From Squalus acanthias (lineage: Eukaryota): a stretch of 64,000 bases of DNA. The translations under genes were made by a program, and so were the position numbers. The notes beneath the pieces are model-generated. The model saw only the letters and a list, made by a program, of their open reading frames with translations. It had not been told where the DNA came from and made no database searches. Below are positions 1 through 64,000 of this stretch, one piece after another. Each line of letters opens with the position of its first letter. Positions within the stretch are counted from its first letter, which is position 1. The stretch spans positions 100,504,001 through 100,568,000 of the forward strand of contig CM059431.1 of assembly GCA_030390025.1 (NCBI GenBank). Direction: 5' to 3'.

Positions 1-380
1 CTAGGCCGACATTCCAGTACAGTGCTGAGGGAGTGCTGCACTGTCGGAGGTGCCGTCTTTTGGATGAGGCGTTAAACCGAGGCCCCGTCTGCCCTCTCAG
101 GTGGATGTAAAAAATCCCATGGCCACTATTTTGAAGAGCAGGGGAGTTATCCCCGGTGTCCTGGGGCCAATATTTATCCCTCAACCAACATCACTAAAAC
201 AGATTATCTGGTCATTATCACATTGCTGTTTGTGGGAGCTTGCTGTGCGCAAATTGGCTGCCGCGTTTCCCACATTACAACAGCGACTATACTTCAAAAT
301 AGTACTTCATTGGCTGTAAAGCGCTTTGAGACGTCCGGTGGTCATGAAAGGCGCCATAGAAATGCAAGTCTTTCTTTCTT
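1..380 (+). mobile_element. Deu-domain tRNA-derived SINE (SacSINE1-like), 5' end outside window
   Basis: Body GGATGTAAAA..ATCCCATGGC..GAGCAGGGGAGTT..CATTGCTGTTTGTGGGAGCTTGCTGTGCGCAAATTGGCTGCC, tail ..AAATGCAAGT(CTTT)n; more than 10 related copies in window. Confidence 0.85.
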
Positions 381-1267
381 TATATATTGTGGCACCACCG
401 ATAACTCAAGCAAGCTGGACAATTTGACTGGAAATACTGACAACTGTTTCTGGTGCAGTCTGAGCTGCAATAACAAAATCCCCACCACCTGAGACCACAG
501 GGGCCAGGATATGGGTTACTTATAGCAACCGTGAGCCAGCTAACAAGAATAGCAGGAAAGCTGCTGAATTTGAAGCGACGCAGTCCTTTGAAGTCAGCTA
601 CTTAGCGGCTATTATAACCATTCAAGTGAAATCTTTGAAGGCAGGTTATCCTCTGCTGCATCATGTCCTGTTGTTGTGAATGAATTATTTCCTTTTCCTT
701 CATTTTTCACGTTTGTGACACTGACACTTTAATTGTTTTCGTTGTTAACTACAGGCTTGGGGAACTGAAACACTTGACTGGCAAAGCAACAAAATTAATT
801 AGTGAACTGAAAGAACTGTGTGCGCATAAAAATCCACAAATCGTCACACTCACATAGCCTGCATTAAACTACATATTCTGGCAAATGACAGCCAGTAGGA
901 TGCAAATTAAATATTCATGACCAGCAATTATTCGACTTAACTATAAGCAGCCATACTATGTAGCCTGCTCTTGTTGTATTTCTTTAGAATTGCTTATGCA
1001 CCATTATTCATAGCCCATCTAGTCTTCTGCTGTTAATCAAACCAGTTCTAGTATGTTTTTCCAAGAATACTTTAAATGTGGTGAAAATGTAGTCAAGTGG
1101 CTACCTCTGTCAGGTGTTATTTACGTAATTTGCCTTTTTGTTCCTATGCATCTATTACTAGAGGAACGAGAGGTTTGAAAAAAAACACGTATTTGCTTTT
1201 TTGCCCCACACAGAGTTTTAGTTTTATTTTTTTAACTCTTTCCTTTACTCTTCATTATTCTTTGTGT

Positions 1268-1672
1268 GTCAGCTGTGGCTCGGTGGGCAGCACTCTCGGT
1301 TCCAAGTCAGAAGGTTGTGGGTTCAAGTCCCGCTCCAGAGACTTGAGCACAAAATCTTAAGTTGACACTCCAGTGCAGCGCTGAGGGAGTGCTGCACTGT
1401 CGGAGGTGCCGTCTTTCGGATGAGACCTTAAACCGAAGCCCCCGTCTGCTCTCTCAGATCCTTTAAAAGATCCCACGGCCACTATTTTTCCGAAGAAGAG
1501 CAGGGGAGTTCTCCCTGGTGTCCTGGCCAATATTTATCTCTCAACCAACATCGCTAAAACAGATTACCTGGTTATTATCACATTACTGTTTTGGAAACTT
1601 GCTGTGAGCAAATTGGCTGCCGCGTTTCCTACATTACAAGTGACTACACTTCAAAAAAAGTACTTCATTGGT
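1268..1672 (+). mobile_element. Deu-domain SINE with tRNA-like head
   Basis: A-box-like TGGCTCGGTGG, B-box GGTTCAAGTCC, then same body as the copy at 1-380. Confidence 0.85.
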
Positions 1673-2047
1673 ACCTTTCAAGCCACTGATTTGAAAAGCA
1701 TGATTCATAATTTAATCTGTTTTAAATTTTAATGTTTTATTACACAAAACATGTGTTATATAAACAGACTACCCTGTGGGGAAAACTGTGCAACATAGAA
1801 TGTATTCTAATTAGAAGGAAGATCATTATAATTCATTTGTAACTTAAGAGCTGTAAAGAGCTCTCGCACACAATCCCATATTCCACAGTTCCCTCATTAC
1901 GCATCACTTTCTTTTCCATTACCTTTCCCCCTTTCGCTATTTCCTACTTGTAATTTTCCGTTTTCTATGTCCCATTTTTCCTTCTGTTCTCTTTCCTGTT
2001 GTGTCAACTGCTGTTTGGGTTGGGATTGCTTAATAATACGAGTACAG

Positions 2048-2372
2048 ACTTTCGGAAGAGGCGTTAAACCGAGGCCCCGTCTGCCCTCTCAGGTGGACGT
2101 AAAAGATCCCATGGCATTATTTCGAAGAGGAGCAGGGGGAGTTCTCCCTGGTGTCCTGGCCAATATTTATCCCTCAACCAACATCACTAAAACAGATGAT
2201 CTGGTCATTATCACATTGTTGTTTGTGGGAGCTTGCTGTGCGCATATTGGCTGCCGCGTTTCCTACATTACAACAGTGACTACACTCCAAAAAGTACTTC
2301 ATTGACTGTAAAGCGCTTTGGGACGTCCGGTGGTCGTGAAAGGCGCTATAGAAATGCAAGTCCTTCTTTCTT
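2048..2372 (+). mobile_element. Deu-domain SINE, 5'-truncated
   Basis: Near-identical body and tail to other copies. Confidence 0.85.
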
Positions 2373-2689
2373 TTAGAGCCTTAAGTCGCAATTGAATTTA
2401 GACTGCACGCACTATCACTTTTACACCAATGTGACACAAGTTCCAGTCTGCACTAATGCAAAAATCAGCAGTATAGCTCATGATTTAGATCAGCATTCTG
2501 GATCTCAAATGCATTTGGGCTGAAAAAGACCCCTTTTCTCTGGTAGGTGATCTGGGTTCGCACCAGGACAAATGTAACTAGCGCAAAGCTATTTCTAAAA
2601 AGTGTGTATGCTGTGCAATGGGACAGCTATTAAATTTAGCACAGTCTTTTTTAAATATTTCAAGAGTATAGATGCAATATAACTTTGAT

Positions 2690-3210
2690 CTGCAGGATAT
2701 ACTTGCCATAGAGGCAGTGCAGCGAAGGTTCACCAGACTGATTCCTGGGATGGCAGGACTGTCGTATGAAGAGAGATTGGGTCGACCAGGCCTGTATTCA
2801 CTAGAGTTTAGAAGAATGAGGGGGGGATCTCATTGAAATGTATAAAATTCTGACAGAGCTAGACAGACTGGATGCAGGGAGGATGTTTCCCCTGGCTGGG
2901 GGGGTCTAGAACGAGGGGTCACAGTCTCAGGATACGGGGTAGGACATTTAAGACTGAGATGAGGAGAAATTTCTTCAGAGGGTGGTGAACCTGTGGAATT
3001 CTCTACCACAGAAGGCTGTGGAGGCCAAGTCACTGAATATATTTAAGAAGGAGATAGATAGATTTCTAGACACAAGAGGCATCAAGGGGTATGGGGAGAG
3101 AGCGGGAATATGGTATTGAGATAGAGGATCAGCCATGATCATATTGAATGGCAGAGCAGGCTCAAAGGGCCGAATTGCCTACTCCTGCTCCTATTTTTCT
3201 ATGTTTCTAG
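2690..3210 (+). mobile_element. CR1 LINE 3' fragment
   Basis: Encodes CR1 ORF2 C-terminus (GLYSLEFRRMR..), 3' UTR GATCAGCCATGATC..GGCCGAA.TGCCTACTCCTGCTCCT and TTCTATGT tail. Confidence 0.9.
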
Positions 3211-3379
3211 GACATACATTGCCATCTATCCCTACTGGACTCACACAATGTTAACTAGGAAACAAATTCTGAGAGGAGACCGTTGTTAAGTAGTCTGCTT
3301 CCGCTGTTAGATACATGTATGTAAATACAATCACCAACTGAGTCCAGGAACAATAAAACCATTTTCCACAATGATGTCA

Positions 3380-4040
3380 GATCCCTGAAGGTAGCAGGAC
3401 AGGTAGATGAGGTGGTTAAGAAGGCATACGGGATACTTTCCTTTATTAGCTGAGGCATAGAATATAAGAGTAGAGAGGTTATGCTTGAACTGTATAAAAC
3501 ACGAGTTAGGCCACAGCTAGAGTGCAGTTCTGGTCACCACATTACAGGAAGGATGTGATTGCACTAGACAGGGTACAGAGGAGATTTACGAGGATGTTGC
3601 CAAGACTGGAGAATTTCAGCTATGAGGAAGATTGGATAGGCTGGGGTTGTTTTCTTTGGAACAGAGGAGGCTGAGGGGAGACTTGATTGAGGTGTATAAA
3701 ATTATGAGGGGCCTAGATAGAGTGGATAGGAAGGACCTATTTCCCTTAGCAGACAGGTCAACAGCCAGGGGACATAGATTTAAAGTAATTGGTAGAAGGA
3801 TTAGAGGGGAGTCAAGGAGAAGTCTTTTCACCCAGAGGGCGGTGGGGGTCTGGAACTCACTGCCTGAAAGGGTGGGAGAGGCGGAAACCCTCATCACATT
3901 TAAAAAGTACTTAGATATACCTACAAGGCTACGGACCAAGAGCTGGAAAGTGGGATTAGGCTGGATAGCTCTTTTTTGGCTGGCACAGACACGATGGGCC
4001 GAATGGCCTCCTTCTGTGCTGTAAAGTTCTATGATTCTAA
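3380..4040 (+). mobile_element. CR1 LINE 3' fragment (second subfamily)
   Basis: ORF 3632-4024 RLGLFSLEQRRLRGDLIEVYKIM..WNSLP; TTCTATGA tail. Confidence 0.9.
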
Positions 4041-4239
4041 GCCCAATTACTATCATTATTTGTAGTATGTAGCATTACTATGTCCAAAAAAAGCTACAGG
4101 AAAGAAAATTTATGATCTAACTGCTCAATATCTTGTGAAATACAATGCACTTGCAATGAATGGCTTATGAAACAAGGCAGCCAAAACTATATGGTCAACA
4201 ACAACTACTTACATTCATACAAGGGCTTTAATTATAGAA

Positions 4240-5440
4240 TGCCCCAAATCTCCTCACCCTCAAGCGTCCATCTTCTCCGACTACCATCCCATCTCTAATG
4301 TCTCTTTCCTTTCTAAGTTTATTGACCATTTTATCAGTACCCAACTCTATGCCCACCTCTCCAAGCATTTCTGTCTGAATGTCTCCGTATTGGTTTCCAC
4401 CTAGCACGCAACACTGGAATTGACCCGGTCACACTCACCAAAGACATTTGTTGTGATTGTGACTGTGATGTGCTGCCTTTCTTGGTCTCCTCGATCGCTC
4501 CATGGCATTCGACATGGCCAGTCAGGTCACTCTCTGCTCCTCCTTCATCTCTTCTTCACTGTCCACCTCTATGGCACTGCCCTCACTTTGTTCCAGTGAC
4601 ATCTGTCCCAGCACCCCTCTTGCAATGGCTTCTCCTCCTTCACCCCTCATGGTCACTTTGGGCGTGCCACAAGGTTGCAATCTTAGCTCCCTCCTTTTCT
4701 TCATACCTCCATATCCTAGCCACTAGCAAGACCACCCAATTCTACCTGTGCCCTACCTCACCCCAATGCTGCTGACACCCTCATCAATGCTCAACTATTC
4801 CAACAGCCTCTTCATGAAATTCTACTCTACGTAAACTACAACACGTTGGTAGCTCAACTGTCTGTATTTCCACCCCACAGTAAGTCTCACCTCCCTTTCA
4901 CCCCTCTACAACAACTTGCATTTATAAAGCGCCTTTAGCGTAGTAAAACGTCCCAAGGCGCTTCTCACAGGAGCGATTATCAAACAAAATTTGACACCGA
5001 GCCACATAAGGAGATATTAGGGCAGGTGACCAAAAGCTTGGTCAAAGAGATAGGTTTTAAGGAGCATCTTAAAGGAGGAGAAAGAGGTAGAGAAGTGGAG
5101 AGGCTCACCAAGCTCCCTTGGCATGCATCCCCAGTGGATCGAATTCAAAATCTTTGTCCTGAACTTGATTCCTCTGCAAGTTCCTCCACAGCATCGCTCC
5201 TCTGTACCAGCTCTGTATGCCAGAGAATGCTCTCTTCTCTGCTGACTCTGGCCTCCTCAGCATACCCCCTCACTTTCTGCATCTTCTGTCGCTGAGGCCT
5301 TCCGTCATCTTGGCCCTACACTGGAATGTGATTTCCAAAACCCTCTGCCTTGCTATCTCTCTCCCTTCCCTCAAAAGCTTCTTCAAAACATAAGGCTTTG
5401 AGCATATCTCCAGTCACCCCGCCACCCCCCACCAGCTCTT
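4240..5440 (+). mobile_element. Old degenerate L2-clade LINE (RT region) with a younger antisense L2 3' end nested at ~4907-5105
   Basis: Remnants of RPISNxxFLSK, AFD and GVPQG motifs; nested piece starts with (CAA)n CTTGCATTTAT, the L2 tail on the minus strand. Confidence 0.6.
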
Positions 5441-6179
5441 CTCCCATCACTATTCAGTTGAACCTTATACTTGACATCTCAAACCATTTTGAAATATATG
5501 GTTGAAAGAGCGGAATTACTTTTTCTTGTTCCTACAGTCTGAAGGATTAAAAAAACGAAATACCAACAGCGACGGCTTTCGACAACTCAGTTCTGCTGTC
5601 ATGCTGTGTATGTACTCAAAACTATATACTGATATACTGACATAGTGTATTTATTAGAGGGAGAAGGCAAGGACATCTATAATGCAGATGAATAGTTAAA
5701 TGTGGAAACAAATATAATGCATTAAAACTAAATGTGGCTTTTATATACACTGATTAATTATGCATTGTTAAAAAAGGTTATACTTTAAATGATACTGAAT
5801 TTAACGCGTCATTAGAAAAATGTAAAAATACCGCGGCCAGGAATTCTTTAGATAATTAGTTCCTCTAAGAAAATGTGAACAATTAGAGTAGCAATATTAC
5901 AACCAGCTACCATCAGCAGATTCACAGAGCAGAACAAATTGTCTGCACTTCGATTTATGATACAAGCCAGTCCCAATGCTCATTAGTATAATTGGTGTTA
6001 GGTAAAGCTGGTTAGTAAAAGTCATACCGGGGGCAATAAAGTCAGATCCCCACGATGGCAGCAACTGATATAAAAACATGCGCAAGGGAGAAGAGGCACT
6101 GTACCATCATTGATTTAAAAGCACAATAAATTTTAAAACATTTAATTTATATTATAAGTGAAGCAAGACTTCAAATATT

Positions 6180-6605
6180 CCATAGAATTTACAGCAGCAA
6201 CAGGCTATTCGGCCTAACTGGTCCGTGCCGGTGTTTATGCTCCACACGAGCCTCCTCCCTCCCCTCTTCATCTCACCCTATCAGCATATCCTTCTATTCC
6301 TTTCTCCCTCATGTGTTTATCTAGCTTCCCCTTAAATGCATCGACGCTATTCGCTTCAACCACTCCCTGTGGTAGCGAGTTCCACATTCTCACCACTCTC
6401 TGGGTGAAGAAGTTTCTCCTGAATTCCCTATTGGATTTATTAGTGACTATCTTACATTGATGGCCCCTAGTTTTGGTCTCTCCCACAAGTGGAAACACCC
6501 TTCTCCACGTCTACCCTATCGAACCCTTTCATAATTTTGAAGCCCTCTATCAGGTCACCCCTCAGCCTTCTCTTTTCTAGAGTAAAGAGCTCCCGCCTGT
6601 TCAAT
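6180..6605 (-). mobile_element. CR1 LINE 3' fragment
   Basis: ORFs 6268-6498 and 6467-6661 (LEKRRLRGDLIE; FFTQRVVRMWNSLP). Confidence 0.9.
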
Positions 6606-6865
6606 ATAAGCCTAGAAATTACTGTTAATGGTATTATCAGATGAACGCCTACCACGTTCATATGACATTTTTCTGTCTGTTATTTTAGCAGAGTAATTAA
6701 TCTATTTAAAATAAAAACCTATATTAAAATAGCAGACAGAGGAATGTTACTTAAAACCTTTAATTTTACTGCTAATGTTACCAACAGTGGTTTCTAGTCT
6801 ATAGGTATTCATAAACTAGCCAATCTCGCATGGCCACAGGGAGTCAAGGTGAAGCAGGGTTATCG

Positions 6866-7332
6866 GGTATGGCAGCATAGCGGTTATGTTACTGGACTAG
6901 TAATTCCGAGGCCTGGACTAATGATCTAGAGACTTGAGTTCCCACCATGGCAGCTGGGGAATTTAAATTCAGTTAATTAAATAAATCTGGAATAAAAAGC
7001 TAGTATCAGTAATGGTGACCATGTAACTACCGGATTGTTGTAAAAACCCATCTGGTTCACTAATGTCCTTTAGGGAAGGAAATCTGCTATCCTTACCTGG
7101 TCTGGCCTATATATGACTCCAGACCCACACCCTCTGAAATGGCCTAGCAAGCCACTCGGTTGGACCAAACCGCTACAAAGAAGTACTCCCACTCTGGGGA
7201 GTACCTTCACCACACGGACTGCAGCGGTTCAAGAAGGTGGCTCACCACCATCTTCTCAAGGGCAATTAGGGATGGGCAATAAATGCTGGCATTGCCAGTG
7301 ACGCCCACATCCCATGAATGAATAAAAAAAAG
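6866..7332 (+). mobile_element. tRNA-derived SINE (second family) with LINE-derived 3' tail
   Basis: tRNA-like head, central AAAAACCCATCTGGTTCACTAATGTCCTTTAGGGAAGGAAA, 3' ~130 bp matching the end of the LINE at 43067-43830, A-rich end. Confidence 0.8.
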
Positions 7333-7469
7333 TCTGGGAATAGGTGTAACAGGTGCACAGGTGTAATTTAGTCTGTAAAATCTGTCCTTATTTTTATATT
7401 ATATAGTCAATCATCCATTGCATTGCAACAGGAAGTCAAGGTCAAGTTCAATCTTAGGTCAAGTGGGCT

Positions 7470-8050
7470 TAGAGGGTGGGGAGGGGTAACTGGACGAGGG
7501 CCGAAGGAGGACGACAACATCACAGGCCAGAAGGCAAGGACAGAGTGGGGAGGGGGATTAGGAAGTTAGATTAGGATCGCAAGAAGGTAAGGGACAAAGA
7601 TAGCCAGGTGGCAAGGTGGAGGAGGGTCAGAGGTCACGGGTTGGGGGAAAGTAGAGCAGGTTTAGAGACCAAGGTGCAGAGGAGCAAAATAGAGGTTGGG
7701 AAAGAGAAGGGGGCGAAGGTAGAAAATGATAAGAGGAGGAGGTGGGGGGGGGGGGGCGGCGGTGGAAAGAAAGGTGACTGGCTAGAACACACTGGAGCCC
7801 ACAGGAAGTGACTGCATTACCGCAGCCAGTAACACCAGTCTGGTAATCCTAGTCAGACCACAGCTGGGAAAAAGGAAGGAGATGGGAGGAGGAGGAGGAG
7901 GAAAATAGGAGAAGGAGGAAGAGAACAAGGGTGTAAGGGGATGGGGAGGAAAGGGTGAGGCAGAGGAAGATGGGAGAGGAGATGGTAGTGGAGGGGAAGA
8001 GTGGGGAGTAGGAAGAAGGGTGAGGAGTGGGAAGAAGAGTGGGGCCAAAG
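7470..8050. repeat. Degenerate purine-rich (GA) low-complexity tract
   Basis: Strong G/A strand bias, (GGA)n runs. Confidence 0.8.
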
Positions 8051-8369
8051 TCTTTCCTTTAAATCTGGAGAAACCGATGAAAACAGGATTTCCAAAAACT
8101 ATCTACCCCGCATTAAAACAGTGCCTGTAGCTAATATTCAATGGCAGCACAAAATTGTCCCTTTAAAGATGGTGCAGATGTTAGGGAATCTGTTTCATTA
8201 TCAAATACTGTACTGTCTCAGAATGGGCTGTGGGCCAGAACAGCAAATCGTCAGCAAGGGGGGAGCTCGTCACATCTTTGTACAGGACTGGAGGCGTCAG
8301 CGGTCACCAACCCAGTCCGAGGGAGGCAGGGAGCAAGGGATGACTTCCCAGGATGCGCTGACAATGGGC

Positions 8370-9290
8370 CATGGGGAGTAGAAGTTGTGTATATGGATCT
8401 TCTGAAGGTGTTTGATACAGTGTCTCATAAGAGTCTGGTCAGAAAAATTCAGGCGTATGGTACAAGAGGAAATGTAGCAGCGAGGATAAAAAGATTGCTG
8501 ACACAAAAGCAAAGGAAGGTATTGTTCAGATTGAAGAGAGGTCGGGAGGGGTCCCCCCCAGGGGTCAGAAGGGGTGTGTCCCCGGGGGTCGAAGGGGTGT
8601 CCCCCGGGGGTCGAAGGGTTGTCCCCCGGGGGTCGAAGGGGTGTCCCCCGGGGGTCGAAGGGGTGTCCCCCCCAAGGGGTCGAAGGGGTGTCCCCCCCAA
8701 GGGCTCGGAAGGGGTGTGTCCCCCAGGGGTCGAAGGGGTGTTCCCCCCCCCAAGGGCTCGGAAGGGGTGTTCCCCCCTGCAAGGGCTCGGAAGGGGTGTC
8801 CCCCAAGGGTTGGAAGGGGTGTGTCCCCAGGGGTCGGAAGGGGTGTGTCCCCAGGGGTCGGAAGGGGTGTGTCCCCAGGGGTCGGAAGGGGTGTGTCCCC
8901 ACAGGTCGGAAGGGGTGCCCTCCAGGGGTCAGTGCTGGGTCCACTTTAGCTTTTCTACATATAGATGATTTTTAAGTTGCGTATAGGGGGACGCCTCTTG
9001 AAATTGGCTGATTACACAGAAGTAGGGGATTTGGCAGACAGTGAGGAATGACTGTAAAAGACTTCAGGAAGGCACGGACAGATTAGGGAACAGGTGACAG
9101 TTACAATTTATTGCAGGTAACTGGGAGGATAAACAAGGTATCAGAGCATATGCTCAATGTCAAAATACTAAAGGGTGTGGAAGAACAGAGAGATCTAGGG
9201 GTTGAAATACATAATTCCCAGAAAGTACATGTGCAGTAGATAAAGCCAACAAGTTCTGAGTTTTATAAATAGGGGCAGAGAGCACAATGA
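8370..9290 (+). mobile_element. Degenerate CR1 RT fragment interrupted by a minisatellite
   Basis: VVYMDLLKVFDTVSH..LVRKI before the array, QGSVLGPL after it. Confidence 0.8.
8548..8930. repeat. GC-rich minisatellite, ~21-27 bp units (GGGTCGGAAGGGGTGTGTCCCCAG)
   Basis: About 15 tandem units visible directly. Confidence 0.95.
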
Positions 9291-10234
9291 GATTAACTGC
9301 AACCAAAATGAGCTAAATTTCCTCATTTGATATTTACAATTTCCTGAGGCAATATTAAATGGAGCATTTTCTTACAGTTTAAAAATTATGACGTCATTAG
9401 CACATTCAGTTGTGCCCTCCCAGTCAGATAATGCCAGTAATAATAATAATTTTCTGAATTAAAGACATCCTCCAGTTATGGCGCTGAAGTCAGCACTAAT
9501 CAGGGCGGCATTTGCTCCTTGCTGTAAAGTCAATATTCTCACACCAATGTAAACAGGGCAGGGTCAAATGTCACCCGAGTAATTAAACTTTGACTTTTGT
9601 TGGTGGTATTATTAGCAATGGAGCCAGTCCCCAGCTCAGCCACTCGAGAAACAAGTCTGCAAGGGTAAGCTTTAGTGCAAAGTTGCACGTTTGTCAGCCC
9701 CTACAGGAAATCCCAGTGCTTTCTGTTGGGGTCAAACAGAAATTATTGCCGTTGAAAAGGAACACGGTGCTGCGAAACTACATTTCTATCCTGGCACTAG
9801 AAATCATGCAGTCATCAGTTTCTGTAACTTGGTTTACTCAACCAGAATATCTTCCCCAAATTATCTTCACAAACTGTTGAACAATAACATTGCAGGCGCT
9901 GTGTGGACCAATTCTATTTTGGATAATAATTTGAAAGCTATACACGGATATTAGATCAGAAGAAGGGACGGAGTCATAAATAGTTGGCAAATTTTAATAA
10001 AATTAATGTCAACTCCGTACTTCCAGAAAGTTTTTATTAAATTCAATATATTAGGCGAGTACGCGCTCAGTTTTTGCAGTCCTATTGACTGCTGCAGTTT
10101 TTCCAATCAAGATGCAATGGTGTCTTTACTGTGCAGATCAACGTGACACTGTGCTGCCTGAGATATGGGATTAACCTGCAGCATTGTGAAACATGCTTTT
10201 ACAGTGTGCTATGTCAGTCATGGTAAAGCAGCCC

Positions 10235-10730
10235 AACAACAATTTGCATTTATATAGCACCTTTAACGTTGTAAAACGTCCCAAGGTGCTTCACAGGAGC
10301 GACAGAGACGAAGTTTGACACCGAGCCACACAGGGAGATATTAGGACAGGTGACCAAAAGCTTGGTCAAAGAGGTAGGTTTGAAGGAGCGTCGTAAAAGG
10401 AGGAAAGAGAGGTAGAGAGCTGGAGAAGTTTAGGGAATTAATTCCAGAGCTTAGGGCCTCGGCAGCTGAAGGCACGGCCGCCAATGGTGGGGCGATGAAA
10501 ATCGGGGATGAACAAGAGGCCAGAGTTGGAGGAGCGCAGAGATCTTGGAGGGTTGTAGGGCTGGAGGAGGTTACAGAGATAGGGAGGGGCGAGGCCATGG
10601 AGGGATTTGAAAACAAGGATGGGAATTTTAAAACTGATGGGAGCAAATGTAGGTCAGCGAGCACAGGGAGTGATGGGTGAACGGGACTTGTTGCGAATTA
10701 GGATACGGGCAGCAGAGTTTTGGATGAGCC
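10235..10730 (-). mobile_element. L2 LINE 3' fragment
   Basis: (CAA)n tail + TTGCATTTATATAGCACCTTTAACGT; minus ORF LADLH..YLFDQAF. Confidence 0.85.
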
Positions 10731-11860
10731 CAGGCATGGTAGAAGGAGGGAGTCAGGAGTTCAAGTGTTTCCACACAACTACAAGTGGGGTCATGATAAA
10801 GTACTCGTTTTGCACTTATACCAGTTTTTTGGTATTAGCGAGGGTAGAAAAGGAAGAACGGGGAATAGCAGACTACCACCAGAAGTTGAAACAAGGATAG
10901 GGGTGGAATTCAGGAAGAACGTCCATCTACTTATCTGAACTGCCTCCTGGTCAATCCAAGGGTGAGGTCGACTCCGAGCTGGGTTTTTTGACACTAATTT
11001 GCTAGAAAAGGGTATTTGAGGGGAATGGAGCCAAGGCGGGTGATGGAGTTAGGCAACCATGATCTTATTGAATGGCAGAATAGGCTCGAGGGGCTGAATG
11101 GTCTACTCCTGTTCCTAATGTTTATTCAAAAGTACTACTTTCAGTTTATTTACAACAGCAAAGGAGTGCAGACTCCATTCCGACTATAAATAGGCCAACA
11201 GAGACAATTGGAAAAACAATCTCAATAGTCAGACATTAGCTCTCATGGAATGGCCTGCGTTTCAGAACTTTACTGTACGTGTTTGCATTTATATAATGCT
11301 TTACCACAACCTCAGGACATCCCACATTGCATCATTGTTGGAACATGGAGAAGGAAGAGGCAGAGAGCTTGATGGAGTTAGCTTAGCATATAGTATAGAA
11401 CATAAGAAATAGGAGCAGGAGGAGGCCATACAGCCCCTCGAGCCTGCTCCGCCATTCAATAAGATCATGGTTGATCATCCACCTCAACTCCACTTTCCCG
11501 CCCGATCTCCATATCCCTTGATTCCCCTAGAGCCCAAAAATCTATCGATCCCAGCCTTGAATATACTCAAAGACTCAGCATTCACAGCCCTCTTGAGTAG
11601 AGAATTCAAAAGATTCACAACCCTCTGAGTGAAGAAATTCCTCCTCATCTCGGTCCTAAATGACCTACCCCTTATCCTGAGACTATGCCCCCTAGTTCTA
11701 GTCCCTCCAGCCAGGGGAAACAACCTCTCAGCATCTACCATGTCAATCCCCTTCAGAATCGTTGCTTAACCAGGAGCCAATGTAGATCAGCAAGCACAAA
11801 GGTGATGGGTAAACGGGACTTGGTGCGAGTTAGGAACCGGCAGCCAAGTTTTGGATCACC

Positions 11861-13740
11861 TCAATATCCCTTCAGAATCTTGTATGTTTCAATGAGATCA
11901 CCTCTCATTCTTCTAAACTCCAGAGAGTATAGGCCCATTCTACACAATCTCTCATCATTGGACAGCTCTCTCATCCCAGGAATCAATCTAGTGAACCTTC
12001 GTTGCACCGCCTCCAAGGCAAGTATATCCTTCCTTAGATAAGGAGACCAAAACTGTGCACAGTTATCCAGGTGTGATCTCACCAAGGACCTGTACAATTG
12101 TAGCAAGACTTCCTTACTCTTATACTCCAACCCCCTTGCAATAAAGGTCAACATGCCATTTGCCTTCCTTATTGCTTGCTGTACCTGCATGCTAGCTTTC
12201 TGTGTTTCTTGCACGAGGACACCCAAATCTCTCTGAACACCATTTAAAAAATATTCTGTTTTTCTATTCTTCCTACCAAAGTGAATAACCTCACATTTCC
12301 CTACATTATACTCCATCTGCCACCTTACTGCCCACTCACTTAGTTTATCTATATCCCTTTGCAGACTCTTTGTGTTCTCCTCACAGCTTACTGTCCCACC
12401 TAGCTTTGTATCATCAGCAAACTTGGATACATTACACTCGGTCCCTTCATCTAGGTCATTAATATAAATTGTAAATAGCTGAGGCCCCAGCACTGATCCT
12501 TGCGGCACCCCACTAGTTACAACCTGCCAACCTGAAAAAGACTCGTTTATCCCTACTCTCTGTTTTCTGTCCATTAACCAATCCGCTATCCACGCTACTC
12601 TATTACCCCCAACCCCATGAGCCCTTATCTTGTATAATAACCTTTTATGTGGCACCTTATCGAATGCCTTTTGACAATCCAAATATACTACATCCACTGG
12701 TTCCCCTTTATCTACCCTGCTAGTTACATCCTCAAAAAACTCTATAAATTTGTCAAACATGATTTCCCCTTTCATAAAACCATGTTGACTCTGCCTGATC
12801 ATGTTGTGATTTTCTAAGTGCCCTGATACCACTTCCTTAACAATGGATTCCAGCATTTTCCCGACAATTGATGTCAGGCTAACTGGCTTTTAGTTCCCTG
12901 TTTTCTCTCTGCCTCCTTTCTTGAATAGCGGTGTTACATTTGCGACCTTCCAATCCGCTGGGACCATTCTAGAATCTAGGGAATTTTGGAAGATCAAAAC
13001 CAATGCATCCACTATCTCTGCAGCTACCTCTTTTAGAACCCTAGTATGTAGGCCGTCAGGTCCAGGGGATTTGTCGGCTTTTAGTCCCATCAGTTTCTCT
13101 AGTACTTTTTCTCTACTTATATTAATTACTTTAAGTTCCTCACCCTCATTAGACCCTTGGTTCCCCACTATTTTTGGTGTGCTTTTTGTGTCTTCTACTG
13201 TGAAGATAGATAAAAAATATTTGCTTAACGTTTCTGCCATTTCCTCATTCCCCATAATAATTTCTCCTGTCTCAGCCTGTAAGGGACCAACGTTTACTTT
13301 TGCTACTCTCTTCCTTTTTACATAATTGTAGAAGCTCTTACAATCTGTTTTTATATTTCTTGCTAGTTTTCTCTCATTCTATTTTTTCCCTTTTCATCAA
13401 TTTTTTGGTCATCCTTTGCTGGTTTCTGAAACTCTCTCAATCCTCAGGCTTACTACTATTCTTCGCAGCATTATAATCTGCTTCTTTCAATCTAATGCTA
13501 TCCTTAACTTCTTTAGTTAGCCACGGATGGATCACTTTTCCCATGGAGTTTTTGTTTCTCAATGGAATGTATTTTTGTTGAGAATTATGAAATATTTCTT
13601 TAAATGCTAGCCACTGCTTATCTACCGCCATACCTTTTAATCTATTTTTCCAATCTACCGTAGCCAACTCACCCCTCATACCTATGTAATTGGCTTTATT
13701 TAAGTTTAAAACTCTAGTTTCGGACATAGGCAAGTCACTC
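11861..13740 (-). pseudogene. CR1 ORF2 linker + reverse transcriptase (frameshifted/stop-interrupted)
   Basis: ORFs 11861-12856, 12890-13255 and part of 13437-13940 carry canonical non-LTR RT motifs. Confidence 0.9.
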
Positions 13741-14277
13741 TCAAACTTAGGGCTCGATTTTGCCAGGCCCGAGGAGGCGGGATTGGAGGCGTGAGTTGTT
13801 AAAATCGCCAAAAATGGTGGGCGGGCCTGATCCCACCTCCATCCCGCCTCCGAGCAATTTTCCCAAAGGCGTGTTTTCTGACCCCCTTTCCATCCCGCCT
13901 CCAAGAGGCGGGATAGGCCCTTAAGGCCCTTAACAACCACTTAATAGCCTCTATAATCCCATTTTGAGAGGCCTTTCCAATTTTTAGTCATTCTCCCCAT
14001 CCCTCACGCCTCCTCTGGAACACGCCAGGTAATGCTGGCGGCCTCACAAGTGGATTGCTTACGAACAGCTGCAGCTCCACCATTACAAAGGAGTTTTCAC
14101 CAATGATCATTTGCAGGTGGCAGAACTTTGTTGTTTCAGGTCTGGGGGAACTTTTAGTAGGCATACTCAGTGTTGTGGAAGTTTGGAGCCTGACACCCAT
14201 CTCCAGTGTGACCTCCTGGGAAACCCCTCTCCCCACTTTGACTAAGCGCTTCCTCAACTGAGGCATATACCAGAAGC

Positions 14278-14505
14278 ATGGCGACCATTTAATTCCTTTC
14301 CTCCTGGACATCAGATTCGGATGAAGACCAGCCGCGGCAGCAGCAGAACCATGAGTAACAGCAGCACCAACAGCAGGAGCATCAACAGGAGCGCCAAGCT
14401 GCTAGTCACCCACCTGAAGATGCACAGGCCAGAAGTCGCCAGAGCGCGACCATATTGCTGCCCGGGATGGCAAGGGACGCACTCATGTTGGCCAGATTTG
14501 CTTAG
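14278..14505 (+). pseudogene. Probable internally deleted Harbinger transposase remnant (N-terminal D/E/Q-rich stub fused to C-terminal tail)
   Basis: ATG..SDSDEDQPRQQQ.. then HIAAR/MARDALMLARFA*; convergent with the Myb gene as expected for Harbinger; no DDE core visible. Confidence 0.45.
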
Positions 14506-14763
14506 CCTGTACAATCAAACACTTTTGCCTCGCACCTTCTTACCAGAGCATCGACAATGGACAAGAACCTGCGGATTCCTATCACTCTGACCACCATACT
14601 GACAATTGCAAGTCACTCTAAGCCCTCAATGTGGAAGTCCCATTTGCGAAATGACACAGGCCACAACTTCAACAGTTTGCCATCAGAATTTTTTATCACA
14701 ACAAGCAACTGGTGGCATTTCAAAAATAAACACAACATAACACCCAAGTGACTACCCTTGTGA

Positions 14764-16705
14764 CTACTTGTGCATTATCTTCCTCTTACGCGTGCTCCTA
14801 CGTGGTGCTTCCCCTGTGGCTTCAGCAGATATGGAGGCCCCTTGCTCACTTTCTTGCTGCTCCTGTCTCAACACCTTTGGCGGCCGTCCTCTGGGGTTGC
14901 GAACCTGTGAGGGCTCGGCAACAGTCTGCTGCTCCTACGGCTGTGCAGGGGATGAGACGCCCATCTCAGTTGGGTGAGGTCTCTGGTGGGGCTCTGACCG
15001 AGGGCTTTGCAGTGGCATGGTCGTTTGAGCGCTTGCAGAGGAGCCCCCACTTCCTTGTTGTCTGCCACCAACATCCCTCTCCTGGGTCAGCCCCACTTCA
15101 GAGCTAGCAAGTGGCTTGACAGCACCTTGCTGCACTTCAGGGGGGCCATGAGGACCTGTTTCTGCACTGGAAGTCCTACTCCAGAGGACTTCCATGAAGG
15201 TCTGGTTTCTCTGCTCAGTAGCTGACCATTGCTCCTCAAGAGATGCCAGTCTATTCTGAACAATGACCATGTTTTCTACACTCTGGCGACTTAGCTCCTC
15301 CATGGCCGTAGCCATCCTCTCCTCTACTGTAGCCATCCCTTCCACGGAGGTTGCCATCCGTTCCGTGGTGATGCGTTCATGCGCCAATGCCTCCACAAAG
15401 GCTCTGCTCATGTTCGCAATGGACTCCTCCATTCGCTCGACACTCGCAGCGACCCTGGAGACAAAACCTGCCAGAGACTCCTGCACCTATTCCTGGAGTT
15501 CCAGCACCGCTCTCCTTCTGGATGGACCCGGAGGCACAGGGTCGACAATGCAGCTGAGCCGAGCTGGCAGAGTCCTGCACCCTCCGACGAGGACTCTCCA
15601 CTGCTGTCCCTGTCTCCACCATCTGCTGATGCTCACTTGTGAGCTGTGATACACCAGGTGCCAACACTACTCTATCTCGCGAAGGTCTCACCGAGGTGTG
15701 AGTGTCTGCGCTGGTGCTGCATGCGCTGAATTCTGCTGAGGCTGCGCCCTCAGAGGTTGCAGCTTCCTCTGAGGAGTCTGGAAGCTCAGGCTCTTCCTCC
15801 TGGACACTGGGGACAGGGGCTTTCGATGGTCCTGTGGGGGAGTAAAGGAAAGAGTTAGAGATGTGAGGTCAAGGTTACATGAACATTGAATAGTGCAGAT
15901 GATCATAAGTCAATCTGTTAGAGCATCAGATTCATTATCAGTGACTCATGCAATGTCAATGAGAGAGATGCCAAACTATTCTGTCACCAGCTTGCTACGA
16001 TGCGCCCATCTGTCCATCCCCCACTTGGGAATCCTCCTCGATCCTGGCGATTTCCAGGGCCGCCTCCTCCCAGGCGGTGAGCTGAGCTACTGAGGGTGGC
16101 CCTCCTCCTGTCATGGCTCTTTCCCTCTTATTGTTGGCTCTCTTTTCCTGCAATGAGGGACACAAGTGGAGTTTGAGGGAGAATGAAGGAGTGAGTGTAG
16201 ATAATCCATAGCATAGATGCTTAGAAGGATACAAAGGACCATCCCTGTGTGTTGAAAGTTGTTGTTGTCATGGCATCACAGTAATAGGGAGTGTGAGGGC
16301 TGCATGGTCGAATAGTTAAGTGAATGTGACCTTCGAGAGAGAGGGAATGGGTAAGGGTGCAGGCATGTAAGTGTCAAGTGGCATGTGGAGGAAGAGGTTG
16401 GCAAAGCAGAGTGCTAGTGAGGAAAGGCGATGGGGATCAGATTGAGGGTGATGGGAAAGTCATACTCACTTTTCCTGTGCGGAGAAGATCATGAAACCTC
16501 TTCCTGCATTGCAGCCAGGTTCTGCGGCTCAGCTCCTCCTGGGACCCCCTGGGCCACTTGCAGCCACACAGCTTTTGTCTGCTGGGGTAACTTTTTTCTC
16601 CGAGGAAGGGAACAGCACCAACTTATTACATCTGGCTCCGTGCACCAGAGCTTGGAGGGAGGGCTCATCAAACCGAGGTGCACACTTTTGCTTGAACGTG
16701 GACAT
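14764..16705 (-). pseudogene. Harbinger Myb/SANT-like DNA-binding protein, 3 exons (16705-16470, 16147-15988, 15831-14764), decayed
   Basis: Exon 1 APRFDEPSLQALV..VWLQVA..RRTWLQCRKRFHDLLRTGK|GTGAGT; exon 2 CAG|EKRANNKRERAMTGGGPP; exon 3 acidic linker, coiled coil, PRGRPPK, RRSTRKRK*; frameshifts and premature stops. Confidence 0.85.
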
Positions 16706-16988
16706 TGTCGGGAAATCAACACCTTCATACAATTTGCAGAGCCTTGGCAGTCTCCAGAGGAAGCAAGGCTGCTTGCAGGTCTTAAATCCAGCAGCATTGA
16801 TGACGTCATCGGAGGCGACTTTCTGTATGAAAAGACTCATTGGGCCAGGGGTTCCCACACGCAGGAAATCAATTGCCCAACTAGGGGAAAATCCCACTTT
16901 TTCAGCACTTCACTTAGGAGTCGGGGTCCTGACACGATTTCCACCTGACACACCCCAGCCCGCCCACACTGACAAAATCCAGCCCTTA

Positions 16989-17728
16989 ATGTCAAATTCT
17001 ATCATGTTATGATCACTCTGCCCCAGAGGATCTTTTACTATGAGATTGCTAATTAACACTGTCTCATTATACAATACAAGATCTAAAATAGCCTGTTCCC
17101 TGGTTGGTTTCATGACGTATTGTTCTGGGAAACTGTCCCGAATGCATTCCATGAACTCGTCCTCCAGACTACCATTGCCAATTTGATTTGTCCAGTCTAT
17201 ATGAAGATTAAAGTCTCCCACAATTATTGCATTACCTTTGTTACAAGCTCCTACTATTTCTTGATTAATATTCTGTCCAACGGTATAGCTACTGTTAGGG
17301 GGCCTTATCTCTACCCATACTGATTTTACTTCCTGATCTTCCGAGCCGAGATCCTTTCGCTCTACTGTCCTTATGTCATCCTTTATTATCAGAGCTACCC
17401 CTCCTCCTTTTCCATTCTGCCTGTCTTTTCGAAATGTCAAGTACCCTGGAACATTTAGTTCCCAACCTTGGTCACCTTGCAACCACGACTCTAATGGATA
17501 TTAGATCAAACCCATTTATCTCTATTTGTGCCACTAGTTACTGTGCTGTATATCCTCTGTAATCCTATGTAGTTCGTCTATCTTGTTACGAATGCTTCGT
17601 GCATTCAGATAAAGAGCCTTTAATTTAATTTTTTTACCATTATTCCCTGCTTTGACCTTATTCTCTGCTGCACTGCTACCGTTAAACTCTCTGTCCCTTC
17701 CGGTCACACTCTGCTTATTTTTACCCAA
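16989..17728 (-). pseudogene. CR1 ORF2 apurinic-like endonuclease domain
   Basis: ORFs 16910-17482 and 17534-17728 with APE motifs. Confidence 0.9.
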
Positions 17729-17806
17729 ATCGCTACACTGCTCTATTGCCTTGACCTTTCTCTTTAGATTTCTAAATTTCCCCTCGCCTGACCCCTCCCC
17801 CCGTTT

Positions 17807-18001
17807 TTAGTTTAAAGCCCTATCTACAGCCCTAGTTATTCGAGTCGCCAGGACGCTGGTCCCAGCCCGGTTTAAGTGGTGCCCGTCCCGATGGAACAGT
17901 TCCCTCTTTCCACGGTACTGGTGCCAGTGCCCCGTGAATTGAAACCCCGTCTTCCCACACCACTCTTTGAGCCACGTATTTAACTCTCTGATAGGGAGCA
18001 A
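17807..18001 (-). pseudogene. CR1 ORF1 C-terminus (SGNH/GDSL esterase-like)
   Basis: LNTWLKEWC..F..HW..LFHRDGHHLNRAG matches the DGxHLN block of CR1 ORF1 esterases. Confidence 0.85.
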
Positions 18002-18479
18002 ACACTACAAGATAGTGCGTATTTGTTTATTAACACGTATTATCTTTATATATTCACACAGGTAATTACAATAAGCTGGTGAGCCAAATGAACTAACTTA
18101 GCAAAGAGCTTGCTGGAAAATTAGAAGTTAGCTTCGCATACAAAATAAGATCAGGTGACTGAGATGTTAAAATATTAGCTTGGTAGAAAGATGGTGGGGA
18201 AACTAACAGCTAGTTTAGCATAGTGAATAGGTAACATCATTACAGTATAGTGTGTGTGTGCGCCATTAATTGAATAAAGCATTGTGCTTGGAACCTGAAC
18301 GCCTGCCAGATGAAGGCTTTTTTGGTTGTAAGAGTTTGAAAGACAAAGGAGTTATTAAATGCAGCTGCTTTTCACACAGGAAAGCAGACAGATAACGTTC
18401 TGAGGACAGTCGAGATAAGGGAAACTACGTGAAATGGGGCTTGAGCTTTGATTCAAAATGGACACCATGGGACGACTCC

Positions 18480-18680
18480 TAAAGGGGGGGTGTCACGTTA
18501 AGTCAGGTGACAGAAGGAATCCAATCAAGGGAGAAGAGGCAGCTTCAAGTTTAGTAAGGAGACAAGGGTCATATAAAAACAGACATTTTGTGTTTAGAAA
18601 TGTTAGTGGAGCGAGGGGATAGTGAAGTGCATGTTTACATATCTGTATTCGTATCTGTTTAATCTACTCTGCTTGTAAAA
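18480..18680 (+). mobile_element. Possible LTR-retrotransposon remnant (polypurine tract + start of 3' LTR)
   Basis: AAAGGGGGGG immediately followed by TGTCACG; TATAAAA at ~18572. Confidence 0.35.
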
Positions 18681-18922
18681 GAACCAAAGGCGACAGGAGG
18701 AAAACCTTTTTTACGCAGCGAGTGGTTAGGATCTGGAATACACTGCCTGAGAGGGTGGTGGAGGTAGACTCAATTGTGGCTTTGAAAAGGGAATTGGATA
18801 AGTACCTGAAGGAAAAAAATTTGCAGGGCTACGGGGAAAGGGCGGGGGAGTGGGACTAGCTGAAGTGCTCTTGCAGAGAGCCGGCACGGGCTCGACGGGC
18901 TGTAACCATTCTATGATTCCAT
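18680..18922 (+). mobile_element. CR1 3' fragment
   Basis: TTTTTTACGCAGCGAGTGGTTAGGATCTGGAA..TTCTATGA tail. Confidence 0.85.
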
Positions 18923-19417
18923 AAGTGCTTTGCATATTGACTGAAGAAATAAAGGTATTGAATCTGAAGCAATGACTATCTTTGTTACTACTCAAGTAAA
19001 AAGACAATGTGTATCTCTTCATTACGTCAATCTTATCCAATGAGTTACTTTTGAAGTACAGCCATTGTATGTATTTTGCACTTTTCAACATCCCAAGAGA
19101 TTTGTGTGGAGGAATTTGTTCACATCCTCCAAGTCATAGCTAGTGAGATTTTCTCTGCTCAAGTGCACAGAAAATATCACAGAAATGTAAGTACAAAGGG
19201 AGGTCACTGCTAGCTCCACAAAGCCTAGGTCCCTTTTCTAACACTTTCCCTGTATCCCTTAATATTTTTCAAGTGCCTATCATAATCCAAGATTATGAGT
19301 GGTCAATGATTCAGAAACTGCATGAGTAGAACACTCGTTTCTGCTTGCTTTATGCATGGGTTGTAATATATTAATAACTTATAGAGTAAGGTTTTTTAAC
19401 ACTATTAATTGTATGAG

Positions 19418-19885
19418 TGTCAGCTCAGTGGGTCGCACTCTCGCCTCTGAGTCAGAAGGTTGTGGGTTCAAGTCCCACTCCAGAGACTTGAGCTCAAAAC
19501 TCTAGGCTGACATTCCCAGTGCAGTACTGGGGGAGTGCTGCACTGTTGGAGGTACCGTCTTTCAGATGAGACGTTAAACCGAAGCCCAGTCTGCTCTCTC
19601 AGGTGGATGTAAAAGATCCCACGACACTATTTTGAAGAAGAGCAGGGGAGTTATCCCCGGTGTCCTGGCCAATACTTATCCCTCAATCAACATCACTAAA
19701 ACAGATGATCTGGTCATTATCACATTGCTGTTTGTGGGAGCTTGCTGTGCGCAAATTGGCTAGCGCATTTCCTACATTACAACAGTGACTACACTTCAAA
19801 AAGTACTTCATTGGCTGGAAAGCGCTTTGGGACGTCCGGTGGTCGGGAAAGGCGCTGGAGAAATGCAAGACTTTCTTTCTTTCTG
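19418..19885 (+). mobile_element. Deu-domain SINE, full length
   Basis: tRNA-like head (GGTTCAAGTCC), Deu body, (CTTT)n tail. Confidence 0.88.
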
Positions 19886-20639
19886 TCCATAATAAAATAA
19901 ATTTTGTAAAGATTTTACTCAGAGAGTGGTTAGAATGTGGACCTCACTACCACTTGAGGCAAATAGTATAGATGCATTTAAGGGGAAATGAGATAAACAC
20001 ATGAGAGAGAAGGGAATAGAAGGAGATTCTGATGGGGTGAGATGAAGAGGGGTGGGAGGAGGCTCACTTGCTTTGACATTGTAGATACAGCGCATGCGTT
20101 AAAATTTGAATGGGCCGCGCATTGGGGGAGGCAGGCCGTGCAGGAGGCAGTGCAGCTTACGGGGGACATTGGTCACTGCCCTCTTATTTTTCCCTGTCTT
20201 GGTCCTCTTCTCTCTTCCTCTTCATCATTTGCTTCTCTGGTTCTCTCTCTATAACCTGCCTGGTGAGGAAGGGAGATGCCGAGGACTGCAGACTACATTT
20301 CACAGCAGCAAGTGCAGGACAACATGCGGACAGGAGTTCTAGAGGAATTATCCACTTCCTTCTGTTCCCACGTCACTTTCCCACAGGCTATGTCCACTAT
20401 CTCCTGCCATCCCCCTATGGCATCTGTTGAGCACACCAGCTATCCCTTGAGGTTAGGGCTCTACCTGCTTGCCAGCCTAAGTTATGACAAATCTCCCAAT
20501 TGCTTGCCTTCGTATCGCCGTCGCCCGCCCCCCACCACCACCTGCAAACACTAAAGGCCAAAGCTCGCTGAATCTCCCCCATAGCTCCACAGCAGGATGT
20601 CTGCAAAACTTATTTTTCTGCCCCTTTTACTCCCTTAAA

Positions 20640-21165
20640 TAAAAAGGATATAGAGGCACTGGAGAGGGTCAAAAAAGATTTACAAGGATGATACCAGAAA
20701 TGCGAGGGTATGCCCATCAGAAAAGGACAAACGGGCTGAGTCTCTGTTCTCTTGAAAAGAGAAGGTTGAGGGGTGACCTACTAGAGGTCTTTAAAATTAT
20801 GAAAGGTTTTGATAGAGTGGATACAGAGAGAATGTTTCCACTTGTGAGGAAGAGCATAACTAGAGGCCGTCAATAGAAGATAGTCACCAAGAAATCCAAT
20901 AGGGAATTCAGGAGAAACTTCTTTACCCAGAGAATGGTGAGAATGTGGAACTCGCTACCACAGGGAGTGGTTGAGGCGAATAGTATAGATGCATTTAAGA
21001 GGAGGCTGGACAAGCATATGAGGGAGAAGGGAATAGAGGGTTATGCTGATAGAGTTAGATGAGGAAAGACAGGAGGAGGCTCGAGTGGGGCATAAACGCC
21101 AGCATGGGCTGGTTGGGCCGAATGGCCTGTTTCTATGCTGTATATCCTATATAATCCTATGTAAA
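20640..21165 (+). mobile_element. CR1 3' fragment
   Basis: SLEKRRLRGDLLEVFKIMKG; 3' UTR. Confidence 0.88.
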
Positions 21166-21174
21166 TTCCCTCAA

Positions 21175-21360
21175 ACACAGATGATCTGGTCATTATCACA
21201 TTGCTGTTTGTGGGAGCTTGCTGTGCGCAAACTGGCTGCCGCGTTTCCTACGTTACAACAGTGGCTACACTTCAAAAGGTACTTCATTGGCTGCAAAGCG
21301 CTTCAAGACGTCCTGAGGTTGTGAAAGGCGCTATAGAAATGCAAGTTCTCTTCTTTTTCT
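21175..21360 (+). mobile_element. Deu-domain SINE 3' fragment
   Basis: Body and tail identity with other copies. Confidence 0.8.
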
Positions 21361-21914
21361 GCACTACCTCTGCTGCCCTTACATAGAGTGGAGCACAGAA
21401 ACAGGCTATTCGGCCCAACTGGTCCATGCCGGTATTTATGCTCCACATGAGCCTTCTCTCACCCTCCTTCATCTCACCCGATCAGCATATCCATCTAGAC
21501 TACCTTAAAATGCTGCTTCCAGCAGTCAACTCAAAAATCGGCAATTTCTTTAAAAGGGTTATTAGTGCTATTAATAGAACACAGTGCTGTAAGTCTTCAG
21601 AATAAATTGCCAGTTTCTGAATTTATTGCTTGGAAACAGCAAACATTAAGAGGTTTGAGTGGCGGGGGTTCACTAATATATTAAAAATCTTGTGTATGCT
21701 CCCACTTCCTGTTGTTCACTTCACTTCCAACTGTCACCTTTTTTCTCCACTGTTTATGTCAATGGCTAGTGTTGAAAATGCCTACGTAATCAGTTACAAT
21801 GCCAATCCCATATGTAAACAGGTCCCAGAAATGCCGTGGTTGCAAGCTGCAATCACTAAGTGGAAATGGATCGACACTGTATCCATGAGCAATGCCACAG
21901 GAGATTGACTTCTA

Positions 21915-22615
21915 TAGATTTACAAGGATGATACCAGAATTGAGAGGATACAACTATCAGGAAAGATTGAACAGGCTGGGACGCTTTTCTCTAGAAAATG
22001 GAAGAATGAGAGGTAGGTAAAGAAAGAAAGACTTGCATTTTATATAGCGCCTTTCACAACGACCGGACTTTCCTTCAATGAAGGACTTTTTGAAGTGTAG
22101 TTACTGCTGTAATGTAGGAAATGTGGCAGCCAATTTGCACACAGCAAGCTCCCACAAACAGCAATGTGATAATGACCAGATAATCCGTTTTTGTTATGTT
22201 GATTGAGGGATAAATATTGAGGGATAAAAGAGGTGACCTGATAGAGGTCTTTAAGATTCTGAAGGGGTTCGATAGGGTAGACGTAGAGAAAATGTTTCCG
22301 CTTGTGTGGGAGACCAAAACTAGGGGCCATCAATATAAGATAGTCACTAATAAATCCAATCGGGAATTCAGGAGAAACTTCTTTACCCAGAGAGTGGAGA
22401 GAATGTGGAACTCGCTACCACAGGGAGTGGTTGAGGTGAATAGCAGAGATGCATTTAAGGGGAAGCTGGATAAGCACATGAGGGAGAAAGGAATAGAAGG
22501 ATATGCTGATGGGGTGAGATGAAGAGGGGTGGGAGGAGGCTCGAGTGGAGCATAAACACCAGCCTGGACCAATTGAGCCGAATGGCCTGTTTCTGTGCTG
22601 TACATTCTATGTAAT
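21915..22615 (+). mobile_element. CR1 3' fragment with an antisense Deu-SINE nested at ~22020-22225
   Basis: CR1 frame broken at RR.RGDL by a reverse-oriented SINE tail and body. Confidence 0.85.
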
Positions 22616-22933
22616 ATTGAAAGTCCTGCATCTAGCACACATTTCCTGTCGGTCACAGGTACTTCCTGTAACATTACACTTTTGCCATCACACTTTGTTC
22701 ATTGGCACAAAGTAACATAGCTTTTCTTTTATTTTGGCACGCCAAATTTTAAAACAGGCATTGATTTAAATCAATGAAAGCAGAAGATGCAACCAAATGA
22801 ACAGTCGCGAACATCAGATTAAAGAAAACAAAATGAAAAAATGTATCTACTTTTCAGTACAGGAGCTACGAGGAGCTAGAAACATTCAAGTAAATCACAC
22901 TTCAGCAGAGAAAGACTTTAAGATTCTCTATAT

Positions 22934-23512
22934 GTCAGCCGTGGCTCAGTGGGTAGCACCCTCGCTTCTGAGTCAGAAGGTTGTGGGTTCATATTCGCAC
23001 TCCAGAGACATAAGCACAAAAAGCTAGGCTGACACTCCCAGTGCAGTGCTGAGGGAGCGCCGCACAGTCGGAGGGGCAGTACTGAGGGAGCGCCGCACTG
23101 TCGGAGGGGCAGTACTGAGGGAGCGCCGCACTGTCGGAGGGGCAGTACTGAGGGAGTGCTGCACTGTCGGAGGTGCCGTCTTGCGGATGAGACGTTAAAC
23201 CGAGACCCCCGTCTGCCCTCTCAGGTGGACGTAAAAGATCCCATGGCCACTATTTCGAAGAAGAGCAGGGGGGGAGTTCTCCCCGGTGTCCTGGCCAATA
23301 TTTATCCCTCAACCAACATCACTAAAACAGATTATCTGGTCATTATCACACTGCTGTTTGTGGGAGCTTGCTGTGCGCAAAATTAGCTGCCGCGTTTCCC
23401 ACATTACAACAGTGACTACACTTCAAAAGTACTTCATTGGTTGTAAAGCGCTTTGGGACGTCTGGTGGTCGTGAAAGGCGCTGGAGAAATGCAAGTCTTT
23501 CTTTTCTTTTTC
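22934..23512 (+). mobile_element. Deu-domain SINE, full length, with internal 33-bp tandem expansion
   Basis: Head TGGCTCAGTGG; 4 copies of GCAGTACTGAGGGAGCGCCGCACTGTCGGAGGG at 23043-23173. Confidence 0.9.
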
Positions 23513-24104
23513 AAAGTAAAGATTATAACTGGGTGCTTGAACCGCTAAGGAAAGCAGGCAGAGGCTGGTATGTTGAGCAAGGTGCTTCCAGTTAACACAA
23601 AGCTGATGTGGTAGGTAACCTATTTGATAAGGAGCCTTCCTAAATGCTGTTAAATCCTGGACAAATGGCAAAAAATAAAGCACGGACAACAATAACTTTC
23701 TCTCTTATGCTGACCATGGACTTTCTGTACAATGACTTTCCTGCACAGTATGTGCCCCCATAAAACAAGGCAGCGCCGCATAAACGTTGGAGGAACTACT
23801 TAAAAACAAAACATCTCATCTGAGGAAAATACAAATGCCAAGTTAAATACTTAAAAGTGCAAGAATTTAAACTTGAACTGTACCTCAAACCTCGCCATCG
23901 TTCCCAAGTCACAGAATATTCTAAGTAAACTAATCTCACGGTAAAATGCCTTTTAAATTGTGCCAATCAACATTACAAAAGATTTGTGCAAGTAAAGCTG
24001 AGAACAGTCCGTCACCATAACATCTTGCACGTAGCAAGGCAGAAAAAAAATTAAACTTCCAATCATAAAAATCAGAAGCCACCATTGCTTTTCACTTAGT
24101 CCCC

Positions 24105-24520
24105 GTTACAAAGAATGTACAGCACAGAAACAGGCCATTCGGCCCAACTGGTCCGTGCCGGTGTTTATGCTCCACATGAGCCTCCTCCCACCCCTCTTCA
24201 TCTCACCCCATCAACATATCCTTCTATTCCTTTCTCCCTCATGTGTTTATCTAGGTTCCCCTTAAATGCATCTTTGCTATTCGCCTCAACCACTCCCTGT
24301 GGCAGCGAGTTCCACATTCTCACCACTCTCTCTGGGTGAAGAAGTTTCTCCTGAATTCCCTATTGGATTTATTAGTGACTATCTTATATTTACGGCCCCT
24401 AGTTTTGGACTCCCCTACAAGTGGAAACATCTTCTCTACGTCTACCCTATCGAACCCCTTCAGAATTTTAGAAGTCCTCTAAATAGGTCACCCCTCAGCC
24501 TTCTCTTCTCCAGAGAAAAG
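24105..24520 (-). mobile_element. CR1 3' fragment
   Basis: Reverse complement of the CR1 type at 22230-22615. Confidence 0.88.
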
Positions 24521-24829
24521 TTTGAAATTGTTTGGCTCTGCTTGGTGCTTCGCCCTTCATTTTGGAACAGACTTGGAGCAGACACAATCATGTATGGTGT
24601 GCAATCTATTTAATAAAATAATATACGTGTCTCTTGCCTCTGGTCTGTTCTCCCATTCTTTTATATATTTCCCCCCTACATGAATCTAATTTTCTTTATT
24701 TCTATCAGTTACTGACCCTTCCCCTTTTTTTGTGGTAACATTTGTTTTTTCCTGGTTTACCACTTACTCAACGCTCCCCTTTTTATACCTTTTAAAATCG
24801 TACTTCCAACGTGTGTGTCAATAATCTTT

Positions 24830-25275
24830 AGTTATTCTCACAAAGTCCCGTTCACCCGTCACTCCTGTGCTCGCTGACCTAGATTGGCTCTCGGTCCACC
24901 AACGCCTCGATTTTAAAATTCTCATTCTTGTTTTCAAATCCCTCCATGGCTTCACCCCCTCCCTGTCTCTGGAGCATCCACCAGCCCAATAATCCTCCGA
25001 GAATTCCGCGCTCCTCCAATTCTGGCCTCTGTGCATCCCCGATTTTCTTCGCTTCACTATTGGCGGCTGTGCCTTCAGGTGTCTGGGCCCTAAGCTCTGG
25101 AATTCCCTCCCTAAACCGCTCCTTCTCTCTATCTCTCACTCCTCCTTTAAGACGCTCCTTAAAACCTACCTGTCCTAATATCTCTAAGTGGTTGGGTGTC
25201 AATTTTGTTTGATAATGCTTCTGTGAAGTGCCTCGGGACATTTTATTACGTGAAAGGTGCTATATAAATGCAATT
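24830..25275 (+). mobile_element. L2 LINE 3' fragment
   Basis: TPVLADL.W..QRLDFKILILVFKSLHG; tail AAAGGTGCTATATAAATGCAA. Confidence 0.85.
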
Positions 25276-25454
25276 GGCAAATCTTGACTTAGCCTCGTGT
25301 CCCACTCCCAGCTCGATAAGCCATGAGCCCCACAATTTGAGAGCCACTTTACTAGACCAGTGATAATATGCTTGCAACTCTCTAACACAGCACACTACTA
25401 AGTTGAGAGGAGACCGTGCATTTTCCAACCGGGAGACAGATACACACGAAGATA

Positions 25455-25850
25455 TCAAATTGATGGGCAGGAAAAGGCCAGGTGGCCCATCAGGCTTGCC
25501 TCACACCTCATGATGACTGGAGCATTGTGACTAAACACTGCCTCCCTCCGCCTTCTCCCCCTCCCTCACTCCCTCCCGCAGCCATGTCATCTCCTGGGAG
25601 AGGTGAAAAAAAAGAGAAAAAACCCGGGGCCAATAAGGGAAAATTCCCCTCCAAACCCCTCAGGCGATGGAAACCAGTCCGTGCGATCACACGGACCAAG
25701 CGTTACCTGTAAATCCACTGACCTTCTGTATGTTGCGATCTCTGCCCCAGTCAGGAGCCGCTCCAGCTCCCTCTTGAAGGCAATGCAGAGAGTCAGCACC
25801 CACCGCACCACCCAGCAATGTGTTCCAGAGGCTCACTACTCTCTGGGAAA
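25455..25850 (-). mobile_element. CR1 subfamily with long 3' UTR, 3' fragment
   Basis: FFSQRVVSLWNTL on minus strand; UTR (CTCCTGGGAGAGG..AAAACCC.GGGCCAAT) also at 43860-43990. Confidence 0.7.
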
Positions 25851-26666
25851 AGAAGTAGCTGGCAGAAGGCAAGTCACTCTGGGGCTCTTTGATGCTCAAG
25901 AGGCCAGAGAACAGGTTACTGACTCTCCCGGTTGTTAGTGTGGTGCATAATTCAGGGCGGGAAGGGGTGGTGGGGGGCGCGGCGGGTGGTGGGGGGCAGT
26001 GGAGCTGTACGCCAAGTGCTGGATGAAAGTAATTCCCAGCAGTGCAAAGTGATTGGATATGCACAAATTGGGATTTTCTTTCTGTACACACACACACACA
26101 CACAAACGCAATGCAAAACTGCTGTTTATATTGCTGCTGATCCATTTATATGTTCACACAAAGGAGATAACAATACAAAACCAGAGTCCAGGGGTTTTAT
26201 ATAAATTGCGCATAATTTAATCAGGAGAATTCACAGTGGAGATTTGAGAAGCAATACCAATTTATACCAATGTCAAGCAGTTGCACCCACCACTGACAAA
26301 ATGATGCGCAGGAAATTTATGTAAAACTTATGCAAATTTTGTTACATTGTATAAATGAATCTAATTATCTTACTCAGAAGAGATGAAAATCATGCCGATT
26401 TACAACCTGTTAAAAATGAGGTCTGGTGTTGGTTTCCTAACCAAGTCAGTTACAGTACTTCATTTGTGAAAATAGGTTTTTTAATAGCTTGTAATTCTTT
26501 CGGTCTCTGACTGGGTGGGGTGGTCTCAAAGCCTTTACCAAAGTTGCTTGCCGTTTAACGGCTACAGAATCAGTACTCTTCTTTAAAAAAAAATACAAAA
26601 GCATAAAAATAGGATCTCTTCTAAGGTCTGGGTTGGTGATAACAGAAACACGATGCAGTTACTGAT

Positions 26667-26813
26667 CAACGTTCCCGTTAAGCTGCACGGCTGTGCGGCG
26701 GTCTGGAGGTCCCGCGCAGGCCGCTCACCAGCTTTTCAGTGGGAATAATAAGACTTGAATGGGCTGCGGAGCCAGTTAAAGCGCCCGCGCACCCAAAACA
26801 AAAGGGAACACTG
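26667..26813. mobile_element. hAT-type MITE, 147 bp
   Basis: TIR CAACGTTCCC / GGGAACACTG; perfect 8-bp TSD TTACTGAT (26659-26666, 26814-26821). Confidence 0.85.
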
Positions 26814-26856
26814 TTACTGATGCCATCTTTTCAGAAATCCGGATTTTCTTTCCCAG

Positions 26857-26880
26857 ATATATATATATATATATATATAT
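26857..26880. repeat. (TA)n microsatellite
   Basis: About 12 TA units. Confidence 0.95.
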
Positions 26881-27232
26881 TTTTGTTACGAACATGATTT
26901 ATTTATTTTTTGATATAATAGATTAAAAGAAATATTCTGGATTTGTTTAATTTTTAGAACCACTGAAATGCAGTCAAAATGTAGATGGAATTTATGTGGG
27001 CGCTTTCTTTTTAACATTCTTGTTTTACCAAAGTCACTTTTTCTTTACAGAAATGAACAACTTTAGAACGTGACATCTTAGACAGTGGAAAAGTTTATTT
27101 CAGATCTTTATTTTCAGAAAATCCCATTTGCAGGTTTCAAAAAGAAATAATTTACAATGAAAATGGTTTTAAATTAAACTCGTAAGTGGAGACAGGAGGA
27201 GCTGATGGATGACATGATACTAGTCCAGTTTA

Positions 27233-27400
27233 AGAACATAAGAAATAGGAGCAGGAGTCGGCCATTCGGCCCCTCGAGCCTGCTCCGCCATTCAATAAGA
27301 TCATGGCTGATCTTCTACCTCAACTCCACTTTCCCGCCTGATCCCCATATCCCTTGCTTCTCTTAGTATCCAAAAATCTATCGATCTCAGCCTTGAATAA
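27233..27400 (-). mobile_element. CR1 3' end
   Basis: AAGAACATAAGAAATAGGAGCAGGAGT.. tail. Confidence 0.85.
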
Positions 27401-27654
27401 ACTCTGTTGGTTATATGCTTGAATGTTTCATAAAACAAAGACCATTAAGCAGTAGACATTATAATGTAGAAAAACATATATGATAATTTCAGGGTGCAAT
27501 GGAAATGCAATTGACCTGTTTCTGAATTAATTGGTTTTCCTTAATAATGGAAAGAGAAGGGATTGCTTGCGTGTATTACTCTTTAATATGCTCAAAAGCA
27601 ATAGTTTGGAATTGACTGTGGCAGTCAAGAGCCATTTCTGCTTCTTCCCTCTCT

Positions 27655-27865
27655 TTGAAAGAGAGCAGGGGAGTTCTCTCTGCTGTCCTGGGCCAACATT
27701 TACCCCTCAACCAACATCACTAAAAACAGATTATCTGATCATTATTACACTACTGTTTGTGGGAGCTTGCTGTGCGCAGATTGGCTGCTGCCATTCCAAA
27801 ATTACAACAGTGACTACGCTTCGAAAGTACTTCATTGGCTGTGAAATGCTTTGAGACGTCCTGAA
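27655..27865 (+). mobile_element. Deu-domain SINE fragment
   Basis: Body identity with other copies. Confidence 0.8.
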
Positions 27866-28064
27866 CAGGAACATCTGACACAACAAGCCTACAAACAAAC
27901 CGAGAAACCTTTTGTTTGTCTAGTTATTCTTTTTGGAGTGTTTGTGAATTTATAGGTGGCTTTGCTTAAAGAAATGACCAAGCACAACAGCAGAGATTGT
28001 GACCTCAACTCTCTTTATGGCAAAGTGGTTTTTTTTGTATAGGAAAAGATGTTGGAAAGAGAAC

Positions 28065-28512
28065 TGATGAGGAGAGATTGAGTAGACTAGTATATTCCTA
28101 GAGTTTAGAAGAATGAGAGGTGATCTCATTGAAACGTATAAAATTCTTAAGGGGCTTGACAGGGTAGATGTAGGGAGGATGTTTCCCCTGGCTGCAGAGT
28201 CTAGAACCAGGGGTCACAGTCTCAGAGTAAGGGGTTGGCCATTTAGGACTGAGATGAGGAGAAATGTCTTCACTCAGAGGGTGGTGAATCTTTGGAATTC
28301 TCTACCTCAGAGGGCTGTGGAGGCTCAGTCATTGAGTTTATTCAAGACAGAGATCGATAGAGTTTAGGATACTAAGGGAATCAAGGGATATGAGGATCGG
28401 TTGGGAAGGTGGAGTTGAGATAGTAGATCAGCCACGATCTTACTGAATGGCGGAGCAGGCTCGAAGGACAGAATGGCCTACTGCTGCTCTATTTCTTATG
28501 TTCTTATGTTCT
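28065..28512 (+). mobile_element. CR1 3' fragment
   Basis: ORF 28113-28367; (TTCTTATG)n tail. Confidence 0.9.
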
Positions 28513-28651
28513 AACATGAAAGTAATGCTTTTTTTTAACATCATAACACAGTCCACAATTACAAACCCTCCCACCTGATTTTATAGAGTGAACTTGGTTG
28601 ACAGAGGAATTGAGCTCGTGGGAGGACACGGATAAAAAGCAACAAATAAAT

Positions 28652-28925
28652 AAATCCAATAGGGAATTCAGGAGAAACTTCTTTACCCAGAGAGAGTGGT
28701 GCAAATGTGGAACTCGCTCCCACAGGGAGTGGTTGAGGCGAATAGTATAGATACATTTAAGGGGAAGCTAGATAAACACATGAGGGAGAAAAGAATAGAA
28801 GGATATGTTGATAGGGTGAGATGAAGAGGGGTGGGAGGAGACTCGTGTAAAGCATAAACACCGGCACGGACCAGTTGGGCCGAATGGCCTGTTTCTGTGC
28901 TCTACATTCTATGCAATTCTATGTA
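28652..28925 (+). mobile_element. CR1 3' fragment
   Basis: Matches 22350-22615. Confidence 0.85.
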
Positions 28926-29829
28926 CGAGTTCATCAAAGAACCAATCAGTAAGTAGCAAAATCAATGCCTAATTTGTCTTATTCGTCATTTCCCAAGCTA
29001 ACAACTGCAGGTTATCCAATGGTCGGTGGGTTGGATGGGACACAGTGCTGTCAATCAGCTGGAGTGACAGCTGAAATATTGGCAAGCCCAACCGTCCTGA
29101 GAGGTGGTCCTGCCAGTATGGCAAGTCTCCGGTATAAACAGGGCCATGGAAAGCATACCGTCATTTTCATGGCAAATTATGACCTGTATCGGGTAACAAA
29201 TATTGAGTGGTTACTGATAAAAGTTTCTTTTTTGAACTTTCAAATTCAGCATTTTAGAAAGTGAGCATCACTATTTCAAAAGCCTTTGTTTCACCACCTT
29301 CGTGCATTCCAGAAGAGGAGATCTGAATGGTACTTAAACTAACAAAAAAAGACATTTAACACCCCTTTATGATTCATCCTACCTCTGGAATATTATGCCA
29401 ACTACTACATATACACTCTTACACCAACCTAAAACTAAGATGCATTTTAGTGCTACAACGGATACTCCTAAATTAACAAACCCCACCTTTAGGGAAAGAA
29501 TTCACTCTACTAACACTGCTTGAGCTAGGAGTGCTTATCAATGAAGAAGGACGACTTGTCCTTCAAGATTCTTCTGTCCCTATGGGAAGTATTCAACCTC
29601 TGCTCACCATTTTCATCTGACTCAGTGGTTAAAGTGGAATTTATTGCGAGGAAGTGCTCAGTCTTCATCCCCTCCGCCTGATGTTTGCACATCTAGTATT
29701 GTGAAATCCAGGGGAGTAGACGAGAAAGCTGATCTGTACTTTAAGAGCTTGGGGCAGACTAAGAGAATTAGTTGGGCTGTTAATAAGCAAAGTTATTAAG
29801 TAGCAGTGACCCAGAAAAAAAGTTTCAGA

Positions 29830-30555
29830 ATGAGACCATTCGGCCCATCGTGCCTGTGCCGGCTCTTTGAAAGGGCTCTCCAATTAGTCCCACTCCCCCC
29901 CTGCTCTTTCCCCACAGCCCTGCAAATTTTTCCCCTTTCAAGTATTTATCCAATTCCCCTTTTGAACATTCTATGTAATTAAGGGGTGATCTATTTGAGG
30001 TGATTTAAGCTGATCAAAGGAGTTGATAGGGTAGATAGAAAGAAACTATTTCCTCTGGTAGGGGGAGTCCAGAACAAGGGGGCATAACCTTAAAATTAGA
30101 GCCAGGCCGTTCAGTGGTGATGTCAGGAAGCACTTCTTCACACAAAGGGTGGTGAAAATCTGGAACTCTCTCCCCCAAAAAGCTGTTGAGGCTGGGGGTC
30201 AATTGAAAATTTCAAAACTGAGCTCGATAGATTTTTGTTGGGTAAAGGTATTAGGGAACCAAGGCGGGTAGATGGAGTTAAGGTACAGATCAGCCATGAT
30301 CTAATAGAATGCCAGAACAGGCTTGAGGGGCTGAATGGCCTGCTCCTGATCTTATGTTCCTATTTATATAGTGCCTTTCACGACCTTAGTACATCCCAAA
30401 TCACTTTACCGCCAACAAAGTACTTTTTTGAAGTGTAGTCACTGTTGTAATATTGGAAACGCTGCAGCCAATTTGCACATAGCAAACAGTAATGTGACAA
30501 TGACCAGATCATCTGTTTCACTGATGTTGGTTGAGGGATAAATATTGGCCAGGGC
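29830..30555. mobile_element. Cluster: antisense CR1 tail (29830-29965), sense CR1 3' fragment (29980-30360), antisense Deu-SINE (30360-30555)
   Basis: Identity to other copies in the window. Confidence 0.8.
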
Positions 30556-30562
30556 AATCGAC

Positions 30563-31480
30563 TAGAACATAAAAATTAGGAGCAGGATGAGGCCATACGG
30601 CCCCTCGAGCCTGCTCCGCCATTCAATAAAATCATGGCTGATCTTCGACCTCAACTCCACTTTCCCACCCGATCCCCATATCCCTTGATTCCCCTAGAGT
30701 CCAAAAATCTATTGATCTCAATCTTGAATATACTCAACGATTCAGCATCCACAGCCCTTTAGAGTAGAGAATTCCAAAGATTCACCACCCTCTGAGTGAA
30801 GAAATTCCTCCTCAACTCAGTCTTAAATGGCCGACCTCTTATCCTGGACTATGCCGCCTAGTTCTAGACTCTCCAGCCAGGGGAAACAATCTCTCAGCAT
30901 CTACCCTGTCAATCCCCTTCAGAAGCTTAAATGTTTCAATGAGATCACCTCTCATTTCTCTAAACCCCAGAGAGTATAGGCCCAATCTGCTCAATCTCTA
31001 ATCATAGGACAACCGTCTCATCCCAGGAATCAAACTAGTGAACCTTTGTTGCACCGCCTCGAAGGCAAGTATATCCTTCTTCAGATAAGGAGACCAGAAC
31101 TGTGCACAGTACTCCAGGTGTGGTCTCACCAAGGCCCTGTACAATTGTAGCAAGACTTCCTTATTCTTGTATCCAACCCACTTGTAATAAAGGCCAACAT
31201 GCCATTTGCCCTCCTAATTGATTGCTGTACCTGTATGCTAACTCTCTGAGTTTCCTGTACAAGGACACCTAAATCTCTCTGGAACACCAACATTTAACAG
31301 TTTCTCACCATTTAAAAAATATTCTGGTTTTCTATTCTTCCTCCCAAAGTGAATAACCTCACATTTCCCCACATTAAACTCCATCTGCCACCTTATTGCC
31401 CACTCACTTAACCTGTCTATATCCCTTTGCAGGCTCTTTGTGTCCTCCTCACAGCTTACTGTCCCACCTAGCTTTGTATC
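30563..31480 (-). mobile_element. CR1 3' fragment (~0.9 kb)
   Basis: Closely matches 11395-12410. Confidence 0.9.
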
Positions 31481-32491
31481 GTTGCGGTTCTGAGGAATTT
31501 GTTATGGCAATATGACAAAAAAAGGAAAACCATTTAAGGTGGTGAGAAATGGTAACACTGCCACCAAACACATTCCCAGTGAGCCAGTTAGCAATGGCGC
31601 TATCAACACAAAAACTAAAATTAGGCAACCCCAAGGGTGCCAGTGCATAAAGAAGCCAGATATTAAAACAAGGATGTTGAGCATCTTCAACCAATTCTGT
31701 TGGAAGTAAGAGACAATGACGTTATTCTCCTCATTTGCTGACTAAATACAAGGGTTATTTCCCTCCTGCAAAATCATGGCTGGAAAACATTGTGTCATTT
31801 CTGACAGTGTATTCACTAGGTAGATGTTAACCAGTTTTGCCCAGGGTTCGGAGTCAGTTCTTGTGTGCTGCAATCTTGTTAGCAAAGCTCCTCGAGACTT
31901 TCTAGGAGCTTCAGCCTGGGAGTTTCTCGAAAAACTTCAATGGGGCCTAAAAGCTACCAAGGAGATTCCAGAACATTTTGAGAGAGAATCGGCAAGAAAA
32001 GGAGTAACTGATCATAGACTATAGAAGGTGAAAAATACCAAGAGAAATTTCAGGATATTTAAATGATATTCCGATGACACTAGCTGGAGGTCCTTGCAGT
32101 GACTTTTACTGAAAGCACCAAGGAGCTCACACTCAAGAGAAACCGTTCAAAGTGCAGTGTGTAAAACGTGATCTGAAAATGAAGCCGCAAAGCAGGAAAA
32201 CTGTTTGAATATACTGTGTGGACATCCAGTCACTTGACAAGACAGCAAGAAATTTACACTGGGAAGAAACCAGTCTGAATGTATAGCGTAAAAAGCTGGT
32301 TAACGTATCTGATTGCTTGATAGGGGCCACAGCATTTTCTCATAGAAAAGTGACCATATAAACGTACTGAATTAAAAAGAATTCCAGAGTCAAGGGAAAC
32401 TTCAGATACACCAACGAATTCGAACCGTAGGGTTACCAATTCTGTTAGTTAATAATATCAGCTTAAGTATCTTGCGTACTTCTCATTCCAA

Positions 32492-32895
32492 AAACTTGAG
32501 CACAAAATCTAGGCTGAGGCTCCAGTGCAGTGCTGAGGGGGTGCTACATTATCGCAGGTGCCGTCATTCGGATGGGACGTTAAACCGAGGCCCCGTCTGC
32601 CCTCTCAGGTGGACGTAAAAGATCCCACGTTACTATTTCTAAGAAGAGCCAGGGGAGTTCTCCCCGGAGTCCTGGGGCCAATATTTATCCCTCAACTAAC
32701 ATCGCTAAAAACAGATTATCTGGTCATTATCACATTGCTGTTTGTGGGAGCTTGCTGTGCGCAAATTGGCTGCCGCTTTTCTTACATTACAACAGTGACT
32801 GCACTTCAAAAGTATTTAATTGGCTGTAAAGCGTTTTGGGACGCCTTGAGGTCGTGAAAGTCGCTATATAAATGCAAGCTCTTTCTTTCTTTCTT
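32492..32895 (+). mobile_element. Deu-domain SINE
   Basis: Body and (CTTT)n tail. Confidence 0.85.
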
Positions 32896-35287
32896 ACTCG
32901 TTAATGTCAGAATTGAGACAACCTGAATTGCGTTAGCAGAAGTGCATTAATGATGAAAAAAAATGTCAGTTCATAATTTCATTGTCTGGCTTCCTCTTTG
33001 ATGATTCAGCTAGAAGGGCTTAACTCATTCACTAAATAGCATACCCTGTGATCTAAGAACAGAGTTGGCTTGTGTAGTTGTGGATATCATTTGGGCCAGT
33101 TAATGAGAGACAGTTCAAGCGAGCTAAATCGTGGGCATCTATCAATCACCGGATGTGGACAGCAAACCTCTCGAAAGTTTGTTAAAGAGGTCTTAGTTAA
33201 AGGGATTATGAGTTCAGAGTAGACTGCATAACCACCATTGGTTTCTGTGAAGTCCATCCCCAACAAATGTATATTATCCTCCATCATTTAGCAACTCCAC
33301 ACAGACCAAAATGTAATTGCACATTTGAGAGCGGAAAGACAAACTTGCTCCATATATATCTGTATGAAAACACCAAGTTGATCTCTTAATTTCTTATCAA
33401 TTTACAGAACAAAACATATAAAAATTCGCAACACTAAAAACACTCTGGCTTATTTCCTATTTCACAAACAAAATTATTTCCTGATTATTAAAAGGGCGCA
33501 CAAAATCAATTATTTTTTGTTTGGCATACCGACAGCCTATGAGATTTGATCCCGTGTATGGATGTGTGACATGGAGCTGCCAAAAATAGAGCAACTTTAT
33601 AAAATATCTCAGCTTGCAATCGGCTCGACGCTCTACGCTACTCCGTGTGGTCAAATAAAACTTAGAACGGTTTTGGCAGTTTTCATTTACATATAATTAT
33701 AGCTTTATATGAACATGACAAGTGAAAACACTCTTTGGTGGCAGACAGCACAGACTGTTGAGCCCCCCTCCCGTGATACTGGATGACAAGATGCAGCACA
33801 AACTTCATCTCCTGCTAATTAAACGAATCAATTAAGAGACTATTGTTGCAACTGTGTAACTGATGTTCTATCGTGGCAACAACAACCCCACAGGGAGGTC
33901 GTTTACTACATTAAAATGCTGTCCTCCACAACTCCATCTGATATTATTAGAAACAGTTATTTGTGTCTTGCTGTCATATCGCGAACGCAGGCAAATTATG
34001 GAAATGGGGAGGCGAAGATCAACCCAGTGTGGGATCTGATTCAGATCTGAGACCTCCAAGGGAACATTCAGCGAAATTCCAAAGTTCCCCCAAAGTTCCT
34101 TATCAGAACTGAAATATCCATCAACACAGCAACCACTTAAGACACTAAGTAAGGGTCATATATTTGCATGCTACCCTGCTAAGCTAATATAATTCAACGA
34201 GACAAATTATCATATTAAATTTACCCTCCTGAGTTAAACTGATTGAGTTTCAAATTGTTTCTGAGGTTTGTCATTAGTTTATGCTGAAGCTTAAATGCGG
34301 ATACAGAGATCTAATTGTACAGCTATAGCCTGGGTCACAGTGGAACAATCTGCATGTTTTTCGCAATATAATGTCCCACCCAGTATGTTACAGTTAATTA
34401 GATTTTGGGAAGAATGCACAGCTTATTTATATAGAGTATAGATTGTTAGATTTAGGGATGAACACTTATAAATAACCCATCATCAATGATTCCATTCCTT
34501 CAATAAACAGTTGATGAGGTTCTGGTTAATGAGGAGATTACTTAAGAGGCAATGTTCTCCGGCATCACATCGAGTCCTATTGTATTTAATCAGTACTGAT
34601 GAGCATTACTGACTGGGAATGGTTCTGATAAAGACATCTCCGCAACGACATCCCAATTAATGGGGCTCAACTATAGTACAATACTCTAACGTATAGAGTG
34701 TCCTTGCCACACAAAATGATACAATTAACAGAAGTATACTCTTGGGGTAAACTGTTAGCTCAAACAGGCTGAGCCGCCGACTCCCAAGCAGAATTTTGCA
34801 AAACCAACTCCCAAAGCTGCCCATCACTCCAACCAGCCGGCTTAGTTGCACGAGTTTGATCAGTTCTTCGGGCGCACAGCTAGATGGGGCACGACCCGAT
34901 CAATCTGTTTCAAAGCGGAAGGGAAAAACAAACAAAAACAAAAAAAAAATGCATTTCCCAAACTTGCTGCCCTTAAAGACCAACTGCTGCTGTTAATCAC
35001 AGATCCGTGTTGACGGACTTTGTGGCCCAGGTCCCATTCTCCTCGCTAGAGGGTATGAGTGGTGATAAAGGTTTATGCATAAAGCAGAATTTACTGAATA
35101 GCAACCCTCCTCCTCCCTGGCGAATGTGATGTCAGTAATTCTATTGTACAGACAGGGCACCTTTAGTACAGCATTACTTCTTCTATAAAAAAAATATATA
35201 TATTACTAATGAAGCACCGTATGTCTGCATTACAACTGCACAAAATTAATGTGTATCAAAAAGTACTCTCTTTTTTCATTTTTACAG

Positions 35288-35722
35288 TGTCAGTCGTGGG
35301 CAGCACCCTCGCCTCTGAGTCAGAAGGTTGTGGGTTCAAGTCCCACTCCAGGGACTTGAGCACAAAAATCCAGGCTGACACTCTGGTGCGGTGCTGAGGG
35401 AGCGCTGCACTGTCGAAGGTGCTGTCTTTCGGATGAGACGATGTACCGAGGCCCCCGTCCGCCCTCTCGGGTGGACGCGACAAGATCCCATGGCACTGTT
35501 TCGAAGAAGAGCAGGGGAGTGCTCCCCGATGTCCTGGCCAATACCTATCCTTCAACTAACATCACTAAAATAACAGATTACCTGGTCATTATTTCATTGC
35601 TATTTGTGGGAGCTTGCTGTGCGCAAGTGACTACACTACAAAAGTACTTTATTGGCCGTGAAGCTTTGGGATGCCCTGAGGTCTTGAAACGCGCTGTAGA
35701 AATGCAAGTCTTTCTTTTCTTT
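35288..35722 (+). mobile_element. Deu-domain SINE, near full length (antisense SINE tail follows at ~35805-35920)
   Basis: tRNA-like head, body, tail. Confidence 0.85.
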
Positions 35723-36194
35723 CATTAATCCTTTAACGCACTGCACAAGAAATAAATCGAATGAGCTGATGCTTGCCATCGATATGGACTACTCTAAGCA
35801 GTGAAAAAGAAAGACAGACAGACATGCATTTCTAGAGCGCCTTTCACATCCTCAGGACGTTCTAAAGTGCTTTACTGCCAATGAAGTACTTTTTAAAGTG
35901 TAGTCACTGTTACAATGCAGGAGTGCACATTGGTTTGTTTGCTTTTTCACTGACTGGAACTGCACAGGATATGGTGGTACAGCCAAGATCAATAACTTGG
36001 TCATGTGAAAAACCGCAGACTTATCGTTCCAAGGCACAGTGCACTGGAGCATCCCCTGAAGTTTACACAATTAAACAAAGAATCGAGTGCACCAATCCAG
36101 CATTACTAAATCCTAATGGTGCTTTACAATACCACAGGCAATCCCTTAATTGCACTATTGCATTGTACAGCTGGGATGCATCACTAAATGGTGC

Positions 36195-36530
36195 AGCACA
36201 GAAGGAGGCCATTCGGCCCATCGTGCCTGTGCCGGCTCTTTGAAAGAGCTCTCCAATTAGTCCCACCCTCCCTGCTCTTTCCCCACAGCCCTGCACATTT
36301 CTCCTTTTCTGGTATTTATCTAATTCCCGTTTGAAAGTTACTATTGAATCTGCTTCCACCGCCCTTTCAGGCAGCGCATTCCAGATCACAACAACTCGCT
36401 GCGTAAAAAAAATTCTCTTCGTCTCCCCCCTGCTTATTTTGCCAGTTACCTTAAATCTGTGTCCTCTGGTTACCGACCCTCCTTATCTACTGCATCAAAA
36501 CCCCTCAAAATTTTGAACACCTCTATTAAA
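36195..36530 (-). mobile_element. CR1 3' fragment
   Basis: IWNALPERAVEADSIVTFKRELD. Confidence 0.85.
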
Positions 36531-37129
36531 TGTACTTCAGAGGAGAAGGGGCAGGCCCTAACAATGTCCAGAATGTTATTTTCCTGTATGACCATATTTT
36601 CAGATTAGAAATGAGCAATAATAATGTGATGCGATGTGAGACGGTTGACAATACAAAACATTTTTCAGCTCCCATCTCAAGTGCTCCCTGCTGCTGAGTA
36701 TTGCAGCAGAATAGACAATCTCCCCTATCTGTGACCAAAGTCCTTCTATACAGCAATTTCTCATAAAAAGTAAACCATTATGTTTTCTTTATTGATGCAC
36801 CATATTTAAAAAAATATATTATGGTTATAGAAGAAAAAAATGACACAAAACACACATTTCTGTGACAACACACAGCAATAGATCAGATAAAATATGATAC
36901 AAAACACTGTGAACTGCAAGTATGCATGGTCAATGTACAGCCTTCATTGCTCAAACACACCAAAAGTGACTTAATACTCCTGATTATGTCTACCTGTTGT
37001 GTCAATGAGCTCTTTCAAAGCAGTATCATTCATGATATGTAAATACCCTTAAGCAGGATTAAACTCGATCCAATTGAAAATTCTATTTAAGAACTGTTTT
37101 GAATAATAGATGAGTGGTGGCGGAGGATC

Positions 37130-37340
37130 ATACAACACTATCATTTTGCCTCAGGGAGTTGGATCTGAGCCCCATTCACACCAATGGATGAAAGTCTCGT
37201 CACAAATGACAATTAAGGGTTTCAACTGAAATAATTTTAGGCAGCCTCACTACAACTCCCAGCGGACGAGAGTCGATGGTACAAAACTGCCCATCATTCG
37301 ACACAAACTGGGCAATCTGGATAAGCTTGTTTACGCTGAG
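37130..37340 (+). mobile_element. Highly diverged ancient tRNA-SINE, possibly LF-SINE-like
   Basis: GATGAAAGTCTC..GGCAGCCTCA..ACAAAACTGCCCAT..AAACTGGGCAATCT resembles the LF-SINE-type body from memory only. Confidence 0.35.
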
Positions 37341-37819
37341 GATAATGATCAATCCAGTTTCAGACTGCTGTTGCTGGATTCAATTTGAGTGCCCCGCGCG
37401 CGCGCCAGGCTCCACCCCCCCCCCCCCCTCAGTTTACACTTAGCAACATCAAAGCCTCACTTCTGGGCTCTGACATACCGTAAGTGATGCACATGCACGG
37501 TAGGTGTGACAACAGAGCGAGGCGTTGGCTCTTATAGTGAAGCTCAGCCAAATGACACACGCCGGGGCTTTCAACTTTGGCAGGGACACAAAGATCGGAA
37601 ATTGAAACTGTGAAAGAAAATCGCGCGGGGTGTTTAACGGGCAGCCAATGGGCCATTTGGCCGATAGAATCATAGAAGCTTACAGCACAGAAGGAGACCA
37701 TTTGGCCCATCATGCCTGTGCTGGCTCTTTGGAACAGCAGTCGTGCTCAGTCCCACATCTCTGCTTTTTTGTCCGTAACCCTGTCAGTTCCTCACCCTCA
37801 AGTATCCGTCCAACTCTGT

Positions 37820-38430
37820 CACTGTTGGCTCTTATGTTCATCTGCCACTGAAACCCTCGTCCATGCCTTTGTTACCTCCAGACTCGACTATTCCAACGCT
37901 CTCCTGGCCGGCCTCCCACCTTCCACCCCCCGTAATCTTGAGCTCATCCACAACTCTGCTGATCGTATCCTAACTCGCACCAAGTTCCGTTCACCCCTGT
38001 GCTCGCTGACCTATATTGGCTCCCGGTCCGGCAACGCCTCAATCTTTTGTGTTGAAATCCCTTCAGGGCCTTGCTCCTCTCTATCTCTGTAATCTCCTCC
38101 AGCCCTACAACCTTCTGAGATCTCGGAGCACCTTTAATTCCGGCCTCTTGCGCATCCCCGATATTCATCGACCCACCATTGGTGGCCGCGCCTTCAGCGG
38201 CCTCGGCCCTAAGCTTTTCTAATTCACTCCCTAAACCTCTCCGCCTCGCTACCTCTCTTTCCTCCTTTAAGACGCTCCTTAAAACCTACCTCTTTGACCA
38301 AGCTTCTGGTTACCTGTCCTAATCTCTCTTTATGTGGCTCGGTGTCAAATTTTGTCCAATTGGCTCCTGTCATGAGCCTTGAGACGTTTTACTATGTTAA
38401 AGGTGCTATATAAATTCAAGTTGTTGTTGA
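37820..38430 (+). mobile_element. L2 LINE 3' fragment
   Basis: ETLVHAFVTSRLDYSNALLAGLP; tail AAAGGTGCTATATAAATTCAAG(TTG)n. Confidence 0.9.
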
Positions 38431-40005
38431 TTTGTTGCACATTTTCCATCAGGCCAGCTCCTTTCTATAATGAGAAGCCCAAAACTAACAAAAAGCTCTG
38501 TAGCTGTCCATAGTTGGTTTAGATAGATTCGTGCTGCAACATCAAGTAACCTTGACAATCTAAATGCATTTGAGATCCTGCAGGTTGTATTGTTATTATG
38601 TCCTTATTACACTGACTGTTTTTATTCCATGCCATTCTCTATTTACCTCTATTGATGGTCGTGCTTGGCATTGCATTGTTATAATGGCAAGCTGGGTAGT
38701 TTTGCAAAGTATTGGCTCCACACAAGCACCACCACAAAAGCCAACCCTCAGAGTAATGCTTTTTAAAATCCCAATATCAATTCAGAGAGCAGAACTTGGG
38801 TAGGTATGTACTGCGTACGCTATGCTCATTTGAAAGAAATGCCAACTCGGTTTCATTATTAAGCTGTCAATGTAAATAGGCTACGAGAATTAATCATGTA
38901 AATGAAAATGGTGCGTGACTGCAGTGGGGGGTACCCTTTTCGGAATGGGTCAAGTAACATTATAGGACCAGCACAGGAGAAGCTCTAACCTGCATCTAAC
39001 TTGCACTTTACCTGACCTAAGACTACTTGATGCTGTCATTACAGAGAGGAAAGATGTTTCATTCTCCAGTACAATTATTCCTAAACATAAGTACCAAGAT
39101 AGAAGCAAAACACAAAACAAAAAGGAATTAAAACAACATAATCTGGCGATTGAAAATTTATGAGCTACTAGTAAAATGGGCAGCAGGCATTTACTGTTTT
39201 AAGAGACTGGATTATGCACGAATCCACAATTAACTGTGACCATTGCTCAGGCTAACAAACATTAAATGCTTTAATGGCAATTCTTTTAAAGATCCATTAT
39301 TTTTCCTGCCAGGAGACATATTAAATGCCAGTAACAGGAGAACAACATTTCTACAGTTTTCATTAGACACTCCATTACATAGAAACTGCAGCACAGAAAC
39401 AGGCCATTCGGCCCAACTGGTCTATGCCAGTGTTTATGCTCCACACCAGCCTCCTCGCAACCCCTCCAAGTAGCAAATATCAGGCAAATAAAAACACAGG
39501 AAGCAAATAACTTCAGTCATAACGCTGCAAAAATCAAAGCGCAATAAAATAACATAGAATTAGTAATTAGAGTCCGAAGCCTTCACCAAAAAAAAACTAA
39601 CAGTAGAGTTTCGCTTGCCATCTCATGTCAGGAAATCAAGTGAATCATTATATCCCAGCTGATGCCCTTACAACTGGCAACATGACTGGATTTACAATCA
39701 GCCCCCTTATGATGCAAAGGTCAGTGGAGTATGTGCTAAGCAGCACCATGCTGCCAAAGGAAGCTCAGGTGGCACTGATAGCCGGAAAAAATACTGATGC
39801 GCCATGCGGCAGACTGAACTTGGCAAATGTAGATGAGGGAGCCGCCAAGCAGACCCCGGTAGCACGGAAACAGTGGAAATCTAAAGCATCAAAATGGCTT
39901 ACGGCTGTGACTTAAAAGTGCAACATGCATATTCCAAGAAGCAAGAAAAGCTGAGCTGACAATAGTACAGAAAAATGGGACCACCAAACTAAAACTAATT
40001 GTAAG

Positions 40006-40143
40006 CAATGTCCCCCGTTAAGCTGTGTGGCTGCACACCAGTCCCGCTCGGGCCGGCCCACCGGCTTCTAAATGGAAAAACCGCGCATGCATGGAAATAT
40101 GAATGGGCTGCACACCCAAAAAAAAATATCAGAGGAAACATTG
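40006..40143. mobile_element. hAT-type MITE (same family as 26667-26813)
   Basis: TIR CAATGTCCCC / GGAAACATTG; 8-bp TSD ATTGTAAG (39998-40005, 40144-40151). Confidence 0.85.
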
Positions 40144-40199
40144 ATTGTAAGGAGTAATTCATTAGTTTGACTTTTTTTTTTAAAATACCTGAATCTATA

Positions 40200-40965
40200 T
40201 TTAAGGTAACTGGCAAAAGAGCCAGCGGGGAGAAGAGGAGATATTTTTTCACACAGCGAGTTGTTGTGATCTGGAATGCGCTGCCCGAAAGGGCGGTGGA
40301 AGCAGATTCAATAGTAACTTTCAAAAAGCAATTGGATAAATACTTGAAGGGGACTCATTAGAATCATACAGTACAGGGGGAGGCCATTCAGCCCATTGTG
40401 CCTGTGCCGGCTCTTTGAAATAGCTGTCCGATTAGTCCCACTCCCCCCTGCTCTTTCCCCATATCACTTCAAGTAACAACATTTCTACAGTTTTACATCG
40501 GATATACGGCACAGAAACAGGCCATTCGGCCCAACCAGTCCATGCCGGTGTTTATGCTCCACTCGAGCCTCCTCCCGTCTTTCCTCATCTAAATCTATCA
40601 GCATAACCCACTATTCCCTTCTCCCTCATATGTTTGTCCAGCCTCCCCCTTACTATTCGCTTCAACCACTCCCTGTGGTAGCGAGTTCCACATTCTCACC
40701 ACTCTCTGGGTAAAGAAGTTTCTTCTGAATTCCCTATTGGATTTCTTGGTGACTATCTTATATTGATGGCCTCTAGTTATGCTCTTCCCCACAAGTGGAA
40801 ACATTCTCTCTCTATCCACTCTATCAAAATTTTTCAGACCTCTATTAGGTCACCCCTCAGCCTTCTCTTTTCAAGAGAAAAGAGACCCAGCCTGTCCATC
40901 CTTTCCTGATAGCTATAATCTCGCATTTCTGGTATCATCCTTGTAAATCTTCTCTGCACCCTCTC
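40200..40965. mobile_element. Cluster of CR1 3' fragments (+ 40200-40350; - 40358-40460; - 40495-40965)
   Basis: FFTQRVV..WN.LP motifs, CR1 tails. Confidence 0.85.
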
Positions 40966-41274
40966 ATTAGCCACTCCATTACGTAGAATTACACAGAAAT
41001 TATAGCACAGAAACAGGCCATTATGTTATGTTAACAACATGTTACTCTCATTGAAAGAAGTAAAATATGCAATCATAAACACTGAGCTGTTAGTTAAAAT
41101 TGTGGCAAAGCAAACGATTCCTTACAGAACTAAAATATTTCTATTAATGTGGAATTCCTCTGTTAATTAAATGTGGGTAGGTGGCTGCTTTTCTCCTTTA
41201 TCAGCAACCACTAACAAAAGTGCATTCTTGGAAACCATACATTTCAAAGTCGGATGTTACTACAATTTTGATAC

Positions 41275-41897
41275 TAACAACTTGCATTTATACATAGATG
41301 CGACTTTAACGTAGTAAAACGTCCTAAGCCATTTTGCAGGAGCGCTAACGGATACAATTTGACACCAAAGGAAATATTAGGGCAGGTGGCCAAAAGCTTG
41401 ATCAAAGAGGCACTCCTGGCCGGCCTCCCACATTCTACCCCACGTAAACTTGAGCTCATCCAAAACTCGGCTGCCTGTGTCCTAACTCGCACCAAGTCCC
41501 GTTCACCCATCACCCCTGTGCTCGCTGACCTGCATTGGCTCCCGGTTAAGCAACGCCTCAATTTCAAAATTCTCATCCTTGTTTTCAAATCCCTCCATGG
41601 CCTCGCCCCCTCCCTATCTCTGTAATCTGCCCCCCCCCCCCCCCCCCCCGCCCCGAGATATCTGCGATCCTCTAATTCTGCCCTCTTGAGCATCCCTGAT
41701 TATAATCGCTCCACCATTGGTGGCCGTGCCTTTAGTTTTAGTTTAGCATTTAGGTGCAACTTAAAGGAAGAGAGAGCGGTAGAGAGGGGAGGAGGTTTAG
41801 GGAAGGAATTCCAGAGCTTTGGGCCCAGGCAGCTGAAGGCACGGCTGCCAATGGTGGAGTGATTAAAATCAGGGATGCACAAGAGGCCAGAATTGGA
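41275..41897. mobile_element. L2 3' sequences in alternating orientation (- / + / -)
   Basis: Minus tail 41275-41410, plus LLAGLP..LHWLPVKQR 41411-41735, minus 41755-41897. Confidence 0.85.
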
Positions 41898-42079
41898 CAC
41901 ATTAAAAAAAGCTTTAACAGCTTTGGATTTAGAAGCAAATAGAATAGACTTTGTTGTGCCTGTAGAAGCTTACATCAGGATATTCATACAAAATACAATC
42001 CCATGAAAACATGGCAGATAACACATAGGCTTAGGAAGACACATGGCTCTGCAATTCAGCACAGCCAGTTGCTGCTGAC

Positions 42080-42270
42080 AAATTTGCATTTATATGGCAT
42101 CTTTAACGTAGTAAAACATCCCAAGGCGCTTCGCGGGAGCGATTATCAAACAAAATTTGACATCGAGCCACATCAGGAGATATTAGGACAGGGACCAAAA
42201 GCTTGGTCAAAGAGGGAGGTTTTAAGAAGCGTCTTAAAGGAGGAGAGAGAGGCGGCGAGGTTTAGGGACC
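42080..42270 (-). mobile_element. L2 3' end
   Basis: TTGCATTTATATGGCATCTTTAACGTAGTAAAAC.. Confidence 0.8.
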
Positions 42271-42551
42271 TGCCAATCCAGTCCAGCACTAATCCCGATA
42301 TAATCTGCTGGTTCTGCTAATTTGCATACTCACTGGCATGGGCGTAGTGCAACTCCCTTGTAACATGGGAGTAATGTGCGAGAGGGGTGGAAACGTCAGG
42401 TGCAGCCTTTACAAATCGCCACTCACCTCAAACTGTCAACAGCAGGCTGGAGGACTGGCGCTTCAAGTGGTGAACCTTATTGCAAAACTAAATGCATTGG
42501 CAGTTCGAGGCTTCAAAGGTCTGGACTGAGATTTCGCGAGTGCTTTCAAGA

Positions 42552-42806
42552 ATGTCCGGAAGAGCAGACAGAGGTCGAACCCAAAGGAGGGAGCAGGCAA
42601 TTCGAAGTGGAGAGAAACGATGACCCCAAAGCTTCACTGACCTTCAGACACTCCTGGATGGAATGCAGCAGTGGAGAGGTTTGTTGGGTGCTCGTGGGAG
42701 GAAGCCTCAGAAAAACTGCGTTGACAACCACGTGGAGGGAGGTGGCACGAGCACTTCTCTGACCCCCGGAACTGTAGCTTAATGACCGGACAAGAGCAGA
42801 TGAGGT
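42552..42806 (+). pseudogene. Second, older Harbinger Myb/SANT-like exon remnant
   Basis: M..EKR*PQSFTDLQTLLDGMQQWRGLL..GRKP / LTTTWREVA / NDRTRADE|GT parallels exon 1 at 16470-16705. Confidence 0.5.
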
Positions 42807-43066
42807 AACAGACAGGCCACGGTCCCTTCTCTTTCTTGGACACCAACACACCGTTAACCCTCTAATATGACTTCCTGGACAATTCCTCCTTCTCACTGAT
42901 CGTGTCTTGCATCGTTTGTTGGCACTTATTCTTATAAGAATCATTTAGGAATACAGGAACAGGAGGCCATTCAGCCCCTCGAGCCTGTTACGAACATACG
43001 AACAATGACGGGCAAGTAAAGACCCTCTGGTCCACCCACACAATTATGATATCTTGTGTATCCCAA

Positions 43067-43830
43067 TTTTTTTTTTATTCGTTTATGGGATGTGGGCATC
43101 GCTGGCAAGGCCAGCATTTATTGCCCATCCCTAAGTGCCCTTGAGAAGGTGGCGGTGAGCCGCCTTCTTGAACCGTTGCAGTCCGTATGGTGATGGTACT
43201 CCCACGGTGCTGTTAGGGAGGGAGTTCCAGGATTTTGACCCAGCGACGATGAAGGATCGGCGATATACTTCTAAGTCAAGATGGTGTGTGACTTGGAGGG
43301 GAACTTGGAGGTGGTGGTGTTCCCATGCACCTGCTGCCCTTGTCCTTCTAGGTGGAAGAGGTCGCGGGTTTGGGAGGTGCTGCCGAAGAAGCCTTGGTGA
43401 GTTGCTGCAGTGCATCTTGTAGATGGTACACACTGCAGCCACGGTACGCCGGTGGTGGAGGGAGTGAATGTTTAAGGTGGTGGATGGGGTGCCAATCAAG
43501 CGGATCGCTTTGTCCTGGATGGTGTCGAGCTTCTTGAGTGTTGTTGGAGCTGCACTCATCCAGGCAAGTGGAAAGTATTCCATCACACTCCTGGCTTGTG
43601 CCTTGTAGATGGTGGAAAGGCTTTGGGGAGTCAGGAGGTGAGACACTCGCCGCAGGATACCTAGCCTCTGACCTGCTCTTGTTGCCACAGTATTTATGTG
43701 GCTGGTCCAGTTAAGTTTCTGGTCAATGGTGACCCCCAGGATGTTGACGGTGGGATCTTCGTTTAATGTCAAGGGGAGGTGGTTAGACTCGCGCTTGTTG
43801 GAGATAGTCATTGCCTGGCAGTTAAGTTTC
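43067..43830 (-). mobile_element. Non-LTR retrotransposon 3' fragment (CR1/Jockey-group, distinct family) with A-rich tail
   Basis: ILGVTIDQKLNWTSHI..IYKAQARSVMEY..WNSLP; poly(T) on + strand at ~43067. Confidence 0.85.
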
Positions 43831-43992
43831 TGGTTAATAAATAGACTACCCACCCCACCCAAAACCCTGTGATCTCCTGGGAGAGGCGAAAAACCAGATA
43901 AAAACCCAGGCCAATTTGGGGGGGAAAAATCTGGGAAATTCCTCTCTGAACTATCTCGGCATTCAAAACTAGTCCAGATCATCACCCTGGCG

Positions 43993-45835
43993 TCAAGGGG
44001 TATGGGGAGAGAGCGGGAATATGGTATTGAGATAGAGGATCAGCCATGATCATATTGAATGGCGGAGCAGGCTCAAAGGGCCGAATGGCCGACTCCTGCT
44101 CCTATTTTTCTATGTTTCTATGGCCCTGAATTCCCTGCAGTACCTACCTTCTGAAACAGGTCCAGCTCTCGCTTGAAGGAATTCAACAAATCGGCGTCCA
44201 CCGCACAAGACGGCAGCCTGTTCCAGAGGTCCACTATTCTCGAGGAATGATCCGCCATTCAAATAGATCATGGCTGATCTGTACCTCAAATCCATTTACC
44301 TGCCTTGGTTCTATAACCCTTAATACCCTTACCTAACAAAAAATCTATCGCTCTCAGTCTTGAAAATTTCAATGGACCCCCAGCATCCACAGCCTTTTGG
44401 GGGAGAGAGTTCCCGATTTCCACTACCCTTGTGTGAAAACATGCTTCCTAATTTCACTCCTGAATGGCCGAGCTCTAATTTTAAGGTTATGCCCCCTTGT
44501 TCGGCATTCCCCACAAGAGGAAGTCGTCTCTCTCCGATTGTTGTTTCTCTGTATCTACCCTATCGAATTGCTTTATCATTTTAAATACATCTGTTACATC
44601 ACCCTTCGACCTTCTAAATTCAAGGAAATACAAACCACGTTTATGCAACCTGTTCTTGTGTAATTTAACCCTTTAAGCCGTGGAATCATTCTGGTGAATT
44701 TGTGCTGTACTCCCTCCAAGACCTATGTACCTTTCGTGAGGTTAGGCGCCCAAAACTGAACACAGTACTCCAGAAAGGGTCTGACCAAGGCTCATAGAAA
44801 CATAGAAGATAGGAGCAGGAGTAGGCCATTCGGCCCCTCGAGCCTGCTCCGTCATTCAATGCGATCATGGCTGATCATCCAAATTCAGTACCCTCTCATT
44901 CTTCTAAACTCTAGCGAATACAAGCCCAATCGACCCAATCTCTCTTCATACGTCATTCCTGCCATCCCAGGTATCAGTCTGGTGAATCTTCGCTGCACTC
45001 CCTCCATGGCAAGAACATCCTTCCTCAGATAAGGCGACCAAAACTGCACACAATACTCAAGGTGTGGTCTCACCAAGGCCCTGTACAACTGCAGCAAGAT
45101 ATCCTTGCTCCTGTACTCGAATCCTCTTGCTATGAAGGCCAACATACCATTTGCCTTCTTAACCGCCTGCTGCACCTGCATGCTTACCTTCAGCGACTAC
45201 ACAACTGAAGCATCACTTCCTCTCTTTCTGAATTCCCACCTGCTGGAGGTAAACGCCAAAATTCCATTCACCTTTTGATTACTTTTTGTACCCGTGCACT
45301 AGCATTTAGTGATTTGTGTACATGGACACCCCAAATCCCATTGCTCCTCCACAGCTCCTCGTCTCTCACCACTAAAAAACTATTCCGATTTGTCTTTCTG
45401 GGATCAAAAGTGGATGACCTCACACTTCCCCACATTGACCTCCATCTGCCATAGTCTGTCTATGTCCCTTTGTAACTTCCTACTTACTGTGCCTCCTAAC
45501 TTAGAGTCATCTGCAAACTTGGATATACAGCGCTCTATTCCTTCAACCAAATCATTAATATATACAGTGTAAAGCAGAGGCCCCAGTAAAGTGGTGTTCC
45601 TCAGGGCCCCAGTTCCCTCTGAGGAACACCAATTGGCCCATTTCGCCAATAAGAGAACAAACCCTTTATTCCTACTCTTTGTCCACAACTAAAAATCAAT
45701 TACCAACCCATGCCACAAGGTTACCTCCAATTCTGTGCCCTCCCATTTTTGCAAATAATCTCTTGTGCGGAACCTTAGCAAATCCCTTCTGGAAGCCCAT
45801 ATGGACAACCTCCATCGACACTCCCCAATCCACCG
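43993..45835. mobile_element. Nested cluster of CR1 fragments of several subfamilies
   Basis: + tail 43993-44120; minus fragments 44247-44790, 44793-45197, 45240-45835 (KFADD, LVRPHLEYCVQFWSP). Confidence 0.85.
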
Positions 45836-46644
45836 TAACACAACACAGCCCAAGAATCAAACCTGGGGCCTTCAGGTCTACGTGGCTTGGTAACACATCA
45901 TATGGTGCATTTGCCTACAGATTCCGAACCCACTGGTTATTATGAATGAAAAGAGTATGTGCAGCATCATTTACCAGCAACTCTGCATTTATTAGATGAC
46001 AATACTACTGAAAGCACTTGAGAAAAGAGCTGAAATACTGCTTACCACGGTGCCAAGGTATTGAATTTTCATATTTCCAGCTGCATTTCGGGAAAGGCAC
46101 TGAAAATAAAAAAATGACAAGAAATTGTCACAATATACAATTCCCAGAGGGTCAAAATCAATTACTGTTCAGCAAGCCAAAATTATCCAATAATGTTTTG
46201 ATCGGGACAGAAATAACCTTCCTATATGAAACCGAACTCTGTTCTTGTCACAACACGTTGCAACAGTTGTAACAAGACTATTTTGTTAAATATATACACA
46301 AGAAAACAAGATTAATTATTTAGTGAAAGATGAATGCCGACAGTGATAAAATAATCCGGTGCAGACAGGTATACGAAAATTGTCAGGAAGTTAAACTTTA
46401 TCCTGGTGAATAAGCAACAATTTTAAGAGAAAACAATCCACGAATAAACCTATCATTTGTTTACATAGAAAAATTGGTTTAACATCAGAGAGGCACACAT
46501 AAGAGCCTAAGAATTAGGAGCCGTGCATAACATGTAAAAAGCAACTCAGGTAGTTATAAAACGGTATCTACTAAAGATACAGAATTTGGACTCATATTTT
46601 GCACTCAATGTCAGAAAACCCAAATCGTGAAGCGGTAAACATAC

Positions 46645-47055
46645 ATAGAATCATACAGCATAGAAGGAGGCCATTCGGCCCATCGTGCCTGTGCCGGCTC
46701 TTTGACAGAGCTCTCCAATTAGTCCCATTCCCCCCTGCTCTTCCCATAGCCCTGCAAACTTTTTTACTTTTCAAATATGTATCCAATTCCTTTGTGAGTG
46801 TTATTATTGAATCTGCTTCCACCACCCTTTCAGGCAGCGCATTCCGGATCACAACAACTCGCTGCGTTAAAAAGATTCTCCTCATCCCCCCCCCTCTGGT
46901 TCTTTTGCCAAATACCTTAAATCTGGGTCCTCTGGTCACCGACCCTCCTGCCACTGGAAACAGTTTCTCCTCATTTATTCTATCAAAACCCCTCATAATT
47001 TTGAACACCTCTATTAAATCTCCCCTTAACCTTCTCTGCTCGAAGAGGAACAACC
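46645..47055 (-). mobile_element. CR1 3' fragment
   Basis: ORF 46592-47053. Confidence 0.88.
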
Positions 47056-47330
47056 ACCAGCTTTATTGGAAGTAACACAATTCCCTGCAGTTCGCCATTT
47101 GGCAAAGCCAAGATTTCAATGGATAAAAGATTTACAATAAAGAACGAACGAACTTGCATTTATATAGTGCCTTTCATGACCTCAAAATGTCCCAAAGCGC
47201 ACCACAGTCAATGAAATACTTTTGAAGTGTAGTCAATGTTGTAACATAGGGAACTGCAACTACCAATTAGTGCACAGCAAGGTCCCACAAACAACAAGAT
47301 CAATGACAAGACAATCTATTTTTTGTTGAT

Positions 47331-47545
47331 AACAAAATACTGCGGATGCTGGAAAATTGAAACAACAACAGAAAACGCTGGAAAAACTCAGCAGGCCAGG
47401 CAACATCCGTGGAGAGAGAAACAGAGTTAACGTTTCAGGTCGAAAACCCTTCGTCAGAACTGAGAAAAAGGGTTTCGACCTGAAACGTTAACTCTGTTTC
47501 TCTCTCCACGGATGTTGCCTGGCCTGCTGAGTTTTTCCAGCGTTT
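47331..47545. mobile_element. Penelope-like terminal-repeat fragment in fold-back arrangement
   Basis: ~70-bp inverted arms (47370-47451 vs 47468-47548); 16-bp TSD TCTATTTTTTGTTGAT (47315-47330, 47546-47561). Confidence 0.7.
47425..47461 (-). ncRNA. Putative minimal type-I hammerhead ribozyme motif
   Basis: Minus strand AGUU-CUGACGA-AGG(GUUUUCGA)CCU-GAAAC-GUU-AACU: core CUGANGA/GAAA/NUH, 3-bp helix II, 4-bp helix I. Confidence 0.55.
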
Positions 47546-48069
47546 TCTATTTTTTGTTGATGTTGGTTGAGGGATAAATATTGGCCTGAACTCCCCTGCT
47601 CGCCTTCTCATAGTGGCTGTGGGATCTTTTGCATCCACCCGAGAGGGCAGACGGGGCTTCGGTTTAACATCTCATCCAAAAGACGGCATCTCTGAAAATA
47701 CAGTACTCCCGCAGGATTGCTCTGAAGTGTCAGCCTAGATTATATGCTTTAGTCTCTGGAGTAACAGACTGATGTAAGTATCTTTCATATCAAGGTAAAA
47801 GCCATTTGAGAAGAAATATGTTTTTCAATTTGCAGCAGAACCAACATGACATACGGCTTCATTCTCCCCTCATCTTCCAGAGCAACACATAATGTACAGG
47901 CAAGTTAGCGTGCACAAAGGATGCCTACCTGTTCGCAGGCTCCCCAACCAATTTTTCCCTCCCTCCCTGTGGAGAAGCTCCTTACCACAGCATCACATCT
48001 CAGTAAAGTGGAGGAAAATTGAAACTGCACGTGCCACACCATAATCTTCTCTCTTCTCACTCCTACCCT

Positions 48070-48497
48070 TAAGATGATTAAAGGAGTTGATAGGGTAGAG
48101 AAAGAGAAACTATTTCCTCTGGTGGGGGGAGTCCAGAACAATGGGTATAACCTTAAAATTAGAGCCAGGCCGTTCAGGGGTGATGTCAGGAAGCACTTCT
48201 TCACACAAAGTGTGGTGGAAATCTGGAACTCACTCCCCCAAAAAGCTGTTGAGGCTGGGGGGTCAATTGAAAATTTCAAAATTGAGATCGATAGATTTTT
48301 GTTGGTTAAAGGTTTACGGAACTAAGGCAGGTAAATGGAGTTAAGGTACAGATCAGCCATGATCTAACTGAATGGCAGTTTGGCAACACTCGGGCAAGGT
48401 GGGACTGACCCTGGGAGCCATGGCAACACTCGGGCAAGGTGGGACTGACCCTGGGAGCCATGGGTCACGAGGGGGTGAGTGGCTTCCTCCTGTTCCT
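48070..48497 (+). mobile_element. CR1 3' fragment, UTR interrupted by two inverted minisatellite units
   Basis: ORF 48074-48325; UTR resumes ..GGCTTCCTCCTGTTCCT at ~48480. Confidence 0.8.
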
Positions 48498-49622
48498 ACC
48501 CGAGTGCTGCCATGACTGCAAGGGTCAGTCCCACCTTGCCCAGAGTGTTGCCATGGCTCTCAGGGTCAGTCCCACCTTGCCTGGAGTGTTGCCATGACGC
48601 CAAGGGTCAGTCCCACCTTGCCCGGAGTGTTGCCATGGCTCCCAGGGTCAGTCCCACCTTGTCTGGAGTGTTGCTATGGCTTTCAGGGTCAGTCCCACCT
48701 TGCCCAGAGTGTTGCTATGGCTCTCAGGGTCAGTCCCACCTTATCCGGAGTGTTGCCATGACGCCAAGGGTCAGTCCCACCTTGCCAGGAGTGTTGCCAT
48801 GGCTCCCAGGGTCAGTCCCACCTTGTCCAGAGTGTTGCCATGGCTTTCAGGGTCAGTCCTACCTTATCCGGAGTGTTGCCATGACGCCAAGGGTCAGTCC
48901 CACCTTGCCCGGAGTGTTGCCATGACGCCAAGGGTCAGTCCCACCTTGCCCGGAGTGTTGCCATGGCTCCCAGGGTCAGTCCCACCTTGCCCGGAGTGTT
49001 GCCATGGCTCCCAGGGTCAGTCCCACCTTGCCCAGAGTGTTGCCATGGCTCCCAGGGTCAGTCCCACCTTGCCCGGAGTGTTGCCATGGCTCCCAGGGTC
49101 AGTCCCACCTTGCCCAGAGTGTTGCCATGGCTCCCAGGGTCAGTCCCACCTTGCCCGGAGTGTTGCTATGGCTCTCAGGGTCAGTACCCCCTTGTCCAGA
49201 GTGTTGCCATGGCTCTCAGGGTCAGTCCTACCTTATCCGGAGTGTTGCCATGACGCCAAGGGTCAGTCCCACCTTGCCCGGAGTGTTGCCATGACGCCAA
49301 GGGTCAGTCCCACCTTGCCCGGAGTGTTGCCATGGCTCCCAGGGTCAGTCCCACCTTGCCCGGAGTGTTGCCATGGCTCCCAGGGTCAGTCCCACCTTGC
49401 CCAGAGTGTTGCCATGGCTCCCAGGGTCAGTCCCACCTTGCCCGGAGTGTTGCCATGGCTCCCAGGGTCAGTCCCACCTTGCCCAGAGTGTTGCCATGGC
49501 TCCCAGGGTCAGTCCCACCTTGCCCGGAGTGTTGCTATGGCTCTCAGGGTCAGTCCCCCCTTGTCCAGAGTGTTGCCATGGCTCTCAGGGTCAGTCCCCC
49601 CTTGTCCAGAGTGTTGCTATGG
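48498..49622. repeat. 41-bp minisatellite (~27 units), GCCATGGCTCCCAGGGTCAGTCCCACCTTGCCCGGAGTGTT
   Basis: Directly visible tandem array. Confidence 0.97.
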
Positions 49623-50727
49623 GTCAAACAACTGCCCCAGTAAAATTGGTAACAATCAAAGGCGGTTACATACAGTGGGGTGGGTTCAATCATCTCCACT
49701 TTTGCCAGGACAGCAACAGCAGTCAATAGGAGCTGCGGTGACTTTGAGTAGGAGGCGAGGTGCGGCCGACTCTGGGAGCACGTGGTGGCTGGCTGACAAG
49801 TCTTTGCTGTCGTTTTTTAGCTTGCCAGATGTGAGCCTATACTTTTAACAAAAAACTTTAAAGTAGTTATGTCCCCTCCACTGCACTCCTGCGTATCAAT
49901 ACATGTTTATAAAAGCAGGGAAAATGAAAAACAAGGTTGTACAATTATTCGGCAAACGCACACATTAAAACTCCCCGCAAGAAAACAAATACGTGAAGCA
50001 TGGGAGATTAGTTTTAATTCACAGCTTGGAGACTACTTCAGCTGAGGAAGCAGCAGCAGCTACTTTTTCCCACAACACAACATAAACATCAGAATTTGGA
50101 AAGCGCAGAACATAACAAAGTACCGGCTTGCTTATGCTGCAGCTTACACCGTGCCAACATAAATTAGCAAACTTTTGGTCACTCAAGCAGTACACAGCAG
50201 ACTACATGATCAAAATAGTTTCCTCCTCGTTAGTTTACTTTGTAGTCAATTTTATAGACTATTTAAAAAGACTCCCCTGAAGAACAAGATTCAATTCACA
50301 GTATTTCCTTCGTAAACATGAGCTCAATTAGCATAGTGCGGTAAAGTTGTTATCCTAGGTTTTCGCGCAGTGATGTCGTTTAAACATTTAGCTATAAAAT
50401 TCTGAAAGCTTATTATAGGATGAGACTTGATAGGATCAAAGAAATTTTCAGCCCCACATTAGTACTTGCATCTTATGTTTACTCAGGATAAAAATATTGT
50501 TTTGTTGACCTAGTTAGGCTGCATTTTGCAGAGAGCCGGCACAGGCTCGACAGGCCAAATGGCCTCCTTCTGTGCTGTAACCATGCTATGATTCTTCTAT
50601 GATTCTATTTAAAAATCGGATCGTGCAATCAACCTTTTAAAAAATGTCACCACCTCCTCAAATGATTCTACATAGTTTCTTTAAAAAAAAATCAGTTTAA
50701 ATCTGATCTAGCCTTCTCGGTTACATA

Positions 50728-51645
50728 AACTGGGCTTGTATTCCCTGGAACACAGAAGGTTAAGGGGTGATTGGATTGAGGTTTTTAGGATTTTGAAAAG
50801 CATTGATGGGGTAGATAGAGAGAAACTTTTTCCGCTGGTGGGGGGAGTCTAGGACAAGGGGGCACAACCTTAAAATCAGAGCCAGGCCGTCCAGGAGAGG
50901 AGTTAGGAAACACTTCTTCACGCAAAGAGTGGTAAAAGTGTGGAACTCTCTCCCACAAAAAGCAGTAGATGCCAGCTCAATTAATCATTTTAAATCCGAG
51001 ATCGATCGATTTTTGCTCGACAAGGGTATAAAAGGACATGGAGTTAAGATACAGATCAGCCATGATCTAAGTGAATGGCGGAAAGGGCACGAGGGGCTAA
51101 ATGGCCTCCTCCTGTTCCTATGTCACAGTACCAACAACAACTTGCATTTATATAGTGCCTTCAAAGTAGAAAAACATCCCAAGGTGCTTCACAGAGGTGT
51201 AAGCAAAAAAGAAAAACTGCTCCCTCCAATTCCACGTTATTTACCTTGGTCGAGTTGATATGATGGTGCAGACACTTCCTAACTGCCCCATGTACAAGTT
51301 TCACCTGAAAAGAGTTTCAACAACTTGTATTTATATAGCGCCTTTAACGTAGTAAAACGTCCCAAGGTGCTTCACAGGCTTGTTACAAAACAAAAATTTG
51401 ACATCGAGCCACCTAAGGAGAAATTAGGGCAGGTGACCAAAAGCTTGGTCAAAGAGGTAGATTTTAAGGAGCGTCTTAAAGGAGGAGAGAGAGGTAGAGA
51501 GGCGGAGGGGTTTAGGCAGGGAATTCCAGACCTTAGGGCCTAGGCAACTGAAGGCACGGCCATCAATGGTTGAGCGATTATAATCAAGGATGCTCAAGAG
51601 GGCAGAATTAGAGGAGCGCAGATATCTCGGGGGGTTGTGGGGATG
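50728..51645. mobile_element. CR1 3' fragment (+, 50728-51123) followed by two antisense L2 3' ends (51130-51200, 51320-51645)
   Basis: CR1 WNSLPQKAV; (CAA)n CTTG.ATTTATATAG tails. Confidence 0.82.
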
Positions 51646-52019
51646 GTCTGTGCTGGTTCTTTGCTAGAGCAATCCAAAAGTAATCTCATTGCCCTGTTCT
51701 CTCTCCATTACATTCTCACTTCCATCATAATTTGAAAAGTATTTCATATCGCTGCCAAATCTTCACCCTCCACAATTAGCCTCCCCATTTCATCCCGAAG
51801 TGGTCTGACCCTCTCGAACTATTCTGGTACTTTGCAAATGCTTATCAAAGCTATTACTATTTCTTTTTCTATCAACTGCTAGCCTTTTTCATATTCCCTG
51901 TTAGCCCTTCTAATCTCCTTTTCACCTCCCCTATGATACTTTCTATATTCCTCATGATTATCTTTACCATTGCTTCCCCCCCGCCGGCCCCCCCACATTT
52001 TATCATGCACCTCCCTTTA

Positions 52020-52323
52020 CTAGAACTAGGGGTCATAGTCTCAGGATAAGGGGTTGGCCAATTAGGACTGAGATGAGGAGAAATTTCTTCACTCAGAGGG
52101 TGGTGAATCTTTGGAATTCTTTACCCCAGAGAGCTGTGGATGCTGAATCATTGAGTATATTCAAGACTGAGATCGATAGATTATTGGATACTAAGGGAAC
52201 AAGGGATATGGAGATCGGGCGGGAAAGTGGAGTTGAGGTAGAAGATCAGCCATGATCTTATTGAATGGCGGAGCAGGCTCGTGGACCGAATGGCCGACTC
52301 CTGGTCCTAATTCTTATGTTCTT
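52020..52323 (+). mobile_element. CR1 3' fragment
   Basis: ORF 52073-52255 and 3' UTR. Confidence 0.88.
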
Positions 52324-52759
52324 AAAATTTCAGTTCAGTTTTAATCTCTCTATCCACATTATTCTGTTCCTTTTCACAATAGGGGAATATATTTATTTTG
52401 TATTGACATGAATCTTGTATGAAGTAATACTGGGCGGCCTGCTGGTGGCACTGTCCAGGGAGAGTATAAATACTCGGGCATGGGCCCAGCTTGCTTTGGA
52501 CATTCCTCAACAGGAACTAGTGAAGGACACAACTGGAGCTCCAATTTAGAAAACAGTTGATTAAAGCTTTTTTTAACGCTTAGACCAAGTGCCTAGTAGT
52601 TTTCTTACATCATGTATTATATCCATCTCATATACATAAAGAGAGCAGGGATATGCAGGGAGCAGAGCAAAATAAGCAGAAAGAATGCCAGCATAAAAGA
52701 AATACGTGTAGACAGGAACTATTTACAAACATAATGTAAGAGTGAATGGCTGCGCGGGA

Positions 52760-53650
52760 AAGCGAGAGAGAGAATGAAGCAGGCAAAAAATGAGGGAAGA
52801 GAGAAAGAGGAGGAAAGGCAGAGAAAAGAGGGAGAAAATGAAGGGAAGAGAAGATGAGAGAAAGGGAAGATAGAGGGAGAAAGAAAAAATGCCGAGGGGT
52901 GAAAGAGAGACAATGAAAGTGAGAAAGAATTAAAAATTAAAAGCAGGAAAGTGAAAGAGGGAAACAGAGTAAGACAAGGGAGGGAGCGAGAAATAGGGCG
53001 TGAGGGAGAGAGAATAGAGAAAGAGCAAGAAAGAAAGCAAGCAAGGGAAACAAAGTGAGAAACAGAACGAACATAAGCAAGAAAAACCACAAGCTAAATA
53101 GCACGAGCAAAGCACGTAAGTGATAGCGAGGGACCGAAAAAGAGCAAGTGGAAAGACTGAAGAGGAAGCGTGAATGAATGTGTGAGAGAAACAGTGAACA
53201 ACCGAGAAACTGTGAAGGAAAGAATGAGAAAGAGAATGCGACAGAAAACATAAGTGAGGAATGTGTAAATAAAAGTCTCCCTTTTTTAAGGAGAAAGAGA
53301 GCAAAAGAGCAAGGCAGAGAGGAGCAAGTGAGCAAGAAAGAAGAAGCAAGAAAAAGAAACAGCAAACGCACAAGAGAAATAGTGAGCGAGACACAGAAAA
53401 AGGGATCAACAGATAAAAGTTTCACTGTGTAGAAAGAGAGAAAGAGTGAGGGAGAGGAGAGAGAGAAAGAAAGGGAGGGAGAAAGAAAGAAAGGGAGGAG
53501 GAAAGAAGGAAAGAGTGAGAGAGGGGAGGGGGCAGAGAGAGAGAGAGAGAGGAAGAGAGAAAGAGAGAGAGAGAGAAAGAAAGAAAGAAAGAAAGGGAGG
53601 GAGAAAGAAAGGGATGGAGAAGGAAAGAAGGAAAGAAAGAGTGAGAGATT
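52760..53650. repeat. Degenerate (GA/GAAA) polypurine tract
   Basis: Strong purine bias, (GA)n and (GAAA)n runs. Confidence 0.9.
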
Positions 53651-55045
53651 TACAGACAAAGCCCCTACTGTGCACTGTATGTTTAGAATATATCCTTGTT
53701 GTTCTATTCTGTTTTAATCTTATTGAGGTTAGAGACAGATATAACCCAAGTAACTAAAATCTGGGGTGCATTGGTACATGGAGTGATGGAATATTGGCTT
53801 ATGTCAACCACTTTGCCAAAAGTGAGCTGTTGATTCCTGCCATGTCAGTGTGGGAGGAAGGGGGAAATATATCAGAAGGAAGGTCATCCCTAGATTGCCC
53901 ATACCTAGCTGCGAATAGCTGGCTCAGAGTGGCACTACTCGGGGGCCTGGGAACCAGATGCCCTCAGAGAAGTGTCTGGCACAAGAAAACCTGGGCAGAG
54001 TAGGAAAACAAGAGCGGGAGAATTGCACCCCCGTAAAAAAAAAAGTAAGGCAGAATCTGACGAGGAAGTTACTGGCGGGTGTGTTGAAAAAGCACAATGA
54101 GGAGTTTTTTTGTTATTGAGGTGAAAAGTACCGTCTAGACAGAAAGACATACAACTACAGACCAGCAGCAGAAAGTCCTCACTTCTTGCAGCTTGAATGG
54201 ATTAAATAAACTCATTATTTCAACTTATAAAACTGAACCATCCTAATTCCACTTTATTGTCAGAGCAGGTTATCCTGTGGTTCTCTTTCAATGAAGAGGG
54301 TTTCAAGTGACACTGCACCCAATTTTTTCCTGCTTTTGCCATCTAAAATTAGTTCCACTTAGCTGGGTATCAATGACCTATTCAATGTGAGATGTAGCAA
54401 GGGTACAATCAGCACGATACTTACCGCCTCCACTGTACGCTTATCACAAGTCGAGGATGAGCAAAGGTAACAAGGCGTTAAAGGATCGAAACAAAGGTAC
54501 CATTCATACAGCAGTGTTTCAGAACATTTCAAGGCTTTGCATACAGTCATTTGCTATTCTAGGGGGAAGAGATTATCAACTGTTGTGGACAAAATTAAAT
54601 TGTAGACTTTTTGGGAAAACTCATAATAAGCGAGAAAATTATACATAACACGATATCGCCGCCACCCCCCACCCGTCTTCCATGTCCACTTCAGCTTTAT
54701 TTGTTATTGAAATAAAGATTTTTGTTTATTCATCGCCCTTAGTACAAAGAATTCAAATCGCACTGCTTCAGCCAAACAATGGAATACATCCGTGGAAACA
54801 TTTCTCCAGTGTATTTTTAAAGTTGCGCTTAAGAGGTCTGCTACATCCTTCCCCAAAGGATTGGCAAGTTTAACCAGCGAGCGACTGAGTCAGGCACACA
54901 GTAAAGGTCCACAGTCCAGCCCTAGTCGTTGAGTTAGCTCTTCTACGCTGAAGCATCAGCTGTGGTGACTGGCCTCGGTGCCTTTGGATTGCAAAGAGGA
55001 AAACTGGTTCGGAGTCCTGCTCCCGATCGCCCAGCAGTGATCCTG

Positions 55046-56470
55046 GGGAAGAGAGTGTGGTAGAGGGAGGAGGGGGGAGGGGAGATAGTGTAGGGGGGGT
55101 TAGGGGGAGGGGAGAGGGGGAAGAGGTGAGAGGGGGAGGGGTGAGAGAGGGGGTGGGGAGAGAGGGGGGAGGGGGGAGAGAGGGGGAGGGGGAGGGAGAG
55201 GGGGAGGGGGGAGGGAGAGGGGGAGGGGGGAGGGAGAGGGGGAGGGAGGGGGAGAGGGAGAGAGGGAGAGAGGGGGAGGGGGAGGGGGAGAGAGGGGAGA
55301 GGGGAGAGAGGGGGAGGGGGAGGGAGAGGGGGAGGGGGGAGGGAGAGGGGGGGAGGGAGAGGGGGAGGGAGGGGGAGAGGGAGAGAGGGAGAGAGGGAGG
55401 GGGAGAGAGGGGGAGGGGGAGAGAGGGGAGAGGGGGAGAGAGGGGGGAGGGGGAGAGAGGGGGGAGGGGAGGGGGAGAGAGGGGGGAGGGGAGGGGGAGA
55501 GAGGGGGGGAGGGGAGGGGAGATGGGGAGGGGAGAGAGAGGGGGAGGGGAGAGAGGGGGTGGGGGGGAGAGGGGGTGGGGGAGAGAGGGGGTGGAGGAGA
55601 GAGGAGGTGGGGGAGAGAGGAGGTGGGGAGAGAGAGGGGGAGAGAGGAGGTGGGGAGAGAGGGGGAGAGAGGAGGTGGGGAGAGAGGGGTGGGGGAGTGG
55701 GGGGGAGAGGGGGAGTGGGGGGGAGAGGGGGAGTGGGGGGGAGAGGGGGAGAGAGGGGGAGGGGGGAGAGGGAGAGAGAGGGGGTGGGGAGAGAGCGGGG
55801 GAGGGGGGAGAGCGGGAGAGAGCGGGGGGAGGGGGAGAGGGAGAGGGAGAGCGGGGGAGGGGGAGAGAGGGGGAGGGGGAGAGAGGGGGAAGGGGAGAAA
55901 GGGGGAAGGGGAGAAAGGGGGAAGGGGAGAGAGGGGGAAGGGGAGAGAGGGGGAAGGGGAGAGAGGGGGAAGGGGAGAGAGGGGGAAGGGGAGAGAGGGG
56001 GAGGGGAGAGAGGGGGAGGGGAGAGAGGGGGAGGGAAGAGAGGGGGACGCGAGGGAAGAGAGGGGGAGGGGAGAGAGAGGGGGAGGGGGAGAGTGGGGGA
56101 GGGGGAGAGTGGGGGAGGGGGAGAGTGGGGGAGGGGGAGAGAGGGGGTGAGGAGAGAGGGGGTGAGGAGAGAGGGGAAGGGGAGAAAGGGGGGTGAGGAG
56201 GGGGTGGGGAGAGAGGGGAGGGGGAGAGAGGGGGAGGGGGAGAGAGGGGAGGGGGAGAGAGGGGGAGGGGGAGAGAGGGGGGAGGGGGAGAGGGGGGAGG
56301 GGAGAGAGGGGGGGAGGGGAGAGAGGGGGGAGGGGAGAGAGGGGGGGAGGGGAGAGAGGGGGGGGAGGCGAGAGGGGGGGAGGCGAGAGAGGGGGGGAGG
56401 TGAGGGAGAGGGGGAGGGAGAAAGGGGCAGGGGAAGAACAGGGCATTTGGGGGCAAGAGAGAGGGGGGAA
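55046..56470. repeat. ~1.4-kb G/A polypurine satellite (GGGGAGAGA-type units)
   Basis: Nearly all G/A on + strand. Confidence 0.97.
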
Positions 56471-56947
56471 GGATTTTGATAAAAACTCTTTTACCTCTCC
56501 GGAACAAATTCAAATTTTTATTTTGGGGGAATGTTTTTGTCTCTTTAAATTTTATACCTTATTTCACTCTTTTTCTGCAGTTGTTTATGATGAATCTGTA
56601 AGCTATCTACTACCACCACCACAACAACTATTGCACACCTGCTTGTAGGATAGCCAGAGTTTCCTACCCCATTGAAATCCAATTGATGCTTTGGCATTTT
56701 TCTCCCCCCATTCCTCGCAGAATTCAAATTGGCATTCTTCTCCCCCTCCCCCCCCCCCGTTCAAGATAGGTCCTTTCTTCTCCCCCTCCAATTTCCTGCC
56801 AGTGTTCTTTTCTTTCCCCCCACCGACCCCCGTCTCTCCCCCCCCCCCCCCGCCCATTTTAATGCTTACACACTGCCCTTGATGCAGAATTAATTGAGGT
56901 GTTTCAAAGATAAATAGATAATTACTTGGGAAGAAATTGTATGAAGG

Positions 56948-57232
56948 GATAAGGGGTCGGCCATTTAGGACTGAGATGAGGAGAAATTTCTTCACTCAGA
57001 GGGTGGTGAATCTTTGGAATTCTCTACCCCAGAGGGCTGTGGAGGCTCAGTCGTTAAGTATATTCAAGACAGAGATCGATAGACTTTTGAATATTAAGGG
57101 AATCAAGGGATATGGGGATAGTGCAGGAAAGTGGAGTTGAGGTAGAAGATCAGCCATGATCTTATTGAATGGCGGAGCAGGCTCGAAGGGTCAAATGGCC
57201 GAATCCTGCTCCTATTTCTTATGTTCTTATGT
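56948..57232 (+). mobile_element. CR1 3' fragment
   Basis: ORF 56937-57140; (TTCTTATG)n tail. Confidence 0.9.
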
Positions 57233-57556
57233 CCTTAGCGGCAAATATTGACTTCATCAGAAGCAAGCCTAATCCGGCCCATATGCATACATATCCATCA
57301 GGAGCAGGTATGCTGTCTGATTTCTCTCTCTCTAATCCAAATATGTCAATTGTAGCGCCCTACCAGTGGTACAGGTAACTTAGCACATACCTGGAACCTC
57401 CCTGCTCCATATGGCTCAGGTAATCAGAGCATGAATAACCGAGCCACTGAAGAAGCCACCATTTCACTTTCAAGTATGACTTTAGCAACTGGTCTGGGTA
57501 AAATCTGATCGATCTATTATAAAACAGACAAGTTTGAATTAAGTTCTGTGACTTTA

Positions 57557-57730
57557 GGGGTAATTTTAACCTAACTGGGCCGAGTGGGAAACCCGCTCGT
57601 TCGGAAACTGATGGGGTCGGGCGAATGCTGGTTTTACTCCCTGCCAGATATTACTCTCCACTGACGCAAAACCAGCGTTGCCCCCGATCCCGTCAGTTTC
57701 TGAACGAGCGGGTTAGGTTAGAATTTCCCC
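57557..57730. mobile_element. Hairpin MITE (~175 bp), Harbinger-like ends
   Basis: Ends GGGGTAATTTTAACCTAAC / GTTAGGTTAGAATTTCCCC; long internal inverted arms; TTA on the left flank. Confidence 0.7.
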
Positions 57731-57962
57731 CTTCGTTTCTGGTTAGTAATCAAATATTTAACTGCGTGTGTCTTTTTAAAATAAAAAAACTGGGGTGCAG
57801 TCAAATTGACGCGATTGTTGGTGGAGGTCCTACAATTCGGCAGAAAACTGGCTTTGTAGGCACCTCATTCATTGTGACAATCTCCAAGAAACAAATTATC
57901 TTTACATGAAACACAAAAAAATGTCCACCGTTATACAATTGCCACTGTGGAGTAAGTTAAAC

Positions 57963-58370
57963 TAGAATCATAGAACAGTACAGCAGAGAAGGAGGCCTTT
58001 CAGCCCACCGAGTCTGCGCCGGCTCTTTCCAAGAGCTATCCAGTTAGTCCCATTCCCCCGCAATTTTTCTTCATTCAAGTATTTATCCGAATCCCTTTTG
58101 AATCTGCCTCCACCACCCTATCAGGCAGCGCATTCCAAATCCTAATCACTCGCTGCGTAAAAAAGTTTCCCCTCATGTCACCTCTGGTTCTTTTGCCAAT
58201 CACCTTAAATCTGTGCCCTCTGGTCATCGACCCTTCAGCCACTGGAAACAGTTTCTCTTTATGTACTCTATCTAAACCCATCATGATTTTTAGCATCGCT
58301 ATCAAATCTCCTCTTAGCCTTCTCCGCGACAAGACGACCAACTCCAGTTTCTCCAGTCTACCCATGTAAC
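57963..58370 (-). mobile_element. CR1 3' fragment
   Basis: ORF 58075-58365. Confidence 0.85.
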
Positions 58371-58894
58371 TGTCGAGGTCATTTTTATATCGTCAATTTG
58401 AGAAACATCATTAAACAAGCCAATAAGTATATTTTTTTCTCGGTCGGCCAGTTGTCTGACACACATGGAACTCATCACCACATTTAAGAGTCTCCAACCG
58501 AAGCTACTGAGATATCTGCACCAACCTGTCGGGTTTCTCATTGCTCAATATGGGGTGTACACTCTTTCCCTGTAGGGACAATTTCCACGTACACGAGTCT
58601 AGAGAGCTTAGGCACCCCCAAATGTGCAAGGTAGGGTACTGCTGAAGTTTAATGTTAAGCCCGCACAGCTTAGTACAAGTGCTTTCCGCTGCTCGTCCAG
58701 CCAGGACTAGCCTACCCATTGGGACGTAGACCTTCATGGTTATCTGGAGTCCATAGGAAAGAATGCCAGTCCCCAATAACAGGTCTACCTCAAATAGGTT
58801 GCATTAGGGAGCCAGGCCAGGCTGGCCAATCATTAACGGTACCCTGGGAGGGGTTGACTTGATTCCAATCTTCCATCGTGTCATCTTGGAACCC

Positions 58895-60230
58895 ATCTTC
58901 GTCTTCTTAGGCAGTCACTCGGAACCGAGGATGACTTGCTTCCACACTAAAAATGAGTTCTCAGGTGACTGATGAGTTCAATGCGGGACCTACAGTCTCT
59001 GTCACAGGTGGGGCAGACGGTGGTTGAAGGGGCGGGTGGGTGGGGTGCTTGGGTTGACGTGCGCTCCTTCCACTGTTTGCGTTTGGCTTCTGCTTGCTCC
59101 CAGCGAAGAGACTCGAGGTGTTCGGCGCCTTCCCAGATGCTTCTCCTCCACTTTGTGCTCTAGTCTTGGGCCAGGGATTCCCAGGTGTCAGTGGGGATGT
59201 TGCACTTTTTCAAGGAGGCTTCGAGGGTGTCCTCAAAGCGTTTCCTCTGCCCACCTGGGGCTCTCCTGCCGTGTCGGAGCTCCGAGTAGAGCGCTTGTTT
59301 TGGGAGTCTCGTATCGGGCATCGGAGCTGATCGAGCGTGGTCAAAGCTTCGATGCTGGGGATGTTGGCCTGAGCGAGAACACTGACGTTGGTGCACCTAT
59401 CCTGCCAATGGATTTTCAGGATCTTGCGGAGGCAGCGTTGGTGGTACCTCTCTAGTACTTTGAGGTGCCTGCTGTACATGGTCCATGTCTCTGAAGCATA
59501 CAGGAGGGCGGGTATCACTGCTGCTCTGTAGACCATGAGCTTGGTGCTGGGTTTGAGGTCCTGGTGTTCAAACACTCTCTTCCTCAGGTGACCGAAGGCT
59601 GCACTGGCACACTGAAGGCGGTGTTGGACTTCGTCATCGACATCTGCCCTTGTTGACAGTAGACTCCCGAGGTATGGAAAATGGTTCACGTTGTCCAAAG
59701 CCTCGTCATGGATTTTGATAATCGGGGAGCAGTACTGTCTGGCGGGGGCAGGTTGGTAGAGGACCTTTGTCTTACGGATGTTTAGTGTAAGGCCCATGCT
59801 CTCGTACGCTTCAGTGAAGGTGCTGACGATGGTTTGGAGTTCGGCCTCAGAGTGTGCGCAGATGCAAGCGTCGTCTGCATACGGTAATTCGATGACAGAG
59901 GATGGGACGACCTTGGATCTGGACTGGAGGCGACGGAGGTTGAACCGTTTCCCATTTGTTCTGTAGATTAGCTCCACTCCAGCGGGGAGCTTACTGAGGG
60001 TGAGATAGAGCATTGCAGCCAGGAAGATCAAGAAGAGCGTTGGTGTGATGACACAGCCTTGCTTGACCCCGGTCCGTACGTGAATTGGGTCTGTGGTGGA
60101 TCCATTGGTCAGGATCATGGCTTGCATGTCGTCCTGAAACAGGCGGAGGATGGTGACAAACTTTTGAGGGCAGCCGAATTTGAGGAGGACACTCCATAAT
60201 CCCGCACGGTTGACGGTGTCGAAGGCACAC
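58895..60230 (-). mobile_element. RTE-clade LINE, 5'-truncated (RT + C-terminus + GAA-rich tail)
   Basis: AFDTVNRAGLW..GCPQKF..TGVKQGCV..YADD..FPYLGS..LLYASETW; RLPKQALYSEL..GGQRKRF; 3' end ..GACTGCCTAAGAAGACGAAG. Confidence 0.9.
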
Positions 60231-60399
60231 CTCAAAAGGAACCCACCCCACCCCCCCAAGAACATGCAAGAAAAATACTTTGCGCAGGCTTTTAAAGTAG
60301 AATAGGCCTTTTAGATTTAAAGTTGTTATCGTCAGCAGTTTGTGTAACTGTCCTCGTACACCTACGTCAAAAGATATTTTGTCTACTGTGGTTATCTGG

Positions 60400-61141
60400 G
60401 GGGAAAAATTCGGTTGATTTGCGCCTCCCGTTAGCACCCGAATGGGGCGCAAAGCAACTAGCGCCTGGGCGTGGCGCTGCTAACGCCTCCCGCGAAATTC
60501 AGTGGGAGGTTAGCGGCGGCGGTAACCGTTAGCGCCCCGCGGCGCTGCGCCGCCAGCGATGATGTCATCACCGTGAGCAGCGCTCCGCTTGCGCCCCGGC
60601 CGCGATCTTCGGTCGCGCCCCCTGACTTACCACCGGACGCTATGTCTGACTGGGTCAAGGGGGCCTACCTGTGGCCGGGACGATGCAAATGAAAGGGAAG
60701 GTGCCGGGCGGCCATTTTTGTTGCTGGCCGCCTGCCAGCACCTACCCACTTTTCCGTCCCCAGCCTTCTGTGAAGCCCCCCCACCGCGGGGTACCGGCTG
60801 TACTCCGTGAGCCCGGCACTTCTCTCGAGTGCTGGGCACTTTTGCCGGCACTCGGATCCCTGGTGGCCCAGCTGTGCCGGGTCGCGCTGCACTAGGCCCC
60901 TCCCCTTTAATAAGGGGAGGAAGGTCTACAATAGCATGGCGCGACGTGCCGCAGAACGTGGCGTTGCAGCACGTAGCGCCGTGATATTCACTCGCAGCGC
61001 CCCAAGAGGGAGGCGGGGCGCTTCCAGTAGCGCCCCGCCTCCCTCTTGGGGCGCTACCGGTGAATTTCGGGCGCAGGGGCGCTAACTTTTTCAGGGCGCT
61101 AAAAGTAGCGCCCCAAAGGGGGCGCGACCCAATTTTTCCCC
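60400..61141. mobile_element. GC/CpG-rich MITE (~740 bp), probably non-autonomous Harbinger
   Basis: Ends GGGGAAAAATTCGGT / ACCCAATTTTTCCCC; many subterminal AGCGCC/GGCGCT motifs; TSD not clean. Confidence 0.7.
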
Positions 61142-61569
61142 TTGTGTTTATGGGATCATTGCATGGAACTATTTGGTTGACTGTTTCTGCCTGTTTTGGA
61201 ATGTGCAGAAGTGGTTAGGAGGATGCTTGGTTTGGGGAAACATTGAAATCTATTGACATACAGGCACAAAAAGAACGCTCAAATTACCAGAATATAACCA
61301 GTGATTTAATGTATATAAGGCAGGCACAAAGTATAGACCATCAGCACGTATTCAGAGCGAGACTGGACACGCTCAAGTGTTGAATGCTCGAGGGGCTGAA
61401 TGGCCGACTCCCGTTCCTATCAGACCCTGAAATGGATTTTCGCAATAATTGAAGAAAGATGGAAAATAATGAAGCACCTTTCCCCTCCTTCTCAGTGCAG
61501 TTCCACAAGACAGTCTGCAGGCTAAAGTTTGGCATCCACCAGGATTTCTAGGTATGGATTTCTGATGGT

Positions 61570-62802
61570 TGTCAAACCTATTGGAGTTCTTTGAGGATGT
61601 AACTAGTGGAGTAGACAAAGGGGAACCGGTAGATGTGGTCTAAGGTCCCACACAAGAGGTTGGTGAACAAAATTAGGGCACATGGAATTGGGGGTAATAT
61701 ACTAGCATGGATTGAGAATTGGTTAACAGACAGAAAACAAAGAGTAGGGATAAACGGGTCTTTTTCAGGATGGCAGGCTGTGACTAGTGGGGTACCGCAA
61801 GGATCGGTGCTTGGGCCCCAGCTATTCACAATCTATATCAATGATTTGGATGAGGGGACTAAATGTAACATTTCCAAATTTGCTGATGATACAAAGCTAG
61901 GTGGTAGCGTCAGTTGCGAAGAGGATATGAAGAGGCTTCAAGGGGATCGCGACAGGCTCAGTGAGTGGGCGAGAACATGGCAGATGGAATATAATGTAGA
62001 TAAATGTGAAGTTATCCACTTTGGTAGAAAAAACAGAAAGGCAGAGTATTTCCTAAATGGTGAAAGATTGGGGAATGCAGATGCTCAAAGGGACCTGGGT
62101 GTCCTTGTACATGAGTCACTGAAAGTGAATGTGCAGGTGCAGCAAGCCATTAGGAAGGCAAATGGTATGCTGGCCTTCATTACAAGAGGATTTGAGTACA
62201 GGAGTAAAGAAGTCTTGCTCCAATTATATAGGGACTTGGTGAGACCACACCTGGAGTATTGTGTACAATTTTGGTCTCCTTACCTAAGGAAGGATATACT
62301 TGCCATAAAGGGAGTGCAACGAAGGTTCACGAGATTGATTCCTGGGATGGCGAGACTGTCGTATGAGAAGAAATTGAGTAAACTAGGCCTGTATTCTCTT
62401 GAATTCAGAAGAATGAGAGGGGATCTCATTGAAGCATACAAAATTATTACAGGGCTTGATAGGATGGATGCTGGGGGAATGTTTCCCTTGGCTGGGGAGT
62501 CTAGAACCAGGGGCCACAGCCTCAGGATAAAGGGTAGGCCATTCAGGACTGAGATGAGAAGAAATTTCTTCACACAGAGGGTGGTGAATCTTTGGAATTC
62601 TCTACCCCAGAGGGCTGTGGAGGCTCAGTCACTGGGTATATTCAAAACAGAAGTCGCTAGATTTGTGACTAGTAAGGGCATCAAGGGATATGGCGATAGG
62701 GCCGGTGAATGGAGTTGAGGCAGAAGATCAGCCATGATCTTATTGAATGGCGGAGCAGGCTCGAGGGGCCGAATGGCCTACTCCTGCTCCTATTTCTTAT
62801 GT
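61570..62802 (+). mobile_element. CR1 3' 1.2 kb with uninterrupted 361-aa RT/C-terminal frame
   Basis: ORF 61633-62718: KVPHKRL, GVPQGSVLGP, KFADD, LVRPHLEYC. Confidence 0.95.
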
Positions 62803-63019
62803 CCACTGTTTGTGAAGACACTGAATAAGAATGGATGACCTTGTATAACCTTGCCTCACTCTCCTTGTGGTAAAGTGAGATTCAGTGAGTCTTTTGCTTC
62901 CCTTACTTGGTCTTCTAAGTGGAGAACACATCTTGAATAATATCCAAGATTTTGACACGTACTCCCATGGCTTCCAGCTGTGTCAGGAGGGCTGCATGAA
63001 GCTCTCGGCCTTATACAAA

Positions 63020-63472
63020 CCGAGGAACTGGAGAATGTTAGCTGTGAGGAAAGATTGGTTAGGCTGGGGTTGTTTTCTTTGGAACAGAACAGGTTGAGGG
63101 GAGACTTAACTGAGGTGTATAAAATTATGAGGGGCCTCCGCGGATAGAGTGGATAGGAAGGACCTATTTCCCTTAGAGAGAGATTAATAACCAGGGGGCA
63201 CAGATTTAAAGTAATCAGTAGAAGGATTAGAGGGGAGTGGGGGGTCTGGAGGGCGGTGGGGGGTCTGGAACTCACTGCCTGAAAGGGTGGTAGAGGCAGA
63301 AACCCTCATCACATTTAAAAAGTACTTGGATATGCACCTGAAGTGCCGTAACCTACAGGGCTACAGACCAAGAGCTGGAAAGTGGGATTAGGCTGGATAG
63401 CTCTTTTTCGGCCAGCACAGACATGATGGGCCGAATGGCCTCCTTCTGTGCTGTAAATTTCTATGATTCTAT
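63020..63472 (+). mobile_element. CR1 3' fragment
   Basis: Matches 3600-4040 subfamily. Confidence 0.88.
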
Positions 63473-63559
63473 GAAAGTGGTGTAAGTGTGGTTCCCCAGA
63501 ACCTTACTATGTTCTGCGATCTTCTGTAAAGCCACCCCCCACACAACATATTCCTCAGG

Positions 63560-63780
63560 AGAAAGTCTGCCTGTTGCTTTCTGATTGCCCTGCTGTCCTC
63601 CTGAGTGTGTGCAATGACAACTATAGTTTTCAAATTCACTCAGATCCCCTCTCTTGTGGACAGAAACCATAACAAGTCTCTGGAACATCAAGGGTATACA
63701 TAGTTCCAACAGAATACTGCTCACCAATTTCAGAAAGGTCATTTCCAAGGGAGTCAGCGTGGCCAGCATTGTTTTCCAAG
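63560..63780 (-). mobile_element. Very old non-LTR RT fragment
   Basis: VSVHKRGDLSEFENY resembles the RT domain-0/1 motif KKGDxxxCxNYR. Confidence 0.35.
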
Positions 63781-64000
63781 GTCATTTCTCTTCACTACCC
63801 TCCCATAGAGCAGCTATTAGGAATCAAAATAAACACGACCACAAATACAGCTTACCTTCCTAGACTACTACATCATGCCTGACTATAATTAGACTGGAAT
63901 TCCCTTCTAAATGTTCCATAAAGTTAGCTATGACCAATAAACAGGCTAATTCTAGCTATTTACAGAATCCCCCTTCTTAGAATCTTGACGCAATTAAATA

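Follow-up and report, generated by a model that had tools for sequence, protein, structure and literature searches.

Structure of the element and its insertion site

The locus lies in a 64-kb window, that is, the whole stretch of DNA analysed, and contains a Harbinger-type element of 3,236 bp (13750-16985, computed on the stretch) inserted into a CR1/LINE. The features were as follows.

11400-13749, minus strand: host CR1/LINE ORF2 downstream of the insertion (reverse transcriptase), decayed; RVT_1, E 1.9e-27
13747-13749: left TTA target-site duplication
13750-13766, plus strand: left terminal inverted repeat (TIR), 17 nt, complementary to the right TIR at 15 of 17 positions
13776-13914: cluster near the left end holding four exact copies of the 8-mer ATCCCGCC, two per strand (subterminal)
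14278-14505, plus strand: putative transposase stub of 228 bp with two internal stops, assigned by position, orientation and likeness
14764-15831, minus strand: Myb-like exon 3, with a frameshift at 15547 and stops at 15487-15489 and 14935-14937
15988-16147, minus strand: Myb-like exon 2, with a TGGGPP motif, an internal stop at 15995-15997 and AG/GT boundaries in phase
16470-16705, minus strand: Myb-like exon 1, with a Myb/SANT-like domain and two frameshifts
16969-16985, minus strand: right TIR, 17 nt, pairing with the left TIR
16986-16988: right TTA target-site duplication
16989-17800, minus strand: host CR1/LINE upstream of the insertion (endonuclease region); Exo_endo_phos_2, E 1.1e-8, and frame continuity

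The initial annotation had described 17-bp TIRs with two mismatches, TTA on both sides and an excision that mends the host CR1 frame and fixes the exact boundaries. These descriptions were reproduced, since the arms and the duplications were found at the positions listed above and the empty site, obtained by removing the element, read as a single frame of the CR1 endonuclease region (MIEFDIK/FESD). The corresponding joint (13746 to 16986) was also present in public contigs from uninterrupted CR1 copies, three in run X1 and one in run X2. Short TIRs, a 3-bp TTA duplication and a clean empty site agree with the PIF/Harbinger anatomy that had been assigned. Because the element is nested in the CR1, the insertion is younger than the CR1, as had been proposed. 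For the CR1 part at 11400-13749, further copies elsewhere in the window agreed at 67-91%.

As a control for chance, pairs of 17-nt arms bounded by TWA, differing at no more than 2 positions and spaced by 0.5-6 kb, were sought in 30 resampled 64-kb windows. Two arm pairs were obtained from the 30 resampled windows, such pairs being rare by chance, and two were present in the real window. One of the latter belongs to the present element; the other (27299-30301) was rejected as a dispersed repeat that occurs there twice in opposite orientation.

Within the 64-kb window, BLASTN with the element returned the self-match only, and a scan for the 14-nt TIR ends that allowed 3 mismatches met scattered sites, with element sequence following at none of them. 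Pfam revealed no second Harbinger in 38 of the 86 window ORFs of at least 110 aa, and Rfam gave no matches. T3SS_ExsE scores on a 41-bp tandem array lacked a matched stretch and were set aside as a repeat artefact. No autonomous partner element was seen.

All four matches of ATCCCGCC in the 64-kb window fell in the left subterminal cluster, with 0.9 expected window-wide, and none of 100 shuffles reached four, the motif having been chosen post hoc from the sequence already seen. At the right end of the element there was no exact copy, and an 8-mer overlapping ATCCCGCC had only one match there, with one mismatch. The copies are candidate Myb-binding sites.

The Myb-like gene and the putative transposase stub

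The Myb/SANT-like gene (16705-14764, minus strand) comprises three exons, whose boundaries with the introns are still canonical and in phase. The reading frame of exon 1 shifts near 16595 and again near 16535. Exon 3 encodes an acidic, Ser-rich linker, a heptad-rich, coiled-coil-like stretch and a basic tail with a GRP motif, and ends at its native stop (14766-14764). It had been stated that the Myb gene was kept; in this copy it turned out to be a pseudogene, carrying three frameshifts and three internal stops in total. The copy at 13750-16985 now encodes nothing, and its ends could at most still serve as a substrate.

When exon 1 was read with X at both breaks, Myb families accounted for three of the four Pfam matches. 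In this comparison, of the kind that had been suggested, Myb_DNA-bind_5 scored best (E 0.0087), but with 16.4 bits it stayed below the cut-off of 21.7. The unbroken pieces of exon 1 and a one-break reading gave no Pfam match. In the Atlas, exon 2 led to Myb_DNA-bind_5 clusters (0.76-0.87), and comparison of the Myb-like protein with the PDB gave one weak match, DnaJ homolog C2 (E 0.12). Taken together with the motif likeness to published proteins described below, these results converge on a decayed Myb/SANT-like gene, none of the scores passing by itself. Protein searches found no relative of the exon 2 piece among 24 candidates and none of the exon 3 piece among 2002 candidates from longer proteins; these blank results say little because the collections seem thin in vertebrate proteins.

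The stub occupies the site expected of the transposase gene, and its length (228 bp) agrees with the approximately 230 bp given in the initial annotation. It is of low complexity, rich in Gln and His, and its two stops lie at 14290-14292 and 14356-14358. It is probably what a deletion left of a Harbinger transposase, namely the first ~55 and the last ~20 codons, with the putative junction at about 14440-14450. DDE_Tnp_4 was not detected by Pfam in seven pieces or five ORFs of the element. The earlier claim is upheld in that a transposase core is absent, the pieces and ORFs scanned containing no DDE domain and the expected gene site only these 228 bp.

Copies of the family and the extent of the probable deletion

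Among the 24 public sequence runs listed, 20 contained the stretch or part of it, and 12 contained at least half of its words. These 12 runs came from organisms A-D and four studies, with shares of 0.65-0.69; as the best share was 0.69, the runs may come from species other than that of the window. Run X22 (organism I, raw reads) yielded 59 reads, all aligned only in part and none at 99%, and was given no weight; the small-share runs X13-X15, X17-X21, X23 and X24 were left out of the evidence. In each of the contig runs X1, X2 and X16, all 30 bins were covered. In X1, 93,472 contigs were placed on the stretch, and the summed depth was 0.2-2.5 million, long single contigs having 18-135. Summed depth does not equate to copy number; it puts the copies, as a rough floor, at hundreds to a few thousand. 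The multi-copy family proposed earlier is confirmed by its high copy number in X1, X2 and X16, and the objection that no other copies exist falls away. As to expression, the listed runs that contain the stretch included none marked as RNA, and joints skipping the introns were absent among the best 15 of 146 joints, X16 being RNA by guess.

The stops at 14937 and 15489 were absent from 96-100% of the family depth, and the extra base at 15547, which causes the frameshift in exon 3, from 34-89%. Therefore, it may be concluded that the copy at 13750-16985 decayed after insertion. The stub stop at 14356 was absent from 99.5% of the family depth. The stop in exon 2 was not among the best 40 of the 553 difference rows listed, and exon 1 was thinly covered. 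The extra base at 14469 was absent from 90% of the depth in X1 and 77% in X16 but only 11% in X2.

In the preferred reading, the family spread without a transposase core and its members would have the deletion in common. In another, a full two-gene Harbinger lost its core at this locus only, the family is ordinary and autonomous, and the Myb-only state is a chance feature of the present copy. The latter is rather unlikely. It agrees with the heavy decay of this copy, which has other private indels as well (in intron 1 near 16236-16261, in exon 1 and at 15547). It also agrees with the depth of the junction bin, which was 35-48% below that of the adjoining bins (605k against 1166k and 937k in X1; 420k against 647k and 670k in X2), although private substitutions and the indel at 14469 can account for this dip. 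No contig bridging the junction was found among the 24 pieces listed (132,899 further), piece X1-4 beginning at 14448. Of 30 letters in the loose-end consensus before 14470, 25 agreed with this copy, and three of the five mismatches lie in the six letters 14439-14444, at the proposed junction; another sequence upstream, for instance the undeleted tail of a transposase, would account for them as well.

Against private loss, such an event predicts shared loose ends on both sides, as X1 and X2 showed for the indel in intron 1, whereas none of the 19 loose ends listed (3,049 further) fell at 14436-14450. Contigs running on unlike made up less than 0.5% in both X1 and X2. The depth at 14436 was 361k in X1 and 376k in X2; at this position one X1 contig runs 42 letters to its end, which may include an unaligned tail. 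In four X1 contigs, joints leave out almost all of the stub (14269/14272 to 14618/14619) and point to further transposase-less forms; the short sides of these joints, at 21-22 letters, were flagged as unreliable. Metagenome contigs contained no relatives among 216 pattern matches, and none matched a pattern taken from immediately downstream of the junction.

A further explanation, that 14278-14505 is non-coding or captured sequence, would leave the element Harbinger-type and non-autonomous, with its link to a transposase unreadable from this copy. The stub's Gln/His composition is compatible with this, as is the outcome of the searches: it had no relative in Pfam, and the lone match among 1.84 billion representatives, a tandemly repetitive protein without a matched stretch, was rejected as chance. 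The Atlas (recognition 1532), a collection that seems thin in vertebrate proteins, returned nothing above 0.86 and none at 0.9. Moreover, the published transposases consulted are, in the form available, trimmed to the core and lack termini. This explanation is nevertheless improbable, since the stub has an ATG, a stop and, 220 bp downstream, an AATAAA (14725-14730) at the place in which a convergent partner gene would be expected, and since the stop at 14356 is missing from the family; the two ends of the stub also presumably have a likeness to the termini of vertebrate Harbinger transposases.

A lone Myb/SANT gene that has been domesticated or still works, comparable to the vertebrate Harbinger-derived genes NAIF1 and MSANTD, would suit the intact splice boundaries but is most improbable given the lesions of the gene, several private to this copy and two inside the Myb domain itself, together with the retained TIRs and target-site duplication and the high copy number.

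Origin of the family and comparison with known systems

Considering these results, the locus is probably an old insertion, now dead, from a non-autonomous PIF/Harbinger family that kept its Myb gene and was mobilised in trans. The ancestor would have been a two-gene element with the transposase on the plus strand and the three-exon Myb/SANT-like gene on the minus strand, arranged tail to tail. An internal deletion would have removed the inner part of the transposase gene, leaving a shortened element that still had its two ends, its subterminal repeats and its Myb-like gene. According to the accessible text of three reports, Harbinger movement needs both proteins, the Myb-like one attaching to the ends and recruiting the transposase (PMC2836001, PMC9179366, PMC13668399). 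On such established Harbinger biology, the shortened element may have been copied to many sites by a transposase supplied in trans by an autonomous relative. One copy entered a TTA of the older CR1, as its nesting demonstrates, and its own lesions accrued later, an order established for two stops of the Myb-like gene and one of the stub and largely so for one frameshift of the Myb-like gene. We lean slightly towards passive retention of the Myb gene rather than self-serving spread.

A more far-reaching version is put forward tentatively. It is possible, though doubtful, that a 3.2-kb transposase-less element with an intact and selected Myb/SANT gene is the dominant form in several related vertebrate (probably shark) species, that it reached hundreds or thousands of copies through transposase from rare partners, and that the left ATCCCGCC cluster is a cis binding array. 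It would then be a vertebrate and much larger instance of the split functions known from Caenorhabditis inopinata. The copy at 13750-16985 itself is an ordinary genomic fossil, and the family matters more. If the version is true, several related vertebrates have a Myb-only family of high copy number, so that the asymmetry recurs; the copies suffice for a dN/dS analysis of selection on the Myb gene during amplification; and a route is suggested to the lone Myb/SANT genes domesticated by vertebrates. Should this copy alone carry the deletion, the locus is a routine dead transposon and the wider meaning falls.

The Myb/MADF-only arrangement itself is already published. In the parts available of Sato et al. 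2026 (PMC13668399), Harbinger-1M_cIno and Harbinger-2M_cIno of C. inopinata are described as carrying only the DNA-binding gene and being amplified, with mobilisation in trans proposed; that DNA-binding-only and DDE-only Harbingers descend separately is presented there as unreported earlier, and trans-complementation as hypothetical. Like the elements of these families, the present one is a TIR-bounded PIF/Harbinger derivative that duplicates TWA, has a DNA-binding gene without a DDE ORF and belongs to an amplified family, for which movement in trans is likewise proposed; the decayed state of the copy at 13750-16985 resembles the eroded 2M family (PMC13668399). The C. inopinata domain is MADF (PF10545) in an element of ~1.6 kb, whereas here a Myb_DNA-bind_5-like domain is found in 3.2 kb with the 228-bp stub. 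In C. inopinata, as far as the accessible account goes, 19 of 258 copies contain MADF only, one intact DDE locus exists and a new insertion was caught (PMC13668399); the family here is probably vertebrate and far larger.

Autonomous fish Harbingers include Harbinger-2_DR, Harbinger-3_DR, Harbinger-1_GA and the coelacanth Harbinger-1/3/4_LC (PMC9179366). By eye, the Myb-like proteins published for fish Harbingers, where available, show the same order as the present one: a basic/aromatic start, W-rich Myb helices, 'TGGG(P)' (with the TGGGPP motif of exon 2 also among them) with 'L(T/A)x(x)EE' after it, then an acidic linker and a coiled-coil-like stretch; a basic GRP-type tail is common to Harbinger-3_LC and exon 3 (PMC9179366). 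A target-site duplication of 3 bp is shared as well, whereas the fish elements carry both ORFs and TIRs of 25-50 bp and the present one has no DDE core and 17-bp TIRs (PMC9179366). In the sections available, Etchegaray et al. found that every fish Harbinger studied retained both ORFs and that elephant shark had no Harbinger, and urged a wider look at cartilaginous fish (PMC9179366). A literature search covering sources other than subscription journals, Repbase and Dfam found no vertebrate or shark Myb-only Harbinger family, and within that literature the family may be undescribed. In the grey reef shark genome, which is rich in CR1/L2, Tourist/Harbinger elements are the commonest DNA transposons by RepeatMasker class total, according to the text available (PMC12498223), and the repeat landscape of the window looks similar.

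Internal deletion with the ends kept and movement in trans are also described, in the portions available, for Harbinger3N_DR, the mPing/Tourist MITEs and the MtPH derivatives (PMC2836001, PMC2213677). However, mPing and the 67 non-autonomous MtPH elements of Medicago are reported there to have no coding capacity (PMC2836001, PMC2213677), whereas the element described here carries a whole Myb-like gene with both introns.

Boundaries of the element and its CR1 host

The Harbinger-type element occupied positions 13750-16985 (3,236 bp; GC content of 53% versus 40% in the flanks) and carried at both ends 17-nt terminal inverted repeats that matched at 15 positions, with TTA on either side. When the element and one TTA were removed, the minus-strand frame of the host was open through MIEFDIK/FESD. 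The limits are thus as the initial annotation had placed them. Because the right flank matched Exo_endo_phos_2 in Pfam (E 1.1e-8) and the left part matched RVT_1 (E 1.9e-27), the host was identified as a CR1-type LINE. In public contigs, a joint from 13746 to 16986, derived from uninterrupted CR1 copies, was found in three contigs of run X1 (organism A) and in one of run X2 (organism B). The insertion into CR1 is real, and since the element is nested within CR1, it is the younger of the two, as had also been proposed.

As a chance control, TWA-bounded 17-nt arms with at most two mismatches were sought in 30 resampled windows; two pairs were found over all of them versus two in the real window. 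The second real pair consisted of a dispersed repeat present twice in inverted orientation. The same CR1 contained a 30-bp insertion at 17540-17569, flanked by the 5-bp direct repeat TAGTT, whose removal restored the frame. This insertion was probably an extremely 5'-truncated retroposon because it resembled a repeat tail at 21129-21163 (89% over 35 nt).

Other repeats and reverse-transcriptase frames in the window
48502-49622: 27 copies of a 41-bp unit in tandem (91% matches); two more units at 48381-48463
55045-56437, 53431-53640, 8540-8930, 23043-23173: long tracts of GA-rich simple repeats, and short minisatellites that are GC-rich (periods of 24 and 33 bp)
1-381, 1278-1671, 2042-2374, 19416-19884, 23142-23510, 32481-32894, 35286-35728 and others: dispersed repeat of ~380-470 bp, many copies, 75-92% identity
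59213-60310, minus strand: reverse-transcriptase frame (RVT_1, E 6e-16), GC-richer, with no match to the host CR1
61633-62715, plus strand: reverse-transcriptase frame (RVT_1, E 6e-17), 77% to the host CR1

The Pfam score for T3SS_ExsE on the 41-bp array, which has a 416-codon open frame, was spurious. The dispersed repeat was SINE-like by size and number and had no match in Rfam; it may be a Deu-domain SINE. The frame at 59213-60310 may belong to another retroelement family.

The Myb-like gene

The gene lies on the minus strand in three exons of ~485 codons in total, with AG/GT boundaries and matching phases.

Exons of the Myb-like gene
16705-16470, minus strand: exon 1, two frame changes
16147-15988, minus strand: exon 2, one internal stop
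15831-14764, minus strand: exon 3, one frameshift and two stops

No Myb match was obtained in Pfam for the unbroken pieces. When exon 1 was read with X at both breaks, the best match was Myb_DNA-bind_5 (E 0.0087; 16.4 bits, under the cut-off of 21.7), and two further Myb families were among the four Pfam matches; bridging the first break alone gave no Pfam match. In Atlas, a protein-cluster resource, the exon-2 peptide lay near Myb_DNA-bind_5 clusters (scores of 0.76-0.87, leads only), and its three best matches (0.93-0.94) were unnamed. By eye, the motif order was the same as in published fish Harbinger Myb-like proteins. The predicted Myb-like identity of the gene is well supported, with no single score above threshold. 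The initial annotation had stated that the element kept its Myb gene; the DNA was retained, and a working gene was not (three frame changes and three stops).

The putative transposase stub and its proposed deletion

On the plus strand, tail to tail with the Myb-like gene, lies a 75-codon stub (14278-14505) that opens with ATG, ends with TAG and is interrupted by two stops; AATAAA was located at 14725-14730. From its position and from a likeness that we assume to the head and tail of a Harbinger transposase, the stub would be those two parts, joined at a deletion junction near 14440-14450. Base 14469, which is needed for the single frame of the stub in the window copy, was missing in 90% of the depth in X1, 77% in X16 (contigs of organism F) and 11% in X2.

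The stretch or part of it was present in 20 of the 24 listed public runs. At least half of its words were found in 12 of the 24, from organisms A-D (shares of 0.65-0.69; four studies). Four of the 24 were aligned to the stretch at 85% likeness, and in the three contig runs, of organisms A, B and F, all 30 bins were covered. X1 placed 93,472 contigs on the stretch, mostly 90-99% alike, and its summed depth within the element was 0.2-2.5 million versus 18-135 for long single contigs. When depth was divided by 31, the maximum overlap, and by 20-60 as the depth of a single copy, rough copy floors of ~130-400 were obtained for the ends, 330-980 for the bin over the junction and 850-2,500 for exon 3, to be read as orders of magnitude, since summed depth is no copy number, and for organisms that may differ from that of the window.

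X1 depth was 1.4-2.5 million in the exon 3 region (14740-15900) versus 0.2-0.65 million at 13750-14090 and 16546-16985, which may reflect subfamilies sharing exon 3 or quicker decay of the ends of the window copy. Paired loose ends, where contigs stop matching, at 16236-16261 in X1 and X2 showed that the family has extra intron-1 sequence missing from the window copy. In raw-read run X22 (organism I), 59 reads lay partly on the element (13966-17061), mostly at <95% identity, and the CR1 flanks received no read outside the end bin; perhaps the 59 reads represent a distant family relative in another organism.

Several findings argue for a deletion shared by the family. In X1 and X2, the junction bin retained 52-65% of the depth of its neighbours, depth at 14436 was 361k and 376k, and at 14436 one X1 contig had 42 letters left. 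Paired loose ends marked the intron-1 indel in both runs, whereas none of the 19 listed lay at the junction, and contigs running on unlike made up <0.5% of those aligned. Four X1 contigs jumped from 14269-14272 to 14618-14619, removing nearly the whole stub. Against a shared deletion, no junction-bridging contig was present among the pieces listed, the shorter side of the stub-skipping joints was just 21-22 letters long, and the consensus of the loose ends before 14470, which matched the window copy at 25 of 30 letters, departed from it at 3 of the 6 closest to the junction. There is a good probability that the deletion is common to the family; that it is private to the window copy is unlikely. 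Joints at 14269-14619, 14351-14740, 14435-15109 and 13896-14011 suggested more internal-deletion forms (short sides of 21-32 letters, leads only).

No DDE family was detected in the element pieces scanned in Pfam, and searches with the stub sequence returned no relatives from the databases; the published transposases consulted were trimmed to the core. Set against its position and the assumed likeness, the reading of the stub as something other than transposase is improbable.

In the 40 of 553 rows read, the share of family depth that differed from the window copy was 96-100% for the exon-3 stops, 99.5% for the stub stop (14356) and 34%, 89% and 47% for the extra base (15547), where X1 also had 80 and 91 clipped contigs. 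Around 16532-16542 in exon 1, depth fell to one contig. Given the differences at the exon-3 stops, the stub stop and 15547, the window copy decayed after insertion, and the Myb-like frame of the family is more open; a functional lone gene in the window is barely credible.

Probable mobilisation in trans and relation to known Harbingers

According to the accessible text of PMC2836001 and PMC9179366, both proteins are required for PIF/Harbinger transposition, the Myb-like one attaches to the ends and, in Harbinger3_DR, is necessary for the transposase to enter the nucleus, and deletion derivatives can be acted on in trans by the proteins. The window copy is probably a dead member of a non-autonomous, Myb-retaining PIF/Harbinger family mobilised in trans: a derivative shortened by deletion, still bearing its two ends and the Myb-like gene, would have been moved by the transposase of a partner, entered TTA in CR1 and later died. 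The 64-kb window contained ATCCCGCC four times without mismatch, always in the 165 bp at the left end of the element, a count reached by 0 of 100 shuffles for a motif picked after inspection of the sequence; the right end of the element had no exact copy. The cluster is a candidate binding array. The observation in the initial annotation was partly confirmed and its interpretation partly supported; that a Myb-only form is dominant and under selection in several vertebrate species is less likely than not.

No vertebrate Myb-only family was found in the openly accessible literature, and the window family may already be named in a repeat library such as Repbase or Dfam. In the portions available of the following sources, both ORFs persist in teleosts and Harbinger was not found in elephant shark (PMC9179366); the counted non-autonomous derivatives of Medicago are non-coding (PMC2213677); Tourist/Harbinger elements are the commonest DNA transposons of a shark genome, with no anatomy given (PMC12498223); and for anole only domesticated transposases are described (PMC3014272). 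Those portions of PMC3014272 and of the review PMC5381603 contained nothing closer to the window element. The mix of LINEs and SINEs in the window suggests a shark or a relative as its source. In C. inopinata, as far as the accessible text of PMC13668399 goes, derivatives carrying MADF alone have multiplied and a single intact DDE locus is left; its authors regarded the arrangement as previously unreported and supply in trans as still hypothetical. This element, Harbinger-1M_cIno, is the closest described arrangement to that of the window, which differs from autonomous PIF/Harbinger elements in having neither a DDE ORF nor an intact Myb ORF and works like the non-autonomous ones.
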